Shown in pieces: positions 1 through 64,000 of a stretch of DNA of 64,000 bases. The stretch covers positions 92,994 through 156,993 of the IMG/VR virus record IMGVR_UViG_3300030438_000078; one strand, 5' to 3'. Below the pieces are notes generated by a model. The model worked only from the letters and a program-made list of their open reading frames with translations, did not search any database and was not told the origin of the DNA. Origin of the DNA: a virus. How positions within the stretch are numbered: position 1 is the first letter of the stretch; the number at the start of each line of letters is the position of its first letter. The translations under genes and the position numbers were made by a program.

Positions 1-95
1 ACTTACATAATTACTATATTTCTTAGAAAAGTAAACTTTATCACTTATTTTTTCTAATCTCAATGTTTCTAACAGCGGTGTTAGTTTTATATCTC

Positions 96-614
96 TTAAT
101 TCCATCCTAAGGTTTTTAATTCTAACTCATACGCAAATTTTATTTCATCTAAATCTAAACTATATATTCTAAATAGGGGCGATTCTGTTTGATTGTGAGG
201 TCTATCTATAATTAATGCAGGCAACCCAGAATTAATTGCCTGCATCACATTGGATATACTATCGTCTATCAAGACATCACATACCCCTTTTATAATATCT
301 GCCTTATTACCTTTTTGATAATACATTTGGTAAATAGGTCTTATTGGTAAGTTATACTTAGTTAAACAATTTCTAGTATATAATTTACTATTAATCCTTT
401 TTGTAGCATAGATATGTGGTTCAAAATTAGGCTTTTCTAGTAATTCTAAATTTTCCCAGAAATGTTTATTATGTTTCAAAGTATAAACATTTTTTGTAAT
501 GGTACTGTTTACCATATTTTTCTCTCCTGGAAATAACTCTTGGTAAGCTTTCCAGAAATCGAAAACAGTATCATCCAAATCTAAAGCAATTCTTAAATCT
601 TTATAGAAATTCAT
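96..614 (-). CDS. HAD-superfamily 5'(3')-deoxyribonucleotidase-like protein
   Basis: N-terminal DxDxT motif (DLDDTV) and C-terminal 'VLIDDS' motif typical of NT5C-type HAD nucleotidases; 172 aa. Confidence 0.55.
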   Translation of the reverse strand: MNFYKDLRIALDLDDTVFDFWKAYQELFPGEKNMVNSTITKNVYTLKHNKHFWENLELLEKPNFEPHIYATKRINSKLYTRNCLTKYNLPIRPIYQMYYQKGNKADIIKGVCDVLIDDSISNVMQAINSGLPALIIDRPHNQTESPLFRIYSLDLDEIKFAYELELKTLGWN

Positions 615-822
615 TTATTTCAAAAATATCTCCAATAAAAATATCATATTTTTCGTATAGGTCGTAAATAAAATCATCAAAATTCATAGTATCGTCTAAA
701 TTATTAAAACGGTCAATGAAATATTCCATGATTTTATTTTGACACTCTTCGAAATTTCTCGCCATTACTTTTTTAATGCTACAATTTTCTCCATTAAAAT
801 ATGGATAAAGATACGTATTCAT
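601..822 (-). CDS. hypothetical protein
   Basis: 73-aa ORF on the coding strand of the early block; 14-nt overlap with upstream gene. Confidence 0.3.
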   Translation of the reverse strand: MNTYLYPYFNGENCSIKKVMARNFEECQNKIMEYFIDRFNNLDDTMNFDDFIYDLYEKYDIFIGDIFEINEFL

Positions 823-1064
823 AGTTCTTCTATTACATTTAATTGTTTCTTTATTAAATATTCTATATCTCTCCTATCTACATATATAAAGTGACTATTT
901 TTTAAATCCTCTAATGTAGAATCAAAATCTAAGGAAAAAGCTTCTCTAGTTTTCCAATGTTTTCCAGCTTTTCGAAGATATATAGAATATTCTTCTTCAA
1001 AGTCATTAATTATGCAACCAGGAATACTTTTTGGAATATTACCTTTAACTATTAATACTTTCAT
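819..1064 (-). CDS. hypothetical protein
   Basis: 81-aa ORF, 4-nt overlap (translational coupling) with neighbours. Confidence 0.35.
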   Translation of the reverse strand: MKVLIVKGNIPKSIPGCIINDFEEEYSIYLRKAGKHWKTREAFSLDFDSTLEDLKNSHFIYVDRRDIEYLIKKQLNVIEEL

Positions 1065-1510
1065 TTCTTAAGTAATTCATAAAAAAAACTGATTGGTATA
1101 ATTGCTACTTGTCCACGAGCTGATTCTCCATTTTTTCCTGCCTTTTTCCAGCATATACAAAATGGTTTTTCTTTATCACTACAAGCATCTCTAATATCAA
1201 AATAACTTGGCATATTCTGAGTAAATTTAGCTTGGATATTTACAGGTAATTCACCATTCATATCAACAATATCTATCTTATCTGCATCAGCCATCTTATT
1301 TTGACTTCTGCTAGATACACACCCTTCATATCCAATGTCTCTTAATTTGTGAATTATTTCTAATTCATAAGCATTACCTTTCTGTTTACTTTTCTTAGCT
1401 TGTTTGCTACGTCTAACAGCTGGGTCTGCCCACTCAAAGGTTATCTTAATTTTAGATTTAGCTCCAGAACCAGGTTTGTTAGCCCTAGATTTAATAGAGT
1501 TTACACTCAT
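1061..1510 (-). CDS. putative PD-(D/E)XK nuclease (Holliday-junction-resolvase-like)
   Basis: E..(YELE), D (DADKIDIVD) and K (IQAK) spacing resembles Hjc/RecB-type PD-(D/E)XK core; basic N-terminus; 149 aa. Confidence 0.35.
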   Translation of the reverse strand: MSVNSIKSRANKPGSGAKSKIKITFEWADPAVRRSKQAKKSKQKGNAYELEIIHKLRDIGYEGCVSSRSQNKMADADKIDIVDMNGELPVNIQAKFTQNMPSYFDIRDACSDKEKPFCICWKKAGKNGESARGQVAIIPISFFYELLKK

Positions 1511-1583
1511 TCCTAGTTCTTGTGCAGCTTCTTCTATAGTTTCAAAAGTTTTAGTATTACCATCAGCAAATGTTGCAATTACA

Positions 1584-2600
1584 CTAGTATTTGTCTATTT
1601 TTTCATGTTTTTTAAAATAATTAATTGAGTTTTTAATTAATTCTTGCGTCTTGGCTCTTCCGTACATATGATAGTAATCACTAATATCTTTAGCACCAGT
1701 GTTTCTTGGTATCATAGTAACTATTAGTTCTGGATGCTGTTTTCTAATCTTATTAGTAAACCTAACTCCAGTTAAATCATTATCATATAATAACGCAACA
1801 TACTTGAATCTCTGTTTTAATTCTTCTAAGATTTTATCAGTTACAAATTGTGTTTCAGAATTTGGGGCAATAGCTGAAATACCTAAAGAATACAATGATA
1901 AACAATCTTTCATAGACTTAGTAATAACTACTAATTTACCATTTTTGGGAAGTTGTTTATATCCCTGAATAGTCTTAGTAGAAACATTACCAATAAATCT
2001 AAACTCTTTCCGCTTAGGCATATATATACGCCATTGTTCAACATTTTCTTTCTTACCGAAATAATATCCATATATAGGACTATGTTGAGCAGATTGAGCA
2101 TAAATATTACCATTTAAAAATATAGTTTTACAACTAAATACTTTAAATTTGTTTAATATATCTTTAGTTATTCCAAAGCCACTCCACCATTTTAATTCTG
2201 CTTCTGAAAAATCTTTAATTTCCGCTTGTATAAAAGTCTGTTTTTCTTCCTCAAATTTAGGCTGTATTTTAACAGCCTTTTTTGGAGCAGAATCATGACT
2301 ATAACCAAAGTCTCTTGCTATAATTTTAAGAGCTGTAGAATAGTTACATCCAAATTTTTCCATAACTACCCCTTCGAAAGTTAAACATTTTCCAGAAGCA
2401 AAATCTTTAAAATATAGATTACCAGATTTACCTCTAAAGAAACTACAAGTAACATGATTATCGCTACGCAAAGGAGACTTGAATAGACCTTTCTTAACAG
2501 GAATTCCCAAATAATAGGTCATATAAGTCTCCTCATTGTTTTTAGATAGAAGAAATTCCTTAGTAATTTTTGGTTCAAAAGTATAATTAAACATAGTCAC
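1584..2600 (-). CDS. DNA primase (TOPRIM domain)
   Basis: TOPRIM signature: E in 'IAPNSE' and 'LLYDNDLTG' DxD motif in the C-terminal half; 338 aa; sits in a helicase/ATPase replication cluster. Confidence 0.55.
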   Translation of the reverse strand: MTMFNYTFEPKITKEFLLSKNNEETYMTYYLGIPVKKGLFKSPLRSDNHVTCSFFRGKSGNLYFKDFASGKCLTFEGVVMEKFGCNYSTALKIIARDFGYSHDSAPKKAVKIQPKFEEEKQTFIQAEIKDFSEAELKWWSGFGITKDILNKFKVFSCKTIFLNGNIYAQSAQHSPIYGYYFGKKENVEQWRIYMPKRKEFRFIGNVSTKTIQGYKQLPKNGKLVVITKSMKDCLSLYSLGISAIAPNSETQFVTDKILEELKQRFKYVALLYDNDLTGVRFTNKIRKQHPELIVTMIPRNTGAKDISDYYHMYGRAKTQELIKNSINYFKKHEKIDKY

Positions 2601-2632
2601 TAAGGAATTTTAAATGTTACTCTAGATTTTCA

Positions 2633-3334
2633 TTAAAGCAATTTATTTAAATCAAATTCGTCATCATCAGCTGGTTTGTCAATACCTACTGGATCTTCAG
2701 TTGACAATGGGTCATCTGATTTCATTTCTGTTGGTTTTGCTTTAAGATATTTATCTCTCTGAGTTTCTTCATAATCTGAGAAGAACAACTTAGTACCAAT
2801 ATAGTTATCAGCTACGAAGGATTCACCTTCCTTATTGATACCAACAATACGTGGAACATCAGCAACTACTTTACCATCTCTATTACGTCCAATCAGTTTA
2901 AGTTTAATTTCTGTACCTTTTGCCTTTTCAGTAATCTTAATAAGAGCATTAGCTACATCATCAAAACTCTTAAACTTAGAACTCATAGCCTGCATCTTTT
3001 CAAATCCTGCAGGATTCAAAATCTGAGCAGTTTGGGCTACAGTAGCCATAAGAACTTCAAAGTTAGAAGGCATGATTACCTTACCACCGTTCTGTCCTGG
3101 GAACTCTTTTCTTTCATCATCACCATCTTTTGGGAAGAATTTAGTCAGAGTAAAATAACCTTCTTCATTTTCAAAGTTAATATTAAGAACTTTGTAATGA
3201 GCATTGGGGTCTTTCTTACCTGCAAACTCTTTAATTTCACAACCCATGAATTTTACATCATAGATATTCCAAGGAGCCAAAGGACGACGAGTGTTTCTAA
3301 CTGCTGATTCTGCTGAAATTCCAAAATTAAACAT
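2633..3334 (-). CDS. hypothetical protein with acidic C-terminal tail (possible ssDNA-binding protein)
   Basis: 233 aa; C-terminal 'DDDEFDLNKLL' acidic tail as in SSB proteins; position inside replication module; no firm motif. Confidence 0.35.
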   Translation of the reverse strand: MFNFGISAESAVRNTRRPLAPWNIYDVKFMGCEIKEFAGKKDPNAHYKVLNINFENEEGYFTLTKFFPKDGDDERKEFPGQNGGKVIMPSNFEVLMATVAQTAQILNPAGFEKMQAMSSKFKSFDDVANALIKITEKAKGTEIKLKLIGRNRDGKVVADVPRIVGINKEGESFVADNYIGTKLFFSDYEETQRDKYLKAKPTEMKSDDPLSTEDPVGIDKPADDDEFDLNKLL

Positions 3335-3514
3335 AGTATAATCAATTTAAATATTTTAATAATAATTCTTCTTCATCTTTGCAATCATATTTAATCTCAA
3401 TAAAATAGATATTGTTTTTAAAACAATAATCTTTAACTATCTAATCTCTCTTCTACTATTTTCTAAGCTAACTTTTAATAAAATCTTCCTAAGTAACTTT
3501 CTTAGGCATATTTA

Positions 3515-4102
3515 TTAAAGTTTAAAATCAAATTTACTTAAGTCTGTATCATCTGCGTCAATGTTTAAGTTATCTAATTGTTCTATATCAAGTTCACTCT
3601 CGATATTAATAATCTCTTCAGGTACAGTAGCTGGTTCTTCTTGTACCTTATCTCCTACAAGATAATAAATTCCATTATCTTCGGTAGGTTCCAGCTTAAA
3701 TGTAGTACCATAAGCAGAAAGCTTTTCATTAGCAGCTCCTCTATAACTTACAGTATTACTCTTAGTTAATTTATTACCACCTTTAGTTCCGAAAGCGGCA
3801 TCAGTTCCAATAATAGGAACTGCTTTCTTATCCTTCTTCTTATATTTAATATCTACTCTACAATCTTCACAGATTTGAAGCAGATCGACAGCTCCTTGAG
3901 TTAATACTAACTTATTAGATTCCAGTGTAATAATTGGTTCTGGGTTAGAATCTACTTTAGAACTAGTAGATTTATTACTACTAGATTTACTTGGAGACTT
4001 CTTTTGTTCAGTGGTATCTACTTTTATTTCTTCTTTACCAATATAAGTAATTTCTCCAGTTTGTTCGTTAACATCGTAGTGAAAAAGTATATCAAGTTTC
4101 AT
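3515..4102 (-). CDS. hypothetical protein (Ser/Lys-rich low-complexity linker)
   Basis: 195-aa ORF, stop overlaps start of next gene. Confidence 0.4.
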   Translation of the reverse strand: MKLDILFHYDVNEQTGEITYIGKEEIKVDTTEQKKSPSKSSSNKSTSSKVDSNPEPIITLESNKLVLTQGAVDLLQICEDCRVDIKYKKKDKKAVPIIGTDAAFGTKGGNKLTKSNTVSYRGAANEKLSAYGTTFKLEPTEDNGIYYLVGDKVQEEPATVPEEIINIESELDIEQLDNLNIDADDTDLSKFDFKL

Positions 4103-4797
4103 TATTCTCCTTCGTTATAAGCGTCAATAACTTTAATAATCTCTGCTAAATCATTATCAATCTCCAATTCTTCAAACATACCTAAAGAAGTTTTTGCGAT
4201 ACAAGTTCCATCGCTGTTAGTAATAAGTTTATATTGCATTCTACCGTCATCTCCTTCACTTACTTTAGTAAAGAAAATATAAGTAAACAGACCTTCCAAA
4301 GTTACTTTTTCGGACAGTAATTTTCCAACTGTTTTAATAACATATTTTGGATTCATTACGTCTCCTACATTTTCACTATGAGTTAAGAAAACCATTTTGC
4401 AATCTTCTCTCATTTTCTCAGAATATCTAAGGATTTCCATAGCATGTTGTGCTAATTCACTAAACTTAGTATATCCTACTTCTGTAGCTCTATCAACAAA
4501 TTCATAAGACAATACATACTGAAAATCATCTACTATGACTTGTTTAATATTTGGCATCATTTTATCAATGATTTGAAGAATTTTCAGAATTTGATCCCAC
4601 TTAGAACTTACATAATAATTACCAGTCACATTCTTACCTTCTATTTTCAGAGGAACATATTTCTTTTTATATCCTCTAAAAGGTAAAGGTTTACCTGTAG
4701 TACTGATAATAAAAGTTTCTTTCGGGTCGAGGTTTCTTAAACTTGTACTTTTTCCAGTACCTGATTCACCAACAATAGCAATAGTCTCTGCAGCCAT
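4102..4797 (-). CDS. P-loop ATPase (RecA-like core; Sak4-like or helicase-loader-like)
   Basis: Walker A 'IVGESGTGKST' near N-terminus, Walker B-like 'VIVDDF'; 231 aa; adjacent to DnaB-like helicase. Confidence 0.5.
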   Translation of the reverse strand: MAAETIAIVGESGTGKSTSLRNLDPKETFIISTTGKPLPFRGYKKKYVPLKIEGKNVTGNYYVSSKWDQILKILQIIDKMMPNIKQVIVDDFQYVLSYEFVDRATEVGYTKFSELAQHAMEILRYSEKMREDCKMVFLTHSENVGDVMNPKYVIKTVGKLLSEKVTLEGLFTYIFFTKVSEGDDGRMQYKLITNSDGTCIAKTSLGMFEELEIDNDLAEIIKVIDAYNEGE

Positions 4798-5915
4798 TAT
4801 AATACAAAATTAAAATCATTTTCTTTATAATCTAATCTATTTGTATTATCTAGCTCGTTTTCTACCATAGTAGAACAATCATCTTTCAATAAAAAGTTTG
4901 GACTTAGATACTTATCATAATCATAGATTTCATCTGGTTTAGGAAGTTCTGCATAATGAGAACAATCACCATAGAAACCCATAGGTACTAAAATATCTGA
5001 AGTTCCAAAACGACTCTTTAGAAGAAACACCCCAATAAATTTCTGTTCAAGAATTTTAATGTTATATTTCTTATAAGTATTGAGTTTATACTTGTGAGGA
5101 CTAAATACAGCCATTACTACTTGACTATCATCATATAAAGATCCGGAATCTTTAAAGTCATTTTGATTTGGATCTTGCATACTCTGCTTTAGTCTTTCAT
5201 CACTTCCAGAATTTCTATTAAACTGGGCAACATGAATAGGAGATACAATCTTACATACATTTCTAAATCTTACAGAGTCTCTAGAAATAGCATCCATTTC
5301 ATCTTTCTTAGTTCTACCACTGGTATTTTTAACTAAGCTACAATGGTCAATACTAATTCCTAAGACTTGATTAGGATTATTAGGAATAAATTCTTCCCCT
5401 TCCCATCTTCCGAATTTTTTTAGAGTTTTAGTTACTTCCCGTATATAAACTTCTTCAGTTAATATACCTTCATAACTAATGATTCTCTTGTCCAATTCGT
5501 CTATAAAATCAGAACATTGTTCTAGTATATAAAATTCATCATCAGATAATATACAATCCTTACCTCTAGAGAATATCTTCTTAAATTTTAGTTCAACACC
5601 AAAATTATCAAAGATATACATAGAAATAAGTTTTGCATATACCTGAGGTCTTGTCATTTCCAAGTTAAACATCAACCAATATGGGTCTAGTTCTGGACAT
5701 TCTCCCTCTAGATAATGAATTAAAGGTTGATACATCAAAGCCCATAACATATAAGTTGATTTACCTGTTCCTGATGCACCTCCGATTAGATAACTAGTCC
5801 CCGGAAGAAAACCGTCCATATAGAGTTCAAGTTTAGAAGAACCTATACTTAAACCTATATTTTTTCCTTCTCTACCTTCTTTTACAAGGTTAAAGAACTC
5901 TTCTTTTCCTGTCAT
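4797..5915 (-). CDS. DnaB-like replicative helicase (C-terminal RecA-like domain)
   Basis: Walker A 'GGASGTGKST', 'ISIDHCSLV' (DnaB H3-like), 'VAQFNRNSGSDERLKQ' resembling the DnaB 'SQLNR...R' arginine-finger region; 372 aa. Confidence 0.6.
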   Translation of the reverse strand: MTGKEEFFNLVKEGREGKNIGLSIGSSKLELYMDGFLPGTSYLIGGASGTGKSTYMLWALMYQPLIHYLEGECPELDPYWLMFNLEMTRPQVYAKLISMYIFDNFGVELKFKKIFSRGKDCILSDDEFYILEQCSDFIDELDKRIISYEGILTEEVYIREVTKTLKKFGRWEGEEFIPNNPNQVLGISIDHCSLVKNTSGRTKKDEMDAISRDSVRFRNVCKIVSPIHVAQFNRNSGSDERLKQSMQDPNQNDFKDSGSLYDDSQVVMAVFSPHKYKLNTYKKYNIKILEQKFIGVFLLKSRFGTSDILVPMGFYGDCSHYAELPKPDEIYDYDKYLSPNFLLKDDCSTMVENELDNTNRLDYKENDFNFVL

Positions 5916-6532
5916 ACTAGTTTAATCGCATCAGTGTTAACATTACCTATATCTCCTTTTTGTAATGCTTCTAACTCTAACCATTTGTGATCAATTACAA
6001 AATTAGCTAGAGTACAGCATATATAATTTGTGTTTTCTTTAGCCCAATTTATAAGTCCTATAATATATTCATGAGTTTCAGGATTCCACTTAATAGTTTT
6101 ACCATAATATCTATAGAAATCTTCCAAAGTATCAAACTTCTTGGAAACACTTCTCAGACCTGTAGTACTACCATTAATAATTCCAAACATAGGATATGTT
6201 TCGAATAACTCTTTACCCATGTCAAAAGATGACCTATAAAAGTTTTTAATAAAATTCTTGTTAAAGGTTATATCTTCTGGAACGAATCTTTGACCTTTAT
6301 CAGGAATTTTATATTCTTTAGTAATAACTCCTTTATCTTGCAAAGATATTAGAAGTTCTCTAATTCCACCACGACACTCTGTTGGTAAATTAAAATACTC
6401 GTTAATATAATTAGAATTATCACCATCTTGGATAAGAAGTATAATAGAAACAAACAGTAATTCATTAGAATTTATTTTATATTTTTCTAAGAATAAAACC
6501 TGTTCGTTTATTGTCATTTCACAATTTTTCAC
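5912..6532 (-). CDS. hypothetical protein
   Basis: 206-aa ORF, 4-nt overlap with helicase gene. Confidence 0.4.
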   Translation of the reverse strand: MKNCEMTINEQVLFLEKYKINSNELLFVSIILLIQDGDNSNYINEYFNLPTECRGGIRELLISLQDKGVITKEYKIPDKGQRFVPEDITFNKNFIKNFYRSSFDMGKELFETYPMFGIINGSTTGLRSVSKKFDTLEDFYRYYGKTIKWNPETHEYIIGLINWAKENTNYICCTLANFVIDHKWLELEALQKGDIGNVNTDAIKLV

Positions 6533-6620
6533 GCGTATAAATTAATAATTTCCACAACTAATCTATACACTAAGTTTTTAATACTTGTTAAAGCTGGATA
6601 ACTTAGTTACGTGAATTTTC

Positions 6621-6791
6621 TCAATCTTCTGATTCTTCCTTTTCAGTAGCTGTTTCTAACAGGATTCTATAATCTTCTTTTACTTTTTTAAGTTCTTTAG
6701 TTAAAGACTCTACCTTCTTATTAAGTAAATTAGCTTTCTTTTCTAATTCTCTTTTCATTTTATTATACTCTTGTCTGCTATAATATTCCAT
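6621..6791 (-). CDS. small coiled-coil protein (57 aa)
   Basis: ATG at 6791, TGA at 6621; K/E-rich heptad-like sequence; below the 60-aa cutoff of the ORF track, fills a gap on the coding strand. Confidence 0.3.
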   Translation of the reverse strand: MEYYSRQEYNKMKRELEKKANLLNKKVESLTKELKKVKEDYRILLETATEKEESED

Positions 6792-6793
6792 AG

Positions 6794-7990
6794 TTAAAAA
6801 CGATAAGTAAAATTTTGAACTTTCTTTTTATAAGGTTCCCATGGTTCTCCATTAAGAAGTTTTATTAGATTATCGACATCAATAGTAACATAACTACTGT
6901 TTTGATGTGACTTTCTAAACCATTCACATTCTACTGTTCCCTCTATTACTAGAGTAAACATTTCTGCATATTTGGAACCCTCCTTTCTAATTACTCTACC
7001 AGTTGATTGAGTAGCTTTAATAGGGCTAGAATCTACACCAAGTACAATACCTATTGATAATCCAGGACAATCAAAACCTTCAATAGCTAATTTACAACTA
7101 TTAATTACTCCTTTATTAATGGTATTAAACTCATTTTGAGTAATTCGATTTTTCTTTTTCCCTTCTTTACCAGTATATACATAACTTGGTATATCTTCCT
7201 TTCGGAGCATAGAATCTAAAGATTCTGCTATTGAAGTATTAGCAGAAAAAGTAATAATTTTCTTATCTAATCTATTCTTTATAATCTCAAAAGCCACATC
7301 TAGCTTTTTAGGATGATAATGAATAAATTTCTTTCTGCTTTGTAGACTTCTCATAAAAGCAGTAGCATGATAAGTAATTTGTTTAAATACTTCTTTTCTT
7401 TTAGATTCGTCTTTCTCATTTTTACATAATTCATCTCTATATTTGGCTCTATTTATGAAACCATGTTTTCCTAACATACCCATAACTAATTCCCAATCAA
7501 AGTTAAAATATTCAAAATGAGAAACAAATTCTTTATTATATTCTTTATAGGTATCCAAATCATCTACGGTTATGATAACTTGATATTCTGTAAAATCAGA
7601 AACCCAACCGTTTAGTTTAGCCACCTCTAAAGTAATAGTATCTACTACTGGACAATATTGATTTATTAAAACATGTTTACCATCTAGTCTTTCTATGGTT
7701 GCAGTTAAACCTAATATCAATTTATACTGAACTATTTTAAATATAGAAGAGAATGTGTCTGCTGCAAAACGATGAATTTCGTCTAATACCAATAGGTCAC
7801 ATTTTATTTTGGTTTTTGCGGCTGTATTTATAATAGCCACTTCTACATTTAGTCCTAATCCATTACTATCAATATGGTCTAACCACTGAAGTCTTAAAAG
7901 GTCAGTAGGAACTACTACCAGTACTCTTATACTAGGATACTTAGTTAGTAACTTTTTAATGGCGTTTAATGCCACACGAGTTTTTCCATA
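6794..7990 (-). CDS. SF2 (DEAH-type) helicase, exon 2
   Basis: Begins 'YGKTRVALNAI' (end of Walker A), motif II 'LVLDEIHR', motif III 'GLTAT', motif VI 'QSTGRVIR'; reading frame is open upstream to 7990 with no start codon. Confidence 0.65.
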   Translation of the reverse strand, partial: YGKTRVALNAIKKLLTKYPSIRVLVVVPTDLLRLQWLDHIDSNGLGLNVEVAIINTAAKTKIKCDLLVLDEIHRFAADTFSSIFKIVQYKLILGLTATIERLDGKHVLINQYCPVVDTITLEVAKLNGWVSDFTEYQVIITVDDLDTYKEYNKEFVSHFEYFNFDWELVMGMLGKHGFINRAKYRDELCKNEKDESKRKEVFKQITYHATAFMRSLQSRKKFIHYHPKKLDVAFEIIKNRLDKKIITFSANTSIAESLDSMLRKEDIPSYVYTGKEGKKKNRITQNEFNTINKGVINSCKLAIEGFDCPGLSIGIVLGVDSSPIKATQSTGRVIRKEGSKYAEMFTLVIEGTVECEWFRKSHQNSSYVTIDVDNLIKLLNGEPWEPYKKKVQNFTYRF

Positions 7991-9168
7991 CAGTTTTGTT
8001 ATCGTTAAGCTTTTTATCTTAACTTCTATAACTTTACGCTATAGCTCAGCGTACCTTTTTGTCCACTTATTTCAGTTGGGACAGAAACCACTCTTGGGTC
8101 TATTTTATTCTCTAATATAGAGGTTCAAGACCTACGCGTTACGATGGTATAGATTTTTTAGTTTCTATACTTATCTCGGGATTAACATACATCTAATCAT
8201 CACGACTCAAGCTACAGTCTTCCTCGATATTGGTTTCTAATAATTCAGTAAATTCCTCTACTGAACGGCTACCTTTTTTAAAGAAATTATATAACTTATA
8301 TTTTCTATCTAAGTAGATAGTACTATTATTGTATATATAATTAATAAACTTAATACTATTTTCTTTATTCCAATCTAAATAAAAGATTTCTTTAGAATGT
8401 CTTTTATCATGTTTTAATGAAGCTATTGTGTCAGAATATTTAATAATATTATTTAACATATCCATAGTTCCTAATACTATTACTCTAGGTGTTACTGTAT
8501 GTATATGTACATATCTAGTAATACAACCATCTCCATCAAAATAACCACGAATGAAATGCTTAACTAAATTTTCTGAAATATTTGGAAACTTTAGAGTTAA
8601 AGATTTATTAGGAGTACATCCCAGATTATTTAGAGTAGTCCAAAAATGTTTATTTGCAATACTAAATCTACATCTATTATTATCTATCAGTAGATTCTTA
8701 TTGTATCCAATAAACTTTTTAAACTTCTCTAAATGCTTTAAATCTTTTATTCCTAAAGATAATTCAAAACCATAGATACTTTTTATCCCTTCTCTAATAG
8801 GAGAACTATTAATAGTTCCGTCTGCAAATATAAAGCCTATCCAATAAGCTTTCTCTTCTGTATCTATAGAATCAAAAATATGTTCATTGAATTTAGAACA
8901 GTTTTGTTTATTAATTATCTCAATTCCTAACTCTTTAAAATGCTTAGAAAGAGTTCTTCTATCTACTTTTTCCCGATTTCCCATTTGAGTTAATGAGATA
9001 TCAGTTGTTTGAAATTCAAATGCTAATTTTTCCCAGTCTAAATTTTTCATAACTTGTACATTTTGATTATATACAATGTTACTTAAATTTTAAACCAGTA
9101 CAAAAAAAAATAATTTCTTAAGGCTGCTCTTGAACTATTATTTAATTATAGCTCAAAGAAAAATTGTA
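7991..9168 (-). mobile_element. self-splicing (group-I-like) intron with internal homing-endonuclease ORF interrupting the helicase P-loop
   Basis: Exon 1 ends ...ACG GGT (T G) at 9169 and exon 2 starts TAT GGA AAA ACT (Y G K T) at 7990, restoring an intact 'TGYGKT' Walker A; upstream exon ends in U and intron ends in G as in group I introns; in-frame TAA 9 codons into the intron; GC-richer structured segment 8035-8125. Confidence 0.55.
8193..9050 (-). CDS. LAGLIDADG-family homing endonuclease (intron-encoded)
   Basis: Two LAGLIDADG-like motifs: 'YWIGFIFADGT' and 'RGYFDGDGCI'; 285 aa; located wholly inside the insertion. Confidence 0.7.
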   Translation of the reverse strand: MKNLDWEKLAFEFQTTDISLTQMGNREKVDRRTLSKHFKELGIEIINKQNCSKFNEHIFDSIDTEEKAYWIGFIFADGTINSSPIREGIKSIYGFELSLGIKDLKHLEKFKKFIGYNKNLLIDNNRCRFSIANKHFWTTLNNLGCTPNKSLTLKFPNISENLVKHFIRGYFDGDGCITRYVHIHTVTPRVIVLGTMDMLNNIIKYSDTIASLKHDKRHSKEIFYLDWNKENSIKFINYIYNNSTIYLDRKYKLYNFFKKGSRSVEEFTELLETNIEEDCSLSRDD

Positions 9169-9273
9169 ACCCGTGCAGCCTTCTATAGTTCCCTTTCCTT
9201 TAGATAATAACCATTTCCTTAAACTTTCCTCCTGACGCTCATCACGAGTTAGAGGAGTAAAAAGGTCTTTCAT
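9169..9273 (-). CDS. SF2 helicase, exon 1 (35 codons)
   Basis: ATG at 9273 overlapping upstream TAA (TAATG); encodes 'MKDLFTPLTRDERQEESLRKWLLSKGKGTIEGCTG' ending in the first half of Walker A. Confidence 0.5.
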
Positions 9274-10136
9274 TAATCAATATTTCTAGTAACATCCCAG
9301 CCTTTAGTTTCTGCAACTTTCAGAATTTCGTCAATTTTATCCTCCCATTGTTTTGCCTGATTTTCACATTGATTTTGAAAACGATATAAAACTTTATTAG
9401 AAAGCAATTTCAATTGATCGCTGGTTAAATTAGCATATTTATCTCTCTTAAGTCTAAACATAGATCTAAATTCTGCATAACTTAATCCAGTATCACAGAT
9501 TTTCAAAGTAATAAGAGGATTAAGTCTCAACTCTTTACTTACTACTTCAAGTCTATTTACAGCTTTACCTGTAACAGGGTCTTTTCTGTATAAGTCTTTC
9601 TGCATTTCTTGTTGAGTAAACCACAATCCCATTTTAACAATAAAGTTAAGAGTAAGGTGAGAATTATCAAATAAACCCAAAGAATCTAAACAAGCATCCA
9701 TTACCAAACTAACTGGAACCTGTTCAAAGTCTACTGGCAATCCATTCATTATGTTACCAATAGGATAAGTTTTCAACTCTTCCTGAGTCAATACTTCTTT
9801 ATTATTCTTAACAATACTCCTCAAATCTTCCAAGCATCTTGTACTTGTATATTGCTTTTCCGCTCTAAGCCATCTAATAAGAAGCTCTGCACGACATCTC
9901 TTAATCTGGTCAGATACAATTTCTAGCAAAGTTATACGTCCTGGATTCTTAGAATCAGTATTATACAACATTTGCATACAATGATTATAGAACTTTCTTA
10001 ATTGGTCATACTCTACATCAACCAATTTAATTTCTTCCTGAACTCCATTTACTTTTGGACCTTTCCATACATAAGTGTTAATGTCATTAGCTTTGTCGTT
10101 TAAAGCTTCTTTCAGCTTATCTCCTAATACAGTCAT
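9273..10136 (-). CDS. hypothetical protein
   Basis: 287-aa ORF upstream of, and translationally coupled to, the helicase. Confidence 0.45.
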   Translation of the reverse strand: MTVLGDKLKEALNDKANDINTYVWKGPKVNGVQEEIKLVDVEYDQLRKFYNHCMQMLYNTDSKNPGRITLLEIVSDQIKRCRAELLIRWLRAEKQYTSTRCLEDLRSIVKNNKEVLTQEELKTYPIGNIMNGLPVDFEQVPVSLVMDACLDSLGLFDNSHLTLNFIVKMGLWFTQQEMQKDLYRKDPVTGKAVNRLEVVSKELRLNPLITLKICDTGLSYAEFRSMFRLKRDKYANLTSDQLKLLSNKVLYRFQNQCENQAKQWEDKIDEILKVAETKGWDVTRNID

Positions 10137-10181
10137 AAATTATACTTTAATAATATTTCATAATTAATCTAATTTAATTGG

Positions 10182-10505
10182 TTAATCTAATATAATATTG
10201 TCACTTCTAGAAACTTTATATTCTCTTATAAACTTAAGAAAAATAATATTAGTATCTTTGTAAGCTACAAAGTCGTTACCGTCGTACCATTTATCTATTC
10301 CTGCTTCAACATATTTCAGTTTCGCATAACCTGTGTCATCTATATCTATTACAGATTGTTCCCAATTAGGAAATTGTACACACATCACATAATGATTATC
10401 CATATCAGTGTATTCTAGATTCTCAAATACGTAATTTATGTAACCCATTGGGTCTGATGCTTTAGCTACTAACTTAACTTTATATGTTACTTCTTGGGTT
10501 TCCAC
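10182..10505 (-). CDS. hypothetical protein
   Basis: 107-aa ORF. Confidence 0.4.
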   Translation of the reverse strand: METQEVTYKVKLVAKASDPMGYINYVFENLEYTDMDNHYVMCVQFPNWEQSVIDIDDTGYAKLKYVEAGIDKWYDGNDFVAYKDTNIIFLKFIREYKVSRSDNIILD

Positions 10506-10696
10506 ACATCAAATGTGTTAATATCCTCAAACATTTTACAGCCATAAGCTGCAAAGTTGCTAAAGAGTTTATCCATATTAGGAAGACATGGATAGTTTTT
10601 GCATCTTACACAACTGCGTTCTGGATGTTTATAGTGAAACCCATCTTTGTCCTTAAACATTACTTCAGCAATAGGCATAATACTATCAATATACAC
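10487..10696 (-). CDS. hypothetical Cys-containing small protein
   Basis: 69 aa; overlaps neighbours at both ends. Confidence 0.25.
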   Translation of the reverse strand: MYIDSIMPIAEVMFKDKDGFHYKHPERSCVRCKNYPCLPNMDKLFSNFAAYGCKMFEDINTFDVWKPKK

Positions 10697-11043
10697 GAAC
10701 CAGCAGTTCCATATTTTATTATATTCTGCTTTCTTTTTAAGGTTTTATTAAGATTCTCTATGGATCTATTTTTATCTTTAATAACATTATCATAATAAGT
10801 AAGTTGTATTTTTCTTAAAGAATCTGTTTTTTCCCAACTTTTATTTATTAGTTTGAGATTATTAATCTCTTTATTTAAAAGTGGGACAGTTTCAGTAAGT
10901 TTTTTATGTTCAACGAATATCAGATTTGCTGTCCTCAATTGCTCTCCTGTTATTGTAATCTTCGATGTACTTTGTGAAAAAGAGCAAATTGGCACTATCG
11001 GAGCTAGACATAATAATAGAAACTTCTTTCTCATAATTATCAT
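10660..11043 (-). CDS. putative secreted/lipoprotein
   Basis: N-terminal signal-like 'MRKKFLLLCLAPIVPICSFSQ'; 127 aa; overlaps 10910..11245 in another frame. Confidence 0.35.
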   Translation of the reverse strand: MIIMRKKFLLLCLAPIVPICSFSQSTSKITITGEQLRTANLIFVEHKKLTETVPLLNKEINNLKLINKSWEKTDSLRKIQLTYYDNVIKDKNRSIENLNKTLKRKQNIIKYGTAGSCILIVLCLLLK

Positions 11044-11245
11044 TAATATCTTTTATCTCTGACTCTATTGAATCATTAGATATATTAATACTATCTCTAA
11101 ATAATGAATCTTGTTTAATCTCTTCAATATGAGGAGGGTTTACCTCCTCAATATTTACAGGTTTCTCAGTATTTAGAATTAATATCAATATAACTAATAC
11201 GCATACTACTAGACCAGAAATAAGTATTTTTTCACTTCTAGTCAT
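10910..11245 (-). CDS. putative membrane protein
   Basis: TM segment 'ILISGLVVCVLVILILIL'; overlaps 10660..11043 by 134 nt, so one of the two may be mis-called. Confidence 0.3.
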   Translation of the reverse strand: MTRSEKILISGLVVCVLVILILILNTEKPVNIEEVNPPHIEEIKQDSLFRDSINISNDSIESEIKDINDNYEKEVSIIMSSSDSANLLFFTKYIEDYNNRRAIEDSKSDIR

Positions 11246-11801
11246 TATAGTTCTTCAACTTATTAGCTAAATCAGTATATTTATTGAGATCAGTTCCTTC
11301 TAAAGCCATATTGACTATATTTCTCTCATTTTCATTTAGAGAATTATATTCTTCTTGAGTTTTCTTTTTCTTTTCATATCTAGCCTTAGAATCATTATAT
11401 CCTTTAATAATTCTTTCTGGATTCTCTTTAACAAACTTACTTTCTTGTTTAAGAAGAGCTTTAATCAAAGTTTTGTTAACAACTCCTTTAACAGAAGAAC
11501 AGAGAACAGGATTGGAAAGATTATTCAAAGCTTTACGATAAGCAATTTCTCTACCTTTATTTTCATCGAATTTATCTTCTGGATTACAAACAGAATAACC
11601 AATAGATACCATTCTTTCTACATAATGTCTTTTATTGTATGATGCATATTCATCATATACATACGAAATAGCTAATTCTAGCTCATCATAATTTTCTGGA
11701 GCACTACTAATAGCGCATACAACAAATTTATGTTCTACACCTTTGAAATCAACAAATGAATCAATCAAGTATTCAACTACGTTACTTTTCATAATCATCA
11801 A
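11238..11801 (-). CDS. hypothetical protein
   Basis: 187-aa ORF. Confidence 0.45.
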   Translation of the reverse strand: MMIMKSNVVEYLIDSFVDFKGVEHKFVVCAISSAPENYDELELAISYVYDEYASYNKRHYVERMVSIGYSVCNPEDKFDENKGREIAYRKALNNLSNPVLCSSVKGVVNKTLIKALLKQESKFVKENPERIIKGYNDSKARYEKKKKTQEEYNSLNENERNIVNMALEGTDLNKYTDLANKLKNYND

Positions 11802-12060
11802 TAATTTTATAGCCGTTATTAATTAAATAATCTTCCGGGGCAAATTCTAATGTGAAAAACCTATATATACTATAGTTTTTCTTTTTCAACTTAACATCTT
11901 TCTTTTTTAAAGTAATAGGCTTATTAGAAGAATAATGTTTTTCATCTAATAATGAAGCTCCCCAACTCCATATTAAATATAGTTCAGAATGATAAACAAA
12001 TTTATCGTTGACGTAAACAATATTCTGGTCTTTTTCGTAAGCTTTCTGTAAGATTGTCAT
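11782..12060 (-). CDS. hypothetical protein
   Basis: 92-aa ORF. Confidence 0.35.
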   Translation of the reverse strand: MTILQKAYEKDQNIVYVNDKFVYHSELYLIWSWGASLLDEKHYSSNKPITLKKKDVKLKKKNYSIYRFFTLEFAPEDYLINNGYKIIDDYEK

Positions 12061-12499
12061 AAAATATAGTTACCATTTTAAGAATAAATGAATTTTGTTT
12101 CCTATCATAATAGTCATTCCAGGACTTTTCATTATAATGTTTTAAAATGTCTGTAACTCTTACTCTAGAATAGAAAGTTTCACATAAAGTTCTATCATTG
12201 TGACATTTATTTCCGTTTATAAAACATCCGCCAAGTAATATTCCATAATGAAAATTACTAGTCTTTATTTTTGTAAATGTTTTATTTATTGGGTCATCAC
12301 TCCAAATAACTAACTTATATCTAAAACCATCTTTCTTAAGTAGGCTTGCTAATATATATGCAATATAACAGCATCCACCTGCGTTTATGTGATATTCAGA
12401 ATTTAGATACTTACAAAAACTATCTAATTTCTTAGATATCGCTCTTTGTACTTCCGTAGATTTGTAGTCTAATTTCTTCTTTTGCCTTTTTAAACTCAT
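12002..12499 (-). CDS. hypothetical protein
   Basis: 165-aa ORF. Confidence 0.4.
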   Translation of the reverse strand: MSLKRQKKKLDYKSTEVQRAISKKLDSFCKYLNSEYHINAGGCCYIAYILASLLKKDGFRYKLVIWSDDPINKTFTKIKTSNFHYGILLGGCFINGNKCHNDRTLCETFYSRVRVTDILKHYNEKSWNDYYDRKQNSFILKMVTIFYDNLTESLRKRPEYCLRQR

Positions 12500-12722
12500 C
12501 TAGATACTGTTTTAAAGTTACAATTTCCTCTTTATTAAATTTTTTACTAGCAGCATATCTACAACACCTGTCTATAGCTACTTCAAGAGGATAACCATAT
12601 CCTTCTATCTTAAACTCTTTTCTCGGATTCTTCCCTCCTATATCATACAGAAGTTCTAAATCAAAGAAAGGAGAAGAATCGCTTATTGGTGTAAGTCTAT
12701 AAAAGGAACCTTCAATTACCAT
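12432..12722 (-). CDS. hypothetical protein
   Basis: 96-aa ORF. Confidence 0.35.
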   Translation of the reverse strand: MVIEGSFYRLTPISDSSPFFDLELLYDIGGKNPRKEFKIEGYGYPLEVAIDRCCRYAASKKFNKEEIVTLKQYLDEFKKAKEEIRLQIYGSTKSDI

Positions 12723-13077
12723 TCTCTACTCCTTTAATTAATGATTCAATATAATCAGCTCTAGCTTGTATAGCATCATATAAATCCTTGATACTTTCTG
12801 CATTTTCTATATTTTCATAAGTTTCGTCATATATACAAGGGCATACCATCGTGTAGCTTTCTCCTTGTCCGTGTATACAATCTGGACAAAATCCATTAAT
12901 AGGTTTACATAAATGACAAGTTCTAACACTTCCAAAGCCTGTTATTTCATGTATAACACCTTCAAAATATGCTCCATCTTCTGTATATAATTTGTTATAT
13001 ACCTCTTTTAACTGCTCAATAGTAATACTTTTATACAATTCTACTAATTCTTTAGCAGATTCTAAATTTTTTACCAT
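12712..13077 (-). CDS. hypothetical Cys-rich protein (possible zinc-binding)
   Basis: 121 aa with CHLCK..CPDC..CPC cysteine cluster. Confidence 0.4.
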   Translation of the reverse strand: MVKNLESAKELVELYKSITIEQLKEVYNKLYTEDGAYFEGVIHEITGFGSVRTCHLCKPINGFCPDCIHGQGESYTMVCPCIYDETYENIENAESIKDLYDAIQARADYIESLIKGVENGN

Positions 13078-14060
13078 ACTTTTTCTACAATTAATTTGTC
13101 GGATTTAATGATTTTATCCCAATCCTTGTAGGAATTAGAAATAATAACTTTATCAAACTTATCAAGAACTTTTCTTAATCCTTGTTCATTAACAGCATGA
13201 CAAACAATCAAAGTAAATACTCCGTCTGGATATTTCTCTTTAAGTACTTCTAATTCTCCCAAGAAAGTTCCACCACCATCACACAAATCATCAACAAATA
13301 CAAAATTCTTAGAAGTTAAATTCGCATAATCAATTTCAAAAGATTCAATCTTACCTGTTTTTAAATTACGTTTCTTATTAAAAGTAATCATGCCTCTTTT
13401 TTTATAGAATCCATTATTTAAAAATCCTTGATATCTTTCTCTAGAACCTTCATCTGGATATATTATAGTAGAGTCTTCTGGGAAGTCGCAGTCCAATGTA
13501 CATAAGAAATAATTTCCATAGGACCCCATTAAATCTACTGTTTTATCTGAATGAGGTTCAAGAACTTCCACATCATAGCAACTAAAATTCTTAAGTATAT
13601 TACTTACAATTTTTAGAGAAAAAGGTCTATTAAAATCCATTACTCTATCCATTCTCATAGACATTAAATAAGTAATATATAAGAACCATTTTACTTCATG
13701 TCTGCTAAGAATATCATTAACTTGCATTAGAATAAATAATTCATCTGCATTAGTTACTCTACAAATAACTTTTATTTCTTGTTTTCTATCAATTTCTGAA
13801 TCAATAGATATTTGTTTTTCTCCATCAGGAAAAGAGAAAATAGTGTAAGAGGTTCCTTCTCTAGTTAATTGTGCTGCATTAACTTCTAGAAAGTCTAACT
13901 TATTTGCCTCACATAATTGCTTTATAGTAAAACTTTTTCCTGATCCACTTTCTCCAGTTAATATAAAGTGTGGTCTAAGTCTGCACTGACTGTTTTTAAA
14001 TATTTGAAATATTCTATTTATTTCTTTTATTAAAGTTTCTTGACCTATTATTTTATTCAT
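13071..14060 (-). CDS. two-domain protein: N-terminal P-loop NTPase + C-terminal phosphoribosyltransferase-like domain
   Basis: Walker A 'LTGESGSGKSF' at N-terminus; C-terminal 'FVFVDDLCDGGGTF' matches the type-I PRTase PRPP-binding motif (hydrophobic run, DD, xxxGGT). Confidence 0.45.
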   Translation of the reverse strand: MNKIIGQETLIKEINRIFQIFKNSQCRLRPHFILTGESGSGKSFTIKQLCEANKLDFLEVNAAQLTREGTSYTIFSFPDGEKQISIDSEIDRKQEIKVICRVTNADELFILMQVNDILSRHEVKWFLYITYLMSMRMDRVMDFNRPFSLKIVSNILKNFSCYDVEVLEPHSDKTVDLMGSYGNYFLCTLDCDFPEDSTIIYPDEGSRERYQGFLNNGFYKKRGMITFNKKRNLKTGKIESFEIDYANLTSKNFVFVDDLCDGGGTFLGELEVLKEKYPDGVFTLIVCHAVNEQGLRKVLDKFDKVIISNSYKDWDKIIKSDKLIVEKVW

Positions 14061-14207
14061 TTTCCAAATAAAATTTTATAAGAACGTTTTTTATTTATTC
14101 CACTGCCTTTATTATACCATAGTATTACTTTATCACCAGCAAAATCTATACTAGGTTCATAATGAATATAGATTACTAATACAATTAAAAATATAAATAT
14201 TTCCATA

Positions 14208-14465
14208 CTAAATAACGTGTAAATCGGTAAAAGGAATATCATTCCCTATATAGGAATATATTCCAAACCAACTAAATATTACCCATAAAGACTCTTGAAT
14301 TTCTTGACCCTCACAATAATCTACTGGATAAATTCTTTCTATAAGCTCTTTATAACAGAGAGTGTATTTCTCTAAATTTTCTTTTCTCTTTCTCTGATTT
14401 TCAGTATTTAAAATATCTGCACCAGATTTAGTTAGAGTTATAGAAACAGTTTCATTTAATTCCAT
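14208..14465 (-). CDS. hypothetical protein
   Basis: 85-aa ORF. Confidence 0.3.
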   Translation of the reverse strand: MELNETVSITLTKSGADILNTENQRKRKENLEKYTLCYKELIERIYPVDYCEGQEIQESLWVIFSWFGIYSYIGNDIPFTDLHVI

Positions 14466-14577
14466 GTTTATTTCGTTTTGATAGAACCAGGTCTTGTTGT
14501 AGCAGCTTGAAATGTTTTAGACTGTTTTTCCCACCATTGAATTTTCTGTTCTAGATACTGCTTTCTTTTTTTGTACT

Positions 14578-15294
14578 TCATAATAAATTTTGTTTAAGAA
14601 TGTTTAATACTTCTGATTTAGGAACATTGTATTTAATCCATATGATTTTTATATTGTTATTATCACAATATTCCTAAATTAACTAATCTCTTTTCTGCTA
14701 TTTTTCTAGAGAAAATGGAATTAATCTATTAGAACATTTAAAATAATCACATTCTTCATAATGCTGTTTTCCGTTATATTCTATATATACATCTCCTACT
14801 TTAAAATCAATAAAATATTTTTTATCATCAATTTTAAGGTAAAAGTTATGGATATATGAAATATTATTTTCCTTTAACCAATTTTCTATAAAAATTTCTC
14901 CTAAAGATTTAGGTTTACATAAAGGACATCCTGACTATCTTAAAAAATCTCCAGGTCTTATTTCAAAAAATCCATGAATAGGACATCCTATAGTTACTTT
15001 AGTATCATTATTTTTATATTCTACCTTGGAATAATCAAAATTTTTATTAGGAAATCTATCTTTACATTTTTGTATAAAAAGTTCATTATTTAATTTTCTA
15101 TTAGTTATTCCATTTTTAATACCTTTCCATGATCCATTTTTCAAACGACTTGCTGAAACTGTTACTTCTCCTAATACAGGATGTATTACTATTACAGAAC
15201 AACGCCATCCTGTATATACAGTTTTACTAAAGTCACAGCTAGGATATAATTTCTATACTCGTTCTAAAAATTCACTCTATGTTAATTTTCTCAT
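14578..15294 (-). CDS. endonuclease-like protein with six in-frame TAG codons (TAG-recoded gene, or pseudogene)
   Basis: Single frame of 239 codons from ATG 15294 to TGA 14578 whose only internal stops are six TAGs; the translation is protein-like throughout and contains 'FIDFKVGDVYIEYNGKQHY' (Vsr/DUF559-like endonuclease motif) and 'CPLCKP'. Confidence 0.5.
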
Positions 15295-15386
15295 AATAAT
15301 TTTCCTATTTAATTTATGACTACCATGCTTGTTTTGCTTGTAACCATTTAACTCTTTTACTGTACTTCATAATTTTTAAATTTTAA

Positions 15387-15788
15387 TTAATCCCAAAATG
15401 TTCTAAACCAATATTCTCTCATTTTACAATATAGATACCAAGCTTTTTCTTCTCTCAAAGTTGATTTACTAATATTTTCAAAACACTTTTCTGAGAGTTT
15501 ATCCTTTCTAAAGTATCTATACTTGTTTTTAGTATTAACATAGATAATACCTTGATCTATTTTCTCCCAATCAAAGTCTTTATCCATACTTATATCAAGT
15601 AAACGAAGTGTTAAATTGATTCTTTCGGCATCACGTATGTTGTCTACATGAAGACCTTTATTCTTGATATAATCCCCCATCTTTTTAAGAGCAGCTCTCT
15701 CCATGTCAAGAATAAAACCATAATCCCAAGGCTCAAATTTAACAGCAGCTTTTACTACTGATTTACATTTACATTTTCTAAGTTTCAT
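15387..15788 (-). CDS. hypothetical protein
   Basis: 133-aa ORF, 4-nt overlap with rnhA-like gene. Confidence 0.4.
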   Translation of the reverse strand: MKLRKCKCKSVVKAAVKFEPWDYGFILDMERAALKKMGDYIKNKGLHVDNIRDAERINLTLRLLDISMDKDFDWEKIDQGIIYVNTKNKYRYFRKDKLSEKCFENISKSTLREEKAWYLYCKMREYWFRTFWD

Positions 15789-16213
15789 ACTAATTGAGAT
15801 GCTTCATTAGCTAATTTGTCAGCTAGGTTATTATATTCGTTTCTATCATGTCCTTTTACCCATTCAAATCTTATGTCTGAACAGAATGAGGAAGTTTTTT
15901 CATAAACTTTATCATAAGCCTGCCATAAATTTACGTTAGCTTTTCTTTTCCAACCTTTAGTCGCACAACCTATAACATATTGAGAATCAGTATAAATAAT
16001 AACTGATTTAATAGGTCTGCTAACAGCATTTAAAGCTGTTATTACAGCTAATAGTTCACATTTATTATTTGTAGTATTTTCTATTTTTTTACTGAATGTA
16101 TGAACTTTTTCTCCATTTAAAAGAAATACTACACTAATTCCTCCAGTATTTCTTAATGGACTAAAAGCTCCATCAGTATAACATTCTAGAACTACTTCCG
16201 GTTTTCCTTTCAT
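15785..16213 (-). CDS. rnhA: ribonuclease H
   Basis: Canonical RNase HI residues: 'YTDGA' (D), 'NNKCELLAVITAL' (E), 'IYTDSQYV' (D), 'VKGH..N..ADKLA' (H, D); 142 aa. Confidence 0.85.
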   Translation of the reverse strand: MKGKPEVVLECYTDGAFSPLRNTGGISVVFLLNGEKVHTFSKKIENTTNNKCELLAVITALNAVSRPIKSVIIYTDSQYVIGCATKGWKRKANVNLWQAYDKVYEKTSSFCSDIRFEWVKGHDRNEYNNLADKLANEASQLV

Positions 16214-17182
16214 TCACTCCTATAAATTTTTCTAGAGCAGCCCTATAAAGGGTTGTTCTAGAGATAAATAGATTACTGTAAAGTGTCACAAACTGCTACA
16301 GTATCATTCATTACTGAATCCATTACTGTAGAATCATTTACTACCATAACTGAATCAACGTTACTTACTTCTTTATCTGAATTTGCAACATTTCCACAAG
16401 CTGACATAACAGCAATCATACTAAAGAGAAAAATAAATTTTTTCATTGTTAATAAAATTTTAAAAGTTAAACATCAAAATAAAAAAAGAGTGGTTACTGT
16501 ATCTGTGCTTCATAAGATACTTTCACCACTCCCTATTACCATAAAGGCTTGTACCGTTATTAGGTTGGTCAACCTCCCTCTTCATCTTGTTGAGAATTTG
16601 GGATAATAGTCACCAAGTTTAAAGATTACTTGTAACTGAAGCACTAAAAGTAGAGTAAGTTTCACCCCTTACTCAATCGTAACTACAACAGTCCTGTATT
16701 TCTACACTCCCGATGTAATATTCGCAATAATCGCAAAATAATTTCTTATAATTAATATTGATAGGATTCAAACCTACATTGTGTCTATAGCCACACTATA
16801 TGAGCTTTGTAACTTACAATACGACTTTACGTTTACCTTCAGTTACGAGATTAAAAGTCTCTTAGTTTTCATATGGCGTCTATTCAATTTCGCCACAATA
16901 TTTATAAGAAATTATTTTACGATTACGTAACTCCTTCAACACATGGTTGACGAGATATGTAGGAAGCTAACACGCAGACAAAAGCAAGAACCAAGGCAAA
17001 GACCCGATTATACTAGCAAAGACAAAGATAAAGACTAATTTGAGAAATATAACTTCTCATATTGTATAAAACTTTGTATAATCGGCGAATAATTTTTGGT
17101 TACAGATTATAAATCTGATAAAAATATGCTTTTATTTTAATCCATTTTAAATTTTGTTAGCCTCCTACAGAAAAACTTCTAA

Positions 17183-18094
17183 TTACTTAGAAGAATCGCA
17201 TTGTTTCTGAATTTCCTTAAATGTATCAAGGAGATTAGAAGGCAATACAATTTTTAGTTTAGAGATTCTTTCTCTTTCAGAAGTAACCCAGTTATTAAAG
17301 TCACTTCTAGCAACCCTCATAGCTGAATTATATTCATCATATTGTTTATTATATTCGTCTACTTTTCTTCTGAACTCTTGCTCTCGTTCCATACTGATTC
17401 TATTGACATCAGCTTGAATCTCAGCTTTCATAGCATTAAGTTCTTTCTCATAGGAACGATAAATTTCCTGAAGTTCAAAGAATAATTTCTCTACATCTTT
17501 ACTATCTACTGTAGGATAATAGTAATAAAGAATAAGATCTCTACCAGAACCTTCTTTGGTAATAGGACTATTCTCTATATTATGCATTTCTTTTCTAGCT
17601 TTAGAGAAAGCTCCTTTAGGGTGAATATATTTACCATATGTAGAAGCAAATGCTTCAAGTTTAAGATATTTATTTCTCTTGTTAATATCCCAAGAATTAA
17701 TAACATCTTCCTCTAAAACAGAAACTGCATATTCTGGATACTCTGGAGTACTTGGCACACCATATCCAGTATCTTTAATCCATTTCTCTAATGTTAGAGA
17801 TTTTAGACTAATTAACTGAGCATCTTTTTCTTTAATTGCTTCTCTTACCCAAGCACAGAAAGCATTCATCTTAGAAATTTGTTCCAAATTTTTCTTTACA
17901 GAATCTAGAGATTTCCATCCCTTAGACATAATCTTTTCAGGAGATTGAGAATCAATAGATGAAACACAAGTTTTATATAGTTTTATACTATTTAATGATT
18001 CTGTAATAGATTGAATCATTTCCTGTGCTACATTAGCATAATAGTTTGCAGAAGTTGAATTTAATCCTTCTGCTCCAAAATAAACATTATTCAT
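17183..18094 (-). CDS. hypothetical protein
   Basis: 303-aa ORF. Confidence 0.45.
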   Translation of the reverse strand: MNNVYFGAEGLNSTSANYYANVAQEMIQSITESLNSIKLYKTCVSSIDSQSPEKIMSKGWKSLDSVKKNLEQISKMNAFCAWVREAIKEKDAQLISLKSLTLEKWIKDTGYGVPSTPEYPEYAVSVLEEDVINSWDINKRNKYLKLEAFASTYGKYIHPKGAFSKARKEMHNIENSPITKEGSGRDLILYYYYPTVDSKDVEKLFFELQEIYRSYEKELNAMKAEIQADVNRISMEREQEFRRKVDEYNKQYDEYNSAMRVARSDFNNWVTSERERISKLKIVLPSNLLDTFKEIQKQCDSSK

Positions 18095-18291
18095 ATTTTA
18101 CCTAATTTTGTTAATTGTTTTAAAACACTTTCATGACCTTCTATAAAACCAGCTCTATAAGCATTTCTTATTAATGCTTTAAAAGATTCTAGTTCTTTAT
18201 TTGACTTTAAGAAGTTTTCTTTATAAAGCTTTTCTAATTCCTCAAGGTATCTTTCCATAAGTTTATAATCTTATTGTAAAACCTAGATTAG

Positions 18292-18375
18292 TGACGCAGA
18301 AGGGAGTTGAACCCTCAATCCCAAATGGGCACGGGTGTTTAAGACCCGTCTGTATACCAATTCCAGCACTGCGCC
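18292..18375 (-). tRNA. tRNA-Leu (anticodon UAA), type II
   Basis: Acceptor GGCGCAG/CTGCGTC, anticodon stem CGGGT/ACCCG with loop CTTAAAC, long variable arm, T-arm GGGTTCAACTCCC. Confidence 0.75.
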
Positions 18376-18483
18376 ATTATACACAGAGGGCAGAAGTTGT
18401 TTCTACCCTAACTGTGTATCAATAATACATCTACGAATGTTAATTCGTTAGTTAATAAATGTTATTTTCTATTAAATAGAAAA

Positions 18484-18858
18484 TTATTCCAATTCAGCAA
18501 TTTTCTTTTTCAATTCTTCAATAGAAAGATTTTCAAGACTAGCTTCTTCTTTCTTAGCAAGAATTTCTTTCAATCTGTTCTTTTCAGTCAATCTCTGTTT
18601 CTCAGAATCTTTCTTAACCTTCTCTTCAAGTTTAGTGTTGATGATATCTTTCAAGATATCTAATCTCAACTTAGAAACCTTATCTTCTGGAGTCGTTTCA
18701 GAGATAAATGACTTCTTAGGATTCTTAGAAAGTTGTTCATCAATGGCTACTGCCATTTTATCTAGAGCGGTCAAGCTCAAATCCCACAAATCTTCTACAC
18801 TCAAGTTTCCTTTTACTGTTGCAAAACGCAATTTTGTTTTAGATGCTTCTTTATACAT
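18484..18858 (-). CDS. hypothetical K/E-rich coiled-coil protein
   Basis: 124-aa ORF. Confidence 0.4.
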   Translation of the reverse strand: MYKEASKTKLRFATVKGNLSVEDLWDLSLTALDKMAVAIDEQLSKNPKKSFISETTPEDKVSKLRLDILKDIINTKLEEKVKKDSEKQRLTEKNRLKEILAKKEEASLENLSIEELKKKIAELE

Positions 18859-18860
18859 AA

Positions 18861-20858
18861 TTAAAATTTAATTTTAAAAGGTTTATTATTAACTTTAATA
18901 ATTACTTCATTAGATTGAGTAAGAGAGAATCCCAAACCACTAAGCTGGTCATCACTATACTCAGTTTTAGCTTTAGAAGCTAATGCTTCAAATACTCTTC
19001 TATGATTTCTTTCAAGGTCACTTCTCAGATATTCGTTAAAGAAACCTCTTACAGGGTCAGGATTTTTACATCCTTCAATCATAAAGAATAAGTGTTTATT
19101 ACCCACTTCATTTCCTTCCCAATGATTAGGTGAGAACATAATAGATGATACTTTCTGGAACTTCATAGTATCAACATTCCATTCCTTAGTAGACTTAACT
19201 GAAGTAGAGCCTTCTGGAATAATAGGCTGAATAGATATAGTCTTATCTTTAGCTACTATAATATTAGCAACTTTTACAACTGTATCAACCATTTTATTAT
19301 AGTTAAACTTATGAAGTTCTCCATTAATTTCAATCTCTACTTCAAAACCTACATCGACACTTTCTCTTTTATTAAAGTTATTAATATAAACAGTGTAAGT
19401 TCCCACATTCAATCTATTAGGATCTGTCCACACAACATTTTCAACAGCATCTCTAACTGGACGATTAACATTCATATCAACATCAAGAGTTCCTCCAGAA
19501 ATACCATGTCTGTTACCAAAATAAATTTCTCCTCCTGCTGGTTGAACTACATGTAAATCCAAATCATCCAAATTAAACCAGTGAAGAGAAGCACGCATAA
19601 ATCCATCGACATTACCACCTGCAGCTTTAACTTTCTCTTTAAATGAGTCAGCAAGAGAACCATTATAAACCCATGCAAAGTTATTATTCCACTTAAATAA
19701 GTGTCCTGCATCTGGGTTTTCTGGAGCGGTTAAAGTTACTAAATTAGGAATATGTTTGTTTTCAACAAGAATAGAAACATCAGTAGAGCCTGGAAGAATA
19801 TCTTTCAAGAACTTATCTACAGATACTTCTTCAGCTTTAGTAAATGTCTTAGGATTAACAGTAGCTTCAGATATTAGAGATTCAAACATTCCTCCTTTCA
19901 TCTTAGCTTTAGTATCTCTGTTTACAAACAATACGTCATTAACAGAAATATCTTCTACTTTAGCATGACGACGAGGAAGTGCATCAGTAAGTCCTAATTC
20001 TTCTACAGTCTTCTGAGCAGCTTCAATCTGTTTCTTAGTAATTAATGCTGTAGGTCTTTTATAGTTAGAAGGAGCCATAATACTTTCATAAGCTCTTACA
20101 GCTCTTTCAAGATCCATTCCTTCACTTAGGTTAATAAGCAAAGTTCCCATAGCTGTATTTCTAATTTTAGCTACTTGAGATTTATAGTTTAACCAACAGT
20201 AATTAGAAAGGTTAGAAGTTGGAGCAGTTTTCTTAATTCTCAAAAATTCTTGTAGTCCTTTAAGGAATTCAGCACCACGATAGAGAGAGTTATCTTCAAT
20301 CAAATCAATAACTGTTTCTACTGATTCGTCAGTAAGTTCTTTAATAGAACGCTCAAGAACTTCTTTTCTTGCTCTTACATCACCTCTATAACCATCTACA
20401 GTATCAAATTCAAGATTTCTTTTGTTAAATTTAAATCTTTCTGGAATGGTTACATAAAGATGATGCCAAGTTCTTGTAGTACCATCAGTAAGTAATTGAA
20501 CATTATGGTCACAACCAAGAAATTCATTCACATCTTGAATAAAGATATTACATATAGCAGCTTGTTTAACTAACTTAGCCATTTCCTGAGCAGCTTTCTC
20601 GAATCCAGGAGAATGAACATCATCCCAGAAAGTTTTAGTTTCATAAGTCAATGGGTCAATAGCTACTACCTTTCCATAATGTCTAATGAAGGACTTACAA
20701 GCATTACAATTATGTTGCTGCCTTTCATCTGGGTCATCAAATGAGAGAAGATAAGCCGTCCAAAGCAAATCTTTATCTACATTAACTACAAAAAGGTTAT
20801 CACTAATCATATTGTTAAACGCAACTTCTACATCTTTCTTAAATCTGATAAATTCCAT
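18861..20858 (-). CDS. large hypothetical protein (665 aa)
   Basis: Long uninterrupted ORF on the coding strand; no motif I can name. Confidence 0.5.
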   Translation of the reverse strand: MEFIRFKKDVEVAFNNMISDNLFVVNVDKDLLWTAYLLSFDDPDERQQHNCNACKSFIRHYGKVVAIDPLTYETKTFWDDVHSPGFEKAAQEMAKLVKQAAICNIFIQDVNEFLGCDHNVQLLTDGTTRTWHHLYVTIPERFKFNKRNLEFDTVDGYRGDVRARKEVLERSIKELTDESVETVIDLIEDNSLYRGAEFLKGLQEFLRIKKTAPTSNLSNYCWLNYKSQVAKIRNTAMGTLLINLSEGMDLERAVRAYESIMAPSNYKRPTALITKKQIEAAQKTVEELGLTDALPRRHAKVEDISVNDVLFVNRDTKAKMKGGMFESLISEATVNPKTFTKAEEVSVDKFLKDILPGSTDVSILVENKHIPNLVTLTAPENPDAGHLFKWNNNFAWVYNGSLADSFKEKVKAAGGNVDGFMRASLHWFNLDDLDLHVVQPAGGEIYFGNRHGISGGTLDVDMNVNRPVRDAVENVVWTDPNRLNVGTYTVYINNFNKRESVDVGFEVEIEINGELHKFNYNKMVDTVVKVANIIVAKDKTISIQPIIPEGSTSVKSTKEWNVDTMKFQKVSSIMFSPNHWEGNEVGNKHLFFMIEGCKNPDPVRGFFNEYLRSDLERNHRRVFEALASKAKTEYSDDQLSGLGFSLTQSNEVIIKVNNKPFKIKF

Positions 20859-20860
20859 AA

Positions 20861-21058
20861 TTATTTCTTTTTGGTTAGTATATTGTGATTTAATTTTCTT
20901 AAAGTTTCAGAAGGTTCTTCATAAAATTTATCTTCACCTTCTTCAACTATGTCATAAACATAGAGAATTTGTTGAAATCTCATGTCGGAATAATTATCCA
21001 TAATCTCAACAATTTTGCGAATAATGGCTAAGTTATCTTTACGTCTATCATTAATCAT
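20861..21058 (-). CDS. hypothetical protein
   Basis: 65-aa ORF. Confidence 0.3.
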   Translation of the reverse strand: MINDRRKDNLAIIRKIVEIMDNYSDMRFQQILYVYDIVEEGEDKFYEEPSETLRKLNHNILTKKK

Positions 21059-21079
21059 TTTGAAAATGTTCTCATTATA

Positions 21080-21586
21080 TTAAACTCCGCTTTTCTGTTC
21101 AATTTCATATTTCTTTAAAATCTTGTTTTCTAATGATTTTAATTTGGTGATATAATCTGGATCTTCTGCATAATTTATTCTCTGTAAGAATCCATAATAG
21201 TCTTCTCCTTCTTTATATCTATTTAAGATATATCTCTTATAAGCGAATATACAGCTAATCCAGCTATCAAACTTGAAATATTTCATTTCATTTGAATTAT
21301 ATAATCCAAATAAATTGTAGTTCTCTAAACATAATCTTGATTTAAAATTTCCAGATTCTAGTATTGCTTGGGCAGTAATAATAGCTGGATTTGGAAACTC
21401 GTAATGCTTTAAAGTTTTATACAAAACTTCTTCATTTACTTCTTCTAGGAGATAGAACGGATGTTCAGGAAGTAATACTACATTTTCTATACTATATACA
21501 TTTTTGTGCATCCAATGATGCCAAGAATATCCGACAAAAAATCCGAATATTATACTAAAAATCAAAATTAATCCTCTTACTTTCAT
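21080..21586 (-). CDS. membrane-anchored peptidoglycan hydrolase (GH73 glucosaminidase-like)
   Basis: N-terminal TM 'LILIFSIIFGFFVGY'; 'AQAILESGNFKS...NYNLFGL' matches the GH73 'AQAxLESGwG...NNxFGi' catalytic region. Confidence 0.55.
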   Translation of the reverse strand: MKVRGLILIFSIIFGFFVGYSWHHWMHKNVYSIENVVLLPEHPFYLLEEVNEEVLYKTLKHYEFPNPAIITAQAILESGNFKSRLCLENYNLFGLYNSNEMKYFKFDSWISCIFAYKRYILNRYKEGEDYYGFLQRINYAEDPDYITKLKSLENKILKKYEIEQKSGV

Positions 21587-21629
21587 TTTATTTATTTTAA
21601 AGTTAGTGTATACAAAAATACCCCAGTAA

Positions 21630-22313
21630 TTATTGATTACTGAGGTAGTCAGAAACTAGTCTATAAGCTTCTTGTAATAAACTTATTGTTGGTTTCATTT
21701 TATTGTCTATTACAATTATTTTATAAATATTGAGAACTTCTTTATAATAAATGGAAGTACAAGTTAAGAAGATTTGAACATCTTCATTAATACTTCCAGT
21801 ATTGAATTCCTGTTTAAATAATTGAGACAAAGCACTTATTTCTTGTATATTCCAAGTAGATTTTGGCTTCTCTAATGTTTTTAACATTAATGAAGAACAT
21901 TTATTTCTTTTAACTTTAGAGTTTATTATTTCTCTATTAAAAGTTAATGCACTCTTTTCTGGAGAATTATTTAATGCTTGCTGAATCTTAGTAACAGCAG
22001 GCATTTCACCAGTAGAAGAACCCTTTTGTATGGGTTCTTTTAATGCCTTGATAATAGATAATGGAGAAATAAAATCTTTAATTTGTTGAGCATTCCACAA
22101 TAGTAATTTTCCATTATTATCTCTGACAGTAACCATATATTTAGTCCCGCCATTGAAAGGAATTACTACTTGCAAATCAGCATCAGTATTTTTGCTAAAA
22201 TGGTCAGATACTCTAATTTTGATGTTTCCTACAACAAAATATCTAGACTCTGTTGTTTCTGCATAAATAATGCTGTCTGCGGTTGCTTGTAAATACTTTT
22301 CTAATCTAGTCAT
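21630..22313 (-). CDS. hypothetical protein
   Basis: 227-aa ORF. Confidence 0.45.
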   Translation of the reverse strand: MTRLEKYLQATADSIIYAETTESRYFVVGNIKIRVSDHFSKNTDADLQVVIPFNGGTKYMVTVRDNNGKLLLWNAQQIKDFISPLSIIKALKEPIQKGSSTGEMPAVTKIQQALNNSPEKSALTFNREIINSKVKRNKCSSLMLKTLEKPKSTWNIQEISALSQLFKQEFNTGSINEDVQIFLTCTSIYYKEVLNIYKIIVIDNKMKPTISLLQEAYRLVSDYLSNQ

Positions 22314-22570
22314 AAAAATTTATTAATTTATTAAATGATCCGACTGTGGACTCACAACAACTTGAATCAAGTACTCTACAGATTGAGCTAAGCCGGAATT
22401 GTATTAATCATCAGAATAGGTACTAAGACGAATTCCACTAATCATAGTCATAAATCCCATAATACCTATTCCAGCACAATGGTCTCCAGATAACCCGTCT
22501 TTAAATACTATAGTAATTACTATTAAAGCAAATCCAAGTATTATTGTTACTAAAGATACTATTATATTTT

Positions 22571-22777
22571 TCATTTTATTATTTTATTTATTATATCATA
22601 AGCAAAATAGCATATTCCAGCTATAGGAATCCAAATAAGACCTCCTATACAAAAAGCATAAATATATTCTACAGGTTTTGTTATTGTTAAACCTATCAAA
22701 TAACAAGGTGCTATAATTACTAAATAAATTACTACTGATAGTATAGGGGTTAAAATAATCTTTAATAATGTTTTCAT
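22571..22777 (-). CDS. small membrane protein
   Basis: 68 aa, two hydrophobic segments. Confidence 0.35.
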   Translation of the reverse strand: MKTLLKIILTPILSVVIYLVIIAPCYLIGLTITKPVEYIYAFCIGGLIWIPIAGICYFAYDIINKIIK

Positions 22778-23637
22778 TTTAATTTTCTTTTTTGTCCATG
22801 ATACTCTATGCCTCTAAATGAGGTTTCTTCATCAAATCCCAATCGTTCAATAGTTAAAGAATTTTCTAATTTTTCTTTTTCTTTTTGTAAACGATTATAA
22901 GTTCTTAAATATTCTTCATTCTTTAGTTGTTGTTCTTTTTTCCATTTCTTACGATTTTTCTTTTTAATCCTTTTATATTCAGCAGTATAAATCTTTCGAT
23001 CTTTATAAGACATTCTTTCAGGCTCTTTATATTCGCAAGGTATAAAGCATTTAGATATATTACTATGTAACCATTCTGAGCATTTTGTTTTAGTATTTTT
23101 GTAATACGCATTTTCAAATGCTATTATGATATTTCTAGTAATTTCTGCTTCGTGTGTTAAATATAAAACATCATAAGCACTATTTCCAAAGAATATTTTA
23201 AAGGTATTATAGATTTCGTCAGTTATTGGGTATTTTTCAATATTCCATTTATATTTGACTGGGGTTGATCTTTTAGGTTTTTCTTTTACTTTATATTTCT
23301 GAATATTATAATTTTCATCAACATAAAAACCTCCTCTAAAATTCCCATGCCAATCTCTATCTTGATTAAATTTCTCTAAAAATATTTCTCTTGCTGTTAA
23401 GTTATAGGCTTTTATATTTCCATATCTTTTTAAAAAATCAGAATATACTTTACCAAAAGGTTTTCCAATAGATTTATTTAAGATAGTTCTAACAATTCCT
23501 TTTAATGAACCATATTCATCACAGCCATGCCACCAATGTTTAAAATCATAAGTATGGCTTCTTCTCATACATTCCCTATATTTAGGTACTTGAACATTAA
23601 ATTCTTCCATATTTAACATATTAAAGTTTGTGGACAC
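22774..23637 (-). CDS. hypothetical basic protein
   Basis: 287-aa ORF with K/R-rich C-terminus. Confidence 0.45.
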   Translation of the reverse strand: MSTNFNMLNMEEFNVQVPKYRECMRRSHTYDFKHWWHGCDEYGSLKGIVRTILNKSIGKPFGKVYSDFLKRYGNIKAYNLTAREIFLEKFNQDRDWHGNFRGGFYVDENYNIQKYKVKEKPKRSTPVKYKWNIEKYPITDEIYNTFKIFFGNSAYDVLYLTHEAEITRNIIIAFENAYYKNTKTKCSEWLHSNISKCFIPCEYKEPERMSYKDRKIYTAEYKRIKKKNRKKWKKEQQLKNEEYLRTYNRLQKEKEKLENSLTIERLGFDEETSFRGIEYHGQKRKLK

Positions 23638-23664
23638 GCAGAGGTTCGAACTCTATCTTCCAGA

Positions 23665-24270
23665 TTATCGTATCCTCTGCGAACTTTCATTTAAATTGCC
23701 ATAATTTTCAGTAAGAGCGTGACAATTTGGACATAAAAGTTCTAAGTTATCTTCATTATTATTAAGACAATTTCCATCTTTATGATGAACTTGTAATGGA
23801 ATTAATCCAGAATAGGGATTTGTTTCATGCCATCTGCATTTACAACATTTACTATCATATTTCTCAAAAATATATCTTCTAAGATAATTTGATAATTGAT
23901 CATTTCCCTTAATTCCTGTTTCTTCTCCATTTTTCCATCTTTCAATATAAGTTGTATAGGCATGTTCTTGTTGACATTTATACGAGCAGTATTTTTTATT
24001 TTCGGAAGGTAATTGTTTTCCACATACTAGACAATAACGAGCATTTTTGTTCTTATTAAAATGTTCATTATTATTAATTGTTCTTCTTTTTGGGAGTTCT
24101 ATACCTAATTTCTTAGCTTGTTTCTTAATATTTGCCCCAGTACAACCATATCGTCTACCTATTTCCTCGTAAGATAATTTATCTTCAAAGATAAGTTGTT
24201 CTAATTCTTCTTTAATATATTTACCCATAAGTGGACCGTGTGAGATTTGAACTCCTCTTTCATCTTGCAA
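23665..24270 (-). CDS. HNH homing endonuclease with N-terminal HTH
   Basis: 'VHHKDGNCLNNNEDNLELLCPNCH' HNH motif; N-terminal 'IGRRYGCTGANIKKQAKKLG' HTH; the start is more likely the internal Met at 24228, which avoids overlap with the tRNA-like element at 24232-24304. Confidence 0.65.
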   Translation of the reverse strand: MQDERGVQISHGPLMGKYIKEELEQLIFEDKLSYEEIGRRYGCTGANIKKQAKKLGIELPKRRTINNNEHFNKNKNARYCLVCGKQLPSENKKYCSYKCQQEHAYTTYIERWKNGEETGIKGNDQLSNYLRRYIFEKYDSKCCKCRWHETNPYSGLIPLQVHHKDGNCLNNNEDNLELLCPNCHALTENYGNLNESSQRIR

Positions 24271-24304
24271 GGATGATGTGCTCCCAGGTTACACTACACA
24301 GCCC
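24232..24304 (-). tRNA. tRNA-like gene, possibly tRNA-Ala (UGC) with atypical T-arm
   Basis: Acceptor GGGCTGT/ACGGTCC (two G.U), anticodon stem TCATC/GATGA with loop CTTGCAA, T-loop TTCAAAT but T-stem pairs poorly. Confidence 0.35.
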
Positions 24305-24461
24305 ATGTTACAAATTTTCTTTTTAATTGGTGAATATTTGCTAAAATGTCCACGACTAGGATTCTGTCACCTAATCACACCAGATAAGTTTTTGTATTGA
24401 CATTTACCTATACCTCGCCAAGGCTGGCTTCAACTTAAACTCGGAACAGATTTTTGTGGGT

Positions 24462-24535
24462 ATGGTAGGATTCGAACCTACTATCTTCTGCTTAACAGCA
24501 GTAGCTTATACCACTTAAGCTTCACTCCAATATCA
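24462..24535 (-). ncRNA. degenerate tRNA-like element (T-arm GTAGG-TTCGAAT-CCTAC, no matching 5' acceptor strand)
   Basis: Canonical T-arm and a D-arm-like hairpin (GCTTA-AGTGGTA-TAAGC) but the 5' partner of the 3' acceptor strand (CATACCC) is absent and no 7-nt anticodon loop can be formed. Confidence 0.3.
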
Positions 24536-24754
24536 TCCTCTTACATCTGTAAGTACCCCTTTGGTACTTACCTTTTCAATGATACATTATTTTCTAATAA
24601 TTAGCATTCCAGTAGGAGTCATAGCATATGTCTCTTCTACCTTGTTAATGTACCATTTAGTTGCTTTCTTCACGAGATTCATTACCTTTTTCATAAAATT
24701 TTAAGTTTTAAGTTAATAATTAAAAATCTAGATAGAGCTGCAAGAAGGAAGTCG

Positions 24755-24840
24755 TTGCGGATACAAGATTCGAACTTGTGACACCTTATGAGTGTTCCAG
24801 CTTATGAGACTGGCGAGATAGACCACTTCTCTAATCCGCG
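24755..24840 (-). tRNA. tRNA-Met-like (anticodon CAU) with 17-nt extra hairpin duplicating the anticodon loop
   Basis: D-arm GAGA-AGTGGTCTA-TCTC, anticodon arm CCAGT-CTCATAA-GCTGG, then ACAC-TCATAAG-GTGT hairpin (CTCATAAG repeated twice), T-arm ACAAG-TTCGAAT-CTTGT, acceptor CGCGGAT/ATCCGCA; 86 nt. Confidence 0.5.
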
Positions 24841-24896
24841 ATATTAATTAATTATAAAAGAGAATTTAGATTACAATTTTTAAACTTATCTTTTAG

Positions 24897-24970
24897 AGCA
24901 GAGTAACAGATTCGAACTGTCTCCTCGACCTTGGAAGGGTTACGTGCTGACCATTAAACACCAACTCTGC
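24897..24970 (-). tRNA. tRNA-Gly (anticodon UCC)
   Basis: Acceptor GCAGAGT/ACTCTGC, anticodon loop CTTCCAA, T-arm GACAG-TTCGAAT-CTGTT; 74 nt. Confidence 0.75.
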
Positions 24971-25012
24971 AAATGGGAGTTATACGATACCCCCAAAACG
25001 TATATATATAGT

Positions 25013-25342
25013 TTAGTTAAGTGTTAATCCTTGAGCATCAATTTCTGCAACAATCTTAATTGCTGCAATTTTAGAAGGATTTCCCTTTATTTTATTATAA
25101 AGAGTAATATCCCTTGCTTCATTAACTTGGTCTGGAACATTCATTTTTGACTTTCCCTTTTCAACAGTTTTCCAAGATACTACTTCGCATTTAGTAATAT
25201 CATAGACACTATCATTTCTATCTATATATACTTTAAAGAAATTCTTTTTGTAGTTGAATTTTTCAATTCTTTTAAAGTTCTTTACTGTTGCATGAAATTT
25301 CAAATCACAAGTTCCGTTTTGTTTAAAAATCAATTCTGCCAT
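25013..25342 (-). CDS. hypothetical protein
   Basis: 109-aa ORF. Confidence 0.4.
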   Translation of the reverse strand: MAELIFKQNGTCDLKFHATVKNFKRIEKFNYKKNFFKVYIDRNDSVYDITKCEVVSWKTVEKGKSKMNVPDQVNEARDITLYNKIKGNPSKIAAIKIVAEIDAQGLTLN

Positions 25343-25383
25343 AAAATTAATTCAATTAAAATTAAACTCAAAGTTAAAAATTG

Positions 25384-25743
25384 TTAATCCTCTATTTTAT
25401 AGAAAATATTAGGATATTTATCAAGAATTTCAGTTACAAACTCTTCTGCTTCTTCAACAGTATCAAAGTAATAACATTCTTTATGCTCTTTAGAGAATTT
25501 TAATATAACATGAGGATTGTAATATACTACCCCATTCTCTAAATAAGCTTCATATTTTGGTAATTCCCTTACCATTTCTTCTTCAGTATAAGTATCTAAC
25601 CAAAATTCCCAATAATCATAAGGCTGTTTCCACCAAAGGAATTTATGAACGCCTACTTTATGTTCCCAATGTGGATCTATTTCCTTTTTGAGAAAAATAA
25701 TTTCTCTAATTAGATTCCCATTAATATATTCTGCCATAATCAA
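25384..25743 (-). CDS. hypothetical protein
   Basis: 119-aa ORF. Confidence 0.4.
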   Translation of the reverse strand: MIMAEYINGNLIREIIFLKKEIDPHWEHKVGVHKFLWWKQPYDYWEFWLDTYTEEEMVRELPKYEAYLENGVVYYNPHVILKFSKEHKECYYFDTVEEAEEFVTEILDKYPNIFYKIED

Positions 25744-26153
25744 TCATAATAATCCGGACAATCGGACCCATTTAGATTTTTATAATTTTTATCACAATTT
25801 CCATGATTAAAATGTGTACAAGAGAAACAATCAAACCAAGTAATGGGTTCTTCAGCTTCTTGTTTTACCCGTTTCTTGGAATTATGTCTGTCTTTTCTAT
25901 TCTTAATCTTACTTTCTATTTTTTCCATTGTAGTTCTATAAGGAACTGTACAATTCTTTAAAATCTTAGCATACTTGCTATCATTCAAAAAATCTACAAT
26001 AGATTCACAGATTTTACGATTTTTCCTAGTTATTTTTCCACTCTTTATTCCATTAACAGGAATATACCAATGCATACCAGAGTTATAAACTCTCTTAACT
26101 CTTGAAAGCCATTTTCTTTTAGATTGCTCTCTTCTTTCTCCTCTAGTCTTCAT
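25740..26153 (-). CDS. hypothetical basic protein with C-terminal Cys/His cluster
   Basis: 137 aa; 'CFSCTHFNHGNCDKNYKNLNGSDCPDYYD'. Confidence 0.4.
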   Translation of the reverse strand: MKTRGERREQSKRKWLSRVKRVYNSGMHWYIPVNGIKSGKITRKNRKICESIVDFLNDSKYAKILKNCTVPYRTTMEKIESKIKNRKDRHNSKKRVKQEAEEPITWFDCFSCTHFNHGNCDKNYKNLNGSDCPDYYD

Positions 26154-26170
26154 AAATTAGGATTAACAAA

Positions 26171-26866
26171 TTAATAGGTTTTTAATTCTATTCTTTCGTC
26201 TACATATCTTCCAGTAGCTATAATAGTACAACCTTTAGGAAGATTCCACTTTCTTATAGTTCTAATTAAAGCCTTAACACTTCTACATTTCCAACAACAA
26301 CTACTTGTCCAAATACCTAATTCATCAGGCAATAGAAATCTTTTAATATAAGAACTATAGTCTAGAGAATAATCTTCTAGATAGACATCAATAAAGAAAT
26401 AATATTTTCTTCTCCTTTGGTCTCTATAGAGATAGTTTTTATGTTTCATCCAGTAATATCTTTTAACTATCTTTATTTTAGATTTCTCTTCTGGATATTT
26501 AAAAGTATCATATTCACTGGTTCCATTCAAGACAGAATCAACAAATTCATTATAGACTTCTCTCATTCTTTGCTGAACAAATTCAAACGGACAATCTTTA
26601 ATAAGAAAGTAATCAAGACTTTGTGGAGTATTCATTACTGGTCTTTCACATACTTCCATATTTTCTTTAGTCCAATAATTATATACATAGTTGTATACAT
26701 GAATTACTGTACCATTAGGACAAGTATATGTCTTATTCTTTGCCCACTCTAGAAATTTCTGATATTCTTCATAATCAGAAAGATAAGTTTTATCTATTCC
26801 TGCCATATTAATATAAATCTTTAGAACATAATAATTTAATATTAGGAAAGGCTCTACTTTCTTCAT
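26171..26866 (-). CDS. hypothetical protein
   Basis: 231-aa ORF. Confidence 0.45.
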   Translation of the reverse strand: MKKVEPFLILNYYVLKIYINMAGIDKTYLSDYEEYQKFLEWAKNKTYTCPNGTVIHVYNYVYNYWTKENMEVCERPVMNTPQSLDYFLIKDCPFEFVQQRMREVYNEFVDSVLNGTSEYDTFKYPEEKSKIKIVKRYYWMKHKNYLYRDQRRRKYYFFIDVYLEDYSLDYSSYIKRFLLPDELGIWTSSCCWKCRSVKALIRTIRKWNLPKGCTIIATGRYVDERIELKTY

Positions 26867-27116
26867 TTATTTGTCCAGCTTCTAAGGCTATTTTATAACC
26901 TTCTTCTCTGCTTACAAATCTTCCTTTAGAAGTGTAGAAGCCTTGAGCATTTGGTGTAATATCCATTTCATCAGGAAACCTTTGATAAATATCATGATGT
27001 CGATAACCTAACTCTATATCAAGTATATCATTAGTTCCTTCATGATATGGATTTCCACAGGATTCTCTCCTTTTTAACCTCTTAACAGCAGCACACAAAA
27101 TATATTCTCTGTTCAT
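26808..27116 (-). CDS. hypothetical protein
   Basis: 102-aa ORF. Confidence 0.35.
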   Translation of the reverse strand: MNREYILCAAVKRLKRRESCGNPYHEGTNDILDIELGYRHHDIYQRFPDEMDITPNAQGFYTSKGRFVSREEGYKIALEAGQINEESRAFPNIKLLCSKDLY

Positions 27117-27619
27117 TACCAGTCAGTACATAAAGCAAGTTTAATAGTTTCTTCTCCTAATATACCAATAGCTTGTTGAGCAAGTTCCTTTGATTTAAAA
27201 TAAACTATATCAGAAATATAAACAGTCGCACAACCAATTTCTATTTTTCTATTACATATTCTAAGATAATATTTATTTTCTTCATAAGTACTATTCCAAT
27301 TAGGTTGCCAATCACCATTAAGATATTTAGCAACATTCATTAGTTGAATAATTGCTAACAGTTTTTTTACCTGTTTTTCAGAAGTACAGTTACTTCTAAA
27401 CTCCCTATTATTCAAAAGAATCATACTATCAAGATCATCTACCCTTTTGCGAGCCCATCCCGTATTGTCCATATAGTATATAGGTCTATCAAAAAACAAT
27501 TCTTCATATACATCATCAAGAGAAAGTTTCTTTCTAAATCTAACCTCTCCATCAACTATATAGGATTCCATTCCTTCAGGAACCTCTATTTTGACTCCAT
27601 TTATTTCCATGTTAATCAA
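27116..27619 (-). CDS. hypothetical protein, paralog family member 1
   Basis: C-terminal '...W.PNW......KYY..I.N.KI.IG......YF...KELA..AI.ILGEE' shared with 33732..34445 and 34820..35305. Confidence 0.45.
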   Translation of the reverse strand: MINMEINGVKIEVPEGMESYIVDGEVRFRKKLSLDDVYEELFFDRPIYYMDNTGWARKRVDDLDSMILLNNREFRSNCTSEKQVKKLLAIIQLMNVAKYLNGDWQPNWNSTYEENKYYLRICNRKIEIGCATVYISDIVYFKSKELAQQAIGILGEETIKLALCTDW

Positions 27620-28094
27620 TCATTAGATAATCTTTAACCAGCTGTTCATTATTTTTCAGGAATTCATTACGTTGGTATGCTGTGTGAAACGATAGAAAAT
27701 GATATGTATTACTTAATTCTATAGATTTTATTCTATTACCCACTCTTTGAATCATATATTTTAGCTTTTTATCGGACCATTCTTTATCAGTAATTTCTCC
27801 TCCGTAATAAGGCATAAGCTGAGAAATCATAGCCATAGCAAGCATAGATTTAGCTACTTTTTCTGATGCTACTATATTTCTATTATTATTATTAGCTAAT
27901 ATACTATGAATACCTATTATTCCACTAGCAGTCCCTATATAATAACCTTTAATAGTAGTGTTAGTATCAATTAAATCTTGATAGGTTCTGATTACTGGCT
28001 CTTTCTTCTCTTCTTTTTTCTCGTCTTTTTTCTCTTCTTTTTTAATGATTTTAACTTCGCAATCGTCTGGTATTTCTATTGTTACTGTTTTCAT
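27612..28094 (-). CDS. hypothetical protein
   Basis: 160-aa ORF; KKEE-repeat linker. Confidence 0.4.
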   Translation of the reverse strand: MKTVTIEIPDDCEVKIIKKEEKKDEKKEEKKEPVIRTYQDLIDTNTTIKGYYIGTASGIIGIHSILANNNNRNIVASEKVAKSMLAMAMISQLMPYYGGEITDKEWSDKKLKYMIQRVGNRIKSIELSNTYHFLSFHTAYQRNEFLKNNEQLVKDYLMID

Positions 28095-28554
28095 AATTTT
28101 CTATAATTTTTTCTATACTATTTAAAGTACCTTTTATTGATTTATTTACAATTCCATATATTATAAATAACTCTTTTGCCTTTGTTTCATTAGATTTACC
28201 TTTTCCAAACAATATATCTTTTGCTTCAGATATAATTGCTTCGATAGGTCTATACATATCTTCAGTAATATAAGGTCTAAGATACTCTATAAATTCAGCT
28301 AATTCATCGCTTTTCTTCTTTTTCTTTTTAGGGATATAATAATCTATTATCATATCAAAATCGTATTTCAACATAATATCAGATTTATCAATAACATCTA
28401 AATAATCAATAACTTGACTTTCAATAGATGTTTCTGATAATTTATATCCTAAAAATTCTTCTCCTGGGATAACTTCAAAGTTATGCTCAATAGGAACAAT
28501 TTTTCTAACTATCTTATGATTACTTAATGCTACAAAACATACCTTAGTTACCAT
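28051..28554 (-). CDS. hypothetical protein
   Basis: 167-aa ORF. Confidence 0.4.
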   Translation of the reverse strand: MVTKVCFVALSNHKIVRKIVPIEHNFEVIPGEEFLGYKLSETSIESQVIDYLDVIDKSDIMLKYDFDMIIDYYIPKKKKKKSDELAEFIEYLRPYITEDMYRPIEAIISEAKDILFGKGKSNETKAKELFIIYGIVNKSIKGTLNSIEKIIENYENSNNRNTRRLRS

Positions 28555-28952
28555 ATTCTCTTCAATGCTTCTAAAATGCCGAAACTTAATGCATCTTCAA
28601 ATGAATCAAATTCAGCATTATCCCCATACTTACCAGTAGATTTATTAGACCAGCAATCATCATCATTCGGTTCATAGAACAATACTTGAACTAAGTAATT
28701 AACTCTAGTCTTATAAGCTTCGTAGGTAATTTGTACATAACAATTATGCTTCTCTCTTAGCCATTTCTGAGTTTGATATAGAGTGGGTCTTGAAATCCTA
28801 TATTCCTTTGGAAAACTATTATTGTGATTTTCTTTAAATCCAGAATTAAATATAACCCCATTTATATTATACCACGAATTACAAGGTTCATTAAAACCTT
28901 TTTCTTTGAGAAGCTTTGCTATTTCTAATGTTACAAAATCTTTTTTATTCAT
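28548..28952 (-). CDS. hypothetical protein
   Basis: 134-aa ORF. Confidence 0.4.
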   Translation of the reverse strand: MNKKDFVTLEIAKLLKEKGFNEPCNSWYNINGVIFNSGFKENHNNSFPKEYRISRPTLYQTQKWLREKHNCYVQITYEAYKTRVNYLVQVLFYEPNDDDCWSNKSTGKYGDNAEFDSFEDALSFGILEALKRIW

Positions 28953-29208
28953 TTTTCAATTTTCTTACTTTAATAATTCCAGTACCTCTACAGGTTCCAC
29001 AAGTCTCAGTATCACATAAGGCTCCAGGACCGAAAGTTAAAATACCAAGTATAACTCTGTCTCCAGTAGACATTTTTACAGTGCCCACACCATTACAATG
29101 TGGGCAATATTTTTCAATATATTCTACTTGTTCCACTTTCTGTATTGTACATGAATCATCACATGATACTAGAATACATACTAACAGAAATGACAAATAT
29201 TTAATCAT
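28945..29208 (-). CDS. small exported protein with DnaJ-type CxxCxGxG zinc-finger repeats
   Basis: Signal/lipobox-like 'LSFLLVCILVSC'; 'CPHCNGVG' and 'CGTCRGTG' repeats. Confidence 0.4.
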   Translation of the reverse strand: MIKYLSFLLVCILVSCDDSCTIQKVEQVEYIEKYCPHCNGVGTVKMSTGDRVILGILTFGPGALCDTETCGTCRGTGIIKVRKLKNE

Positions 29209-29210
29209 AA

Positions 29211-29579
29211 CTATTTCTTAATTTTTAATTGTTCTACAGGAATACCAAGTTTATCAGCAATTTCTTGCATAGTAAGTACTACTTCTTTAGATTTTTCCCA
29301 AAGTACTTTACCCCTACTTAATCCACCTAACTCTTCAGAAGTTAAATCATATATACAAATTATTTTATGGGAATAATATTTAATAAAATATTCAATAGCA
29401 CTCCAACTACTTTTATTATAACAAATCAGTCCTAATCTCCCATTTAAAAGAGGAAATACAACATAAGATAATTCTTTATCATTATCTTGAATTTCAATAA
29501 CCATTCCTGGTTTAATTTCTACTCCATTTATTACATATTTTGCCATAATATTTTTTCTTTTATAAGTAAAACCTTTCAA
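29211..29579 (-). CDS. hypothetical protein
   Basis: 122-aa ORF. Confidence 0.4.
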   Translation of the reverse strand: MKGFTYKRKNIMAKYVINGVEIKPGMVIEIQDNDKELSYVVFPLLNGRLGLICYNKSSWSAIEYFIKYYSHKIICIYDLTSEELGGLSRGKVLWEKSKEVVLTMQEIADKLGIPVEQLKIKK

Positions 29580-29815
29580 TTTAGCAGCCTTTCTAAGAAT
29601 TCTTCTACATCAGTTACTAATTCTCTATCATGAGCTTTGATACATCCCATTGAAAAATTCGTACAGTTTCCGAATAATCCATATCTATTAATACATAATA
29701 ACGGTGATTTATAGAAACTGTCTATATCATTAATACTATAACCCCATTCTTCAAGATAAGGTTTAATGTACTCCCATAATTCAAGAGTACATTTAATACA
29801 AGGTATTTTATCCAT
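29576..29815 (-). CDS. hypothetical protein
   Basis: 79-aa ORF, N-terminus resembles that of 33732..34445 (MxKxPxIKC..LWEEIK). Confidence 0.35.
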   Translation of the reverse strand: MDKIPCIKCTLELWEYIKPYLEEWGYSINDIDSFYKSPLLCINRYGLFGNCTNFSMGCIKAHDRELVTDVEEFLERLLN

Positions 29816-29819
29816 ATAC

Positions 29820-30008
29820 TTAATCTCCTAATGTTAAATATATCATATAAACTGAAAATATGCTTACTGCAATGAGCATTATATAAGGCATATAATCTAA
29901 TATTAAAGCAATTAAAAACATAATTAAACCCGCTGCTATAATCATACCTAAAAGTGTTATTACAGCTGTTAATAATCTAAATAAATCCATAACTCTTATA
30001 AATAACAA
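29820..30008 (-). CDS. small membrane protein
   Basis: 62 aa, almost entirely hydrophobic (two TM helices). Confidence 0.35.
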   Translation of the reverse strand: MLFIRVMDLFRLLTAVITLLGMIIAAGLIMFLIALILDYMPYIMLIAVSIFSVYMIYLTLGD

Positions 30009-30051
30009 AAGCTTGCTCCTATTTCTAAGAACAAGCTATAATACAACAAAG

Positions 30052-30136
30052 TAGAGCAGGTGAGACTCGAACTCACACACCTTTCGGTGCTAGATCCTAA
30101 ATCTAGCGTGTTTCAACCAAGTTTCGCCACTACTCC
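30052..30136 (-). tRNA. tRNA-Leu (anticodon UAG), type II
   Basis: Acceptor GGAGTAG/CTGCTCT (two G.U), anticodon arm CTAGA-TTTAGGA-TCTAG, variable hairpin CACC-GAAA-GGTG, T-arm GTGAG-TTCGAGT-CTCAC; 85 nt. Confidence 0.7.
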
Positions 30137-30245
30137 AACATTAATCATATATAGGCTGATTAATCCAATAATCAGCTTCAATATCTTCAAATATTTCCTT
30201 TACTTCTTCATCTGTTAATTCTTCCATAATTATAAGTTTTTATCG

Positions 30246-30319
30246 TGGACTAGGTGGGATTCGAACCCACAATCTTCAGTTTATGAGACTGCTGCTTCAA
30301 CCTCTTAAGCTACAAGTCC
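30246..30319 (-). tRNA. tRNA-Met (anticodon CAU)
   Basis: D-arm GCTT-AAGAGGTTG-AAGC, anticodon loop CTCATAA, T-arm GTGGG-TTCGAAT-CCCAC; 74 nt. Confidence 0.7.
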
Positions 30320-30326
30320 TAATAAG

Positions 30327-30398
30327 TTGCTCTAGGAGAGTACGATTCTCCAATTTCAGAACCAAAACCTGACGTGTTGCCGATTACACCATAGAGCA
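30327..30398 (-). tRNA. tRNA-Gln (anticodon UUG)
   Basis: Acceptor TGCTCTA/TAGAGCA, D-arm GTGT-AATCGGCA-ACAC, anticodon arm TCAGG-TTTTGGT-TCTGA, T-arm GGAGA-ATCGTAC-TCTCC; 72 nt. Confidence 0.7.
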
Positions 30399-30440
30399 AT
30401 GTGTAAGGAAAGACTTTTTTATCTTTCCGTTACAATTATA

Positions 30441-30836
30441 TTAAACCAATTTATAACCTCCAACACAACTCCACATACTTTTACGATTATTAACATCTTT
30501 TAAGATATAGTAATAATCGAGGTATGTATAAGACATTCCAATTAGAGTATAAGTATTACCATCATTCATTTTGACTTGCTTTCCAAAGAGATTTCCCATA
30601 TTTCTGAACCATACGGGAAAATCTCTTCCAAAACCATCCTTTATTTCATTATTAGCTAACTTTTCTCCATCGAATATCTCAACTTCTTCTCCTTCATTAT
30701 ATTTCCAAGTATTATTTATAAATCTCTCATATTCCCAGACATTATATCTTTCTTCATAATTTCTTTCTTCTGGTTTTTTAGCTAATGCGGGTTCAGCTAT
30801 CTTTTTTAATTCTTCAGCGATTTCTTTTCTTGTCAT
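30441..30836 (-). CDS. hypothetical protein
   Basis: 131-aa ORF. Confidence 0.45.
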   Translation of the reverse strand: MTRKEIAEELKKIAEPALAKKPEERNYEERYNVWEYERFINNTWKYNEGEEVEIFDGEKLANNEIKDGFGRDFPVWFRNMGNLFGKQVKMNDGNTYTLIGMSYTYLDYYYILKDVNNRKSMWSCVGGYKLV

Positions 30837-30910
30837 AATGGTAATAATTGATTTACTTTTCTATATTTTTAGATACTAAACATATAATCTAAATATTTAA
30901 AGTTAAATGC

Positions 30911-30950
30911 GGAGGTAGCTGGATTCGAACCAGCTAAATACCATACCTCC
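30911..30950 (-). ncRNA. tRNA-like minihelix (acceptor stem + T-arm only, 40 nt)
   Basis: GGAGGTA-TGGTATTTA-GCTGG-TTCGAAT-CCAGC-TACCTCC: perfect 7-bp acceptor stem and canonical T-arm joined by a 9-nt linker; no D or anticodon arm. Confidence 0.4.
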
Positions 30951-31007
30951 TATCATAGGGACTTGTTATACTTTACTATTAGATTAGTTAGTCCTTATGC
31001 ACAAGAA

Positions 31008-32978
31008 TTACTTCACTTCTTCAAAAGTATCAGTAGTTTCTTCTTTAGTTTCAAGCTTCTTTCCTTTTACAATATTCTGAACAGTTTCCTTGAACGGAAT
31101 AGATTCAAGAGTTTTCAACATCGGGCTTACACTTTCAGCAATACTTGTCATAAACTGAGCAGCAGTATTCTCGTTACCATATACAGTAACATTACCCAGA
31201 TTGATATGTTCATACATCTTAGCAGAAGCTGCGGCAATTTCCTTATACTGGTCAACAGTCTTATACTGTACAACCATGTCTGGTGTCATACCATTAGCAA
31301 TCATTTCCTTAACTGCCAATGCAGGAGCCATTTCAATAGCCTGGACTTTATCAGCTTCAGCCATCAAAGAAGCTCTTTTACCTTCAGCTTCAGCAAGAAG
31401 TTTCTTACGAGTACCTTCAGCTTCTGCTTCCATCTGCAATTTAGTAGCATCTGCTTTAGCTTCTGCTTCTTTCAGAATCCTAGCTGCTTCAGCTTCTGCT
31501 TCAAGAATTGCTTTCTGTTTTACTGCTTCTGCTTCAATAGTAACTTTCTCTTTTTCCTTCTGAGCAGGAACAATAGTCTCAGCATGCAATTTAGCTTCCA
31601 CAGCAAGAGCCGTAGCTTCATTTACTTCAAGCTGTTTTTCTTGTTTTGTTTTCTCAATCTGCATCTGAGCTTCTACTTTAGAAGTACCTGCAACTTTCTC
31701 AGCTTCTGCTGCTGCTTGTGCAGCTTCTCCTTTAGCTTTAGATACCTCAATAGTAGCCATATGTTCTGCTACACCAGCTGATTTACCAGCTTCTGCTGCT
31801 TTCTGTCTCTTTTCAGATTCATACTGTGCAACAGCCGCTTCCTGCTCATTAATTGCTTTCTGAGTTTCAGCCACCTGTTTCTGTTTAGCTTGTGCTACAC
31901 GAGTTTCCTTTTCAGCCATAGCTTCTGCTTTTCTAGCATCTGCCTCAGCTTGAGAACGTGCAATATTAGCTACTGCTTCAGCTTGAGATTTAGCTTGTTT
32001 AGAATCAGCTTCAGATTTAGCTTGTGCGATATTAGCTACTTTTTCAGATTCTGCTTGAGCTTTAGCTGTTTCTGCCTGAGTTTTAGATTTAGCTACATTA
32101 GCTTCCTGTTCAGCTTGCTGAGCAGCAATACCTGAAAGTTTATTCTTTTCTGCTTCTGCTAACTTGATTTCCTTTTCCTGGTTAATTTCTGCAACTTTTA
32201 CTTCTTTCTCTTGTTTAGTCTGAGCAACCTGAGTTTCTCTTTCCTTTTCAGCATTAGTTACAGCAATTTGACGTTCCTTTTCAGTTTCTGCAATCTGAAT
32301 ATCTCCTTTCTTCTTTTCTTCTGCAATATCTGCTTGTGCCTGAGCTTGAGCTTTAGTTGCAGCTTTCTGACCAAGATTCTTGATATAGTTTGCATCATCT
32401 GAGATATCAGCATTATTAATATTAATAATACTAAATCCCACTTTATTCAATTCAGTTTCAATATTCTCTTTTGCTTTACCTAAGAACTTAATTCTATCAG
32501 CATTAATTTCTTCAATAGTCATTGTTGCCATCAAAGATCTTACTTCACCAATAAGAATATCCTGAATCTGACCAGCAATTTCTTTAGTATTAGCAGTTAA
32601 GAATCTACTTGCAGCATTTTGCATCAAAGTTTGAGATGTTCCAATACCAGTAGTTAATGTTACAGGAATAGTAACTTTAATCATCTGGCTAGATACACCG
32701 CTTACAGAAGTCTGAATCTGAATAGGTTTCAAACTCATCTTTCTCCAATCCTGAATAATAGGCATTACGAAAGTACCCCCACCATGAATAATTTTAGAAG
32801 GCAAGATTACTTCTTCCTTCTTTCCAGTTGTCGGATTAGTTACTGTCTTTTTACCAGCTTTACCAAACACAACCAAAATTTCATCAGAAGCACATTTGCG
32901 ATAACGAGACAAAAGTCCAATGAAAGTGATAACTACCAATACTACAATAATTCCTGCAATAATAAAAGTTGATGTCAT
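31008..32978 (-). CDS. flotillin-like SPFH/band-7 membrane protein
   Basis: N-terminal TM, SPFH-like core, then ~350 aa of E/A/K/Q-rich coiled coil ('AQAQAQADIAEEKKK...AEAEAEAARILKEAEAK'), the architecture of YqiK/FloT flotillins; 656 aa. Confidence 0.65.
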   Translation of the reverse strand: MTSTFIIAGIIVVLVVITFIGLLSRYRKCASDEILVVFGKAGKKTVTNPTTGKKEEVILPSKIIHGGGTFVMPIIQDWRKMSLKPIQIQTSVSGVSSQMIKVTIPVTLTTGIGTSQTLMQNAASRFLTANTKEIAGQIQDILIGEVRSLMATMTIEEINADRIKFLGKAKENIETELNKVGFSIININNADISDDANYIKNLGQKAATKAQAQAQADIAEEKKKGDIQIAETEKERQIAVTNAEKERETQVAQTKQEKEVKVAEINQEKEIKLAEAEKNKLSGIAAQQAEQEANVAKSKTQAETAKAQAESEKVANIAQAKSEADSKQAKSQAEAVANIARSQAEADARKAEAMAEKETRVAQAKQKQVAETQKAINEQEAAVAQYESEKRQKAAEAGKSAGVAEHMATIEVSKAKGEAAQAAAEAEKVAGTSKVEAQMQIEKTKQEKQLEVNEATALAVEAKLHAETIVPAQKEKEKVTIEAEAVKQKAILEAEAEAARILKEAEAKADATKLQMEAEAEGTRKKLLAEAEGKRASLMAEADKVQAIEMAPALAVKEMIANGMTPDMVVQYKTVDQYKEIAAASAKMYEHINLGNVTVYGNENTAAQFMTSIAESVSPMLKTLESIPFKETVQNIVKGKKLETKEETTDTFEEVK

Positions 32979-32990
32979 AAATTTAATTAA

Positions 32991-33542
32991 TTAGTTAAAA
33001 TAATATTTACCTTGTTCAAATCTTGTAATTGTTACTTGTTCTCCAGATTTATATTCTTTAGCAACAGCTTCTGGATAAGCTTCTATACTCTGTAACATAC
33101 CATTAATTTCTACAATAATAGTACATTGAGTTTCACCAGGAATATTCATAGTCCCGACTCTGCCTATTAAAGTCGCCCCTTCTTCTGGAATAACTAAGTG
33201 TTGAAGTTTTAAACAAAGTTTATATAAATAGTAAAGTATAACCACAAATAATATTCCAATAACCAATGCTATTAGAAAATCATACCACTGAACTTCAGAT
33301 GTCATATTTTTAATGCTTAACCATCCAAAAGAACCCATTAGAAAATGAATTAATCCTTTGAATGATACCACATCACTAACAGCCATATCAAGTTCTCCGT
33401 CCAAATCTACATCAAGATCAGTATCCCCACCAAACCAAGATAAAATAAATTGAACAATAAAAATACCATACGCAATGGCAGCTACTAAATAATAAAGATT
33501 TACCATATTATTTCTTATTACAATATTTACAATCTGGGTCAT
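32991..33542 (-). CDS. NfeD-like membrane protein (flotillin partner)
   Basis: Several TM helices followed by a C-terminal soluble beta-rich domain; immediately upstream of the flotillin gene as in yqiJ-yqiK/nfeD-floT operons. Confidence 0.55.
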   Translation of the reverse strand: MTQIVNIVIRNNMVNLYYLVAAIAYGIFIVQFILSWFGGDTDLDVDLDGELDMAVSDVVSFKGLIHFLMGSFGWLSIKNMTSEVQWYDFLIALVIGILFVVILYYLYKLCLKLQHLVIPEEGATLIGRVGTMNIPGETQCTIIVEINGMLQSIEAYPEAVAKEYKSGEQVTITRFEQGKYYFN

Positions 33543-33729
33543 GTACTACTCCACCTGTGGCAGATTTAGAAACAGAAGTTCTAAATTTAATATACTGATG
33601 ATTTTGATATTCAAAATGAGTAACAAAGTCAAAAGGAATTACTCCTTCTTGACTAACTCCAACTGAAGTTTTTTGTCCTTCACATCCACACAATAACACT
33701 ACTCCTAATAAAAGAATAATCTTTCTCAT
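33508..33729 (-). CDS. putative lipoprotein
   Basis: 'MRKIILLLGVVLLCGCEG' signal plus lipobox; 73 aa. Confidence 0.4.
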   Translation of the reverse strand: MRKIILLLGVVLLCGCEGQKTSVGVSQEGVIPFDFVTHFEYQNHQYIKFRTSVSKSATGGVVHDPDCKYCNKK

Positions 33730-33731
33730 AC

Positions 33732-34445
33732 TTAGTCAAACATATATTCAATTTCTTCTCCTAAGATTTTAATAGCTTTCTCTGCTAATTCTTTAGTTTT
33801 GAAATAAGTAATTGCACACTGTGTAGAAAATACAGAAGAAATTCTTATTTTAGCATTTTCTTTATAAATACAATATTTTCGTTCACGTGGATCACTCCAA
33901 TTTGGTTTCCAGCCATCATTCAGATACTCAGCAATAATAGCAAGATTATGCATAATTGCCCACTTTGGAGTTTCTTTTGTTGGAACAACCATAAGACTAG
34001 GAGTATTCTTTACTACTTTATCAAATATTTCTTCTAAAGTAGGCAATTCTTCTAATTCATCTTTAGTAAAAGCTTGAAGAGCAATTTCTTTCAATGTACC
34101 ATCACTCTTATACCATTCTCTAGCTTTTTCTAAGCTTACTTTAACATTTCTTTCTTCCATTTTATATTCTTTATTTAATAACCTAGCAATAGCTGATAAA
34201 AATTCTTCTTTAGTTTTAACTAGATAACGATATCCTTTTTCAATTTCAGTATCATCAGAATAACTAGTATTTCCTATTTCAAATCTAGACGAACTTGGAC
34301 CACCATAATTAGAAACTAAATAAGGCAGTTGTTTCCAATAATAAGAAATACTAAAGTAAGAAACTCCCCAAATATCAAGCTGTTCCTTAATTTCTTCCCA
34401 CAGCTTTTCATTACATTTAATTACTGGATATTTTCTCATTTTCAA
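33732..34445 (-). CDS. hypothetical protein, paralog family member 2
   Basis: Shares N-terminal 'EKAREWYKSDGTLKEIALQAFTKDELE' with 34820..35305 and the C-terminal 'YFKTKELAEKAIKILGEE' box with 27116..27619. Confidence 0.45.
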   Translation of the reverse strand: MKMRKYPVIKCNEKLWEEIKEQLDIWGVSYFSISYYWKQLPYLVSNYGGPSSSRFEIGNTSYSDDTEIEKGYRYLVKTKEEFLSAIARLLNKEYKMEERNVKVSLEKAREWYKSDGTLKEIALQAFTKDELEELPTLEEIFDKVVKNTPSLMVVPTKETPKWAIMHNLAIIAEYLNDGWKPNWSDPRERKYCIYKENAKIRISSVFSTQCAITYFKTKELAEKAIKILGEEIEYMFD

Positions 34446-34574
34446 ATTTAGCTTTTAATCGTTCGTATTCAGCTTTTTCTAATTGTCTTTCTCAGTTGGA
34501 AATGCTTCTTCTCCAACTTTGTAATACAAAATTTTTTCTACTTTACAGTTCATAATTAATTATTTTAAATTGTG

Positions 34575-34644
34575 TGTGTTATAGTGGATTCGAACCCACT
34601 ACTTTCTAACATAGTTTGATGTTCTACCATTGAACTAATAACAC
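34575..34644 (-). tRNA. tRNA-like gene, anticodon arm not resolvable by eye
   Basis: Acceptor GTGTTAT/ATAACAC, D-arm GTTC-AATGGTA-GAAC, T-loop GTTCGAAT; only ~20 nt between D- and T-arms so a canonical 17-nt anticodon arm does not fit. Confidence 0.4.
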
Positions 34645-34819
34645 TATAAATTGTTAATCAAAAGCCATTACTGTGATTAATACCGTTACAGCGCCTATAA
34701 CAAATTCTATAAATAAAACATCCCTTCAGCCAAACATACATCCTGAGAAATAGTTACTTGGGAAAAAGCTGTCACACCCATTAAGAGCGTGAACAGCAAA
34801 AGAGTAAAAAATCTCTTCA

Positions 34820-35305
34820 TTAGAACAAATATTTAATATCTTCTCCAATTAATTCGATTGCTTTCTCCAAATCTTCTCTCGTGTTGAAATACACAACTCC
34901 AGGATATCTTGCTCCACTATGAGTTCCAACCTGAAGTTCATTTCCGTACATTCCTTTAATGAAATATTGGGTAGTAGGAACAAGACTCTTTGAATTGAAA
35001 TACTGTGCTATTGTAGACAGCTTATGAATAACAGACCATTTTCTGTCTTCACAATCTGGAACAACGTAATACTTAGGAGTAGTAAGTCGTACTTCAGAGT
35101 AAATCTGATTAAAATTAACATACTCCAATTCTTTCTTAGAATAAGTTTTCAATGCCAATTCTTTCAAAGTAGCGTTACCTGATTTATACCACTCTTTTGC
35201 TTCATTTAAGCTGATTGCAATGTTTCTTTTTTCTTCCATGTTTAAATATTTTTTATAAAATTTGACAAATTCTTCTGCTGGGATAATATTATAGTTATAT
35301 TTCAT
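34820..35305 (-). CDS. hypothetical protein, paralog family member 3
   Basis: 'LNEAKEWYKSGNATLKELALKTYSKKELE' and C-terminal 'YFNTREDLEKAIELIGED'. Confidence 0.45.
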   Translation of the reverse strand: MKYNYNIIPAEEFVKFYKKYLNMEEKRNIAISLNEAKEWYKSGNATLKELALKTYSKKELEYVNFNQIYSEVRLTTPKYYVVPDCEDRKWSVIHKLSTIAQYFNSKSLVPTTQYFIKGMYGNELQVGTHSGARYPGVVYFNTREDLEKAIELIGEDIKYLF

Positions 35306-35385
35306 GTAGAAGTTTTTAAAAGCAAATTTTCCTTCACTAATAAAATAACAAGTTTCTTCTTTATAAGAATCCCAATATGAATAAC

Positions 35386-35979
35386 CTATAAAACTCTTTC
35401 AGTAGACCATCTATAGCCTAATTTATCAGCTATTTCCAATACTTGGTTAGCTAATTTCTCAGTTGGGCACCAAGTATGAATATACTGTTTCAATTTCTTA
35501 TTCGCTTTTGGCAACATAGTAGATACTACTGGATGAACAGTCTTTGCTTTTAATCCACAAGTCTTTACAAGTTCTTTCAGCATTATGGAAAAAGCCAGCA
35601 CATTTTCATTCCAAGTAGGTTCCGCCCATTCTTGCAAAGTGAACATTGAATCTTTCGGTTTCTTTCACATCTTCATTCTTGATAATCATTTCAATTTGAT
35701 AAGCAAGTTCGTCTACTGAAACATTACCAAAGAAGCCAAATTTAGGAACATCACAGAATTTACAATGCATTGGACAGCCTTTCTGTGTAGATATAGTAGC
35801 AACCCATTTGTTGCGCAAATCTACTTTTGTATTAGCTACTCCATTAATTTCTTTGTCAATCCAAGAAAATTAGCTTTAATGTTATTTTCTTTTCCGTAGT
35901 CACCAACTGTGAGAAACTCAAGTTTGTTATTGGTGTCTACATAAATCTTACCCGTATGGGTTCTAACGATTTTAATCAT
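35386..35979 (-). pseudogene. radical-SAM-domain gene disrupted by at least two frameshifts
   Basis: Three consecutive ORF pieces in different frames (35819-35979, 35606-35818, 35386-35646); middle piece carries the radical-SAM Cx3Cx2C cluster 'GCPMHCKFCD'. Confidence 0.4.
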
Positions 35980-36239
35980 TTTGATTCAATAAAAGTTATT
36001 TTAGATTCCCAAACTCCCCAATTACTACTTTCTTGAAAGATTTTATTCTTAGGAACATATCCAGAATCCATGGGTTCAGTTAGATAAAACAAATTAAGTT
36101 CTTTCCAAGTAGCCATAATCAATTTCTCTCCTTTTGGAAGATTAATTGTCATATCACCACCATAACTTCTTGCTCTTTGATTTTCAGTACAAGAAGCTAG
36201 TATAAACACACTAGCTAATGCAATAAATAATTTTCTCAT
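35976..36239 (-). CDS. putative lipoprotein
   Basis: 'MRKLFIALASVFILASC' signal plus lipobox; 87 aa. Confidence 0.45.
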   Translation of the reverse strand: MRKLFIALASVFILASCTENQRARSYGGDMTINLPKGEKLIMATWKELNLFYLTEPMDSGYVPKNKIFQESSNWGVWESKITFIESK

Positions 36240-36313
36240 TTTAATATTTACTTTTTATAGCTTTTATAATACTAACAATTCCAACAAATATAATAATTAA
36301 TTACTTCCGTAAC

Positions 36314-37189
36314 TTATTCTGCTTTACTATTTTTGAAAATTTCTTTTATTTGGTCGGCTACTTTTTGAGCGGCTTCTGGGGTATGGAAATAGTTTCCTCT
36401 CTTATATAAAACATCTTCATGAGGACATGCATCTGCAAATTCTCCAACAACATCAAGAGCACCATTTATGGTATAATATTTTCCTCCTTTCCTTGCTCTC
36501 CATCGAATATCCTCAAGTTGTTTTGTTTCAGGATTCCATCTTTTTCCTACTTCTACTAGTTTATTAAATAGCTCTTGTTTTTCAGATTCTGATGCAGGAA
36601 TAATACTATTACAATATTTACTTCCCCCACCAATGCTGTCCAAAATCAATCTACCATTTAAAGACAAAAAAGGAGGAGTAAAGAATCCATCTGTTTCACT
36701 AAAGTTCTTGTTTGGATAAATACATATCATGTAATTCCTTTTATAAGAGTTATTGTTAACATCATCTAATATAACCTTAACAATATCTCCGAATTTAGGA
36801 ATGTAAATATCTTCTAAGCACTTCTTTTCTGGATTCCATTTCTTGTTATATTCTTTCTCAAGTCTTTCAAGGAAGGAAGATTTCTCTTCAGATGTGGCAT
36901 ATCTTATTTTTTCTTTTCTTAAACCAAATCCATATCCATCTTCATTGCATATTGTAATAGAACCATCATTGCTTATTCCAGCATAATACCCATTAAGCCC
37001 TAAATGTATTGCTTCACTATTTGGATTATATATAAATATTGAACCATCTATTACAAGAAAATCTCCATCCTTTGGCTTAAACTTTTCTTTAAATTCGATA
37101 TCAACGATAATTTCTCCATTCTCAATAGAGACATTTGCATGTTCTACTTCCATACCTTTAGGAAGTTTATTTCTGTACGTTTTCTTCAT
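36314..37189 (-). CDS. hypothetical protein with internal duplication
   Basis: 291 aa; two repeats of '..KKWNPE.K.LEDI..'. Confidence 0.45.
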   Translation of the reverse strand: MKKTYRNKLPKGMEVEHANVSIENGEIIVDIEFKEKFKPKDGDFLVIDGSIFIYNPNSEAIHLGLNGYYAGISNDGSITICNEDGYGFGLRKEKIRYATSEEKSSFLERLEKEYNKKWNPEKKCLEDIYIPKFGDIVKVILDDVNNNSYKRNYMICIYPNKNFSETDGFFTPPFLSLNGRLILDSIGGGSKYCNSIIPASESEKQELFNKLVEVGKRWNPETKQLEDIRWRARKGGKYYTINGALDVVGEFADACPHEDVLYKRGNYFHTPEAAQKVADQIKEIFKNSKAE

Positions 37190-37496
37190 TATTTAAATCT
37201 TTTTCGTAAACATATTCTACTAAAAACTCATTATTTCCAAATACCATAGCTTGAAGAACTACAATTTTATCTGCATATATTTTATCGCAAGTTCGTTCAG
37301 CCCACTTCCATTTCTGTTCTACTAATCTTGGATAATCTGAAAATACCCATTCAGCCATTTTGGAGTTATAATGAAATCTTACAAAATTACTTCTTGGATG
37401 AGATTTCTGAATTATTCCAGTACAAGGAGAGTTAAAAGATACTTTATTGGTTATATCTCCAATTTTAAAAGAAGTATATATCATAGTAACTACCAA
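37167..37496 (-). CDS. hypothetical protein
   Basis: 109-aa ORF. Confidence 0.35.
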   Translation of the reverse strand: MVVTMIYTSFKIGDITNKVSFNSPCTGIIQKSHPRSNFVRFHYNSKMAEWVFSDYPRLVEQKWKWAERTCDKIYADKIVVLQAMVFGNNEFLVEYVYEKDLNNEENVQK

Positions 37497-37984
37497 TCTA
37501 TAATAGAAATCATTCTACATGCTCTTTTAATTCTCCTAATGAGAAGGTTTGAAGTTTTCCATATTTAGGAATTTCTGTCCCTCGTTCTTCACAATCTTTT
37601 TTAATACTATCTACAAATGGTGTAGAATAGTTTTCCCATTTTTTATCTGATAATTCCATAATTATCTGTTTTTAATAACTTTCAAATTAAAGAATAAAGC
37701 TGAATTAAACTACCATTTAAAGTCTTAGCACCGACACTCCGTATTCGGTCTCTTTAGAGTAAAAAGATAAACCGCCAATAGGCTGACTCACTTTATTCAA
37801 ACTAGATTTATTCTAATTAACACAATTAACATGCAACCCAGAAATTGTTAATTGATAGCCGTTATCATTTCTATGCATCCCTCATGGAAAGGCACACTAC
37901 AGCCTATGACTAGAGTTGTTTAAGACGCGGCGAATGTTTATAAACGTGGTAACAATTTTAAGACTTAGTCTCTAGTTATAGTAG

Positions 37985-38024
37985 GATAAGTAAGAATCGA
38001 ACTTACAAATACCGTATATCCTAA
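37985..38024 (-). ncRNA. tRNA-like minihelix (acceptor stem + T-arm only, 40 nt)
   Basis: AGGATAT-ACGGTATTT-GTAAG-TTCGATT-CTTAC-TTATCCT; same 7+9+17+7 architecture and GGTATTT linker as the element at 30911-30950. Confidence 0.35.
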
Positions 38025-38088
38025 AATAAAAAATGCTCAGAAGGTGTTTCACAACAGCTCCTAAGCTACACTATTAACTAATTAAAAC

Positions 38089-38472
38089 TTATATTAGACA
38101 CTCTGGTTTTAGAACCAGATAACCTTTTCTCTTGAGAAATTCGATTGCTTCTTTTATTTTTCTCTTTTCCTCTTCTTCTTTTTCTTTGTTGTCTTTCTTC
38201 TTTTCAGTATAGATTTTAGTATATTTATATTGAATTTCTCTCGCTTCAATTAATATATTTTCAACCTTTGACTTGTGAATAGGATTAGGAGAAAATCTTA
38301 CAACTCCGTTGATAGAATGAGCATATCCTTCTTCTAATAAAAGAGAAGCAAACATGTTGTATCCTACATACGTAGAAATTTCTTTCTTGAATTGTGATAC
38401 TTTTAATTCAGGATTTCTCATTCTTAATTGATTAAGTTGTCTTGTTAAGACAGTAACATCTAATTTTTTCAT
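38089..38472 (-). CDS. hypothetical protein with K/E-rich C-terminus
   Basis: 127-aa ORF. Confidence 0.4.
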   Translation of the reverse strand: MKKLDVTVLTRQLNQLRMRNPELKVSQFKKEISTYVGYNMFASLLLEEGYAHSINGVVRFSPNPIHKSKVENILIEAREIQYKYTKIYTEKKKDNKEKEEEEKRKIKEAIEFLKRKGYLVLKPECLI

Positions 38473-38501
38473 AATTTTATCTATTTAACGCGTTAATGAT
38501 G

Positions 38502-38575
38502 TGGATCGTGTAGGGCTTGAACCTACGACCTTCTGCTTGTAAGGCAGATGCTCTAACCGACTGAGCTAACGATCC
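38502..38575 (-). tRNA. tRNA-Val (anticodon UAC)
   Basis: Fully canonical: acceptor GGATCGT/ACGATCC, D-arm GCTC-AGTCGGTTA-GAGC, anticodon arm TCTGC-CTTACAA-GCAGA, T-arm GTAGG-TTCAAGC-CCTAC; 74 nt; GC-rich relative to the genome. Confidence 0.85.
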
Positions 38576-38948
38576 TTATTATACAGTGTGTTGCTACACC
38601 AAAGCATTCCCGTATGTCTTACCAGAAATGAGTTCATAACCTCGCCTTACTACCTTATATACGCTACTTATTAGTAGCTCAAATACTATCTAATGAGTGA
38701 CTTTTCTCAAAATGTATCGGGCAGATTCATGTTGTGGATATCTCCATTATAGCACATCAACAATAGCTATTAACTCTATTATCATTTAGCACTTATATGG
38801 CACTTTTTGCACACTCTTTAAAAGATGGCTACTTCTAAGCCTACTTCCTGTATATGCAGCATCTATATTGATAGTTAATATTTGTTAATTTTCCATAGCT
38901 GCTGCAATTAAATATATTAACAAAAACAGACAAATTAAATACTCCATA

Positions 38949-39191
38949 TCAATCACACCAGGTTTGAAATACTTTCTTAGTTAATGGGTAATTCCCTTTA
39001 AATTTAAAGGAATATCTATAAATTCTAGTTTCTTTAATATGCTTTAACTCATACTTAAAGAAAGGATAGAATATAGTCATTAGGAATATTCCTAATGATA
39101 ACAAAATCATGGAAATTACCTTTACAAGATACTCTATTCCCCATACTGGTAGAGTAAATGCCCATCTAATTATTGTAAGTAATGTAATCAT
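38949..39191 (-). CDS. small membrane protein
   Basis: 80 aa with hydrophobic helices. Confidence 0.35.
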   Translation of the reverse strand: MITLLTIIRWAFTLPVWGIEYLVKVISMILLSLGIFLMTIFYPFFKYELKHIKETRIYRYSFKFKGNYPLTKKVFQTWCD

Positions 39192-39424
39192 AGTTCTACT
39201 GATATTAAGGTTGAATGTAATGTTAATTCAGTCTCAGATATTGGAATCAATGTTCCGAATACTGAAACATATTTCTGTTTTTTAATTACTATAGAAGTAG
39301 AGATAATCTCAACCTCTTTTACATTTTTCTCATGTTGTTCTTTTAAATATTCAGTGTGAATCTTCTTGCTAGCTTCATAATTCTCAGAAGAAGCTAAGCA
39401 ATTACGGTTAATTCTTTTTCTCAT
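39188..39424 (-). CDS. hypothetical protein
   Basis: 78-aa ORF. Confidence 0.3.
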   Translation of the reverse strand: MRKRINRNCLASSENYEASKKIHTEYLKEQHEKNVKEVEIISTSIVIKKQKYVSVFGTLIPISETELTLHSTLISVEL

Positions 39425-39632
39425 ATTGTTCAGTTTTAATTAGTTTTTCAAGTTCTTTTATTTCATTTTCTCTTTCTTTGATATATTGAGGATCAGGTTC
39501 TACTCCATAGAAAGTAGCTCTAGCTTTATATTGGAATATTTCAGCATACTTATCCGCAATTCTATCATGTATTCCCTTTAATTTTTCTACTGTCATAATC
39601 CAAAATATTTGTTGCTCCCCAGCAGGACTCAA
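39408..39632 (-). CDS. hypothetical protein
   Basis: 74-aa ORF; 5' end overlaps the tRNA-like gene at 39614-39694, so the true start may be internal. Confidence 0.3.
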   Translation of the reverse strand: MSPAGEQQIFWIMTVEKLKGIHDRIADKYAEIFQYKARATFYGVEPDPQYIKERENEIKELEKLIKTEQYEKKN

Positions 39633-39694
39633 ACCTGCGACCTACTCGGCACTAATTTCTATACCAAGTGCTCTATCAACTGAGCTATGGAGGA
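39614..39694 (-). tRNA. tRNA-like gene with enlarged (~14-nt) anticodon loop
   Basis: Canonical D-arm (GCTC-AGTTGATA-GAGC) and T-arm (GCAGG-TTTGAGT-CCTGC), acceptor TCCTCCA/TGGGGAG; anticodon stem CTTGG/CCGAG encloses 'TATAGAAATTAGTG' instead of 7 nt; 81 nt. Confidence 0.45.
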
Positions 39695-39881
39695 AAACTT
39701 CTAAATCTTAGAAATAGAAGCTATTCGTATACTTGGGATATAGATAGTACTATATCATCTTCTATTTCATAAACTGAATCAAGATCATATACTCTATCAC
39801 AATCTCCTTCTTCTAGAACGATATCCTTAGATAAATCTTCCTCAGATAATTCTTGTAGAAATTTCAGTAATTCATTTCCCG

Positions 39882-40127
39882 TTATGGTAAATAATTTAAA
39901 GTATATTGCATTATTGTAGTAATATAATCGGTACCTATGATTTTTCCAGACTGTATGAAATAATCTACATCATCAATGCTATTACCTACACTACCACAAA
40001 ACATATTACTTGAAGAGATGTTCTTCCAATAATTTCGCAATTCTTCCTCATTATTACATATGTCAATAGCTTGACATATTGCATGAGTTTTAACATTTAC
40101 TGTAGTTTTAATTAGTTTATACTTCAT
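39882..40127 (-). CDS. hypothetical protein
   Basis: 81-aa ORF. Confidence 0.35.
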   Translation of the reverse strand: MKYKLIKTTVNVKTHAICQAIDICNNEEELRNYWKNISSSNMFCGSVGNSIDDVDYFIQSGKIIGTDYITTIMQYTLNYLP

Positions 40128-40281
40128 AATAGTTAGTTTTTACGACCAAATGTGTAATAATGTATCCATGACCATATTGAAGAAACTGTAAAGCCAGCTT
40201 TCATAACAAATGGTACTTCAATCCAGAACATTCCTACAGTTATAATTGTGCATAATACTGCAACAATTAAGCAAAGATACT

Positions 40282-40479
40282 TCATAACAAATCCCATTCT
40301 CTAAGTGCTTCATTAGGAGTACATCCAGATTTAATAGACTGAAGTACTTCATACTCTAATCCATTCTCTTTTGCAATTTTGATAGCGTCTTCTTTACTCA
40401 TTTTCTCCGCCAATTTTTTGATTTTATTCTTTATAAATTTGCTCATATTTCTCAGCTTCTGATTGTTTATACTTTTCAA
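40282..40479 (-). CDS. hypothetical protein
   Basis: 65-aa ORF. Confidence 0.3.
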   Translation of the reverse strand: MKSINNQKLRNMSKFIKNKIKKLAEKMSKEDAIKIAKENGLEYEVLQSIKSGCTPNEALREWDLL

Positions 40480-40612
40480 TTTGCATTCCTAGGAATATTG
40501 CTACTGCTAAAGCAGCAATCATCCAAAAAATTGATGTATCATCATTTATAGTTATAGCTGCTGTTCCAAGTAAACTCATTACTATAACAAGAAAAATAAT
40601 TAATGCTAACAT
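40424..40612 (-). CDS. small membrane protein
   Basis: 62 aa, two hydrophobic helices. Confidence 0.3.
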   Translation of the reverse strand: MLALIIFLVIVMSLLGTAAITINDDTSIFWMIAALAVAIFLGMQIEKYKQSEAEKYEQIYKE

Positions 40613-40775
40613 ATTTCAAAGCTTAATAATTCCAGAAATCATATTATCTCCAGAATCTCTATATCCAAAAAGAACTGGACTCCATTCTTTTACATATTGT
40701 CTATGCTGTAAAATAGACAAATCTAAATTTTTTGGAGATTGGATATACAATTCTGGAAAATTAGTTAAAAGCCAA

Positions 40776-41171
40776 TCAAATGTTTTTTTCTAATCCTACA
40801 CCTCTAAGAGAAAAAGTAAATGAAATATATTTATTTCTAATTTTACTATTCTTCATTTTACTATAAATATATATCAAATCAGGCCCACAATTTAATATAG
40901 ATTTACAAAAATCACAATCAACAAATGTTATTGGTGGATAATTAGAATTTTGATTTAAAATATCAAATTCTCCTATTAGAGAATTTTTTCTTATTTCGGC
41001 ATTTACTGGATTAAAGTCTACTAATACTACTTGTTTATGATAAGGTAATACTTTTATATACTCTTCTGGATGAGTACCAGCTAATCCTAAAATTGTTTTT
41101 GCCTTATTAATATGTGAAAATAATTTATTTTGTACATATCTTTTTACTTTTGCATCTAAATATTGTTCCAT
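40776..41171 (-). CDS. hypothetical protein
   Basis: 131-aa ORF. Confidence 0.4.
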   Translation of the reverse strand: MEQYLDAKVKRYVQNKLFSHINKAKTILGLAGTHPEEYIKVLPYHKQVVLVDFNPVNAEIRKNSLIGEFDILNQNSNYPPITFVDCDFCKSILNCGPDLIYIYSKMKNSKIRNKYISFTFSLRGVGLEKNI

Positions 41172-41231
41172 TTCAGTTTTAATTAGTTAATCCTGACACA
41201 AATGTGTTTCGTCTTAATTTTCAAAGACTCA

Positions 41232-41486
41232 TCAGAGGATTTTTAAAAGTATCCCCACCGCTGTGGGGATTTTACAAATGTCCACCAAGAACAGACCTTC
41301 CTGTGCCACTATACTTTGAATTGTTTCACAACAACTACATAGTCTCTGGGCATACCCATTATGGTCTTGTAACAATTTAAATATAACATGACAACTTTTT
41401 TGTTTCACAACAATTTTATAAGATGGGTTCTCTATTCTGGAATCGAACCAGATCTTCCCACACTTGTGGTAGTGCCCATACACCAT
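41232..41486 (-). CDS. hypothetical Cys-containing protein
   Basis: 84-aa ORF. Confidence 0.35.
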   Translation of the reverse strand: MVYGHYHKCGKIWFDSRIENPSYKIVVKQKSCHVIFKLLQDHNGYAQRLCSCCETIQSIVAQEGLFLVDICKIPTAVGILLKIL

Positions 41487-41493
41487 TAGAGAA
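41428..41493 (-). ncRNA. truncated tRNA-like element without an anticodon loop
   Basis: Acceptor TTCTCTA/TAGAGAA, T-arm TCTGG-TTCGATT-CCAGA, short D-hairpin, and a CCAC-AAGT-GTGG tetraloop hairpin where the anticodon arm should be; ~66 nt. Confidence 0.3.
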
Positions 41494-42249
41494 ACTCTAC
41501 CTCATATATCTAGAATAAGGTAGAGGATTATTTCTCAACTTAATTCTCAGTTTTCCATTCTGAGAATAAAATTGTGACGTGTATCAACGTTCATATATTT
41601 TACAGGTAGCTAATCTGTAAACGTATACGAATAGATTCGAGATGGAAAATAAAACCTTATGAGTTTCTCTCTTACTATCTAGCTTTAGTGTTTCCACAAT
41701 CGAGCGGCTTATACTCGGCAACTTCTAATACAATAAAAAATACAGTTAAAATGACATACATGGTCTACTGGTATGTCAGCAGTACTTTATATATTGCTAA
41801 TAGATGACCAATTCTATAGCTCAATCCTCCTTACTCATGAGATAAGTTTGCGAACTCTCATTTTCATTAGTAGCAGTTATTTTCAGATAAAGGCTTATCT
41901 GCGTAGCCTGGCGTTAGAGTGAAATAATTTAAAAATTGAATGTCATATATTTCCCAAAAAGTCTATACTATAAAATACAAACTTGGCGGAAAATTTTAAA
42001 ATTTGGGAAAATGCGGAAAAATGGGGTTGGCTTTCGTGCACCAATTTTCTCCACACTCTCCATGTTTTGAGTTCTACAAAATAAAAATAATAAATTTATG
42101 CACGTCTTTCCGTGCTGTCAGATAATAAAACTAAAACTTTAAATATAATTCTCAGAAATTTGCTTTGTTGTTTTGTTTTCTCCGTTAACCAAGATTCCAA
42201 TGATGGAGTTCATATGGATATTTTATTTATACTCATAATATCTTAGAGT

Positions 42250-42447
42250 TTATTCATCTACAAATACAAATCTAATAGCCATAGGTTTGCATTCTGGAGA
42301 CTTTTGATAGATTAAAACATATACCCAAGAAATTCTCGGATAAACAGTGTTGGCACCTATGTCTAATCTTTCATCAGTCTCAGGGTCATAAAAAGCTCCG
42401 TAACTATACAATAATTTTCTAGTCACAAACTTTTCTCGTGTGCTCAT
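42250..42447 (-). CDS. hypothetical protein
   Basis: 65-aa ORF. Confidence 0.3.
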   Translation of the reverse strand: MSTREKFVTRKLLYSYGAFYDPETDERLDIGANTVYPRISWVYVLIYQKSPECKPMAIRFVFVDE

Positions 42448-42501
42448 TACTACAAAGATAATAAAGTAATAAAGAAAAGGGGAGATTATCTCCCCTTAAT
42501 C

Positions 42502-42954
42502 TTACTCTGCGTCATAGTCCTCTACTTCCAAAACATAAGTGTTTTTGTTGTACGCACGTCTGTTTTCAGTTGCGGGAACTTCTTCTGAAGTTTTCTTCTT
42601 CACTACGAAAATAACATTATGGTCAATACACCAAACCAAAAACTTTGCGTTTTCGATAGGTGTTGAGCCGATGGCTGGCGCGTCATCATCTATTTCCACG
42701 CCTGCAAAATGTTTTGCACCGATAGACGCCCCCGTATTAGTGGTGAACGTGATAGGCACGAAGTTGTTGTTATTGTTACTTTGCCCATTGTCTTGCAATT
42801 CGACTTTTGTCATAGAGGCTAGACTAAATTTATCCCCCTTATTCAAGCCTGCAACAACACTCCGCTCATTACCGTTTAAACCTAAACTTTCTACTACCTT
42901 GTTTGCACGTTCTTCTACGCTTACCTGTTTGTTTTTCAATTCATCTAGTGTCAT
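42502..42954 (-). CDS. hypothetical protein
   Basis: 150-aa ORF; last gene of the minus-strand block before the divergent intergenic region. Confidence 0.45.
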   Translation of the reverse strand: MTLDELKNKQVSVEERANKVVESLGLNGNERSVVAGLNKGDKFSLASMTKVELQDNGQSNNNNNFVPITFTTNTGASIGAKHFAGVEIDDDAPAIGSTPIENAKFLVWCIDHNVIFVVKKKTSEEVPATENRRAYNKNTYVLEVEDYDAE

Positions 42955-43251
42955 AACTTTTTGATTTTAGATTAATAATTTGTTTTAGTTTTATATCAAT
43001 ATACAGGGGGGGGACTAAAGGGGTTGCGGACCGTCTCTTAACTTACTCTCATAATTTTCGGAAATCTGAGAACTTAACCTCAAAATATAAATTCGGAAAT
43101 TATAAACACCTAGGGGGCATTTTATATAAAGTACCTATACCAGTTTGCTAAAGATTTAAAGAAATTTGAGAATAATGAAATTAAAATTTTTTAACTTTGT
43201 ATTTAACATTTGCAACCATATTGTTGTATATAACTTAAAACAAAAAGAATT

Positions 43252-43659
43252 ATGATTACAGACTTAGAAACATTGTTAAACGAAGACTAGTTTAGAGAAC
43301 TAGTAAAAGCTATCTATGAAAATAGAGAATATAATTACGAAGAAAATGGATTAAAAATTAATGCCAATTCTAACGATAATTCTCTACAACTATCAATAGC
43401 TTATGATGAAGATAAAAAAGAAAATAGTTTAGTTCAAAAAGAACTTGATAATTTTCAGAATTATTTAAAAGATATGGATGATGATTTATTTACAGAAGTA
43501 TGTGATGCTCTAGATAATGAAGAAATACAAAAAATTCAGAATTGTCTAAACTCTAATAAATTAGAAACAGTAAGAGCTGCTATAGTTAAGTTTAAGAGTG
43601 TTGCGAGAAAGATTATTACTGATAAAATTGTTTATCTTAATAACTTACTATATGCTTGA
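43252..43659 (+). CDS. hypothetical protein containing one in-frame TAG (codon 13)
   Basis: ATG 43252; TAG at 43288-43290; frame stays open and protein-like to TGA at 43657-43659 (136 codons); ORF track only reports the distal 61 aa. Confidence 0.45.
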
Positions 43660-43798
43660 ACAAATTGCTCAAATCAGGATATTGCTTGCACTGGTTAATG
43701 ATAATATGCAGGCAATATCCCATGAAAACGAATCTCTAAGAAAAGAGATTGAAAGATTACAAAAAGAAAATGAAGAACTAAAAAATAAGAAAGATTAA
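43652..43798 (+). CDS. small coiled-coil protein
   Basis: 49 codons, ATG overlaps previous stop (ATGCTTGA); '...SLRKEIERLQKENEELKNKKD'. Confidence 0.35.
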   Translation: MLEQIAQIRILLALVNDNMQAISHENESLRKEIERLQKENEELKNKKD

Positions 43799-43807
43799 AT
43801 AATTAAT

Positions 43808-43881
43808 TGGGGTATGGTCGTAATTGGTTAACGGGTCTGACTCTAAATCAGAAATTCTGGGTTCGAGTCCCAGTACCCCGA
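43808..43881 (+). tRNA. amber suppressor tRNA (anticodon CUA, reads UAG)
   Basis: Acceptor TGGGGTA/TACCCCG, D-loop TAATTGGTTAA, anticodon arm TCTGA-CTCTAAA-TCAGA with CTA at 43843-43845, variable AATT, T-arm CTGGG-TTCGAGT-CCCAG; 74 nt. Confidence 0.8.
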
Positions 43882-43900
43882 CAATTAAAACATTAATAAT

Positions 43901-44221
43901 ATGGTAAAAGCAGCTATCTATTTAAAGAACGGTCTAGTTTGTAAGACAAACAATATTGAAAAGAAATTAAAGAGAGAATCCCAAACAATAGAGATATTAG
44001 AAGAGTGGAAGTTTGATAGTGATTTATCTAAATTAGATGAGAAATATAACTACTGGAATAGAACATTAAATAGGAATACTAAAGAAGAGGAGATTTTAGA
44101 ATCAAGATTATATCGCTATATAAATCCAAAAACTAAATGTACTATTCTCAGTATTTATTCAGATTTAGAACAATGTAAATCTTATATTAGAGACTGGAAT
44201 GAATATGAAAGAATTAAGTGA
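43901..44221 (+). CDS. hypothetical protein
   Basis: 106-aa ORF directly downstream of the suppressor tRNA; no internal TAG. Confidence 0.45.
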   Translation: MVKAAIYLKNGLVCKTNNIEKKLKRESQTIEILEEWKFDSDLSKLDEKYNYWNRTLNRNTKEEEILESRLYRYINPKTKCTILSIYSDLEQCKSYIRDWNEYERIK

Positions 44222-44524
44222 ATACAATAGAGAGATTTAGATTAAATATGCTAAAGTAATGGTAGATGCTTCTATAGAAGCTATTGAGAATATATATAAA
44301 GAATTAAAAGATTCTAATTTATTAAATGAACAATTTGTTTTAGATTGGTTAGATAAATTAAATGAAATAAGTGTAAGATGATAATATTGCTTCTAAGATT
44401 AGAGGTGAGCATGTTGATTATATATTTAGTAATGAAATAAATATTAGGGAAACACTTAAAATACTAGATTGTATAGTCTTAACTACTAGGACTACTTTTG
44501 TGAAAATACTAAAGTAATATATTA

Positions 44525-44803
44525 ATGATAGACTTTAAGAAAACAATAATTAATTTACATGAAAAATTTCCAGAATATGATTTAGACACATTAATAAAAA
44601 TTATAGATGCTATTGTAGAAACAACAGATTACAGTAAATTTAACTATCCTTCTGGAGTTAGACAACCTTGGATAGATACCTCAAAAGTAACTTGTACTCC
44701 AGAATCTAATATATCTTATACCAAAAATACTTCAGATAAATGGATTGATATTATCAGTAGTGGGGTTCAAATCAGAAATCCACACGATACTATTATATAT
44801 TAA
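44525..44803 (+). CDS. hypothetical protein
   Basis: 92-aa ORF; followed by a terminator hairpin. Confidence 0.45.
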   Translation: MIDFKKTIINLHEKFPEYDLDTLIKIIDAIVETTDYSKFNYPSGVRQPWIDTSKVTCTPESNISYTKNTSDKWIDIISSGVQIRNPHDTIIY

Positions 44804-44807
44804 AAAG

Positions 44808-44848
44808 AAATACCCAGCCCAGCTTAATTGCTAGGTTGGGTATTTTTA
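44808..44848. terminator. bidirectional intrinsic terminator between convergent genes
   Basis: AAATACCCAGCC-(14 nt loop)-GGTTGGGTATTT followed by TTTTT on the plus strand and A/T-rich on the other; sits between plus gene ending 44803 and minus gene ending 44911. Confidence 0.45.
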
Positions 44849-44910
44849 TATCGCATATTTAGTGTACTTTGAGAGATTACCTTGTATATTATCCGGATTT
44901 ACTACATCGT

Positions 44911-46464
44911 TTACAGAATATTCTTGCCAAAATAGACAGGAACAGTTTTATCATCCATTAGTAATCTTTTCTTTTGTTTTAAAGGGGTATATAACTTTTT
45001 AGTAATTCCACTAGGGGAGTACTCAAACTAATTATATTCAGAATTCAATAATGCATCTTTAAGCTCCTATGAAGTTACAGTTGTCTGATTTCCTTGATAA
45101 ATATCTTCATAATCGGGTCTTGTATCATAAAATCCCTTCTTATTTAAAGGTCTACTACTTACACCCATAGTATAGGGATTCATTCCAATTATTTCTGCTT
45201 GCTATTCTGGAAGTAACTATACCTTACCTCTAAATCCACTAGAAGTGTTACCAAAATTTAAATGACTTCTTCCCATTTGTGTAACATCTATTTCACCAGG
45301 AAAACCTCTATAATCAGTAGCCTTTCTAACCCCAAAAGTCTTTGTAGGAAATTCATAAAGTACTTTTATTCCGATAGGTTCTGACGTACCTAATCCAGAA
45401 AATTCTTCCCAAGGAGTAGTGTGGGATATAAATAGTTTCTCACCCTCTATATTAGTACTAGGTAATTTACTTGATCTTGCCATTCTATAATAATTATCCC
45501 CATTTCTAGTAGATAAAAAATTAGACCATTCAGAATTTCTAAAAGCCCGTGTAGCTTTATCTATATTCTTAGGAGAATTATCTAAATTTCTACTTAATAT
45601 TTTAGCTCTAGCCCATTTATTACCAGCTTTAGCTAATCCATATTCAGCTACTCTACCTAATCCTTTAAATACAGGGTTTAAAGCAACTCCTTCTACATAT
45701 AACTAACCTATAGGGTCTGTACCGCTCATACTTATATTAGTAGTAGAGGTTTGTTCTTTACCATTAGCATCTTTCCATCTTACTACTTCAGAATTTGGTT
45801 GCTAACTTCTAGCATTAGCAACCTGTAATCTATTATATGCTTGAGGGTCTTCTTTCTTCATCTATTCTACTACTTGAGAATATTGAGGACCTTTATATTC
45901 TAATTTACCCCAAGCTGTTTGTTTCTTAGGAATTAATATCCCACCCTTTTTAAACTCTTTATTTTTATTTCCTTGCTCTATATACTACTTTAAGAAATTT
46001 CTCTGATTCTCATTTATCGGTATATAAACAGTATTCATTCCTTTATGTAATCTTTTTGTAAGTTCTGGTCGTAGGTCTAATTTATATTTATGTTCTGCTG
46101 GGTAATAAATAGAATCTCCTTTTATCATTGGTATCCCATTTAATTCCTCTAATACAAAATCTTGAACATCTCCAGGAGTAGTAAACAAAAAAGAATTTAG
46201 TTTTTTATTAAAGGTCTTTTCTAAAGCGCATCTAGTTGCATCACTACAGTTATTAGTAACTAGATTATAATCTTTATGTTTTCCGCCTTTATCTACTGTG
46301 TAGGGTCTATATCTATCATCCTTTGACCCAGTTATAGTTAAACTACTATGTCCAGTAAGTGGATATCTACTAACAAAAGGATAATAAGTATTTAGAACTG
46401 CATATTTAGAAGATTCATCTAATAACTCGTTTCCTTCCTAATATTTTGGTATTAATTTACTCAT
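44911..46464 (-). CDS. TAG-recoded protein (517 codons) with papain-like thiol-peptidase-type 'NNC' motif (PPPDE/LRAT-like)
   Basis: One frame from ATG 46464 to TAA 44911 contains about 10 in-frame TAGs and no TAA/TGA; it fuses ORF-track pieces 45985..46188 and 45217..45483; 'HKDYNLVTNNCSDATRCALEKTF' resembles the Cys box of PPPDE/NlpC-P60-like peptidases. Confidence 0.5.
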
Positions 46465-46669
46465 ATGTATTTATCTTTATATATTTAAGCCAACTAAATG
46501 GTTTTCTATTATCTAAGTATTCTAAGTTATCGTCATTGTTATGTGCTTCTTCTTCTAAGGAAATTTCATGATAACAATTCTTTTGTTTATCTTTAATTCT
46601 GAATAATCTAATTAATAAATACTCTAATCCATACCATATATAAAATCCAATAAATAAAGTTTCTATCAT
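46457..46669 (-). CDS. small membrane protein
   Basis: 70 aa; N-terminal TM 'LFIGFYIWYGLEYLLIRLF'; ends TAA; overlaps next gene start by 8 nt. Confidence 0.4.
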   Translation of the reverse strand: MIETLFIGFYIWYGLEYLLIRLFRIKDKQKNCYHEISLEEEAHNNDDNLEYLDNRKPFSWLKYIKINTYE

Positions 46670-46794
46670 CTATTTAGTATGAATCTTTTCATGATTTATA
46701 TCTATATTTGATAAACTATCTTTAGTAAATAAGATTCCAAATAGATTTATTGCTTTGTATCCTTTAAATGGAATAAATTTATTTTTAATTATTA

Positions 46795-46986
46795 TCATAT
46801 TATATAATACCAATCAGTACGTTCTCTTACTCCTTTATCTTTTAACTATTGAGAATTTAGATGATAATCACCGTTTCTAAAATTCAACTCTTTATCTACA
46901 TAATTCCAGTAAAAATATCCATGCCATCCTGGAAGAAGCAAAGTCTTTCCAGTTACAGCATATAAAGTAGCTTGATTATAATTCAT
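46795..46986 (-). CDS. small aromatic-rich protein with one in-frame TAG
   Basis: ATG at 46986 overlaps the TGA of the holin-like gene (ATGA); TAG at 46846-46848; ends TGA 46795. Confidence 0.35.
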
Positions 46987-47258
46987 AGTATAATTATTAA
47001 TATACCTAATATTATTCCAATTAAATCTGCTATTATATCTTTCCAATCCCATCCAGTACCATTTGATCTGAATTTATCATATAATTCTTTTGATATAGAA
47101 GCAACTATTGCTAATGCTACTCCTACTTTCAAATTAAAAACTCCTACTATTAATACAATAGCAAAATTAATTATCACATGTTTTAATTTATCATTTCCTT
47201 TTATAAGAGAAATAATATTATTTATCCAATTTTTTATTGTTTCCATCCTTATTACCAA
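46983..47258 (-). CDS. holin-like membrane protein
   Basis: 91 aa with two or three TM helices ('FAIVLIVGVFNLKVGVALAIVASI', 'IIADLIGIILGILIIIL') and charged loop; located in a lysis-like cassette. Confidence 0.45.
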   Translation of the reverse strand: MVIRMETIKNWINNIISLIKGNDKLKHVIINFAIVLIVGVFNLKVGVALAIVASISKELYDKFRSNGTGWDWKDIIADLIGIILGILIIIL

Positions 47259-47469
47259 ATTTCCAAATTCCTGTTACACTATCTATACCTAATAGTCCCA
47301 TGCAACACCATAGAACTGTATCTATCATTAATGGAGCTTGTATAACTTCAACTGTACAATATACCAATACTAAAAGACATATTATCCAACCAGTTAATCC
47401 GCAAACTCTCTTAGAAGATACTCCTGATTGAGAAATTACTACTTCCTTCAAAAATTGTATAAATCTCAT
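47218..47469 (-). CDS. membrane protein (holin/spanin-like)
   Basis: 83 aa, two TM helices, basic C-terminus; ATG overlaps TGA of upstream gene (ATGA). Confidence 0.4.
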   Translation of the reverse strand: MRFIQFLKEVVISQSGVSSKRVCGLTGWIICLLVLVYCTVEVIQAPLMIDTVLWCCMGLLGIDSVTGIWKFGNKDGNNKKLDK

Positions 47470-48485
47470 CTCTTAAAATATTGATTTATAACATCAGAGT
47501 AATTATCCACCTACTAAAAAGCATCATTTAATCCTCCGTTAATATATATATTATACATATCCTATATGGATTTAGAACTATTTAATCTACTTTTAAATTT
47601 ATTAGGCATTTTGTAGTAAGCATATAACATTCTATCTTCTGAACCTGGATTATTCTTAAAGAAAGCATGAACTGAATTTCCATACTTTTCTATTAATAGT
47701 TTTTTAGCATCGTTCAATTTCATATTAATAATCTCAGCTGCATCATTCAAAGATAAATTATCTTTTCCCCATACTTTCATTTTATTATCAAACGGTTTTT
47801 TATAAGTTAATCCAGTAATATTTAATCTTTGTTTGACGTCGTCTAAATTATCCAATCCAAAGTTTCCTAGTTTTTTATAAGATGTATTTCCAGGATTTTT
47901 AGTGGGATTTCGGGCAATTACAACACTATCTGGATCGACTGTTAATTTAGAATTAAGCATATTAGTAGCATAGCCTTCGTTTAACAGTACATTTAATAAT
48001 CCCCTCTTATGGGCAACATTAGAGAGTACTCCATTTAACTATTTTCTGTTTTTATCTAAAAATGAATATTTCCAATTTTTATCTATACCATTTTTATCTG
48101 TACCCCATTTAGTATTTACAATTACTTTATAATTAGGAGAGGTAACTTCTCCACCATCTTCATGTTTTTTAATTAAACCATAAGTTCCTTTCTTTAATCT
48201 TTTAATTGTAATCCATCCATTATCTAATATTGACCTATGTCCATCTGGCTTATGAATCTTCGAACCTTCCTCATGTTTCCATTTAGCAGCATTTCTAGCA
48301 AAGTTAGCCCTCTTCTTTTGTAATGGAGTAGTCTTAGGATTTTTTAATACAGCTCTTGCATGCTCCTATACACTTCTTCCTGCCTTTTTAGCAGAAGCTG
48401 TAAACTTTCCTCTGTTCTTCTTTTTAATATGAATACCAGAACCTTTCTTATATATCTAGCATCCAATAAATTCTAAATTGTTCAT
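47466..48485 (-). CDS. TAG-recoded basic protein (340 codons), candidate lysis/virion protein
   Basis: ATG 48485 to TGA 47466 with in-frame TAGs at 48456, 48366, 48039, 47562, 47514 and 47511; extends ORF-track piece 47562..47960 in both directions; very K/R-rich N-terminal third. Confidence 0.45.
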
Positions 48486-48730
48486 AAATTAATTAATTTC
48501 GCATGAATCTTTCTGTGACAATTACTACATACACAAATACACTTATCTAATTCTATTTTAAATAATCTAGTTGGTAAGTATTTAACAGACTGAGATATAT
48601 TATATACTTTATCATGTAAATGATGAACCTCTAAACAACAATATGCTGTTTCTCCACAAATACAACATTTATCTTTTTTATCCTTTAGTAATAATTTATT
48701 ACCATTAATTACTTCTGAAGGCTGTTTCAT
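48482..48730 (-). CDS. HNH endonuclease
   Basis: 'CCICGETAYCCLEVHHLHDK...CSNCHRKIH' HNH zinc-finger motif; 82 aa; ATGA overlap with downstream gene. Confidence 0.6.
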   Translation of the reverse strand: MKQPSEVINGNKLLLKDKKDKCCICGETAYCCLEVHHLHDKVYNISQSVKYLPTRLFKIELDKCICVCSNCHRKIHAKLINL

Positions 48731-48867
48731 AAAACACAGAATTAATTATTAATTATTAATATATTATAATAAATAATGATTTGTATCTTACAAAGAATAT
48801 TAATATACTTGAAAAGTATAAAATAAATATAGATAAATGTATTAAATGATTTAATGAACTATGATTA

Positions 48868-49782
48868 ATGGATAAAAGTAAAATTACAAAACAGAATGGC
48901 AACATTGCTTTTGAAGAAGAAGCTCACATTTATTATGATGTTACTTGCCCAGAAAAGAAATTTGTATCTGTGACTACGTTAATTCATTCTTTCACACAAC
49001 CCTTTGATAAAGAGTTCTGGTCAGCTTATAAAACATTAGAGAAACTTCTATCTAAGGATGAATGGTCTATAGAAAAAAAGTCTTTATTAAATACTAAGAA
49101 ATTTGATAAGGTCTTACTAGAACTTCATAATATTGATGTGAATGATTTTAATAGAGAGCAGCAATCTATCTTAGATGCATGGGATTTAGAGAATAGAAAC
49201 TCTTGCGAAAGAGGAACTAAAATACATGCAGAATTAGAAAACTCTTTTTATAAAAAGAAGAAGAATATAGATTTAAGCAAATACCAAATTGGTGGAAAGT
49301 TTGAATGTGTTAAGGATTATAATGAGTTAGACTTAGAAAATGGGGTATATCCTGAATATCTTATATCTAGAGTATCTGATGATGGAAAATTGAGAATAGC
49401 CGGTCAAATTGACTTATTAGTTAAAAAAGGAAATAAAATAATTATAGGAGACTGGAAAACTAATAAGAAAATTGAATTAAAATCATTTTTTGATTCTAAG
49501 ACTAAGTGTTCTACAAAAATGAAATATCCTTTAAATAATTTAGATGACTGTAATTATAATCACTATTGTTTACAATTAAGTACATATGCTTGGATGATTC
49601 AAAAATTAAATCCAGAATTTGAGATTGAAGATTTAGTATTAGTACATTTTGACCATAGTGACAATATGACAGTGTATCATTTACCATATTTAAAAGATGA
49701 AGTAATCAGAATGTTAGCTTATTATAAAAAAGAGTCTATTCTTTCTGAAAATAGAAACAAACGTAAACGTATAGAATATTAA
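48868..49782 (+). CDS. putative PD-(D/E)XK-family nuclease (RecB/Cas4-like exonuclease fold)
   Basis: 304 aa; 'GQIDLLVKKGNKIIIGDWKTNKK' matches D..(E/D)xK core; no TAG codons. Confidence 0.45.
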   Translation: MDKSKITKQNGNIAFEEEAHIYYDVTCPEKKFVSVTTLIHSFTQPFDKEFWSAYKTLEKLLSKDEWSIEKKSLLNTKKFDKVLLELHNIDVNDFNREQQSILDAWDLENRNSCERGTKIHAELENSFYKKKKNIDLSKYQIGGKFECVKDYNELDLENGVYPEYLISRVSDDGKLRIAGQIDLLVKKGNKIIIGDWKTNKKIELKSFFDSKTKCSTKMKYPLNNLDDCNYNHYCLQLSTYAWMIQKLNPEFEIEDLVLVHFDHSDNMTVYHLPYLKDEVIRMLAYYKKESILSENRNKRKRIEY

Positions 49783-49784
49783 TT

Positions 49785-50000
49785 ATGTCAACAGAAGAAA
49801 TAAATAAAAGAAGAGACATATGTAATCATTGTGGAATATATGATTCTAATAATGATTTATGCAATGGGCATTTATATATTAATCCAGATAATAATGATGT
49901 AAGTATAAATCCTAAAATTGGATATATAAAAGGATGTGGATGTTTATTAAGTAGAAAGATTCCTAATGAATTGAAACATTGTCCTGCAAAAAAATGGTAA
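49785..50000 (+). CDS. small zinc-ribbon protein
   Basis: 71 aa, 'CNHCG...CNG...CGC...C'. Confidence 0.35.
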   Translation: MSTEEINKRRDICNHCGIYDSNNDLCNGHLYINPDNNDVSINPKIGYIKGCGCLLSRKIPNELKHCPAKKW

Positions 50001-50335
50001 TGGACAAATTATTATATGGAACTCCAGCAGTAGCTAATCCTAATAAAATTTATATATTAACAGATGCCGATTATGTTAAAGTAGAAAATAAAGAAAAGAT
50101 GATAAAAAAATGGATCAAAGCAATATTTATTAAACCTTTTACTATTTTAAAAAGTATATGGTTTAATTTAACAAAAAAACAGGAAGATCTCTCAGAAAAG
50201 AGATTAGAAATATGTAATAACTGTGATAAGAAGATTAACATTAAATATGTAGGAGATATATGTGATATTTGCGGATGCGTATTAGATAATAAAACAAGGA
50301 TTAAAGATGAACATTGTGATTTATGTAAATGGTAA
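49979..50335 (+). CDS. hypothetical protein with C-terminal Cys cluster
   Basis: 118 aa; 'CNNCDKK...CDICGC...CDLCKW'. Confidence 0.35.
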   Translation: MSCKKMVMDKLLYGTPAVANPNKIYILTDADYVKVENKEKMIKKWIKAIFIKPFTILKSIWFNLTKKQEDLSEKRLEICNNCDKKINIKYVGDICDICGCVLDNKTRIKDEHCDLCKW

Positions 50336-50341
50336 TGAATT

Positions 50342-50938
50342 ATGGAAGAATTAAGAACAGAATTAAACAGTAATGAAAAGTTAGCATTAGCTACAACAGG
50401 AATGGAAGGAACAGGAAAACATTTTATTATTAATGGTGAAACTGCTGATAAAACTCTACAAAGAGAAAAGGCAATGACTTTTAATACTAAAGTTGATGAA
50501 TTTAATGATAAATTTGAAAGGCATAATAAAGCATTAGAAGATTTTGCTAAAGATTTATCTGAAGATATAAATGGTCTAGAAATCATGCCTATGTTTGGAT
50601 ATGCTTTGATTAAACCTTTTGACCAGAATCCTTTCCAGAAAGTTAAAGTTACTAATAGTGGTATTATTACAGATTTAGGTGGATATACTCCTACTTATAA
50701 ATCTCATGAAACTGGAGAAATTGAAGAAGAACAACAATATATTAAAGTCGGAACAGTTATTGAAGTTGGACATAAATGTGAATTCTTAAAACCTGGTGAT
50801 GTAGTATTCTACACTATTGCTAGTGAATGTATGGTTCCATTTTATAAACTTGGTTTTGTAGTAGTTAATGAAAACAGAATTCTAGCTGTTGTAAATGAGA
50901 AATTAACAGATAGAAAAAAGAATATTAATAAGGGTTAA
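50342..50938 (+). CDS. GroES-like co-chaperonin with N-terminal extension
   Basis: C-terminal ~100 aa ('MPMFGYALIKPFDQ...VKVTNSGIIT...EIEEEQQYIKVGTVIEVG...LKPGDVVFY...RILAVVNE') has the Hsp10 pattern: mobile loop, roof hairpin, conserved hydrophobic tail. Confidence 0.45.
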   Translation: MEELRTELNSNEKLALATTGMEGTGKHFIINGETADKTLQREKAMTFNTKVDEFNDKFERHNKALEDFAKDLSEDINGLEIMPMFGYALIKPFDQNPFQKVKVTNSGIITDLGGYTPTYKSHETGEIEEEQQYIKVGTVIEVGHKCEFLKPGDVVFYTIASECMVPFYKLGFVVVNENRILAVVNEKLTDRKKNINKG

Positions 50939-50939
50939 T

Positions 50940-51164
50940 ATGGAAGAAGAGAAGATTTATTTCCGACCTGGGGATTGTGTTACCTTAAAATAGCATAAGG
51001 TAATGCATTCTCCAGTTATGCTTGTTTTAAGAAAAGAAGCTGCTTTATTTAAAGATAATTAGAGTCTTAAAGGACTAAGATGTAGATGGTTTACTGATTC
51101 TGGGCTAATGCAGGAAGCGGTATTTAATACAAAAGATTTACAATTAGTAACAAGTAATTTTTAA
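50940..51164 (+). CDS. small protein with DUF2158-like 'PGD.V.LK' motif; three in-frame TAGs
   Basis: First plus-strand gene containing TAG codons; 'IYFRPGDCVTLKQHKVMHSPVMLVLRK...LRCRWF' resembles YodC/DUF2158 small proteins. Confidence 0.4.
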
Positions 51165-51168
51165 TAAA

Positions 51169-52461
51169 ATGGCATTAAATTTAGACCCAGAATTTGTACA
51201 TTATGTTTAGGGTATTTATGGAAACGCTGATTTAGATGGTAAAGTAATTAAATAGTTATATTAGACATGGAAGAGTAATCCTTAGTTTATTATAAATGCT
51301 TATAATTAGAAAAATCAAGTTCAGCAAAATAAACCTTAGCTAGCTTCAATGGCTAATAATAATATTAGATAGATTAATAAGCCAGAAGTAGCACAGGATG
51401 ATTTAAGTGGAATTACTAATTTTGGAAACGCATTTAAAATAGCTAGTTAGAGAAATTTAAGTTAGTTTAAATGGAAGGGAACTAAAGCTAATCCTAGTGG
51501 ATTATTTGCAGTTGAATTTGCAACAAAAAAATAGTCTACATCTAAGCCTACTAAGCCTACTAAACCTTCTCCTACTTCAAATAATTCTAACTAGTCAAGT
51601 CCTTCTTCTACTCAAACATGGTCAAGTTTACTTGAAAAAGCTCCGACTCTTGATTTAATAGAATCAGTAAAAGGAAAATCATTTTGGGATGGAACCTTTT
51701 TTCCAGTAGATAAATCTTTAGTTAAAAAGGCTCCTTCTCCTGTAACTAATAGTTCCTCTACTTTGAAACAAGATGTTCCAAGTAGTCCATTGCCAAGAAA
51801 TAGAGAAGCCGAATCATAGGCAAGACAATCAGCTTTTGAAAGAATGACATACTAGAATTGGAGAAGTAATAGACCCTCTGAAAATAGTTATTTTAGAGCA
51901 GGTTATAATTCTATAACTCCATCTTTTTATTAGTAGGGAGGTACTATGTAGCAACAATAGTCTTCTCAAGAATAGGAATTACAAAAAGCTTTCTTAGCAT
52001 ATTTAATTTAGGATGCAGCATAGCAAGGTATTCAATTACAATCAGAACAAGATTTACAAGCATATGCTTAGCAACTTGGAGAAGAAGGTATAAAAGCTAA
52101 GTATCAAGAATTTATGCAGAAAATGCAAGGAGGAACAATGGCTAAACTTGGGACAAAGTTAGAATATATTAAAAAACTAAAAGGAGTATGTCCAGAAGGC
52201 TATGAAATGTCCTATTACAAGGTAGGAGGAAGAATCTGCAAAACTTGTTAGAAAATGCATAAAATGGAAGCTGCATAGAAAGGGAAGAAACTAAATGCAG
52301 TTCAATAGTTTAAGAAAGATATGAAAACTAAAGATGAAGCATCTAGAGATTCTATAGCTATCAATAAATGGCAGGATTAGGATACAATGGCTAAGAAAGG
52401 AAATAAAGGAAACTTTAAAAAAGGAACATGGGTTCCAGATAGAAAGAAATATAAAAAATGA
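51169..52461 (+). CDS. Gln(TAG)-rich hypothetical protein (431 codons)
   Basis: Continuous protein-like frame with more than 25 in-frame TAGs, ends TGA; Ser/Pro/Thr-rich linker and C-terminal Cys motif 'CPEGYEMSYYKVGGRICKTC'. Confidence 0.5.
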
Positions 52462-52494
52462 GATTTAATTATCTTATATAAATGGGTATGATTT

Positions 52495-53055
52495 ATGAAT
52501 GTGTTTAGTTTTAATTCATTAAATAAAAGTTTAGAAATTAATGAACCTGAAATATTATTGGTAAGAGAGTTTAAAGCTTTAGTGGATAGGGATTTTACTT
52601 CTATGAAAGAAAAAGTTACTAGAGAACTCACTTATATCTTTCTAGCAATAGATTGGAAAAGTCCCTATAACCAATATTCTGAATAGGAAAGACATGAAGA
52701 AGCTTTAAATGATTCTGGATTAACAGAATCTGAATTTAATGATCCTATATTTAGAGAAGCATGTAGAAAATATAGGGCTTTATAGGATTCTAATAAATCA
52801 ATTAAGTTATTAGAAGCTGCTAAAAGAGCAGCTGATTAGTTTATAGATTATTTCGATACCATAGTAGACTTAAATGAAAGGGATAATAATGGAAAGCCTG
52901 TTTTCTAGGCAGAAAAAGTAATGAAAGAAATGGCTTAGTTACATAAGGTACATGAAGAATTAATTACCCTAGAAAATGAAGTTAAGAAGGAGCTTACTGA
53001 ACAGTCTACTATTAGAGGTGGTGGAGAAGACGGTTTTGATCCAGGAGATATTTAA
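52495..53055 (+). CDS. hypothetical protein upstream of terminase (candidate small terminase subunit)
   Basis: 187 codons, 5 in-frame TAGs, ends TAA three nt before the terL ATG. Confidence 0.45.
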
Positions 53056-53057
53056 TT

Positions 53058-55208
53058 ATGGGAAGAAAGAAAAAAATACTACCTGAAGAATTATAGATTA
53101 TAGTAGATGAAGTAAGAAATAAATAGGAATAGGAAGATGCTCAAGAAGCTAGAGAACTAGTATAGAAGTTAAGACAGGAAAGGTCTAATGATAAAACATA
53201 TTGGGATGTAAAAAAAGAAGAAACAATAGAAGTATTTGACCCAACATTATCTTATGAGTTAACTGGATATAGACCTATAGATGAAACTCATGGATTAGAC
53301 TTTAATCCAGAATGGTTCACAGAAACTAGGGAGGTTTATAAGAAAACTGGAAAATATTGTCCGTATCTAAAAGATAGTAAGAGATATAATGAATTTTGGA
53401 AAGAGCAATATAGAAGATGTAAATACGGAATGACAGTTAATGGTTACACTATTACTGGAGATAATTACTTCTTTTTGAATTTCTATTAGTTACCGGCTAT
53501 TGATACTAACTAGGCTTCTGGTTCTGGAACTAGAGATGATTTTCCAATATTTTTCGCATCTCATTATATGTTCTTCCATTATTTACAAATGGCAAGAGTA
53601 CTTCATAAGCATGCAGCTTTGATGAAAGCTCGCTCGATAGGTTTTAGTGAAATAAATGCTTCATTATCAGCAAGAATGTATTCTGTGATTAGAAAAAGTA
53701 GAGTGATGATTACTTGTTATAATGATACCTTCTTAAAGGGCACATTTAATAAGTTTGATCATGCTTTAACTTTTTTAAATACATGCACTAATGGAGGATT
53801 CTTTAAAAGAAGAATTACAGATTAGGATCTAAAAAAGAAATCTGGAACTTAGATAAAAATAGATGGACAGTTTGAAGATACTGGATTTCAATCAGAAGTA
53901 CTAGGAATTAATGGAGCTAAACCATCTAATATTCGTGGTGACCGTGTTGATTTATTAATATTTGATGAAGCAGGTTCTTGGCCAGGTTTAACTACTGCAG
54001 TTGTACAAGGACAAGAATTATGTGAAGTATAGGGTGTTCCTAGAGGTACTATGTTATTTGGTGGAACTGGGGGCGATATGGGGGCACCTTTGGAAGGTCT
54101 TAAAAAGATATATTATAATCCTAGGTCATTTAAAATACTTCCATTTAGACATAATTGGACACAAGATGGTACTACTATAGAAAGCGGATTCTTTATACCT
54201 TACTTTTTACAATCTCTTAATCCAGAATTTATGGATAATAGAGGAGTTTGTAAAATTGGAGAATATAAAAAATTCTTACAAGAAGAACGCGACAATCTAT
54301 TAGCTGTTCCAGAAGAATATTTAAAGAAATGTGCTGAACGTTGCTGGAATGCAGAAGAAGCATTTAATCTTGAAGGCGTTAATAAATTTAATAAAATAAA
54401 CATAGCTAATTAGTTAGCTACTATAAGACTTCATAAACAAGGTCCAAGACCTGAAGTAGGAGTAATAGATTACTATTATAAAAATAGCCAACATACTCCA
54501 GAAAATATAGCAGGTTTTAAATGGATGCCTAATCCTAATGGTAAAGTAAAAATATTAGAACACCCAGTATGGTCAGATTTATATAAAGAATAGATAGAGA
54601 AATTAAGAAAGAAAGCCGAAGAAAATGATGAAGAATTTACTGTTCCTGTATATAAAGAAATGAAAGACTTGTATGTTGCAGGAATAGACGGTATTGATAT
54701 TGGTGCAAATTAGACTTCTAAAGAAACTAGAGATCCTTCAGATTTCTGCATTACTATTAAGAAGAGAGCTTTTGGACTTAATGATCCTCAATATGTAGCA
54801 ATATATAAAGATAGACCTGGAAATATTAGAGAAGCTTATAAAATTGCTATGTGCTTAGCTAGATATTTTAACTGTAAAATAAATATAGAAGCAACTCGTA
54901 TGAGTATGGTTACTTGGGCTAGAGAAAATAAATGTTTACAATACTTTATGAAACGTCCAAGAGCTACACTAACAGATATTAAAAATGGTACTACTAAGTA
55001 GTACGGAACTCCTGCAACTAAAACTATTATTGAACAGCATACAGATTTAACAGCTGACTTTGTTGAAGATTACTGCCATACTATATGGTTTGAAGAAATG
55101 CTTGATTAGCTTACTGGTTATAATGATGAAAATAAAGGTAAGTTCGATATTATAGCATCAATGGGTATCTTAGTTATGCCCCTATATATAGTAATATATA
55201 TAAGATAA
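53058..55208 (+). CDS. terL: terminase large subunit
   Basis: 717 codons with about 14 in-frame TAGs; ATPase Walker B 'RVDLLIFDEAGSWP' followed by a nuclease-domain region 'LYVAGIDGIDIGAN'; size and order (immediately before the portal-like gene) fit TerL. Confidence 0.7.
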
Positions 55209-55495
55209 TTCCGCAAAATCGGTGAAGACTAAGATGATTAAATTTATTGAAGAACATTAAATAGAAAATTTAATAAATTTAATCATTATGTTAATACCGA
55301 GGTAACTTAATTAATCGTTGAGTACCGTAACGCGTAGGAGATGAGCGTTATAGAGAGCAATAATTCTCCCAAGAGTGTGGAACATCCTATAGTGGATGAA
55401 AATGTACGCTGACCCGTCTGATGATTAAATCAGAATATAGTAAGGAGGAAACTCCCGGAATTATTGAATAAAAAATCAATAAGATAACAAAAGTG

Positions 55496-55714
55496 ATGAC
55501 AGAATTAGCAGATTAGGAATTGTCTGGAAGACAACCTTCTTTAGTTGTTAAAGATGTTGAAGAGTTTCAAGATTTTGGATATTATAGAGATGAAAGGGGT
55601 TATATAAGACATGGTGTAATACCTAAGAGAGAACCTCAACTAATTAATATAAATATAGAAAAATATGATGACCCATACAGAATTGAAACAAGCGATCCTA
55701 GATTATATACGTGA
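55496..55714 (+). CDS. hypothetical protein
   Basis: 73 codons, TAG at codon 7, ends TGA. Confidence 0.35.
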
Positions 55715-55967
55715 ATTATATGAAATGGAATATATAGGAGGTTTAGAAATAACTGACCTAGATCCAGTAGGTTATAAAATTTCTTTTAATTTTGATAAAT
55801 CTGAAATGCCTTTAGTTATTATAGCAGATTTACCAGATGAAGAATTTTTACCTTTTATAAAAGAAGAATTAAGAAGTAGAAAACTTCATAGAGTTAAATA
55901 TTTTGGAGCTACTAAACTTCCTCCAGAACCTATAACAGTTTGTAATGAAAGAAAAAGAACTTATTGA
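55665..55967 (+). CDS. hypothetical protein
   Basis: 100-aa ORF overlapping both neighbours. Confidence 0.35.
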   Translation: MMTHTELKQAILDYIRELYEMEYIGGLEITDLDPVGYKISFNFDKSEMPLVIIADLPDEEFLPFIKEELRSRKLHRVKYFGATKLPPEPITVCNERKRTY

Positions 55968-58128
55968 CAAAACTAATGCTGCTATTTCTGAGTTGGTATA
56001 TGACAAGTATGAGTTACAAAAAGCTTATAATTATTACAATGGTAAAAGAGACCCAGAATAGTATCGTTACTTAGAAGAAAATTTTGGAATAGGAAGTCCT
56101 ACATCAGTTGAGTTTACACCTCTATTAAAAAAGCATGTAGATGCTTTAGTTGGAGAATATTTAGGAACTCCTATACTTCCAAAAATTTCTTGTAAAGACT
56201 CTGAGACTATATCTAGTATTACTAGAGAAAAATAGTTAAAAATAATTGAAGGGATAGTTAAATTTTTAAAAGATCATTTAAATAATTCTATTCTCAGATT
56301 TATAGATGGAAAAGATATAACAGATAAAGCTATTAAAGAATAGCTAGACAAATTAATTCAAGACATTGACCAATCATTTATTTCTCAATATGAAATTGCT
56401 GCACAGCACGTTGTGTATTACATAATGCAATCTAGAGAAACAGATTTAATTACTAAACTAAGATAGTTATTAACAGATTTACTTATTACTGGATATACTT
56501 TCTTTAGAGTTAAACAATCTTTAAGTGAAAATAATATTGAAATAGAAGTACTAAATCCATTAAATACTTTTATAGATAGAAATCCAGATTCTCCATATGT
56601 TAGAAATTCTTATAGAGCGGTTATTAGACAATGGTTAACTAAGAGTTAGATATTGGCTAAGTATGGCAAGGAACTATCTAAAGAAGATTTAAAACAATTA
56701 AAAGATGATTGGTATGATAGTGACGGTGCTGCTGTTTATAGAAGAGAGTTCACAGCTTCTAATACATGTACAGTAGTAAATGATGATTGGAATAATGACA
56801 CAATACCTGGTTATCCAGATAATGAATATAGTACAAAACGATTCTAGCTTATCCCGGTGTATGAAGTAGAATGGATTGAAACAGATGATAACTTTATAAT
56901 GTAGAGATATACTACTATAAGAATAGGAGAAAATATTTATATACTTAGAGGTCTAGATAAAAATGTTATTAGGTCAAAAGATAATCCTAGCTTCTGTGGA
57001 CTTTCAGTAAATGGAGTATATTTTTTAAATAGATCTAAATAGCCTTATTCTCTAATATTAAAATGTGCTCATTTGTAGGATAGATATGACTTATTAAACT
57101 ATTATAGAGACTCTTTAGTAGCTAATAGTGGTTCTGCTGGTGTTATTATGGATATGTCCCTATTGCCTAAGAACTTAGGAGTAAAATGGCCTGAAAGAGT
57201 AGAAAAATGGTTAGCATATAAGAAAGCAGGTATAATGTGGGTAGATAGTTCTCAAGAGGGCAGAAATGATAATGGTAATGCTCCATTAAATACTATCTTT
57301 AACGGATTTGATGATACTTTAAAAGCTCAAGCTATTCAAGCAATAGAGTTAGCAATCTAGGGAGTAGAACAAACTACCTCTTCAATTACTGGAGTATTTA
57401 GAGAACGTCTTAATGGTATAGAACAAAGAGATGCCGTAACTAATATTAAATAGGGAGTAGCTAACTCGTATATTGTTACTAAACCATATTTCCAACAAAT
57501 GGATTTAATAACCTGTGAAATCTTACTAGATAGTTTAAATCAAGCTAAAATAACTTATAAGAAAAAAGGTTTAACTGGAACTATTATTTTGGGAGATAAA
57601 TATTAGTAGATATTTACTGCACTTCCAGAGCATTTTACTTTAACTGATTATGATATTCATGTAATTTCTAGTACACAAGTAATGGAAGATATGTAGACTA
57701 TAAAATCTATAATTCCAGAATTTGTAAAAAGTAATTAGATATCTCCAGATATTATATTAGAAGCTCTAACTTCTAAAAGTATGACTGATTTAAAATATAA
57801 AGTTAAAAAAGCTATGTAGGCTCAGAAAGAAGAGAATAATTAGTTATAGCAGCTATAGCAAAAACTAGAAGAAACTACATAGCAAGCTCAATAGTTATAG
57901 TAGGAATTATAGAAAGCATAGTAGAAGATACAGTAGCTTGATGAAACCAAACTTAACTTAGAATAGCATAAGATTCAGCTAGAATATTAGGTTAATTGGT
58001 TTAAAGCTCAAACTGATAGGTCTTATAGAGATAGATAGATGGATATAGAAGAAAAAAGAACTGAAGTAGAATTAGCTCAGTTAAAAGATGGGAATCCATA
58101 TAATGATAAAATTAGACAATTAATCTAA
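55945..58128 (+). CDS. portal-like protein (728 codons) with TAG-encoded Gln-rich C-terminal tail
   Basis: Large gene directly after terL; dozens of in-frame TAGs; C-terminal 40 codons contain about 13 TAGs ('QAQKEENNQLQQLQQKLEETTQQAQQLQQELQKAQQKIQQL'); portal assignment rests on size and synteny only. Confidence 0.5.
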
Positions 58129-58865
58129 TGGCAGTAATAGGAACAAAATTATATAATAAAGAATATCAACAAATATATCCAGAATCAGATGCTTCAGTAA
58201 TTATTTGTAATGGTTCTGGAAATAAATCTTATGTAGAAGAGGATATTAAAAAGATATATAAATAGATATCTGATCTTACTGGGGCCACTGAAACTATAAA
58301 TAATATTATAGTTAAAGTACATTATTTACCTTCTAATATTTCTAATGAATCTGATATTAAATTATCTGAGAAATAGTGGTCAGATACATTTGAATTACCT
58401 AGTGAGGAGAATCCCTATGTTTGGAAAAGAACTTTATTTACATATGAAGGAGCAGAAGATGGATAGGGAACTACTATATATGAAATAGTTGCTACAGACA
58501 CTTCAACTATTATTTAGACAATCTATACTAGAACAGAAGGGATTACACCAGTAATAGAATATAAACAAAAAGTAGATGAAAAAGGAAATCCTTTATATAT
58601 AGACTCAGATGGAAGAGAAACTACTGAAGTAACTTCTACTAAAGCTTATGATTATAATTATTACTGGGATGGTTCAAAGGCTAATGGTATAAATAATCTT
58701 CCTCCTACTCCACCAGAATAGACTTATACTTGGACAGATTACCCTCAAGATATTAGTCTATCTTTTACATCTGTATTTATGTCTAGAAGAATTAGATAGG
58801 GAGGAAAGTGGGGACCCTTATCTACACCAGCACAATATGGTCAGTGGCCAGTAGGTACTAATTAA
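58128..58865 (+). CDS. hypothetical structural protein
   Basis: 246 codons, 8 TAGs, ATG overlaps portal TAA (TAATG). Confidence 0.45.
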
Positions 58866-58876
58866 ATTATATAATT

Positions 58877-59605
58877 ATGGAATTTAGTGTTGATATACAT
58901 ACTCAAATAAATGGAGAAATAACTATAGAAGATTTCTCTAAAGAATACATGCAGTATATAGATGAAGATGTTGAGGTAGTTACTACTTTTGATTTGTTTA
59001 AATATAGTGAAAGTGCTACATTAAATAGTGTAATCAAATTAGGATTATGCGATGCAGTATTAATAGATGTATTAATTAATAATCATTCTGAAGATTTAGA
59101 TTCATGTACTTTTAAAGTTACAGATGATGGTTATTATGTAATAGACCATATTGTACTACCTAATATGAAATGGTATGAAAACGCTTCTGAAGAATATAAA
59201 AACTACTATGAAACTATCTATGTAACTGATGGAGAAAAGTTATATAAAGAAGTCGAAGAAGAATTAGTAGAATGTACAGTAAAAGAAATATTAGAAAGAA
59301 ATACAGAAGGGACTACTATAAAAAAATGTAAGATAGATGTTATTTTTACAGGCAATATGTAGCAATGTTATATAAACTATTGTAAGAAGATTTTTAATAA
59401 CCTTCTTAATCAATGCTACAAAAAAGAAAATGACTATGATATATATGCCAGAGATTTTATATGGATGACATTAAATATAATAGATTATTTAGTTGGTTTT
59501 AAACAGTTCATGGAAGCTTAGAGAATTATAGAAATGTTCCAATCTTGCGGAGGTTTCTGTAAAAAAGTTACTGAACATAGACAAGTTAGCTGTGGATGCT
59601 CTTAA
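58877..59605 (+). CDS. hypothetical protein
   Basis: 243 codons (ORF-track 58877..59362 extended through two TAGs to TAA 59603-59605); C-terminal part overlaps a second protein-like frame. Confidence 0.4.
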
Positions 59606-59760
59606 AAGAAAAGCAATAATTACTTATAAAAACCTTCTATCTAAAGTAAAGAAAGGTTATAGACCAGATTATAAGGATTTACTAAATTTAATTTGTTTTA
59701 TAAGTCTCCCAGAAAAAATAGATAATTATGATTTTATAAAACAACAACTATTAAATTAGA

Positions 59761-61329
59761 ATGATACAGTCTATCTACACTTCGGTAAATAACGCCGAAT
59801 TAGTTTCGTGTGGTAAAAAAGGTACTCCTATAAAAAGTGAACCAATTCCATTACTAAGAAATAACTTTTTAAGTGAGTATAGAACTGAATTAGAAAAAGC
59901 TAAGGTAAGAAAAAATTTAGGAATTGCTGATGAAGCTAGTTTAATTTGGGGAAATATAGACGGAACTATAGAAGAATAGAAAGATTTAGTTCAATATATA
60001 GAATAGAAATGGGCATATACTTCTGATGTTTCTGAAGATATCTAGACAGTAAAAGATGCTTTAGATTATGCTCTATTTTTTATTGGATAGTATGAAGCTA
60101 ATACAGAAGAAATAGAAGAACTAAATCAAAAAATAGAACAACTTAAATAGTTAATATCACAAACAGAATAGTCTCTTCAAGAAGATATAAACACTAATAC
60201 TGAGAGTATTAATACTATTAATCAAAATATTGAAGAGATAAATAAATAGATAGAAGATATTAATAGTAATATAGAAAATATAGATGTAGATAAAAATATA
60301 TTAAACTGGGTAAAAAATAGTTTAGAAAATTCTAAAACTATAAAATTAGTAGATGATACCACTTTAGAAGTTATTCTGTTAGAATAGGAGGACAATGCTA
60401 TTAAACTTTTGCAATAGCAAGAACTTTCTGAAGGGATGGAACCTTCTGAACATCCCACTGTTCCTGGTTTATATGTTAAAGATTTAGAACCTTTAGTTAC
60501 TAATAATTCATAGAATATAAAAGATATTAGTACTAAAGTAAATTAGAATACTTAGAATATTACCAATATTTAGGAAAATATATCCAGCTTATCTGTATAT
60601 GAAACTGAATTGCCCAATGAAACAGAATCTTCTGTTTTGTAGGGAACTACAGTGGAATAGTTAAAAGGTAAGAATATTAATGAAATTATAGATACACTAT
60701 TATTCCCAACAGTAGTTAGGGATTTAGTTTAGCCTTAGCTATATTATAGTGTTACTCAGAATATTGTAGAAGTAGGTTCCCCTAATATTAATCCAACATT
60801 AGTATTTGTTAAAAATGATGCTGGTAATGAATCTTCTCGAAAAGAAACTATATCTTATAATGAAGAAGAACTAGAGTCATTAGAAACATATTCTTCTATA
60901 GGAGACTATATTTATAAAGGAGTTGTAGAATATGAAGCTGGAGAATACTTAATAGATAATAAAGGTGAGGTTACAAAAATAAGAATTGAAGCAGGTTCTA
61001 TAGAAACATCTACTAAGGTAACAGCAACATATCCTTGGTATGCAGGGAATACTAGTTAGGTACAAAAATAGGCTTTAGTTCCATTTAATTAGCAGACTTA
61101 GGTAATTGAGATTTCTTTAACGGATCAAGCAGTTATTAAACTTCCAGGAAGTAAAACTCAATTAAGTATGTTTAAAGTAAATGGAGGCCTAGGATTCTTA
61201 GATGTAGACTTAACTGGATGGGATATATCTACAGAAAATATTTCTGGATTTACTTATAAAGTTTGGACTAAAAAAGATTCTTATTCAGCAATATTACCAC
61301 ATCAACTTAAATTTACACTTATACAATAA
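59761..61329 (+). CDS. structural protein with coiled-coil/Asn-Ile-rich region (tail-fibre-like)
   Basis: 523 codons, about 25 TAGs, ends TAA overlapping next ATG. Confidence 0.5.
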
Positions 61330-62621
61330 TGGGTTTTACATATACAGGTGATGCTGTGTTAGGAGTGTCTTTATCAGTAGAGACTCCTAAACCTCTGGAT
61401 AGTAGAAGTGTAGTAAATAGTATTCAAGATTTATATACTATTCCAGAGAAATATGCATATGAAGGTATGACCGTTGCAAATAAATCTAATGGAAATCTTT
61501 ATATGCTAGTAGATAAAGCTAATATAGGAGATAAAACAGGATGGAAAGCTTCCTATGAAGCCATACAAATTATTGCTTGTACTGAAGACGAATATAAGGA
61601 ATGGAAAGATAATACAAGTGAAGACTTCTAGCCTATAAATCCAGAGAAATCCTTTCTTCATGAAGATACCTATTATTATATTTATGAAGATAGTCTATCT
61701 GCTGAAACAGAAGATTAGGAATATTTATCAGCAGCTTGGGGTAAACAAATAGAAGAATAGTTAAAAGCTAAAGCATTAAATACTACTGTAGTTGCTTTAC
61801 AATAGAAGGTAGATGCTGATATAAAAAATCTTTCTGATAATTATACTACTACTTAGTAGTTATAGGAATAGTATTATAATAGAACAGAAATAAATGAAAA
61901 GTTTTTAACTAAAGAAGATGCTAATAATACTTATGCCACTAAGGAATCCTTAACTGAATTATCAGATTAGATAGCAGAAGAATATGTAACTAAAGAGGAT
62001 TTAAGAGGAGACTCTCCAGAAACTGGTGACGATGATTTTATTTTCGTAACATAGAAAAAATATTAGGAAGATAAAGATGCCCAAGCATTAAATTTTGAAA
62101 CTTAGAATTTAACTACAAAAGATACTAAAACTTCTTCCATAATTATTTAGAAAATCGAAGAAAAAGAAATATCTTAGGAAGAAGGAGAACCTATTATATA
62201 GGAAGAAGTAGTTAGCTAGAATGTAATAACTTCTGAAAATAATAAAGTTCTAATAGATAATAAATAGGTAGCTCTAAGCGAAGAAGTACCTAAGATAGTT
62301 TGTTTACCATAGAATGAATATGATGATATGGTGGAACAAGGAGAAACAGAAGATGATACTTATTATTATACATATGATAAAGAATAGGGAATAGATACTG
62401 GTTATGTTACTCCAGAATATCTAAATTAGAGTTATTATACTAAATATTAGGTAGATTAGCTTATTAAATAGGCTATTGCCGAAGTAACATCTAAAATATT
62501 TCCATTAGATATAGATTCCGAGATTTCTCAAGTATAGGAAGAAGTACTAAATATAGATTTAAAAGCTGTAAGTATAGAAGGAGAATTGTTAAAGTTTAAT
62601 TATGGGAGTGATTTACGTTAA
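61329..62621 (+). CDS. acidic hypothetical structural protein
   Basis: 431 codons, more than 25 TAGs. Confidence 0.5.
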
Positions 62622-62793
62622 TGGTGGATTTAAAAAAGCGAAATTACCAGTTGATTTAAAAGATTCCTCTGTAAATATTGGAGGAAATCAAGGATTAGAT
62701 ATTTCTGTGGAAGATGATGGGATTTTAGTAATTACTTCACAAAATATAGAACTAGATAAGGTAGTAGAAAATGAAATTTTAAATATTATATAA
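62602..62793 (+). CDS. hypothetical small protein
   Basis: 63-aa ORF overlapping the previous gene's 3' end. Confidence 0.3.
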   Translation: MGVIYVNGGFKKAKLPVDLKDSSVNIGGNQGLDISVEDDGILVITSQNIELDKVVENEILNII

Positions 62794-62794
62794 A

Positions 62795-63691
62795 ATGGCA
62801 GCAATTAAGCAAATAAAAGTAGGTGATGTAACTTATGATATAAAAGCTAAGTAGGATATAGATGGAAATGATATAGCTACTACTTATGTTAAAAAAGACG
62901 GAGTAAAAGTTTTAAGTACAGAAGACTTTACTACTAAATTAAAAAATAAACTAGATGGAATTGCTGAAGGTGCAAATAATTATACACATCCTTCTAATTC
63001 TGGTAATAAGCATATTCCAACTGGGGGAAGTAAGGGGAAAATATTAGTCTGGAAAGCAGATGGAGAAGCTTAGTGGGGAGACGATAAAGATACCACTCCA
63101 GCTAAAGTAACTACAGACGCAGATGGCTTAATGAGTAAAGAAGATAAAGCTAAATTAGACGGTGTTGCCGCAAACGCTAATAACTATTCTCATCCTACTG
63201 GTAATGGAAATAATCACATTCCACAAGGCGGAGCTGAAGGCTAGTTTTTAGGATATTCTGCAGCAGGAACTGCAAAATGGGTAAATGCTCCTACTTTTTC
63301 TATAAGTACTGCTACTGATACAAAATTAGGCGGAATAAAAATAGGCTATACTTAGAGTAGTAAAAATTATCCTATTGTATTAGATAGTGGTGGTAAAGCT
63401 TATGTAACTGTTCCTTGGACTGATACAGTTTATACACACCCAAATACTGCTGGTAACAAGCATATTCCAACAGGAGGTAGCCCTGGATAGATATTAGCAT
63501 TTGCTTCTGATGGAACAGCAAAATGGTAGAATACTTATTCAGCAGCCACTGATTCTACTTTGGGAGTAGTTAAACAAGGAACAGCTGTAAAAGATGCAAC
63601 TTCTGGAGTAAGTGCAACATCAGAAAATGTAGCAACTTAGTTAAATGCTCTTTTAGCTTCTTTAAGAACAGCAGGAATTATAGCATCATAA
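62795..63691 (+). CDS. tail-fibre-like protein with three 'N-Y-(T/S)-HP-x3-GN-x-HIP-x-GG' repeats
   Basis: 299 codons with 8 TAGs; repeats 'NYTHPSNSGNKHIPTGGSKGKILVWKADGEAQW', 'NYSHPTGNGNNHIPQGGAEGQFLGYSAAGTAKW', 'THPNTAGNKHIPTGGSPGQILAFASDGTAKW'. Confidence 0.5.
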
Positions 63692-63924
63692 TATGATATA
63701 TAGAAATGGTAAATTAATCTTACAGGTTCAAAAAAATGTTTAGGAACTTGTGGAACAAGTATAGCAACGGGTTCAGAAAGATATAGGAGCTATATATAAA
63801 GGAACTTAGTTAGTATGGTTGACCGTGTACGACGCTATCAGAAGTTGTTTTGGTAGCGGTACATGGTTACCTGATAGACCTTGGTTAAAAGATGATTTAT
63901 GGAAAAATAATTAATTTGAAACAA

Positions 63925-64000
63925 TGGCAAAATTTGAAAATTTACCAAACAAGATTGAAAATTTAGAAACAGAATGGGACCAACATTCTGGTATGGAAGT
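63925..64000 (+). CDS. 5' end of a gene continuing beyond the window
   Basis: ATG at 63925, open frame to window end. Confidence 0.3.

Follow-up and report, generated by a model that had tools for sequence, protein, structure and literature searches.

We analysed a 64,000-nt stretch of viral DNA, referred to here as the window (G+C content 29.7%), and found on its plus strand a tRNA gene that very probably encodes a glutamine-type amber suppressor of a Zeta-group crAss-like phage, the late genes of which would be written in genetic code 15, where TAG stands for glutamine. The features on which this reading is based are collected in Table 1, and the evidence for the tRNA itself, for the recoding of the late genes, for the conservation of the arrangement among related phages and for glutamine as the inserted residue is presented here in turn.

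The tRNA gene was recovered by two independent programs. ARAGORN, run on the window, returned a 75-nt tRNA with anticodon CTA at 43808-43882 (+), and the Rfam model RF00005 matched 43808-43881 (+) along its full length (model positions 1-71) with a score of 54.0 bits, against a gathering threshold of 29, and an E-value of 8e-9 for the whole window. A first-pass annotation, made from the sequence letters, had called a CUA tRNA at this place on the plus strand and had named a covariance-model search as the analysis that might refute it; the search scored the segment as a tRNA. In the Rfam alignment the loop CUCUAAA takes up model positions 32-38, hence C34-U35-A36, and the register CUA is identical from both programs; the alternative register TCT is unsupported and was excluded by this alignment. 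The tRNA call at 43808-43881 (+) is confirmed.

The acceptor strands UGGGGUA/UACCCCG form, in the ARAGORN drawing, the pairs U1-G72, G2:C71, G3:C70, G4:C69, G5:C68, U6:A67 and A7:U66, the first of which is a U-G wobble, and are followed by discriminator A73, with the CCA end not encoded in the gene. A 5-bp anticodon stem (UCUGA/UCAGA) closes the 7-nt loop C-U-CUA-A-A, which has U33 and the purine A37, and the molecule is completed by a 4-nt variable loop (AAUU), a D-loop of 9-11 nt with G18G19, and the T arm CUGGG-UUCGAGU-CCCAG, with a 5-bp stem and a T-loop that fits GTTCRANYC. Pairing is complete in the acceptor, anticodon and T stems, and both the T-loop GTTCGAGTCC and G18G19 are intact. 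The D-arm is irregular: the Rfam alignment places one extra G between positions 9 and 10, before the D-stem, and the ARAGORN drawing shows a G10-G25 mismatch with residue 26 absent. The suppressor tRNAs of related phages have a canonical D-arm. The earlier description of the tRNA as well folded holds in the covariance-model sense and fails by energy folding, where the MFE structure (-22.8 kcal/mol, with a non-significant z of -1.37) is not the cloverleaf, which evaluates to -20.5; thermodynamic folding was dropped as support for the tRNA on these grounds.

A tRNA-Pyl identity was considered and rejected. ARAGORN gives the name 'Pyl' to every CTA tRNA, and the features of tRNA-Pyl (a 6-bp anticodon stem, a 3-nt variable loop, a small D-loop without G18G19, lack of TPsiC, and a single acceptor-D linker nucleotide) are not those of the suppressor, which has a 5-bp anticodon stem, the 4-nt variable loop AAUU, GG in the D-loop and the T-loop UUCGAGU. 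An exact 44-nt piece of the gene found no match in IMG/VR, and neither megablast of 43000-55000 nor blastn of the tRNA region found one among the 50,697 phage records of INPHARED; the allele is therefore absent from those collections. A blastn search of the tRNA against E. coli genomes also gave no match, in a database too large for a 74-nt query.

ARAGORN located ten tRNA genes across the window, the suppressor and nine others that are all encoded on the minus strand, and Rfam contributed three extra minus-strand tRNA-like matches (34575, 24457 and 39615). The total thus comes to 13 tRNA or tRNA-like genes, and the suppressor, the sole CUA tRNA within the window, is also the only one on the plus strand, as had been claimed, the remaining 12 all being on the minus strand.

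Table 1. Features of the window (positions count from its first letter; strand given as + or -)
Feature	Position	Strand	Details	Basis
Standard-code block	1..42954	-	replication genes and 12 tRNA or tRNA-like genes	
Toprim (Toprim_2), primase-like	1584-2594	-	in standard-code block	Pfam
AAA_24 ATPase	4102-4797	-	in standard-code block	Pfam
DnaB-like helicase (DnaB_C)	4797-5915	-	in standard-code block	Pfam
Helicase C-terminal domain (Helicase_C)	6794-7483	-	in standard-code block	Pfam
Phage tRNA-Gln(UUG)	30327..30398	-	ordinary Gln decoder	ARAGORN, Rfam
Decayed homologue of second suppressor tRNA	41424..41493	-	relatives carry CUA or UUA	ARAGORN
RAGATH-14 RNA	41522..41726	-	143.9 bits, E 6e-27, just under gathering threshold of 149.1	Rfam
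Divergent intergenic region	42955..43251		between replication block and tRNA-bearing plus-strand array	
TAG-poor small-ORF array	43252..44803	+	holds the suppressor tRNA	
ORFs of the array	43252-43659; 43652-43798; 43901-44221; 44525-44803	+	one TAG in the first, at codon 13	
Amber-suppressor tRNA	43808..43881	+	anticodon CUA; apparently of Gln(CUG)-derived type	ARAGORN, Rfam RF00005, covariation, tRNA-Gln(CUG) identity
Terminator-like hairpin	44817..44841	+	10-pair stem, T-run tail ATTTTTAT; end of tRNA array	
Convergent cassette	44911..48730	-	seven ORFs; 17 in-frame TAGs in 1,306 codons	
TAG-free genes	48868..50938	+		
PD-(D/E)XK exonuclease	48868-49782	+	followed by two small Cys-rich ORFs	
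GroES-like protein	50342-50938	+		
TAG-poor genes, combined	around tRNA and 48.9-51.2 kb	+	3 TAGs in 1,141 codons	
TAG-recoded late (virion) module	51169..63691 (51.2-63.7 kb)	+	134 in-frame TAGs in 3,796 codons; 35 per 1,000; 56% of CAA+CAG+TAG	
TerL	53058-55169 plus 55496-55714	+	split by insert of ~326 nt	
Portal	55945-58128	+	30 TAGs	
Head-fibre-like protein	62795-63691	+		

The first-pass annotation had placed the tRNA at an early/late junction, between the end of a minus-strand early block and the TAG-recoded genes. The early character of the block up to 42954 is supported by the DnaB_C, Toprim, AAA_24 and Helicase_C genes that it carries, together with LAGLIDADG and HNH endonucleases, and the tRNA does stand at a switch of strand and module. 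The placement is correct in substance and needs two qualifications: the first recoded genes downstream lie on the minus strand, in the cassette at 44911-48730 with its 17 TAGs, and the TAG-free stretch at 48868-50938 comes before the heavily recoded genes. Spacers of only 9 nt and 19 nt separate the tRNA from the preceding and the following ORF, respectively. The same order around the tRNA was found in two relatives, loci L003 and L032, where a minus-strand block is followed by a 133-aa plus-strand ORF, the tRNA, small ORFs, a 304-aa nuclease, a 200-aa GroES-like protein, the recoded genes, TerL and the portal gene.

Two ORFs of the array, 43252-43659 and 43901-44221, were scanned and gave no Pfam or PHROG match. 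Pfam scans of 30 ORFs yielded neither a release factor nor an aaRS, and Rfam detected no ribozyme beside the suppressor tRNA, nor any HDV-like match at E<=5 in 42900-45000. The convergent cassette encodes proteins of 517 aa and 339 aa, two small hydrophobic proteins, a phrog_15610 'protease' and an HNH endonuclease. A lysis role for this cassette is possible; the name 'lysis cassette' was not adopted because the Pfam and PHROG scans yielded no holin or endolysin annotation.

The recoding of the late genes is seen most directly in the ORF maps. Summed over ORFs of at least 150 aa, the window encodes 9,822 aa under the standard code vs 15,474 aa with TAG read as sense, and almost all of this gain lies beyond 44.9 kb; reading TGA as sense adds little. 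Under the standard code, long ORFs cover the first 43 kb or so of the minus strand and mostly vanish further on. The plus-strand genes between 51169 and 63691 contain 25, 5, 14, 30, 6, 2, 21, 24 and 7 in-frame TAGs, respectively, and the recoded cassettes together hold at least 151. With TAG translated as Q, the 716-aa TerL product of 53058-55208, in which 14 TAGs are read through, aligned with positions 77-720 of the 758 in phrog_6681 (E 1e-63), and the 727-aa portal product of 55945-58128 aligned with positions 51-761 of the 827 in phrog_6547 (E 3e-51). Full-length PHROG matches for both proteins appear only when TAG is sense, and these matches together with the 134 TAGs of the module bear out the claim that the genes downstream of the tRNA are recoded: the late genes are untranslatable unless TAG is read as sense. 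Nothing in Rfam, its intron families included, matched the insert of about 326 nt within TerL.

In the early region, reading TAG as sense leaves the ORF map nearly as it is under the standard code. The count of zero TAGs in the early ORFs arises partly by construction, the standard code having been used to define these ORFs. On the minus strand, 57 ORFs of at least 80 aa end before 43 kb; six of them terminate in TAG, and in each of the six a backup TAA or TGA follows at a distance of 2-28 codons, so that read-through would cost these genes little. The ORF just upstream of the suppressor tRNA has a TAG of its own, which counts against the reading proposed here.

Related phages were collected by a TerL search of IMG/VR, which returned 71 loci; the closest are 72-83% identical to the window TerL (83% for the nearest relative) and lie on contigs of approximately 180-192 kb. 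Identity to Crassvirales terminases is 25-28%, and to two unannotated human-gut phage scaffolds 44-46%. The type of TerL and portal, the 180-192 kb size of the relatives and the gene content identify the phage as a member of this type: the Zeta features of a DnaG-type primase, DnaB and SNF2 helicases, an AAA+ ATPase, many tRNAs, introns and homing endonucleases have counterparts in the Toprim_2, DnaB_C, Helicase_C, AAA_24, LAGLIDADG and HNH matches, the 13 tRNA or tRNA-like genes and the split TerL. We therefore regard it as a Zeta-group crAss-like phage with amber recoding. ARAGORN was run on 60 of the 71 loci, and in 52 of these 60 a plus-strand CUA tRNA was found 5.2-9.4 kb upstream of TerL, a distance that amounts to 9.2 kb in the window. 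The position of the CUA tRNA is conserved across the clade.

Nine distinct suppressor variants were obtained besides the window's own, which is 52-69% identical to its syntenic homologues. For covariation analysis, eight distinct family members were aligned with the window tRNA-Gln(UUG). Across this alignment 97.9% of the cells pair and 13 of the 21 pairs change on both sides, vs 5-7 two-sided pairs in slid controls and with none of 500 shuffles reaching the observed result, the loci being related and the counts not independent events. Compensation is clear in the acceptor stems UGGGGUA, UGCCCUA, UCUCUUA and UGGGGUG, each of which comes with its own complement. That 52 of 60 loci retain the tRNA at this position, with such compensatory changes, argues for purifying selection on its structure and puts the tRNA call far beyond chance.

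The same observations weigh on the alternative that survives best, namely that the window tRNA is decaying or inactive and that the late TAG codons are decoded by a suppressor located elsewhere in the genome, supplied by the host or contributed by a co-infecting phage. We consider this unlikely. The irregular D-arm, the wobble at the first acceptor pair and the low identity to syntenic homologues would all fit a decaying copy, but the 54-bit score, the paired stems, U33 and A37, G18G19, the T-loop and the CUA anticodon have all been preserved, and the site has been kept by the relatives with compensatory changes. A neighbouring second suppressor has clearly decayed in the window phage, recoded crAss-like genomes without a detectable suppressor are on record (PMC7886860), and the window represents 64 kb of a genome of probably about 185 kb, so other suppressors, RF2 or an aaRS could lie outside it; against this stand the in-frame TAGs of the window, at least 151 in number, which demand a decoder.

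A different purpose has been proposed for the CTA suppressors of Zeta phages that keep such a tRNA without recoding, namely damage to the host (PMC12386605). Applied to the window, this would mean that the suppressor chiefly causes read-through of host UAG stops, as an anti-defence or takeover function, with the decoding of the phage's own genes being secondary. It would be in keeping with relatives that carry two suppressors, some of them with a UUA anticodon yet no in-frame TAA in TerL, but we judge it very unlikely as the chief role, given that TerL, portal and seven other late genes of the window need UAG decoding. The phage thus has to decode its own UAG codons irrespective of any further effect of the tRNA, and both roles could coexist.

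The meaning of TAG was read from nine reference loci, comprising eight IMG/VR relatives (50-57% TerL identity) and MT835470, which lack in-frame TAG in TerL and for this codon essentially follow the standard code. Aligned with these loci, the recoded proteins of the window give 93 TAG columns comprising 465 cells, and Gln occupies 46.7% of the cells vs a background of 4.1%, an 11.3-fold enrichment. Q is the majority residue in 38 of the 93 columns, K coming next with 13, and Gln is invariant at seven portal TAG columns and at one TerL column. Lys is the second commonest residue at these columns (10.8%) with an enrichment of 1.4-fold, and Glu is enriched 1.2-fold. Within the recoded clade, TAG swaps almost only with Q. 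The remaining 53% of aligned cells are non-Gln, which is expected if TAG drifts into variable positions and is not proof. The agreement with Gln in standard-code homologues indicates that TAG in the late genes would be read as glutamine.

The body of the tRNA is also of the glutamine type. Leaving out the anticodon, the suppressor is 72% identical to a bacterial tRNA-Gln(CUG), with which it shares an acceptor stem (UGGGGUA/UACCCC) and an anticodon stem (CUGA/UCAG), as well as UGGGGUAUGGU at the 5' end and GGUUCGAGUCC..GUACCCC in the 3' part; its identity to a tRNA-His example carrying the family D-arm motif is 59%. This 20-nt D-arm motif is common to the relatives' suppressors and the window tRNA-Gln(UUG), and among the 120 bacterial loci listed for it, mostly from Actinomycetota, 112 are tRNA-Gln(CUG), 3 are tRNA-His and 1 is a CUA tRNA. 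These similarities clearly point to descent of the suppressor from a tRNA-Gln(CUG), from whose anticodon it would differ by one base (CUG to CUA, at position 36).

A glutamine identity had been hinted at in the first-pass annotation, and both the residues at the TAG columns (46.7% vs 4.1%) and the 72% identity to a bacterial tRNA-Gln(CUG) now support it. The argument originally offered, a resemblance in architecture to the window tRNA-Gln(UUG), proved weak: identity outside the anticodon is 51-55%, no closer than to other tRNAs, and this likeness was dropped as an argument for Gln because global identity does not single out Gln(UUG). Comparison with the identity elements of GlnRS, which had been suggested as a check, gave a divided answer, with U1 in a weak 1:72 pair, G2:C71 and G3:C70 in agreement and position 73, where the suppressor has A rather than G, in disagreement. 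Throughout the suppressor family U1 is invariant and 1:72 is always U-A or U-G. E. coli GlnRS prefers discriminator G73, and the bacterial tRNA-Gln example has this nucleotide. A73 is present in all of the relatives' suppressors, as in the phage tRNA-Gln(UUG), and the discriminator rule of the host may therefore differ from that of E. coli.

It is barely credible that Lys, Glu, Tyr, pyrrolysine or some further residue is inserted by the tRNA at UAG instead of Gln: the 'tRNA-Pyl' label from ARAGORN, the second rank of Lys at the TAG columns and A73 in place of the G73 of E. coli tRNA-Gln could be cited for it, but the enrichment is 11.3-fold for Gln and no more than 1.4-fold for Lys and 1.2-fold for Glu, the recoded clade alternates TAG almost only with Q, the tRNA body is of the Gln type and shows no tRNA-Pyl hallmark, and Gln was found by proteomics on related phages (PMC9523058).

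Based on these results, we propose the following course of events for a glutamine-type suppressor. After infection, the replication block would be translated in the standard code of the host, and the tRNA would be transcribed as part of the plus-strand array, which starts at the divergent junction, and matured by the RNase P and 3'-end enzymes of the host. Since CCA is not encoded, we propose that it is added by a host enzyme. The tRNA would presumably be charged with glutamine by the host GlnRS and would then compete with release factor 1 at UAG, with TerL, portal and the other recoded virion proteins being made only after enough suppressor had accumulated. The early genes would be insulated from its action, in that they avoid internal TAG and carry backup stops. 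The first-pass annotation had stated that expression of the tRNA licenses translation of the late genes; in line with a published model, and going beyond what can be read in the DNA, we infer that it may do so.

Early expression of the suppressor tRNA is assumed here. The divergent intergenic region at 42955-43251 contains one Bacteroidetes-type promoter-like match, TTTG-N23-TAACTTTG at 43165-43199, which is statistically not meaningful; the Bacteroidetes -33/-7 motif is not enriched in the window (7 occurrences vs 4.0 expected, with 16 of 100 shuffles reaching 7), and a sigma-70 scan gave 9 sites vs 14.5 in shuffles, i.e. below expectation. As both scans are at or below chance, no promoter or timing class can be assigned to the tRNA.

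The finding is an instance of a described system in a described clade and is, in that sense, already known. Yutin et al. (2021) defined the Zeta group as crAss-like phages that have genomes of 145-192 kb, are densely populated with introns and inteins and encode many tRNAs, and reported suppressor tRNAs and the reassignment of TAG to Gln or of TGA to Trp, mainly in late phage genes (PMC7886860). Zeta genomes with CTA suppressors and amber suppression have been tabulated (PMC12386605), and Borges et al. proposed the code-switch model (bioRxiv 10.1101/2021.08.26.457843). Metaproteomics by Peters et al. (2022) showed Gln at the recoded TAG codons of two crAss-like phages, of which one is 191 kb long, and suppressor tRNAs are marked on their phage maps (PMC9523058). 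The window suppressor resembles those of the code-15 Zeta phages in its lineage, its CTA anticodon, the restriction of TAG to late genes, the reading of TAG as Gln and a genome style rich in tRNAs and introns; unlike them, it is a divergent allele (52-69% identity) with U1-G72 and, in the Rfam alignment, an extra D-arm nucleotide. What is particular to the window is minor, and consists of this divergent allele, absent from IMG/VR and INPHARED, with its U-G first pair and odd D-arm.

The 'code-change module' of the Jade, Lak and Agate phages (Borges et al., bioRxiv 10.1101/2021.08.26.457843) is similar in that its suppressor lies in DNA compatible with the standard code, just upstream of recoded late genes, and is the proposed timer of late expression. 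In contrast to that module, no RF or aaRS gene adjoins the tRNA of the window or occurs among its 30 Pfam-scanned ORFs, and the neighbouring recoded cassette gave no lysis annotation with Pfam or PHROG. The tRNAs associated with Theta (HDV-like) ribozymes (Kienbeck et al. 2024, PMC10879173) likewise include a suppressor in a recoded gut phage, unlike which the window suppressor has no flanking ribozyme and sits between spacers of 9 nt and 19 nt. Theta ribozymes may be missing from Rfam, and the shortness of the spacers is the stronger argument against a ribozyme here. In E. coli supE (glnV), the anticodon of a tRNA-Gln is changed from CUG to CUA at position 36, and the product inserts Gln at UAG against RF1. 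The window tRNA is like supE in its tRNA-Gln body, a UGGGGUA/UACCCC-type acceptor with a weak first pair, and G2:C71 and G3:C70. It differs in being phage-encoded and required, supE being a chromosomal mutant allele, in having A73 instead of G73 and a different D-arm, and in having more than 150 sense TAG codons to decode, where supE acts on rare nonsense mutations.

For annotation, the practical consequence is that TerL, portal and the virion module fragment when TAG is not read as Gln, and a phage of this type is easily missed or mis-annotated. For biology, the window adds another well-behaved case to those published for crAss-like phages of the Zeta group, whose late genes switch to code 15, with modest additions in the apparent descent from tRNA-Gln(CUG), the conserved position at the junction and the backup stops after early TAG. 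By itself the finding opens no new question; the RAGATH-14 RNA and the second suppressor tRNA of the clade form a lead with some potential.

In related phages, a second suppressor tRNA lies on the minus strand about 2.1 kb upstream, with the anticodon CUA or, in a subset, UUA; both anticodons occur among near-identical phages. RAGATH-14 precedes this tRNA by approximately 30-86 nt in 31 of 32 loci. The corresponding tRNA of the window (41424-41493) has an anticodon loop of 6 nt and no Rfam tRNA match at E<=1, and the RAGATH-14 RNA is found 29 nt upstream of it in the direction of transcription. No function is known for RAGATH-14. Within IMG/VR, a strict RAGATH-14 sequence pattern was matched by no phages beyond this clade, and a literature search for 'RAGATH-14' gave no match, so the association with a tRNA could not be generalised.

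It is conceivable, though doubtful, that the clade runs a two-suppressor code switch in which the early-strand second suppressor travels as a 3' passenger of the RAGATH-14 RNA. RAGATH-14 could then act as a processing or gating element for release of the suppressor, and hence for the timing of the switch. If this were true, the plus-strand tRNA would be the sole switch of the window phage, as the second tRNA has decayed while RAGATH-14 has been kept, and RAGATH-14 would have a function besides delivery of a tRNA. A hammerhead core (CUGAUGAG...CGAAAC) was also observed on the minus strand at 41206-41235.

The late module (51169-63691, +) and the early/replication block (1-42954, -) were found to differ in their use of glutamine-type codons, with CAA, CAG and TAG together amounting to 63.5 per 1,000 codons in the former and 29.6 in the latter. 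Decoding of TAG as Gln would make the late proteins twice as rich in this residue as the early ones. About half of the TAG columns correspond to a residue other than Gln in homologues that use the standard code, and this suggests that TAG has spread into variable positions. In the early block, all six ORFs that end on TAG carry a second stop (TAA or TGA) 2-28 codons further on, an arrangement that fits with read-through being tolerated once the suppressor is active.

Coordinates of the features discussed, in the window unless a related phage locus (L003, L005) is named
Feature	Position	Strand	Remark
TerL insert	55170-55495	+	Break in homology to relatives' TerL
LAGLIDADG endonuclease ORF	8193-9050	-
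Helicase ORF	6794-7483	-	C-terminal domain only
238-aa ORF	14578-15294	-	Six in-frame TAGs; weak DUF723 match (homing-endonuclease-like)
Early-block ORFs with TAG stop	1584-2594, 8193-9050, 11238-11798, 14208-14465, 29211-29546, 35386-35646	-
RAGATH-14 RNA (RF03145) and tRNA behind it	41522-41726 and 41424-41493	-	RAGATH-14, 143.9 bits
RAGATH-14/suppressor-type tRNA, L003	1598-1890	-
RAGATH-14/suppressor-type tRNA, L005	708-1010	-
UUA-anticodon second suppressor tRNA, L005	707-777	-
Hammerhead ribozyme core	41201-41256 (core 41206-41235)	-	CUGAUGAG-stem-CGAAAC
tRNA-like gene	34575-34644	-	Above Rfam threshold, missed by ARAGORN
tRNA-like gene	39615-39694	-	Above Rfam threshold, missed by ARAGORN
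tRNA-like gene	24457-24529	-	Above Rfam threshold, missed by ARAGORN

An interruption is present in the TerL gene: the likeness of the window TerL to that of its relatives ends at about 55169 and picks up in a different frame at 55496-55714. The intervening ~326 nt hold no ORF and matched no Rfam intron family; they are probably a small self-splicing intron, of a kind reported to be frequent in Zeta crAss-like phages. The LAGLIDADG ORF lies directly upstream of an ORF with only a helicase C-terminal domain, which suggests that an intron or intein divides a gene for an SNF2-type helicase at 6794-9050 (-). The 238-aa ORF, around which the replication block is otherwise TAG-free, resembles a mobile gene that uses the code of the late genes.

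The second, minus-strand suppressor-type tRNA of the relatives is preceded at 27-86 nt by a RAGATH-14 RNA in 31 of the 32 clade loci. RAGATH-14 scored 157-183 bits in these relatives, and it is retained in the window, where the tRNA behind it has decayed to a 6-nt anticodon loop and gave no match to the Rfam tRNA model. RAGATH-14 is not known to have a function, and a full-text search found no mention of it in papers. Second-suppressor copies with anticodon loops of 6 nt or 8 nt were also seen in L015, L016 and L027. UUA (ochre type) replaces CUA as the second suppressor's anticodon in L005, L012, L013, L018, L020, L048, L059, L063 and L065, a subset of near-identical relatives. Despite this, TAA is the main stop codon, and the TerL ORFs of the UUA-bearing relatives contain no in-frame TAA.

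The decayed tRNA is followed, after approximately 170 nt, by a hammerhead core, which scored only 23 bits with the Rfam type III model (gathering threshold 48.5). The identical core is present in L003 (226-255) and L027 (1916-1945), and a RAGATH-1 hammerhead scored above threshold in L032.

Among the matches listed for the Gln-type D-arm motif in bacterial genomes (L089-L208), one bacterial/MAG contig holds a CUA-anticodon tRNA (TCCCTTATGGTGTAATGGTCAGCAC...) closely resembling the plus-strand suppressor of related phages. This contig, which could indicate a host, is probably phage or prophage sequence within a genome bin.

Lastly, the anticodon arm is non-canonical in all three Rfam-only tRNA-like genes of the early block: the loop is shortened in one of them and is 6 nt long (UGUUAA, resembling that of Asn GUU) in another, and the remaining gene carries a 16-nt insert that may be an intron.

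Follow-up and report, generated by a model that had tools for sequence, protein, structure and literature searches.

The window analysed here, a stretch of 64,000 nucleotides from IMG/VR record IMGVR_UViG_3300030438_000078, belongs to a large crAss-like phage with a genome of about 185-190 kb and a GC content of 30%, which forms a distant lineage and whose TerL is ~28% identical to those of classified Crassvirales. Its minus strand carries a seven-gene operon in the order gG-gF-gE-gD-gC-gB-gA, running from 48730 to 44911, apart from the structural genes, which form a block on the other strand. All six junctions overlap, four of them by ATGA, gB/gA by 8 nt and gE/gD by 29 nt. An AT-rich, divergent intergenic region upstream (48731..48867) is presumed to hold the promoter; a sigma-70-type scan found no more promoter-like sites there than in shuffled sequence, Bacteroidota and phage-RNAP promoters being outside the coverage of the tool. 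At the other end, a GC-rich, terminator-like hairpin (44817..44841) lies between the operon end and a convergent plus-strand gene and is likely a bidirectional terminator. The original prediction of a single ATGA-chained operon is therefore borne out by overlaps at every junction, the terminator and the late-like TAG usage described below; the genes it named are all found, while three members of the chain, gB, gC and gG, had been overlooked. The first operon gene, gG (48482..48730), encodes an 82-aa HNH endonuclease and carries no TAG (phrog_2255, E 6e-14). The closest relative, locus L006, lacks the gene, but L010, L013 and a good number of IMG/VR cassettes have it, and it probably encodes a mobile homing endonuclease.

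Two genes of the operon are densely interrupted by TAG. gA (44911-46464) comprises 517 sense codons and a TAA stop, with nine in-frame TAGs (codons 9, 160, 201, 221, 254, 416, 421, 466 and 479), and gF (47466-48485) comprises 339 sense codons and a TGA stop, with six (codons 10, 40, 149, 308, 324 and 325); the earlier figures of 517 codons for gA and six TAGs for gF are retained, while those of about ten TAGs for gA and 340 codons for gF are corrected. Together with one TAG each in gC and gB, the operon total is 17. The standard-code ORF list splits gA and gF exactly at the TAGs, and because such ORF calling gives fragments only, one might regard the two frames as decaying pseudogenes or the fragments as independent short genes. 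This reading is refuted and we assign it next to no probability: internal TAA or TGA codons are absent from all 517 and 339 codons at 30% GC, TAG positions are kept or swapped for CAA/CAG in relatives, alignments with dozens of homologues continue through every TAG, and the phage encodes a suppressor tRNA. With 29-58 TAA and TGA codons in each of the two alternative frames of the gA stretch and 21-47 in those of gF, the open frames lie far beyond chance. TAG is their sole interruption, so that, as had been claimed, both genes read as single proteins only when TAG is translated.

Glutamine is most likely the amino acid inserted at TAG in gA and gF. ARAGORN detects a suppressor tRNA with anticodon CTA, which reads TAG, on the plus strand (43808..43882); its acceptor stem and D-arm are Gln-like, and features of its D-arm and anticodon stem are common to the phage tRNA-Gln(TTG). 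Where only one partner carries TAG in comparisons between the window and its relatives, CAA or CAG stands opposite in 6 of 16 aligned codon pairs, and 20 further TAG positions are common to both; Gln40 of gF, encoded by TAG, lies within a conserved 'SVQEHA' motif. Code-15 gene calling of relatives yields full-length homologues, and standard-code relatives possess the same cassette with intact, TAG-free equivalents. TAG accounts for 67% of the Gln codons in gF and 38% in gA. Among late genes such as terminase and portal its share is 22-77%, and in nearby genes that are not late it is 0%. In counts, terminase, portal and others contain 14-30 TAGs, and the early block and the neighbouring exonuclease and GroES-like genes contain none. 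Such late-like usage agrees with the proposal that TAG recoding gates late functions, although the general idea was published before and is not new. TAG recoding of late and lysis genes in crAss-like phages is already known (bioRxiv 10.1101/2021.08.26.457843; review PMC10136315) and code 15 was validated by proteomics in these phages (PMC9523058). Like the published cases, the present phage confines TAG to late genes, encodes a suppressor tRNA, keeps its replication genes in the standard code and recodes a muralytic gene. However, the preferentially recoded lysis genes reported previously encode a lysozyme-type amidase and a spanin within the structural block of ~105-kb crAss-like phages (bioRxiv 10.1101/2021.08.26.457843), whereas we find a lytic-transglycosylase-fold protein and a mosaic protein, which a distant lineage of ~190 kb encodes in a divergent operon of their own.

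gF consists of two parts. The N-module (codons 1-112; 48150..48485; two TAGs) contains a basic three-helix motif followed by a disordered linker that ends in '...KKHEDGG'. Residues 10-70 align with residues 368-424 of gp45, cargo protein 1 of ΦcrAss001 (PDB 7qog_M, E 1.8e-4), a stretch described as lying directly N-terminal of the portal-bound domain (PMC10172136). Among classified Crassvirales, the motif is part of the gp45 orthologue (cr108_1) or of a small ORF beside the portal gene (cr50_1, cr118_1), or it heads a lysozyme of 576 aa (cr127_1). In relatives of the window, the N-module is also encoded as a stand-alone ORF of 100-110 aa. Elsewhere Pfam recognises a domain of the YkuD, glucosaminidase, phage lysozyme or tail lysozyme type behind it, in the place that the C-domain occupies in gF, which supports the reading of gF as a hydrolase. 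The C-domain (codons 113-339 plus stop; 47466..48149; four TAGs) adopts a lysozyme-like/lytic-transglycosylase fold in structure prediction, which was applied to gF and to residues 175-517 of gA. Glu170 (47976-47978), within 'LLNEGY', is invariant in 13 homologues. At the sequence level, Pfam gave no hit at E < 1, including SLT (PF01464), a profile search against PDB sequences found nothing, and identity to Family-1 lytic transglycosylases and other lysozyme-fold enzymes (MltE, Slt70 and MltC of E. coli, phiKZ gp144, phi6 P5 and goose-type lysozyme) is 7-12%. Peptidoglycan-hydrolase homology, on which the idea of a recoded lysis cassette hinged, is thus found for one of the two recoded proteins, and by predicted activity the cell-wall-cutting enzyme of the operon is the 339-aa gF, not gA.

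gA is a mosaic of three modules. Its N-domain (codons 1-176; 45937..46464; two TAGs) is PPPDE-like with a permuted His/Cys order and ends in 'EFKKGG'. The papain-like 'NNC' Cys box pointed out originally is present, with Cys73 (46246-46248) in YNLVTNNCSDATR, and is accompanied by His39 (46348-46350); both residues and the motif FTTPGDV.DF are invariant in 17 aligned members, and across 44 distant representatives the Cys is invariant and the same His nearly so (at least 90%). The assignment to PPPDE is made only at sub-threshold scores: the match to PF05903 spans residues ~19-175 and reaches 12.6-14.7 bits, below the gathering cut-off of 29.2, while 16 of the 17 members give sub-threshold matches (best 1.6e-4), the best E-value among distant representatives is 2.6e-6 and the distant member P0244 attains 24.5 bits, again under the cut-off. 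The domain shares with PPPDE/Peptidase_C97 (DeSI-type isopeptidases) the His-then-Cys order, an 'NxC' box and profile matches that are weak but recur consistently over the Cys box. Unlike that family, and as judged by sequence comparison only, it falls below the curated cut-off, is shorter (~95-aa conserved core) and forms a closed, phage-specific family of 157 representatives. We consider it a PPPDE-like, possible cysteine-peptidase domain.

The M-module (codons 177-297; 45574..45936; three TAGs) is a 'LIPKKQTAWGKLEY...' leader that contains a Gly-rich hydrophobic stretch. The same module (residues 3-124) heads many proteins whose C-termini are unrelated, among them an HD plus ART-PolyVal protein (P0062) and a 518-aa protein of L010 with an HExxH domain. 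The C-domain (codons 298-517 plus stop; 44911..45573; four TAGs) is conserved and enzyme-like, with invariant R327, S347-H-T349 and E371, besides E353/E354 and E453. It gives weak matches to the ADP-ribosyltransferase fold and is possibly an ADP-ribosyltransferase-like enzyme domain; this assignment derives from the order of secondary-structure elements only, as a clear [QE]xE motif is missing. No hydrolase similarity was found for it.

gA had been proposed to act as an unusual endolysin, in which a PPPDE or NlpC/P60-type domain would cleave the peptide stems of peptidoglycan. The invariant His39/Cys73 pair in permuted order, the repeated weak PF05903 matches and an operon shared with a muralytic enzyme gene speak for such a function, as does the finding of the N-domain joined to tail lysozyme or phage lysozyme domains elsewhere among phage proteins, NlpC/P60 endopeptidase domains being often fused to lysozyme domains. 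Nonetheless, we regard it as improbable. All Pfam scores stay below gathering and none is to NlpC/P60, neither a signal peptide nor a cell-wall-binding domain was detected in the Pfam search, and the PPPDE-like domain makes up one third of gA and is missing from the otherwise 98%-identical gene of L006. What remains of gA is a leader common to non-lytic effectors followed by the weakly ART-like domain. In other proteins the N-domain is also fused to crAss_CARG1 (E 1.5e-36). As its modules recur in crassvirus cargo-type and polyvalent-type proteins, the evidence suggests for gA a role in processing or as a delivered effector, and not as a lysin.

Between gF and gA lie four small genes. gE (47218..47469), ATGA-coupled to gF and free of TAG, encodes an 83-aa protein with transmembrane segments at ~23-45 and 46-66 and the charged C-tail 'KFGNKDGNNKKLDK'. 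gD (46983..47246), likewise TAG-free, encodes an 87-aa membrane protein with hydrophobic stretches at ~27-56 and 73-87; relatives support its start at ATG 47246 instead of the previously assumed TTG 47258. It shows weak matches to VanZ/DUF2279 (E ~1e-3) and phrog_26616 (1e-7), and follows gE in most related cassettes. Hydropathy agrees with the earlier description of two small multi-TM proteins, each having at least two hydrophobic segments, but no holin homology emerged: neither protein matches a known holin or spanin family in Pfam or PHROG, and the charged C-tail of holin-type small TM proteins is found in gE only, because gD ends inside a hydrophobic stretch. gC (46795..46986; one TAG) encodes a Trp/Tyr-rich protein of 63 aa that is 76-94% identical in L006 and L010, where the TAG occupies the identical codon, and that has no family match in Pfam and PHROG searches. 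gB (46457..46798; one TAG) encodes a 113-aa zincin-like protein with an HEKIH motif and a hydrophobic helix (phrog_15610 'protease', E 1.7e-39). Its homologue is crAssphage gp56, many Crassvirales yield blastn matches named 'putative zincin superfamily protease' (KP06_gp56), and gB is found in most related cassettes.

All 228 homologues of gE are unnamed. The protein is 52-74% identical to that of the window across 80 loci, and in 48 of the 78 related loci its gene stands immediately beside one for a peptidoglycan hydrolase, regardless of the hydrolase type. We also considered whether gE and gD, like T4 Imm/Sp, provide superinfection exclusion or effector immunity, shielding the infected cell from hydrolases or ejection proteins that related phages bring in, and travel with the genes of such proteins for that reason. 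With two TM segments in 83 aa, gE has the size and topology of T4 Imm, and the tight linkage of its gene to those of polymorphic hydrolases and effectors is reminiscent of toxin-immunity loci. Yet gE stays constant while the adjoining hydrolase changes, which is the opposite of co-varying immunity proteins, and both genes are translationally coupled to TAG-gated late genes, whereas exclusion genes are usually early. An exclusion role therefore appears highly improbable.

A survey of 80 related IMG/VR loci (78 for the adjacency of gE and hydrolase) uncovered the same cassette throughout, made up of a cargo-motif protein, a peptidoglycan hydrolase, a zincin and 2-TM proteins, with interchangeable enzymes; the cargo-protein motif always constitutes the first element. 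Fifty-eight cassette hydrolases measure 400-1345 aa and carry the catalytic domain mid-protein. The motif [FYWLIMA]xxGG is enriched, with 240 occurrences against 101 +/- 10 in shuffles, and gp45 follows the same GG grammar. The enzymatic modules are swapped at conserved Gly-Gly linkers. In L006, the hydrolase domain, gE and gD are all missing, so that these parts are dispensable or redundant whether the cassette serves entry or lysis. We hold the descriptive picture as a whole, namely a recoded late operon with the lysozyme-fold enzyme gF in a modular and conserved cassette, with very high confidence.

The nearest parallels come from two groups of delivered proteins. With gp45 (C1; PF25725 crAss_CARG1; PDB 7qog), the present proteins share the repeated aromatic-x-x-Gly-Gly linkers and the Gly/Ala-rich hydrophobic leader stretch. 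They differ in that gA and gF do not adjoin muzzle or virion-RNAP genes, and gp45 is devoid of a recognisable hydrolase domain, unlike gF. Pfam detects the portal-binding domain PF25725 in neither gA nor gF but in relatives that share their N-modules, and comparison with gp45/gp46 gave no similarity beyond the 60-aa motif, and none for the M and C modules of gA. The second group comprises polyvalent proteins, T4 Alt and T7 gp16 with its N-terminal transglycosylase, which likewise are mosaic products of late genes, combine peptidase, lysozyme/transglycosylase and ART-type effector domains, and have an associated zincin; packaging into virions and injection have been proposed for them. A leader that bears HD plus ART-PolyVal or HExxH domains, as the M-module does in relatives, has the architecture published for injected polyvalent proteins (Iyer et al. 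2017, PMC5512222). Here, in contrast, several small genes divide the modules among them, a PPPDE-like peptidase stands where an MPTase is typical, and the zincin has a gene of its own, gB, whose 113-aa product is membrane-associated.

From these features we infer the timing, packaging, direction (entry or exit) and enzymatic activities of the system. We propose, with a probability of roughly 45%, that gF and gA are loaded into virions and act on the next host at entry. The 17 TAGs would block translation of the operon until the phage tRNA(CUA) is active, and since all genes are translationally coupled, the TAGs of gF should also hold back the TAG-free gE and gD. Made late, gF and gA would be packaged via their cargo-type modules. 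gF might then open murein at entry, as does the transglycosylase domain of T7 gp16, while gA would be a delivered, possibly self-processing effector, and gE and gD could act as general membrane partners of any hydrolase, either as a holin-like pair or as a channel component. Several observations count against delivery at entry: neither gA nor gF contains CARG1 or resembles gp45/gp46 outside the 60-aa motif, the operon is encoded away from the structural block and on the other strand, a hydrolase gene trailed by genes for two small 2-TM proteins, of which one ends in a charged tail, is how endolysin and holin are classically arranged, the retention of gE with any hydrolase type fits a non-specific holin, the 339 aa of gF are an ordinary endolysin size, L006 lacks the hydrolase domain, gE and gD, and the PPPDE assignment stays below the Pfam threshold.

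Several of these observations would suit a pure lysis cassette, with gF as endolysin, gE as holin and gD as antiholin or other lysis accessory, in which TAG recoding would prevent premature lysis, gA, gB and gC would be co-transcribed late genes with other roles, and the cargo-like N-module would serve gF as an appendage for regulation or targeting. This possibility draws on the lytic-transglycosylase fold of gF and its ATGA coupling to a charged-tail 2-TM protein followed by a second membrane protein, on the location of gE beside hydrolases of differing enzymatic type, on the separation of the operon from the virion gene block, and on a BLAST search with collected hydrolase domains that found no other hydrolase in the 64-kb window; preferentially TAG-recoded lysozyme and spanin genes in crAss-like phages set a published precedent. 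We nevertheless judge it somewhat unlikely. Neither gE nor gD could be assigned to a known family of holins or spanins, and most cassette hydrolases are large multi-domain proteins with a leader, a hydrophobic Gly/Ala stretch and GG linkers like those of cargo protein 1, which to our knowledge is atypical for endolysins of Gram-negative hosts. Moreover, the cargo-protein motif invariably heads the cassette, the same leader bears cytoplasm-directed effectors (ART-PolyVal, HD) that would be senseless at lysis, and L006 dispenses with hydrolase, gE and gD. Whether gF and gA serve at entry, as we favour, or at exit, we take the gene set to be this lineage's conserved envelope-breaching and effector cassette.

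Seven minus-strand genes, here called gG to gA, are chained from 48730 down to 44911: gG (48482-48730; 0 TAG), which encodes an HNH endonuclease, gF (47466-48485; 6 TAGs), the small membrane-protein genes gE (47218-47469; 0 TAG) and gD (46983-47246; 0 TAG), gC (46795-46986; 1 TAG), the zincin-like gB (46457-46798; 1 TAG), and gA (44911-46464; 9 TAGs). Successive genes overlap by 4, 4, 29, 4, 4, and 8 nt, and a hairpin terminator is predicted beyond the operon end at 44817-44841. The original prediction of a lysis-like cassette of four genes was thus right about the chaining, while the number of genes had to be corrected to seven. Translation of gA gives 517 codons with TAG at nine of them and a TAA stop, and that of gF 339 codons with six TAGs and a TGA stop; both long genes are interrupted by TAG only, as had been proposed, internal TAA/TGA codons numbering 0 in these two frames versus 21-58 in the other frames. 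The TAG share of Gln codons is 67% in gF, 38% in gA, and 22-77% in the terminase, portal, and other late genes; the neighbouring exonuclease and GroES-like genes have 0%. A suppressor tRNA(CTA) gene (43808-43882, plus strand) lies about 1 kb past the 3' end of the operon and convergent to it. Its product shares D-arm and anticodon-stem features with phage tRNA-Gln(TTG), and its acceptor starts with UGGGGUA, a trait of bacterial tRNA-Gln. The ORF immediately upstream of this tRNA gene (43252-43659, plus strand) contains one in-frame TAG.

Codon-level alignment with three relatives revealed 20 TAG positions in common and 16 with TAG in one partner only, CAA or CAG standing opposite in 6 of the latter. 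Full-length relatives read with code 15 (P0001, P0121, and P0122) were recovered from the public protein collection, which speaks against the fragments being independently conserved short genes. Decaying pseudogenes as well as independent short genes are excluded by the open frames, the tRNA(CTA), the TAG-CAA/CAG exchanges, these code-15 relatives, and the existence of TAG-free equivalents. Among 58 homologous large hydrolase genes in IMG/VR, 45 have no TAG, so the cassette also exists in standard-code relatives; a counterpart cassette without in-frame TAG is likewise found in the relative L012 (MT835470.1, 107500-117447). Because so many relatives are TAG-free, the recoding of the cassette is lineage-specific and younger than the cassette itself. 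That crAss-like phages recode TAG in their late and lysis genes has already been published (bioRxiv 10.1101/2021.08.26.457843; review PMC10136315), and this aspect of our analysis is a confirmation of that work. The leading gene gG, itself without TAG, is missing in the closest relative and scattered among related cassettes. It probably encodes a mobile homing endonuclease, which may assist the exchange of cassettes.

The window has a GC content of 29.7% and divides into a minus-strand block (96 to ~43000), where in-frame TAG is essentially absent, and a plus-strand block from 51169 onward that is rich in it and includes the genes for the large terminase (53058-55208) and the portal (55945-58128). 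ARAGORN identified 10 tRNA genes, one of them with anticodon CTA. The zincin gene gB matches a 'putative zincin superfamily protease' (crAssphage gp56) in many Crassvirales, the TerL is only ~28% identical to those of classified Crassvirales and 44-46% identical to those of two unannotated gut phage records, and related loci reside on contigs of 180-190 kb. Together with the TAG-rich block, these data show that the source is a large, distant crAss-like phage in which TAG is a sense codon in late genes. NCBI lists one homologue of gE (P0478) as a hypothetical protein from an assembly of Bacteroides caccae, which hints at the host genus. Several further features of the window were recorded. The terminase ORF has an unusual hydrophobic tail at its end, 'ASMGILVMPLYIVIYIR', and a gap of ~450 nt (to 55665) separates it from the next ORF, so that an intron, an intein, or a mis-called end may be present. 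The opening gene of the late block (51169-52461, plus strand) encodes a very Gln-rich protein of 430 aa with 25 TAGs, for which no family match was found; its 'YQQGGT' and 'MQGGTMAKLGTKLEY' motifs are reminiscent of the Gly-Gly linkers and of gA's 'TAWGKLEY' leader. Amid the otherwise TAG-free early block, two minus-strand ORFs (14578-15294 and 35686-35979) carry 6 and 3 in-frame TAGs and could be late-gated genes, e.g. homing endonucleases, or spurious frames. ARAGORN also reported a tRNA-like gene of irregular form (41424-41493, minus strand), its anticodon called as the two bases 'ag'.

Residues 10-70 of gF match residues 368-424 of the ΦcrAss001 cargo protein 1, gp45 (PDB 7qog_M, E 1.8e-4). 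In the virion structure, gp45 binds the portal through residues 425-552 and the tail barrel through residues 214-245 (PMC10172136); the matched motif therefore immediately precedes the portal-bound domain. The remainder of gF (residues 113-339) matched nothing in Pfam, PHROGs, or PDB sequences; it represents a conserved family that also occurs as stand-alone proteins of 230-250 aa, with E170 in 'LLNEGY' invariant among homologues. We regard this family as one of lytic-transglycosylase fold that every sequence profile misses, and a limited literature search did not find it described. Relatives with a gF-type N-module continue into Pfam-recognised YkuD, glucosaminidase, phage lysozyme, or tail lysozyme domains, and since the domains swapped in behind the same module are peptidoglycan-directed, such a role is suggested for gF as well. 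gF is the operon's muralytic candidate, and the expectation of a recoded cell-wall enzyme is best placed here, the 517-aa gA not being recognisable as an endolysin.

BLAST mapping of 120 homologues resolved gA into three modules. The N-domain (residues 19-175) is PPPDE-like and was aligned as fragments, full-length mosaic homologues being misaligned there by MAFFT; H39, C73, and FTTPGDV.DF are invariant. PF05903 (PPPDE) matched weakly in 16 of 17 members (best E 1.6e-4) and reached E 2.6e-6 among distant representatives, all reported scores lying below the gathering score. Searches with full gA yielded this sub-threshold match only in Pfam and none in PHROGs. Against 1.84 billion representatives, the N-domain profile retrieved a closed phage family of 157 and no bona fide PPPDE proteins; distant members carry tail lysozyme (5/44) or phage lysozyme (2/44), and the family is also fused with CARG1, the portal-binding domain of cargo protein 1 (E 1.5e-36). 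In P0086, a single protein contains the gA N-domain together with the gF N-motif and the beginning of CARG1. Many proteins start with the M module (residues 177-297) and continue into C-termini unrelated to one another, among which are HD plus ART-PolyVal (P0062) and an HExxH domain. The C-domain (residues 298-517) shows high conservation, numerous polar residues being invariant, and in other phages it lies behind lysozyme or glucosaminidase domains (P0058, P0060). A model of P0001, 96% identical to gA residues 175-517, has pLDDT 70-90 in the C-domain, and Foldseek retrieved nothing from BFVD for M+C. No relationship of M+C to gp45 or gp46 was found with hhalign, and phmmer/profile searches of PDB sequences with gA, its N-domain, M+C, and the gF C-domain gave nothing meaningful. 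In the annotated phage collection, blastn and tblastn hits were limited to the zincin, the 45-aa motif, and a single N-domain match of 100 aa. Instead of an endolysin, gA displays the architecture of polyvalent (PMC5512222) or cargo-type effectors. A limited literature search turned up no description of crassvirus cargo proteins being linked with a PPPDE-like domain.

Both gE and gD have at least two hydrophobic segments, and gE has a charged C-tail, in agreement with the multi-TM character assigned to them; a match to a holin family was not found for either in Pfam or PHROGs. Only weak VanZ/DUF2279 and phrog_26616 matches were obtained for gD, which had no match in the annotated phage collection (blastn/tblastn). 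gE has 228 homologues, all unnamed, and a limited literature search did not find the family described. A lipoprotein or spanin assignment of gE was rejected, as it lacks a lipobox.

The closest relative, L006, whose flanks are 90-98% identical to the window, keeps the gF N-module as a 110-aa ORF, gC, gB, and gA residues 177-517, and is devoid of gG, the gF hydrolase domain, gE, gD, and the gA N-domain. Other loci hold three further mosaic genes (L010), a tail lysozyme and, as a stand-alone protein, a gF-type hydrolase (L011), or a 981-aa glucosaminidase protein or 220-aa SLT protein (L012 and L013). Across 80 IMG/VR loci with a gE homologue, the recurring order is a gF-N protein, an optional HNH gene, a hydrolase of 450-1345 aa (glucosaminidase, SLT, or lysozyme), gB, gE, gD, and sometimes gC, with gE directly adjoining the hydrolase in 48 of 78. 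This conserved cassette was not found described in a limited literature search.

The cargo-protein motif heads every cassette, and in classified Crassvirales the motif of the gF N-module occurs in gp45 orthologues or beside the portal gene. In addition, CARG1 is found fused to the gA N-domain, the majority of cassette hydrolases are giant, multi-domain, and leader-bearing, and cytoplasm-directed effector domains travel on the same leader. These observations argue for delivery of gA and gF by the virion at entry, where gE and gD would serve as general membrane partners, a reading to which we assign a probability of about 0.45 and which is somewhat likelier than a pure lysis cassette. The latter, a less probable alternative, would accord with the layout of a hydrolase followed by a 2-TM gene, the indifference of gE to hydrolase type, the separate operon, and the modest size of gF. 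BLAST with the collected hydrolase domains found no further hydrolase in the window, which is weak evidence given the sensitivity of BLAST and a window covering a third of the genome.

Module borders fall on aromatic-x-x-Gly-Gly motifs ('EFKKGG' in gA, 'KHEDGG' in gF), which also occur throughout gp45 and are 2.4-fold enriched in large hydrolases (240 versus 101 +/- 10 in shuffles). It is conceivable, as a long shot, that the PPPDE-like domain of gA and the cargo-type family is a self-processing isopeptidase-type protease cutting the mosaics at these linkers. A cut after G174-G175 of gA would free a fragment starting 'ILIPKKQTAWG...', and stand-alone relatives start 'M-x-KLIPKKQTAWG...'. In that case, crassvirus cargo would be made and delivered as Gly-Gly-punctuated polyproteins, with modules shuffled by recombination at the linkers and freed by an enzyme of the DeSI/ubiquitin-like-protease type. 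Processing of this kind is not known to have been described for phage ejection proteins.

Stop-codon recoding conceals the cassette genes from standard gene callers, and consequently the envelope-breaching equipment of this ~190-kb crAss-like lineage is unannotated; the homologues found are all 'hypothetical'. Three families emerge as leads, namely the profile-invisible lytic-transglycosylase-fold family, the conserved 2-TM partner family, and the cargo-tied PPPDE-like family. A cassette with interchangeable enzymes at Gly-Gly linkers offers a concrete system for studying the passage of crAss-like phages through the Bacteroides envelope or its destruction by them.

Follow-up and report, generated by a model that had tools for sequence, protein, structure and literature searches.

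The 64-kb stretch of viral DNA analysed here (the window) very probably comes from a crAss-like phage of about 185-190 kb which uses two genetic codes in one genome, TAG in the late genes being read as glutamine by means of the phage's own tRNA(CUA). The phage most likely belongs to the Zeta group. Late-gene use of code 15 is already documented for crAss-like phages, the Zeta group included (PMC7886860, PMC12386605, PMC9523058), and reassignment of late TAG to Gln goes together there with suppressor tRNAs (PMC7886860; PMC12386605). The labels early and late are assigned here from gene function and strand, and the features discussed are collected in Table 1.

The genes called on the plus strand from position 50940 onward comprise 4002 codons, in which TAG occurs in frame 140 times and TAA and TGA not at all; in the two other frames of the same codons, TAA occurs 183 and 285 times and TGA 26 and 178 times. 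Under the standard code, the longest plus-strand ORF in 50940-64000 is 166 aa and none reaches 200 aa, whereas reading TAG as sense gives a maximum of 730 aa and a total of 3648 aa in ORFs of at least 200 aa. Plus-strand ORF lengths in this region did not improve when TGA or TAA was the codon read as sense. When the sequence was dinucleotide-shuffled 300 times and TAG again taken as sense, the longest ORF per shuffle averaged 100 aa, and none was above 177 aa. It is confirmed that the pattern of in-frame TAGs at these coordinates is far beyond chance. All nine ORFs obtained on this strand with only TAA and TGA as stops terminate at TAA or TGA. The first-pass annotation of this DNA had described late frames broken by TAG alone and finishing at TAA or TGA, a region shattered when TAG is taken as a stop, and about 14 TAGs in 53058-55208. 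These descriptions hold, and the last count is exactly 14.

Table 1. Features of the window. ORF entries give the plus-strand reading frames from 50940 onward when only TAA and TGA are treated as stops; TAG counts are in-frame.
Feature	Position	Strand	Details
Early/replication block	96-42954	-	Standard-code compatible; Pfam matches
Homing-endonuclease gene	14578-15294	-	6 TAG; PHROG 559 HNH endonuclease, E 2e-34
Glucosaminidase	21083-21586		TAG-free
tRNA-Gln(UUG)	30326-30398		
Decayed tRNA-like gene	41424-41493	-	29 nt after RAGATH-14
RAGATH-14 RNA	41522-41726	-	Rfam RF03145, 143.9 bits, E 1.5e-26; gathering score 149.1
Small unit with suppressor tRNA	43252-44841	+	Gene calls, terminator scan
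Gene in unit	43252-43659	+	1 TAG
Amber-suppressor tRNA gene, anticodon CUA	43808-43882	+	ARAGORN; Rfam tRNA model, E 8e-9
Genes in unit	43901-44221, 44199-44381, 44525-44803	+	
Terminator-like hairpin closing unit	44817-44841	+	Terminator scan
Minus-strand block with in-frame TAGs	44911-48485	-	
Gene, 517 aa	44911-46464	-	9 TAG
HExxH protease-like gene	46457-46798	-	1 TAG; PHROG 15610 'protease', E 2e-38
Two small membrane proteins	inside 44911-48485	-	No TAG
Gene, 339 aa	47466-48485	-	6 TAG
Four boundary genes ahead of recoded block	48868-50938	+	TAG-free
Recoded gene	50940-51164	+	2 TAG
Recoded gene, 430 aa	51169-52461	+	25 TAG; ORF 51151-52461, 25 TAG
Recoded gene, 186 aa	52495-53055	+	5 TAG; ORF 52492-53055, 5 TAG
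TerL exon 1	53058-55166	+	14 TAG; PHROG 6681 terminase large subunit, E 6e-61; ORF 53040-55208, 14 TAG
TerL intron	55167-55495	+	329 nt, no ORF
TerL exon 2	55496-55714	+	1 TAG
Portal, 727 aa	55945-58128	+	30 TAG; PHROG 6547 portal, E 6e-44; ORF 55936-58128, 30 TAG
Recoded virion gene	58128-58865	+	6 TAG; ORF 58110-58865, 7 TAG
Recoded virion gene	58877-59605	+	2 TAG; ORF 58862-59605, 2 TAG
Recoded virion gene	59761-61329	+	21 TAG; ORF 59755-61329, 21 TAG
Recoded virion gene	61329-62621	+	24 TAG; ORF 61311-62621, 24 TAG
Head-fibre-like gene	62795-63691	+	7 TAG; Pfam Phage_head_fibr, E 1e-10; ORF 62783-63691, 7 TAG
Recoded virion gene	63693-63914	+	3 TAG

The four genes immediately ahead of the recoded plus-strand block encode a PD-(D/E)XK exonuclease, two small zinc-ribbon-like proteins and a GroES-like protein (PHROG: exonuclease, GroES), and they lack TAG, as had been noticed on first reading. 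In 48 relatives these genes have TAG at 0 of 14,584, 0 of 3,359, 7 of 4,709 and 2 of 9,389 aligned codons, and the TAG boundary at 50940 is conserved in these relatives. Just beyond it, the TAG positions of the gene at 50940 align in relatives with TAG (46), CAA (28) and CAG (6). The earlier proposal that recoding is restricted to one class of genes is borne out by its conservation across the clade, but the restriction to the plus strand is not, since minus-strand genes also carry TAGs. The single TAG of the protease-like gene is TAG in 22 of 22 aligned relatives, and those of the 339-aa gene align, in order of falling frequency, to CCA, CAG, CAA and CCT. The homing-endonuclease gene, which also matches intron-encoded nuclease families, carries its six TAGs within an early block that is otherwise TAG-free around it.

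The suppressor tRNA forms a standard cloverleaf with a U1.G72 first pair, a UGGGGUA acceptor strand, GG in the D loop, a TTCGA T loop and A73 as discriminator; CCA is not encoded. Its site is syntenic in those relatives that also have one, lying between homologues of the genes that start at 43252 and 43901. The gene directly upstream of it holds a TAG (and its homologues in 43 relatives about 2.7 per copy), and therefore it may be that the tRNA is not made early. In the 64-kb window we found no gene for a release factor, an aminoacyl-tRNA synthetase or an amidotransferase; in lacking release factor 2 and synthetase genes it differs from some alternatively coded gut phages.

The late TAGs are most likely read by this tRNA. 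On the mechanism that we propose, the early minus-strand replication genes could be translated by host ribosomes on entry of the DNA, because they have no internal TAG, while each late protein would halt within a few dozen codons until suppression begins. Once made and charged with glutamine, presumably by a host enzyme, the tRNA(CUA) would outcompete release factor 1 at UAG, and full-length TerL, portal and other late proteins would then be produced. The host itself would probably use the standard code, and the arrangement may act as a translational timer for the late genes. A code switch serving as a lytic timer has been modelled by Borges et al. (bioRxiv 10.1101/2021.08.26.457843). Compared with that model, no clear lysis cassette could be identified within the 64-kb window, and the glucosaminidase, which is its sole recognisable cell-wall hydrolase, contains no TAG.

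TAG is used heavily in the late genes: 134 codons, against 108 CAA and CAG taken together, so that it makes up 55% of glutamine codons and outnumbers CAA alone (88). Both this and the sharp gene-level boundary kept in 48 relatives, which points beyond drift, weigh against another view of what the system is for, which we consider possible but rather unlikely. This is that the suppressor tRNA mainly harms the host or blunts its defences through read-through of host UAG codons, the late TAGs being a tolerated, mostly neutral and non-regulatory by-product of AT-biased mutation in genes that are expressed when the tRNA is already there. An anti-defence role has been put forward by Yutin et al. (PMC7886860), and some Zeta phages have a CUA tRNA without recoding (PMC12386605). 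It would also agree with the ordinary behaviour of the sense TAGs, whose 3' context has no special pattern relative to that of CAA/CAG (p = 0.30), and with the second suppressor in relatives, which is UUA in nine without matching TAA recoding in TerL. Host damage would account for the purpose of the system and not for the meaning of TAG, and it can hold together with the mechanism proposed above.

The early block encodes a DnaG-type primase, an AAA ATPase, a DnaB helicase, an SNF2 helicase and RNase H, together with nine or more tRNAs including a tRNA-Gln(UUG). It has 8 TAGs in 9739 codons, with none inside the replication genes, and across 62 relatives the early replication genes hold 0-2 TAGs per >10,000 aligned codons. 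The clade as a whole keeps the same division between genes without TAG and genes rich in it. Such an early/late contrast, set beside the TAG share of late glutamine codons, would not be expected of a codon that is ordinary throughout, and this makes it very unlikely that the host uses code 15, with no switch and with TAG as an uncommon sense codon which happens to be avoided by early genes. Phage and host are known to share an altered code in some cases (code 25; bioRxiv 10.1101/2021.08.26.457843), but the predicted hosts of crAss-like phages are Bacteroidota with the standard code (PMC7886860; bioRxiv 10.1101/2021.08.26.457843), and the phage has its own CUA tRNA. The use of TAG as a terminator is also against it: TAG is the first stop in 6 of 64 early genes (TAA in 44, TGA in 14), and in the primase it sits two codons past the TAA or TGA that ends the relatives' primase.

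Codons found in relatives at the late-gene TAG positions of the window are TAG (1691), Gln (1243), Glu (527) and Lys (380). A position-weighted log-likelihood is best for Gln (-296), with Glu as runner-up (-399), so that Glu, Asn and Lys trail Gln by about 100 log units. The portal TAGs align with TAG 669 times, CAA 389 times and CAG 173 times, and one standard-code relative that has no in-frame TAG (L040) has CAA/CAG at 17 of the 30 portal positions. In the reciprocal test, at positions where relatives but not the window have TAG, 73 of the 323 window codons (23%) are Gln codons, compared with a 2.7% background. The aligned codons show that TAG exchanges with CAA and CAG across the relatives. 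These codons and the likelihood favour glutamine, which the first-pass annotation had named as the usual assignment, and support this reading of TAG in the late genes.

The tRNA does not single out Gln, its similarity to the phage's own tRNAs being 0.66 for Met, 0.65 for Val and 0.59 for Gln. In E. coli, supE is a tRNA-Gln with a CUA anticodon which inserts Gln at UAG against RF1; it is a weak suppressor of mutational origin, in a cell that keeps UAG as a stop. The phage tRNA(CUA), proposed likewise to insert Gln in competition with RF1, shares U at position 1, G2-C71 and G3-C70 with tRNA-Gln, but it has U.G in place of U-A as first pair and A in place of G as discriminator, and so it differs from the U1-A72/G73 of the E. 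coli GlnRS identity set. Here UAG is the majority Gln codon across a whole gene class, and its decoding must therefore be efficient.

Since the identity elements of the tRNA are indecisive, and Glu and Lys are the next commonest residues at TAG positions, a different amino acid might be considered (pyrrolysine, Glu, Lys, Tyr, Trp or Leu), but this is highly improbable. CAA and CAG are the top codons other than TAG at these positions, in addition to the lead of Gln in likelihood. The 'tRNA-Pyl' label from ARAGORN mirrors the anticodon only, and is printed for any CUA. Methanogens and some bacteria also read UAG with a CUA tRNA, as pyrrolysine, but this depends on pylTSBCD and on an atypical tRNA, unusual in its D-loop GG and T-loop features. 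The 64-kb window showed no pyl genes, the phage tRNA is an ordinary cloverleaf (54 bits against the general tRNA model), and TAG aligns with Gln and not with Lys-like residues.

The PHROG profiles for TerL and portal cover residues 90-707 of 716 and 23-694 of 727 respectively, and so span the TAGs; loss of homology after the first TAG, which the first-pass annotation had named as the sign of pseudogenes, is not found. The portal also matches the PhicrAss001 portal gp20 (PDB 7QOG, E 1.4e-12), and many of its TAGs fall in a Gln-rich C-terminal coiled coil. After the first TAG, dN/dS in TerL and portal is about 0.09-0.16. Of 50 related loci, 48, on phage contigs of about 185-190 kb, have a TerL gene with 11-30 in-frame TAGs but neither TAA nor TGA in frame, the other two (51% identity) having no in-frame TAG. 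It is concluded from the end-to-end family matches, the low dN/dS and the TAGs in relatives' TerL that the TAG-bearing frames are live genes under purifying selection. The lack of any standard-code ORF above 166 aa might suggest that a decaying element has left these frames as pseudogenes, or that they arose from errors of sequencing or assembly, but this is refuted by the stop-codon counts (one stop of three interrupts, 140 against 0), by the strong purifying selection past the first TAG, and by the aligned codons, 93 of the 140 TAGs being TAG in at least one relative assembled independently from other samples.

TerL had been placed at 53058-55208 on first reading, but an intron follows 55166 and a second exon completes the gene, giving a spliced product that is 775 aa long and includes 15 TAGs. 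The last base is T in exon 1 and G in the intron, a group I-like arrangement, and the intron has no Rfam family match at E up to 1. Full-length homologues (76-90% identity) read through the site unbroken ('...SMG|MTELAD...'), and the closest relative, L113, has no intron there. The TAG of exon 2 aligns to Q in database translations and to TAG in the DNA of another relative (L001). This intron, the suppressor tRNA(CUA), the minus-strand TAG genes and TAG as an early-gene terminator were overlooked in the first-pass annotation, and our results support the view that its interpretation was incomplete rather than wrong.

The relatives found here (183-193 kb) are close in size to published Zeta genomes (145-192 kb; Yutin et al. 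2021, PMC7886860; Babkin et al. 2025, PMC12386605). Also alike are the presence of TAG inside TerL, portal and virion genes only, the CUA suppressor tRNA amid many other tRNAs, the introns, inteins and homing endonucleases, the replication block with primase, DnaB, SNF2 and AAA ATPase, and the relationship of TerL and portal to Crassvirales proteins. There is no difference in kind, although the GC content of the window (29.7%) is lower than the 31-36% tabulated for amber-suppressing Zeta genomes (PMC12386605). The GenBank phage collection that was searched contained no close relative, the best TerL match there having 47% identity. Lak, Agate, Jade, Sapphire, Garnet and similar phages likewise have early genes compatible with the standard code, recoded structural genes, a phage-encoded suppressor tRNA and TAG aligned with Gln. 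Code 15 has been proven by peptides in two other crAss-like phages (Peters et al. 2022, PMC9523058); the codon, the predicted amino acid and the broad phage assemblage are the same here, whereas our evidence consists of codon substitution patterns.

The RAGATH-14 RNA, which just misses the gathering score, and the decayed tRNA-like gene after it (41424-41726 together) are what is left of a second suppressor-tRNA locus, which relatives still have intact. A tRNA lies 28-32 nt downstream of RAGATH-14 in 30 of 31 copies, with the anticodon CUA in 17 and UUA in 9. Among the side observations, only this conserved pairing of RAGATH-14 and a second suppressor tRNA seems to be new.

The window is AT-rich, with a GC content of 29.7%. 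When positions 50940-64000 (+), which carry the late packaging and virion genes, are translated with the standard code, the longest ORF is 166 aa. If TAG is read as a sense codon, the same strand yields closely packed genes, the longest of 730 aa, and the ORFs of at least 200 aa add up to 3648 aa. Reading TGA or TAA as sense instead brings no gain in late-block ORFs, and in 300 dinucleotide shuffles with TAG as sense there was no ORF longer than 177 aa. The called late genes have 4002 codons, and in their coding frame there are 140 TAG and neither TAA nor TGA; the two off-frames contain 183 and 285 TAA, and 26 and 178 TGA. The first-pass annotation, made from the sequence alone, claimed TAG as a sense codon in this block, and the comparison of table 11 with a TAG-sense reading bears this out. 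Its coordinates are correct, and the 14 TAGs that it counted in 53058-55208 are exactly the number obtained on recounting.

Translated in this way, the TerL protein matches the PHROG terminase large subunit profile over residues 90-707 of 716, and the portal protein matches its PHROG profile over residues 23-694 of 727, with all TAGs spanned in both cases. The portal also matches the solved structure of the PhicrAss001 portal gp20 (7QOG), with an E value of 1.4e-12. A protein search found hundreds of full-length TerL homologues with 76-90% identity. For comparison, 50 IMG/VR loci were fetched around TerL homologues, mostly on contigs of 100-280 kb. In 48 of these TerL has 11-30 in-frame TAGs and no TAA or TGA; the other two, which are the most distant (51% identity), have a TerL without in-frame TAG. 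In both TerL and portal, dN/dS after the first TAG is approximately 0.09-0.16 (Nei-Gojobori, against three relatives). It had been pointed out that homology lost after the first TAG would indicate pseudogenes. Homology continues nearly to the end of both profiles, and together with the in-frame TAGs in 48 of 50 TerL loci and the dN/dS of about 0.1 this excludes a pseudogene reading. TAG is therefore in use as a sense codon in one class of genes, and these are under selection.

The TerL gene is split. Its first exon ends at 55166 (...ASMG) and is followed by a 329-nt intron containing no ORF, after which a second exon (MTELAD...) supplies the last 72 residues, contiguous in homologues. Exon 1 has T as its last base and the intron has G, a pattern shared with group I introns, but a search of Rfam with the intron gave no family at E values up to 1. 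The closest relative, L113, lacks this intron. Database TerL variants of 709 aa stop at the intron point, and may have the same insertion. Two relatives' TerL proteins, P0008 (1131 aa) and P0013 (1069 aa), contain an intein with Hint and LAGLIDADG domains, and the TerL of the window has none. Given both introns and inteins within the clade, TerL is a hotspot for both. A LAGLIDADG endonuclease ORF is also found between two pieces of an SNF2-type helicase, at 6794-8038 and 9273-10136. It is absent from all 62 of the relatives compared, its first stop is TAG, and it probably represents an intron or homing element that was acquired recently. Annotation pipelines using table 11 fragment the whole packaging and virion module and miss TerL and portal; correct annotation needs table 15, and removal of the intron from TerL.

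Database proteins have Q at the TAG positions. This was rejected as evidence for Gln because it is circular: the proteins had already been called with TAG as Q, and on a table 11 look-up the database gene does not translate to the query. Codons were therefore compared in the DNA. At the 15 TAG positions of TerL, the aligned codons of relatives are in the great majority TAG, CAA or CAG. Over all late genes, the codons opposite TAGs in the window are most often TAG (1691), then those for Gln (1243), Glu (527) and Lys (380), with a long tail of others. Position-normalised substitution profiles were made from the late-gene alignments, and 125 TAG positions were scored against them. The log-likelihood was -296 for Gln, compared with -399 (Glu), -402 (Asn) and -426 (Lys), and the Jensen-Shannon distance was smallest to Gln (0.074), the next best being at 0.31. 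The standard-code relative, L040, has CAA or CAG at 17 of 30 portal TAG positions. In the reciprocal test, 323 positions have TAG in relatives and a sense codon in the window; at 73 of them the window encodes Gln, against a background Gln frequency of 2.7%. TAG thus interchanges with CAA and CAG, and the assignment to Gln, previously suggested as the usual one in comparable phages, is supported at the DNA level both by the codon tables and by a likelihood lead of about 100 log units. Published proteomics of other crAss-like phages also found Gln at TAG (PMC9523058). TAG is the majority Gln codon of the late genes (134 TAG, or 55%, with 88 CAA and 20 CAG). The sense TAGs have no 3′ context bias favouring suppression (p = 0.30 against CAA and CAG).

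The first-pass annotation did not include a tRNA with anticodon CUA, which is encoded between the early and late blocks. It folds into an ordinary cloverleaf whose D loop contains GG and whose T loop contains TTCGA, and so its ARAGORN label of 'Pyl' reflects the anticodon alone. The acceptor stem has U1, G2-C71 and G3-C70, with a first pair U1.G72 and discriminator A73. By the E. coli identity rules, U1, G2-C71 and G3-C70 are like tRNA-Gln, and U1.G72 and A73 are not. Identity to the other tRNAs of the phage is 0.54-0.66 throughout, its own tRNA-Gln is not the closest, and exact-pattern scans of IMG/VR did not find this tRNA body combined with a Gln anticodon. Since tRNA similarity does not give the isotype, the assignment to Gln rests on the codon data and the published proteomics (PMC9523058).

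Relatives also have a CUA tRNA in this syntenic position, flanked by homologues of the genes starting at 43252 and 43901; the CUA tRNA is thus encoded at a conserved site. The gene directly upstream of it itself contains TAG, and the tRNA may therefore not belong to the early products. In L113, whose TerL is 90% identical, the CUA tRNA is at 3845-3919 of the locus, and the tRNA of the window differs from it in the acceptor, D and anticodon stems. The two tRNA bodies clearly differ, yet the upstream flanks are approximately 88% identical as far as the tRNA itself; this suggests that the tRNA cassette was replaced at a fixed site. The 3′ end of the L113 tRNA (CCTAGTAGGGCAA) is duplicated around an insert of approximately 78 nt. 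A scan for promoters at the tRNA and at the early/late boundary, using a sigma-70 model rather than one for Bacteroidota or phage RNAP, found fewer sites than in shuffled sequences. A Pfam search of 50 early-block ORFs (85-665 aa) found no release factor, GlnRS, amidotransferase or peptidyl-tRNA hydrolase; approximately 125 kb of the genome lies beyond the window.

Features of the window discussed in the text (strand and evidence as available)
Feature	Coordinates	Strand	Evidence or remark
Replication module (early block)	96-42954	-	Pfam matches, tRNA scans
TAG first stops of six early genes	1584-1586, 8193-8195, 11238-11240, 14208-14210, 29211-29213, 35386-35388	-	
LAGLIDADG endonuclease ORF	8139-9050	-	
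HNH-type homing endonuclease, 6 TAG	14578-15294	-	sits inside early block
Glucosaminidase (cell-wall hydrolase)	21083-21586	-	Pfam, E 5e-17
tRNA-like gene	41424-41493	-	
RAGATH-14 RNA (Rfam RF03145)	41522-41726	-	143.9 bits, E 1.5e-26, just below gathering score
Plus-strand unit with suppressor tRNA	43252-44841	+	gene calls; terminator-like hairpin at end
tRNA, anticodon CUA	43808-43882	+	ARAGORN and Rfam tRNA model
Recoded gene, 9 TAG	44911-46464	-	in-frame TAG count
Recoded gene, 1 TAG	46457-46798	-	TAG kept in 22 relatives
Recoded gene, 6 TAG	47466-48485	-	in-frame TAG count
Four TAG-free genes	48868-50938	+	
First gene of late block	50940-51164	+	
TerL intron	55167-55495	+	
TerL exon 2	55496-55714	+	

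The early block encodes a Toprim primase, an AAA_24 ATPase, a DnaB helicase, an SNF2-type helicase and RNase H, and holds most of the tRNAs of the window, including tRNA-Gln(UUG). The early genes contain 8 TAGs in 9739 codons, mostly at gene 3′ ends, and the replication genes have no internal TAG. A set of 62 related loci was collected around the primase, and in these each replication gene has 0-2 TAGs per more than 10,000 aligned codons. The first stop of the 64 early genes is TAA in 44, TGA in 14 and TAG in six, and the stop of the primase is a TAG located two codons past the TAA or TGA of relatives. TAG therefore still acts as a terminator in this class, and the early genes, some of which end at TAG, can be read with the standard code. 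The six TAG-ended genes have their next TAA or TGA 1-27 codons further on, and with the suppressor active their proteins would gain short C-terminal extensions.

The four genes immediately before the late block encode a PD-(D/E)XK exonuclease, a GroES-like protein and two small proteins. They are free of TAG, as had been claimed, and are also TAG-free in 48 relatives; the directly adjacent gene, which starts at 50940, has TAG both in the window and in relatives. The proposed boundary at 50940 is therefore conserved across the clade. The further claim that recoding is confined to one class of genes stands as regards the split between classes, but not as regards its limitation to the plus-strand block, because several minus-strand genes carry TAG (see the table). 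One of these, the homing endonuclease gene, could be translated only with the suppressor active. Recoded lysis enzymes have been reported in other crAss-like phages. The minus-strand region 44911-48485 contains no recognisable lysin; its products include two small membrane proteins and a protease-like protein with an HExxH motif. The glucosaminidase lies in the TAG-free block.

The overall interpretation of the first-pass annotation is correct, and is strengthened by the amino acid assignment, the tRNA, the conservation across the clade and the evidence of selection. In the mechanism that we propose, the suppressor tRNA would be charged with Gln by a host enzyme and would then outcompete RF1, in a host that presumably uses the standard code. 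That early genes end at TAG is indirect support for such a host. Synthesis of late proteins would be delayed until enough suppressor tRNA had accumulated. The main rival concerns the purpose of the system rather than its mechanism: the chief role of the suppressor may be to harm translation or defence in the host, and the late TAGs would then be a tolerated side effect. The window is a clear case, with an internal control, of one codon having two meanings in one genome, in that TAG ends the primase and five other early genes, and makes up 55% of late Gln codons. Given these two meanings, and a boundary conserved in dozens of relatives, the clade is well suited to testing the hypothesis, as yet unproven, that a change of code sets the timing of late protein production.

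The affiliation of the phage was studied by a tblastn search of the GenBank phage collection with a relative's TerL, P0001, which is 90% identical to that of the window. There were 131 matches, and the best 25 were examined. The best of these are two unannotated gut contigs with 43-47% identity; otherwise the 25 comprise only crAss-like phages (uncultured crAss 'cr' genomes and Azobacteroides phage), which are 25-28% identical over approximately 80% of the protein. By organism name, the 131 matches are mostly phages of Bacteroides, Flavobacterium and Cellulophaga, or uncultured or crAssphage records. A megablast search of the late block against GenBank phages gave a sole match, of 284 nt at 76% identity. 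TerL and portal are both homologous to crAss-like proteins, and on this homology the phage can be classed as crAss-like.

Several features resemble those that Yutin et al. (PMC7886860) and Babkin et al. (PMC12386605) give for the Zeta group (proposed Echekviridae). The published size for this group is 145-192 kb; contigs with a TerL of 70-82% identity are 183-193 kb long, as are the apparently complete ones among the fetched loci, and judging from relatives the genome containing the window would be approximately 185-190 kb. Dense introns, inteins and homing endonucleases together with many tRNAs are typical of the group, and are also seen in the relatives or in the window, which has 10-13 tRNA or tRNA-like genes. 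Further likenesses are the replication block of Toprim_2 primase, AAA_24, DnaB_C and ResIII plus Helicase_C (Pfam, 1587-8038) and amber recoding accompanied by a CUA tRNA. The genes for the multisubunit RNAP and for MCP are outside the window. Membership of the Zeta group is well supported by these likenesses, though not proven. Several Zeta genomes of 155-189 kb are tabulated as 'CTA, amber' (Babkin et al., PMC12386605), and the reassignment of TAG to Gln or TGA to Trp has been described for 243 crAss-like phages, mostly in late genes and accompanied by suppressor tRNAs (Yutin et al., PMC7886860). A model for a switch from standard to alternative code has been presented by Borges et al. (bioRxiv 10.1101/2021.08.26.457843). 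Late-gene recoding, its Gln identity and the suppressor tRNA are already known for crAss-like phages, and because all three are published the finding leaves existing knowledge unchanged.

The sole item here that may be new is a pairing of the structured RNA RAGATH-14 with a tRNA at a second suppressor locus. In the window, RAGATH-14 lies 29 nt upstream of a tRNA-like gene that appears decayed, with a deletion affecting its D and anticodon arms. Copies in relatives score above the Rfam threshold, and across the clade 30 of 31 copies have a tRNA 28-32 nt downstream, with anticodon CUA in 17, UUA in nine and aberrant loops in four. The pair is also found, for example, at 1597-1890, 707-1010 and 1370-1651 of the relatives' loci L001, L005 and L113, respectively. 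The UUA tRNAs, which are ochre suppressors, occur at this locus in nine relatives (e.g. L005 707-777, L012 63-133, L013 1958-2028), and the TerL of these nine has no in-frame TAA. No description of RAGATH-14 was found in the literature searched. There is a small chance that the dyad is a second, RNA-level component of the code switch, in which RAGATH-14 would serve as a leader for processing or regulation and determine if, and at what time, the suppressor is released. If so, a change of genetic code would be under the control of a conserved RNA, a function could be given to RAGATH-14, and the window, which has kept RAGATH-14 with a decayed tRNA, would be a natural knock-out.

In L113 there is also a match to the Pistol self-cleaving ribozyme at 712-785 (-), with 64.8 bits (gathering score 34.5), approximately 600 nt downstream of the dyad; no Pistol match in the window reaches the gathering score. 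Three further candidate tRNAs in the window, at 34575-34644, 24457-24529 and 39615-39694 (-), were matched by Rfam (50.1, 36.5 and 30.8 bits) and not by ARAGORN. They have unusual anticodon arms, with a loop of 3-4 nt, 6 nt, or approximately 14 nt with a possible insert.

What the first reader, a model, noticed from the sequence alone, without database searches (positions are those of the whole stretch)
57830..57960. Dense TAG cluster encoding a poly-Gln coiled tail at the C-terminus of the portal-like protein
Within about 120 nt there are about 13 TAG codons (for example 'tag tta tag cag cta tag caa ... caa tag tta tag tag gaa tta tag'). If TAG=Gln this gives 'QLQQLQQKLEETTQQAQQLQQELQKAQQKIQQL'. 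Using the recoded codon almost exclusively for a run of one amino acid is striking. It would make synthesis of this tail strictly dependent on suppressor-tRNA abundance, a possible timing or dosage gate on portal assembly.
Basis: seen in the sequence. Interest (0 to 1): 0.5.

Follow-up and report, generated by a model that had tools for sequence, protein, structure and literature searches.

The report
Gln-rich portal barrel in TAG-recoded phage
The dense run of TAG "stop" codons is real, but it is simply the glutamine-rich helical barrel at the end of a crAss-like phage portal protein, in a phage whose late genes all read TAG as glutamine, so it is an ordinary by-product of a known recoding and not a special control switch.

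Summary
The cluster is real. Window 57830-57960 holds 12 TAG trinucleotides, 11 of them in frame, and it is the densest TAG spot in the 64 kb.

It lies inside a 727-aa portal gene (55945-58128, 30 in-frame TAGs). The gene belongs to a late block where TAG supplies 55% of all Gln codons. A tRNA with anticodon CUA sits at 43808-43882.

TAG=Gln is well supported. TAG positions align to Gln in standard-code relatives as often as CAA/CAG positions do, and TAG and CAA/CAG swap freely between close relatives.

The segment is not a poly-Gln tail. It is a heptad-patterned helix (residues ~613-714) that aligns to the solved alpha-helical C-terminal barrel of the PhicrAss001 portal gp20. It is conserved and Gln-rich in every relative, including standard-code ones with no TAG at all.

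The "almost exclusive TAG use" claim fails. Only 11 of 16 Gln codons in the segment are TAG, which is not significantly above background (p = 0.14 and 0.32).

The tail-specific gate idea is not supported. Sixteen TAGs lie upstream, starting at codon 39. TAG positions shuffle among relatives. Most recoded relatives use less TAG in the barrel than elsewhere.

Verdict: a known phenomenon (code-15 late-gene recoding) meeting a Gln-rich domain. Low interest.

The parts
55945..58128 (+). Portal protein gene, 727 codons plus a TAA stop, with 30 in-frame TAG codons read as Gln
   Evidence: Open only if TAG is sense. phrog_6547 portal E=3.4e-51 over aa 23-704, with a weak P22_portal match. PDB profile hit to PhicrAss001 gp20 7qog at E=2.4e-21. 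Thousands of full-length homologs of about 720 aa.
57781..58086 (+). C-terminal alpha-helical 'barrel' segment of the portal (aa ~613-714), Gln-rich and heptad-patterned
   Evidence: AF2 predicts one continuous helix over 613-714, the best-scoring part of the model (pLDDT 62-84). Profile positions 610-674 align to gp20 residues 672-731, which lie in the solved barrel 672-739. Leu/Ile/Val fall in one a/d heptad register. The segment is conserved in all relatives.
57830..57960 (+). The reported TAG cluster: 11 in-frame TAGs and 5 CAA/CAG among 44 codons (aa 629-672)
43808..43882 (+). tRNA with anticodon CUA (amber suppressor). ARAGORN labels it 'Pyl' only because of the anticodon
   Evidence: ARAGORN. 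Rfam tRNA at 54 bits. Normal cloverleaf with U1.G72, G2-C71, G3-C70 and A73.
30326..30398 (-). Phage tRNA-Gln(UUG), which reads CAA/CAG
   Evidence: ARAGORN and Rfam.
51169..63691 (+). Late (packaging/structural) gene block. All nine ORFs carry in-frame TAG (135 TAG against 109 CAA/CAG) and none terminates with TAG
   Evidence: The terminase is phrog_6681 at 1e-63.

Best explanation
The window is part of a crAss-like (most likely Zeta-type) gut phage. Its late genes are written in genetic code 15, where TAG means glutamine and is decoded by the phage's own tRNA(CUA).

The flagged segment encodes the long C-terminal alpha-helical barrel of the portal protein. In the dodecamer this helix projects into the capsid, as solved for PhicrAss001 gp20 and P22. 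The helix is intrinsically Gln-rich in the whole family: about 13-25 Gln in 77 residues, whatever the genetic code.

TAG supplies about half of all Gln codons in this phage's late genes. A Gln-rich stretch therefore automatically shows up as a dense TAG cluster.

Dependence on the suppressor tRNA is a property of the entire late block, and of the portal from codon 39 onward. It is not a property of the tail. The cluster itself has no separate regulatory role.

Shown here: coding status, portal identity, TAG behaving as Gln, conservation of the tail, and lack of tail-specific TAG enrichment.
Inferred: barrel assembly as a 12-mer, the timing of suppressor expression, and the charging of the tRNA with Gln.
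For: (1) The late block is open only with TAG as sense. There are 135 TAG against 109 CAA/CAG, and the early genes have 0 in-frame TAG.
(2) A tRNA(CUA) is present.
(3) Window TAGs align to Gln in standard-code relatives 15/30 times (L001) and 11/30 (L002). CAA/CAG-encoded Gln aligns to Gln 17/28 and 12/27 times, and Gln is by far the commonest partner.
(4) Against an 89%-identical relative (L086), 16 TAGs are shared, 11 TAG sites are CAA there, 2 are CAG, and 12 CAA sites are TAG there. That is free synonymous exchange.
(5) All 80+ relatives keep the tail and the C-terminal DGNPYNDK motif. Standard-code members have 13-23 tail Gln with no TAG.
(6) The tail aligns to the solved gp20 barrel, which is itself Gln-rich. 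AF2 predicts a helix over 613-714, and there is a heptad register.
(7) The TAG share is 11/16 in the cluster against 19/43 elsewhere in the gene (p=0.14) and 55% block-wide (p=0.32). TAG choice does not rise with local Gln density in the late genes.
(8) The literature already describes TAG->Gln recoding of late genes, portal included, in crAss-like phages, with proteomic proof in two of them (PMC7886860; PMC9523058; Borges et al.).
Against: - The window and its two closest sequenced relatives all show a tail TAG share at or above the rest of the gene (0.65 vs 0.43, 0.75 vs 0.61, 0.57 vs 0.54). Nearly all other recoded lineages show the opposite. A clade-specific bias is therefore not excluded, though it is not significant and the three genomes are not independent.
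- The amino acid carried by the tRNA(CUA) is not shown directly. BLAST of the tRNA against E. coli genomes and phages found nothing, and it is not especially close to the phage tRNA-Gln(UUG).
- The AF2 model is poor outside the tail (mean pLDDT 43.5).
Confidence: 0.85

Rival explanations
1. The TAG run is selected as a tail-specific timing or dosage gate. The barrel is completed only when the suppressor tRNA is abundant, which delays or limits functional portal.
For: It is the densest TAG cluster in the window. The window clade (window, L084, L086) keeps 10-12 TAGs in this stretch, with a tail TAG share at or above the rest of the gene. Borges et al. propose that strongly TAG-biased genes amplify a translation block.
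Against: Sixteen TAGs precede the cluster, from codon 39 on, so a shortage of suppressor already blocks the protein long before the tail. The enrichment is not significant. TAG positions are not conserved, even at 89% identity. Standard-code relatives keep the same tail without any TAG. Across the other recoded lineages the tail is relatively depleted in TAG (Mantel-Haenszel OR 0.46). The portal was not among the four TAG-biased families found in crAss-like phages.
Confidence: 0.07
2. TAG is decoded as something other than Gln (for example pyrrolysine, as the ARAGORN label suggests, or Glu/Lys/Tyr/Leu). The tail would then not be Gln-rich.
For: ARAGORN names the tRNA 'Pyl'. Some TAG sites align to Glu, Lys or Asn in relatives. 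The tRNA's identity could not be fixed by similarity.
Against: Gln is the dominant aligned residue, and the substitution spectrum equals that of CAA/CAG-encoded Gln. Frequent TAG<->CAA/CAG exchanges occur at conserved Gln columns. The 'Pyl' label is only the default name for a CUA anticodon. Metaproteomics shows TAG=Gln in other crAss-like phages (PMC9523058). A CUA anticodon is one base away from the Gln anticodon CUG, as in the E. coli supE suppressor (established knowledge).
Confidence: 0.03
3. The TAGs are genuine stops. The portal would end at 57841, and the downstream stretch would be non-coding or a separate gene.
For: Under the standard code the frame closes repeatedly here.
Against: Standard-code relatives encode the homologous sequence through to the same C-terminus with no stop. 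The same frame also has 16 earlier TAGs inside conserved portal domains. PHROG and PDB profile matches run through the region.
Confidence: 0.01

Closest known systems
Portal protein gp20 of Bacteroides phage PhicrAss001 (PDB 7qog and related entries; Bayfield et al. 2023, PMC10172136)
   Same: Best solved relative by sequence profile (E=2.4e-21). It has the same domain order, and its C-terminal alpha-helical barrel (residues 672-739, about 80 A long) aligns with the window's TAG-rich segment. The barrel is Gln-rich in both.
   Different: The two are only distantly related: about 23% identity to crAss-like portals by tblastn. In the window's portal, 30 of 58 Gln codons are TAG.
P22 portal gp1 C-terminal barrel (Pfam P22_portal, PF16510)
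   Same: A long C-terminal helical barrel. The crassvirus paper explicitly likens the gp20 barrel to that of P22. Many database homologs of the window's portal carry a precomputed PF16510 hit.
   Different: The window protein scores below Pfam's cutoff (17.6 bits against 26.1). The relationship to P22 is at the fold/superfamily level only.
Genetic code 15 (TAG->Gln) recoding of late genes in crAss-like and other gut phages (Ivanova 2014; Yutin 2021, PMC7886860; Borges 2021/2022; Peters 2022, PMC9523058)
   Same: Early replication genes use the standard code. Late structural and packaging genes are full of in-frame TAG. The phage encodes a tRNA(CUA). Close relatives switch code. Relatives have 145-192 kb genomes, and introns sit in core genes.
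   Different: Nothing differs in kind. This lineage's portal happens to place a Gln-rich barrel under a 50-65% TAG share, which gives a visually striking cluster.
E. coli supE (glnV) amber suppressor tRNA-Gln(CUA)
   Same: A tRNA with a CUA anticodon that inserts Gln at UAG. The acceptor stem UGGGGUA/UACCCC resembles that of bacterial tRNA-Gln; this rests on a sequence recalled from memory and aligned, so it is only a lead.
   Different: The window's tRNA is phage-encoded and is used for wholesale reassignment, not for leaky suppression. Its charging was not tested, and no BLAST match to E. coli tRNA genes was found.

Membership tests
Crassvirales-type / P22-like portal with C-terminal helical barrel | Sequence homology to known portal proteins across the wing, stem and crown regions | tested here: met
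   phrog_6547 at 3.4e-51 over aa 23-704. 7qog gp20 at E=2.4e-21 over profile positions 314-674. The Pfam P22_portal match is weak and below cutoff.
Crassvirales-type / P22-like portal with C-terminal helical barrel | A long uninterrupted alpha-helix (60 residues or more) after the crown that aligns with the solved barrel | tested here: met
   AF2 helix 613-714 with pLDDT 62-84. Alignment to gp20 residues 672-731, within the barrel 672-739. Heptad register.
Crassvirales-type / P22-like portal with C-terminal helical barrel | Assembly of twelve such helices into a tube inside the capsid | not testable with these tools
   Needs cryo-EM or a multimer prediction. Only a monomer model was possible.
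Code-15 (TAG->Gln) recoded phage | In-frame TAGs in conserved genes; read-through restores full-length homologs | tested here: met
   All nine late ORFs. The portal is 727 aa, against about 720 aa in its homologs.
Code-15 (TAG->Gln) recoded phage | TAG positions correspond to Gln in standard-code homologs | tested here: met
   15/30 and 11/30 aligned to Gln, the same as for CAA/CAG sites. TAG<->CAA/CAG swaps in close relatives.
Code-15 (TAG->Gln) recoded phage | Phage-encoded suppressor tRNA with anticodon CUA | tested here: met
   43808-43882 on the + strand.
Code-15 (TAG->Gln) recoded phage | Recoding confined mainly to late genes; TAG avoided as a terminator there | tested here: met
   Early genes have 0 in-frame TAG. 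Late genes stop with TAA (8) or TGA (1). The 4 early genes that end in TAG have a backup stop 2-18 codons later.
Code-15 (TAG->Gln) recoded phage | Direct proof that Gln is inserted at TAG (proteomics) | not testable with these tools
   Published for two other crAss-like phages (PMC9523058), not for this one.
Zeta-group crAss-like phages (Yutin 2021) | Genomes of 145-192 kb, code switching at short distances, high intron/intein load, placement in the TerL tree | tested here: inconclusive
   Relatives' contigs reach 175-192 kb. Standard-code and TAG-coded members occur within one portal family. The terminase gene is interrupted by an intron. No reference Zeta sequence was compared and no tree was built.
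Hypothetical 'TAG-cluster translational gate' | TAG share in the segment significantly above the background of the gene or block | tested here: not met
   11/16 against 19/43, p=0.14. Against the 55% block share, p=0.32.
Hypothetical 'TAG-cluster translational gate' | TAG conserved at specific positions, or TAG enrichment of the segment conserved among recoded relatives | tested here: not met
   Positions shuffle. 16 of 19 other lineages have a lower TAG share in the tail than in the rest of the gene; Mantel-Haenszel OR 0.46 outside the window clade.
Hypothetical 'TAG-cluster translational gate' | The segment is the first or limiting point of suppressor dependence in the gene | tested here: not met
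   Sixteen TAGs lie upstream, the first at codon 39.

The most novel reading that the evidence does not exclude
In this particular clade (window, L084, L086) the barrel's run of 10-12 TAG codons could be a selected translational checkpoint. When the suppressor tRNA is limiting or release factor 1 competes, ribosomes would terminate inside the run and release barrel-less portal subunits. The ratio of full-length to truncated portal, and hence head assembly or DNA retention, would then track the progress of the code switch. The opposite trend in most other recoded lineages (barrel relatively depleted in TAG) would then reflect the cost of such runs where suppression is less efficient.
Probability: 0.05. 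Interest if true: 0.5.

Novelty: new member of a known kind. Interest (0 to 1): 0.15.

Why it matters
As it stands, it mostly matters for annotation. Under the standard code this portal falls apart into fragments and the barrel looks non-coding. Under code 15 it is a normal crAss-like portal.

The family-wide comparison gives a clean natural demonstration that TAG is a synonymous Gln codon in these phages. Standard-code, lightly recoded and heavily recoded versions of the same Gln-rich helix exist side by side.

One modest new observation came out of it. In most lineages the Gln-dense barrel lags behind the rest of the gene in adopting TAG. This could reflect mutational path length (CAA needs two steps to reach TAG) or a cost of dense TAG runs.

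If the minority reading were true, it would be a new way of coupling virion assembly to the code switch. The present evidence points away from it.

Tried and rejected
- The suppressor tRNA was run through blastn ('distant' mode) against E. coli genomes and against GenBank phages. No match was found, so its Gln identity could not be shown by similarity.
- Pairwise comparison with the window's other tRNAs was uninformative. tRNA-Gln(UUG) is not its closest relative.
- The accepted run used a shallow alignment (77-99% identity) and gave a poor model overall (pLDDT 43.5). No fold search was attempted; only the tail helix is used.
- Tandem Repeats Finder found no DNA-level repeat underlying the cluster.
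- Megablast of the late block against GenBank phages found only a 284-nt match.
- Pfam scans of the 20 largest early ORFs plus 3 other TAG-containing ORFs found replication and nuclease functions but no release factor or aminoacyl-tRNA synthetase. This is not exhaustive, because ORFs under about 140 aa were not scanned.
- Rfam (E-value mode) gave no group I or group II hit for the insertion in the terminase gene.
- The 'TAGs are real stops / non-coding tail' reading was rejected from homolog conservation.

Full report
**The observation.** The sequence at 57830-57960 contains 12 TAG trinucleotides. Eleven are in the frame of a long ORF (57841, 57847, 57856, 57880, 57892, 57898, 57901, 57910, 57919, 57922, 57934) and one is out of frame. 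A sliding 131-nt count over the 64 kb peaks here at 14, starting near 57836-57840. The window-wide mean is 2.7, the late-block mean is 4.4, and the next best locus has 11. The cluster is therefore real and is the densest in the window. No DNA tandem repeat underlies it.

**Genomic context.** With TAG as a stop, the + strand block from about 51 kb is shattered. With TAG as sense it resolves into nine consecutive ORFs (51169-63691) carrying 135 in-frame TAGs against 109 CAA/CAG, a 55% TAG share. All nine have TAGs early in the ORF, and none uses TAG as its terminator. The minus-strand block (1 to about 44 kb) encodes replication functions: a Toprim primase, a DnaB-like helicase, RNase H and nucleases. 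Its 45 ORFs have no in-frame TAG. Four of them end in TAG and have a backup TAA/TGA 2-18 codons later. A tRNA with anticodon CUA lies at 43808-43882 on the + strand, and a tRNA-Gln(UUG) lies at 30326-30398 on the - strand. This is the published architecture of code-15 recoded crAss-like phages (PMC7886860; Borges et al.).

**The gene.** ORF 55945-58128 (727 aa, 30 TAG) is a portal. It matches phrog_6547 at E=3.4e-51 with the match running to residue 704, and it has a weak, sub-threshold P22_portal hit. It sits next to a large terminase (phrog_6681, 1e-63). A profile built from the family finds the PhicrAss001 portal gp20 (7qog) at E=2.4e-21 as the best solved relative. More than 3300 database proteins match at E<=1e-10. 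The top 120 are 718-727 aa long and sit on contigs up to 191 kb.

**TAG means Gln.** Two GenBank relatives (MT838543 at 61% identity and MT835470 at 54%) and many IMG/VR relatives encode the same portal with no in-frame TAG.
- The window's 30 TAG positions align to Gln in 15 and 11 cases in those two relatives.
- Its 28 CAA/CAG Gln positions align to Gln in 17 and 12 cases, which is the same behaviour.
- A 99%-identical relative has all 30 TAGs at the same positions.
- An 89%-identical relative (L086) shares 16 TAGs. Eleven window TAG sites are CAA there, two are CAG, and 12 window CAA sites are TAG there.

TAG is thus an interchangeable synonymous Gln codon. ARAGORN's 'Pyl' label is only the default name for a CUA anticodon. 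Direct evidence for what charges the tRNA could not be obtained. Proteomic proof of TAG=Gln exists for other crAss-like phages (PMC9523058).

**What the segment encodes.** The profile alignment places family positions 610-674 on gp20 residues 672-731. The cryo-EM paper describes gp20 residues 672-739 as an extended alpha-helical barrel that reaches about 80 A into the capsid and resembles the P22 portal barrel. The gp20 stretch is itself Gln-rich (…AQAQKEQLEAQQQIAAMQQQQKE…). AF2 gave a poor model overall (mean pLDDT 43.5) because the alignment was shallow. It did predict a single helix over residues 613-714, which is the most confident part of the model (pLDDT 62-84). Hydrophobic residues fall in one heptad a/d register. 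All 80+ relatives keep this tail and a terminal DGNPYNDK motif. Their Gln content over the 77 aligned residues is 12-25, including 13-23 in standard-code members encoded purely by CAA/CAG. So the segment is the Gln-rich portal barrel. It is not a poly-Gln tract, and about 55 codons follow it.

**Is TAG specially favoured here?** It is not.
- The segment has 11 TAGs among 16 Gln codons (69%). The rest of the gene has 19/43 (Fisher p=0.14) and the late block 55% (p=0.32).
- At gene level the portal (51% TAG) is unremarkable within the block, where the range is 22-77%.
- Across the late genes, TAG choice does not increase with local Gln density: the share is 0.59 for isolated Gln and 0.48 for dense Gln.
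- In 16 of 19 other recoded lineages the barrel's TAG share is below that of the rest of the gene. The Mantel-Haenszel OR is 0.46 outside the window clade, p about 8e-6, though the lineages are not fully independent.
- Only the window and its two nearest relatives show the reverse, and weakly.
- Borges et al. already ran a per-family test of TAG against CAA/CAG preference in crAss-like phages. They found four biased families (amidase, spanin, tail tube and one of unknown function). The portal was not among them.

**Mechanism.** The dependence on the suppressor tRNA is genuine, but it is block-wide. The portal's first TAG is at codon 39 and 16 TAGs precede the cluster. If the suppressor is short, translation stops long before the barrel.

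By simple arithmetic, which is inference, a per-codon read-through of 0.9 would give only about 4% full-length portal from 30 TAGs. Productive infection therefore requires near-complete reassignment (about 0.97 or higher), and in that regime 11 adjacent TAGs add little. The most likely account is Gln density multiplied by the genome-wide TAG share.

The lag of the barrel in most lineages fits ancestral CAA codons needing two substitutions to reach TAG, by way of CAG. Many non-barrel TAGs instead sit at sites that are Glu, Lys or other residues in relatives and lie one step from TAG. A cost of dense TAG runs is an alternative that I cannot exclude.

**Comparison and novelty.** The closest known entities are the PhicrAss001 gp20 / P22 portal barrel for the protein part and code-15 late-gene recoding for the codon part. 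Placement in the Zeta crAss-like group is likely but was not tested directly. It rests on 175-192 kb relatives, code switching within the family, and an intron in the terminase gene. This is a new member of known kinds, and the interest is low.

**Seen in passing.** The terminase gene is split by a 329-nt ORF-less insertion with a strong RNA fold (55167-55495; z=-8.2). Relatives read straight across the junction. Other items are listed separately.

Noticed in passing
window 53058-55714 (insertion 55167-55495): The large terminase gene is split. Exon 1 ends '...GKFDIIASMG' at 55166 and exon 2 ('MTELADQELSGR...DPRLYT*') runs 55496-55714. Relatives L084 and L086 read 'DIIAAMG-MTELAD' (L086: DIVAAVG-MTELAD) without interruption. 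The 329-nt insert has no ORF and folds at -87 kcal/mol (z=-8.2 against shuffles), but it gives no Rfam group I or II hit. It is probably an ORF-less self-splicing intron.
   Followed up: partly
L084 6280-9780: In an 89%-identical relative the terminase is interrupted at a different, earlier site by an insertion that carries a LAGLIDADG-type ORF. A reverse transcriptase (RVT_1) gene lies downstream of the structural genes, possibly part of a diversity-generating retroelement.
   Followed up: no
portal family, loci L003-L083 (barrel columns = window aa 625-700): Across recoded relatives outside the window's clade, the Gln-rich barrel uses proportionally fewer TAGs than the rest of the portal (Mantel-Haenszel OR 0.46; 16 of 19 lineages). 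The window clade shows the reverse. This may reflect the two-step path CAA->CAG->TAG or a cost of dense TAG runs.
   Followed up: partly
window 14578-15294 (-): An ORF inside the otherwise standard-code early block carries 6 in-frame TAGs. It looks like a free-standing endonuclease-type ORF but has only a weak DUF723 hit. This recalls the recoded intron endonuclease in an early gene reported by Borges et al..
   Followed up: partly
window 44911-46470 (-) and 47466-48488 (-): Two minus-strand ORFs next to the suppressor tRNA carry 9 and 6 in-frame TAGs. Recoding is therefore not confined to the plus-strand late block. Neither has an informative Pfam match.
   Followed up: partly
window 41424-41493 (-); also 34575-34644, 24457-24529, 39615-39694 (-): ARAGORN reports a tRNA-like gene with a 2-base anticodon and an encoded CCA-like end. 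Rfam calls three further tRNAs that ARAGORN missed. These may be atypical or intron-containing tRNAs.
   Followed up: no
window 1584-2594, 8193-9050, 11238-11798, 29211-29546 (-): The four early genes that terminate with TAG each have an in-frame TAA or TGA 2-18 codons downstream. This looks like a backup stop for when the suppressor is active.
   Followed up: no
window 60262-60392 (gene 59761-61329): The second-densest TAG cluster in the window (11 TAGs in 131 nt) lies in another Gln/Glu-rich, coiled-coil-like stretch of a late structural gene. It shows the same Gln-density effect.
   Followed up: no
window 31008-32978 (-): A 656-aa early-block protein has an SPFH/Band 7 domain (E=8e-20) followed by a long Ala/Glu/Lys/Gln-rich repetitive helical region, which is unusual for a phage.
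   Followed up: no
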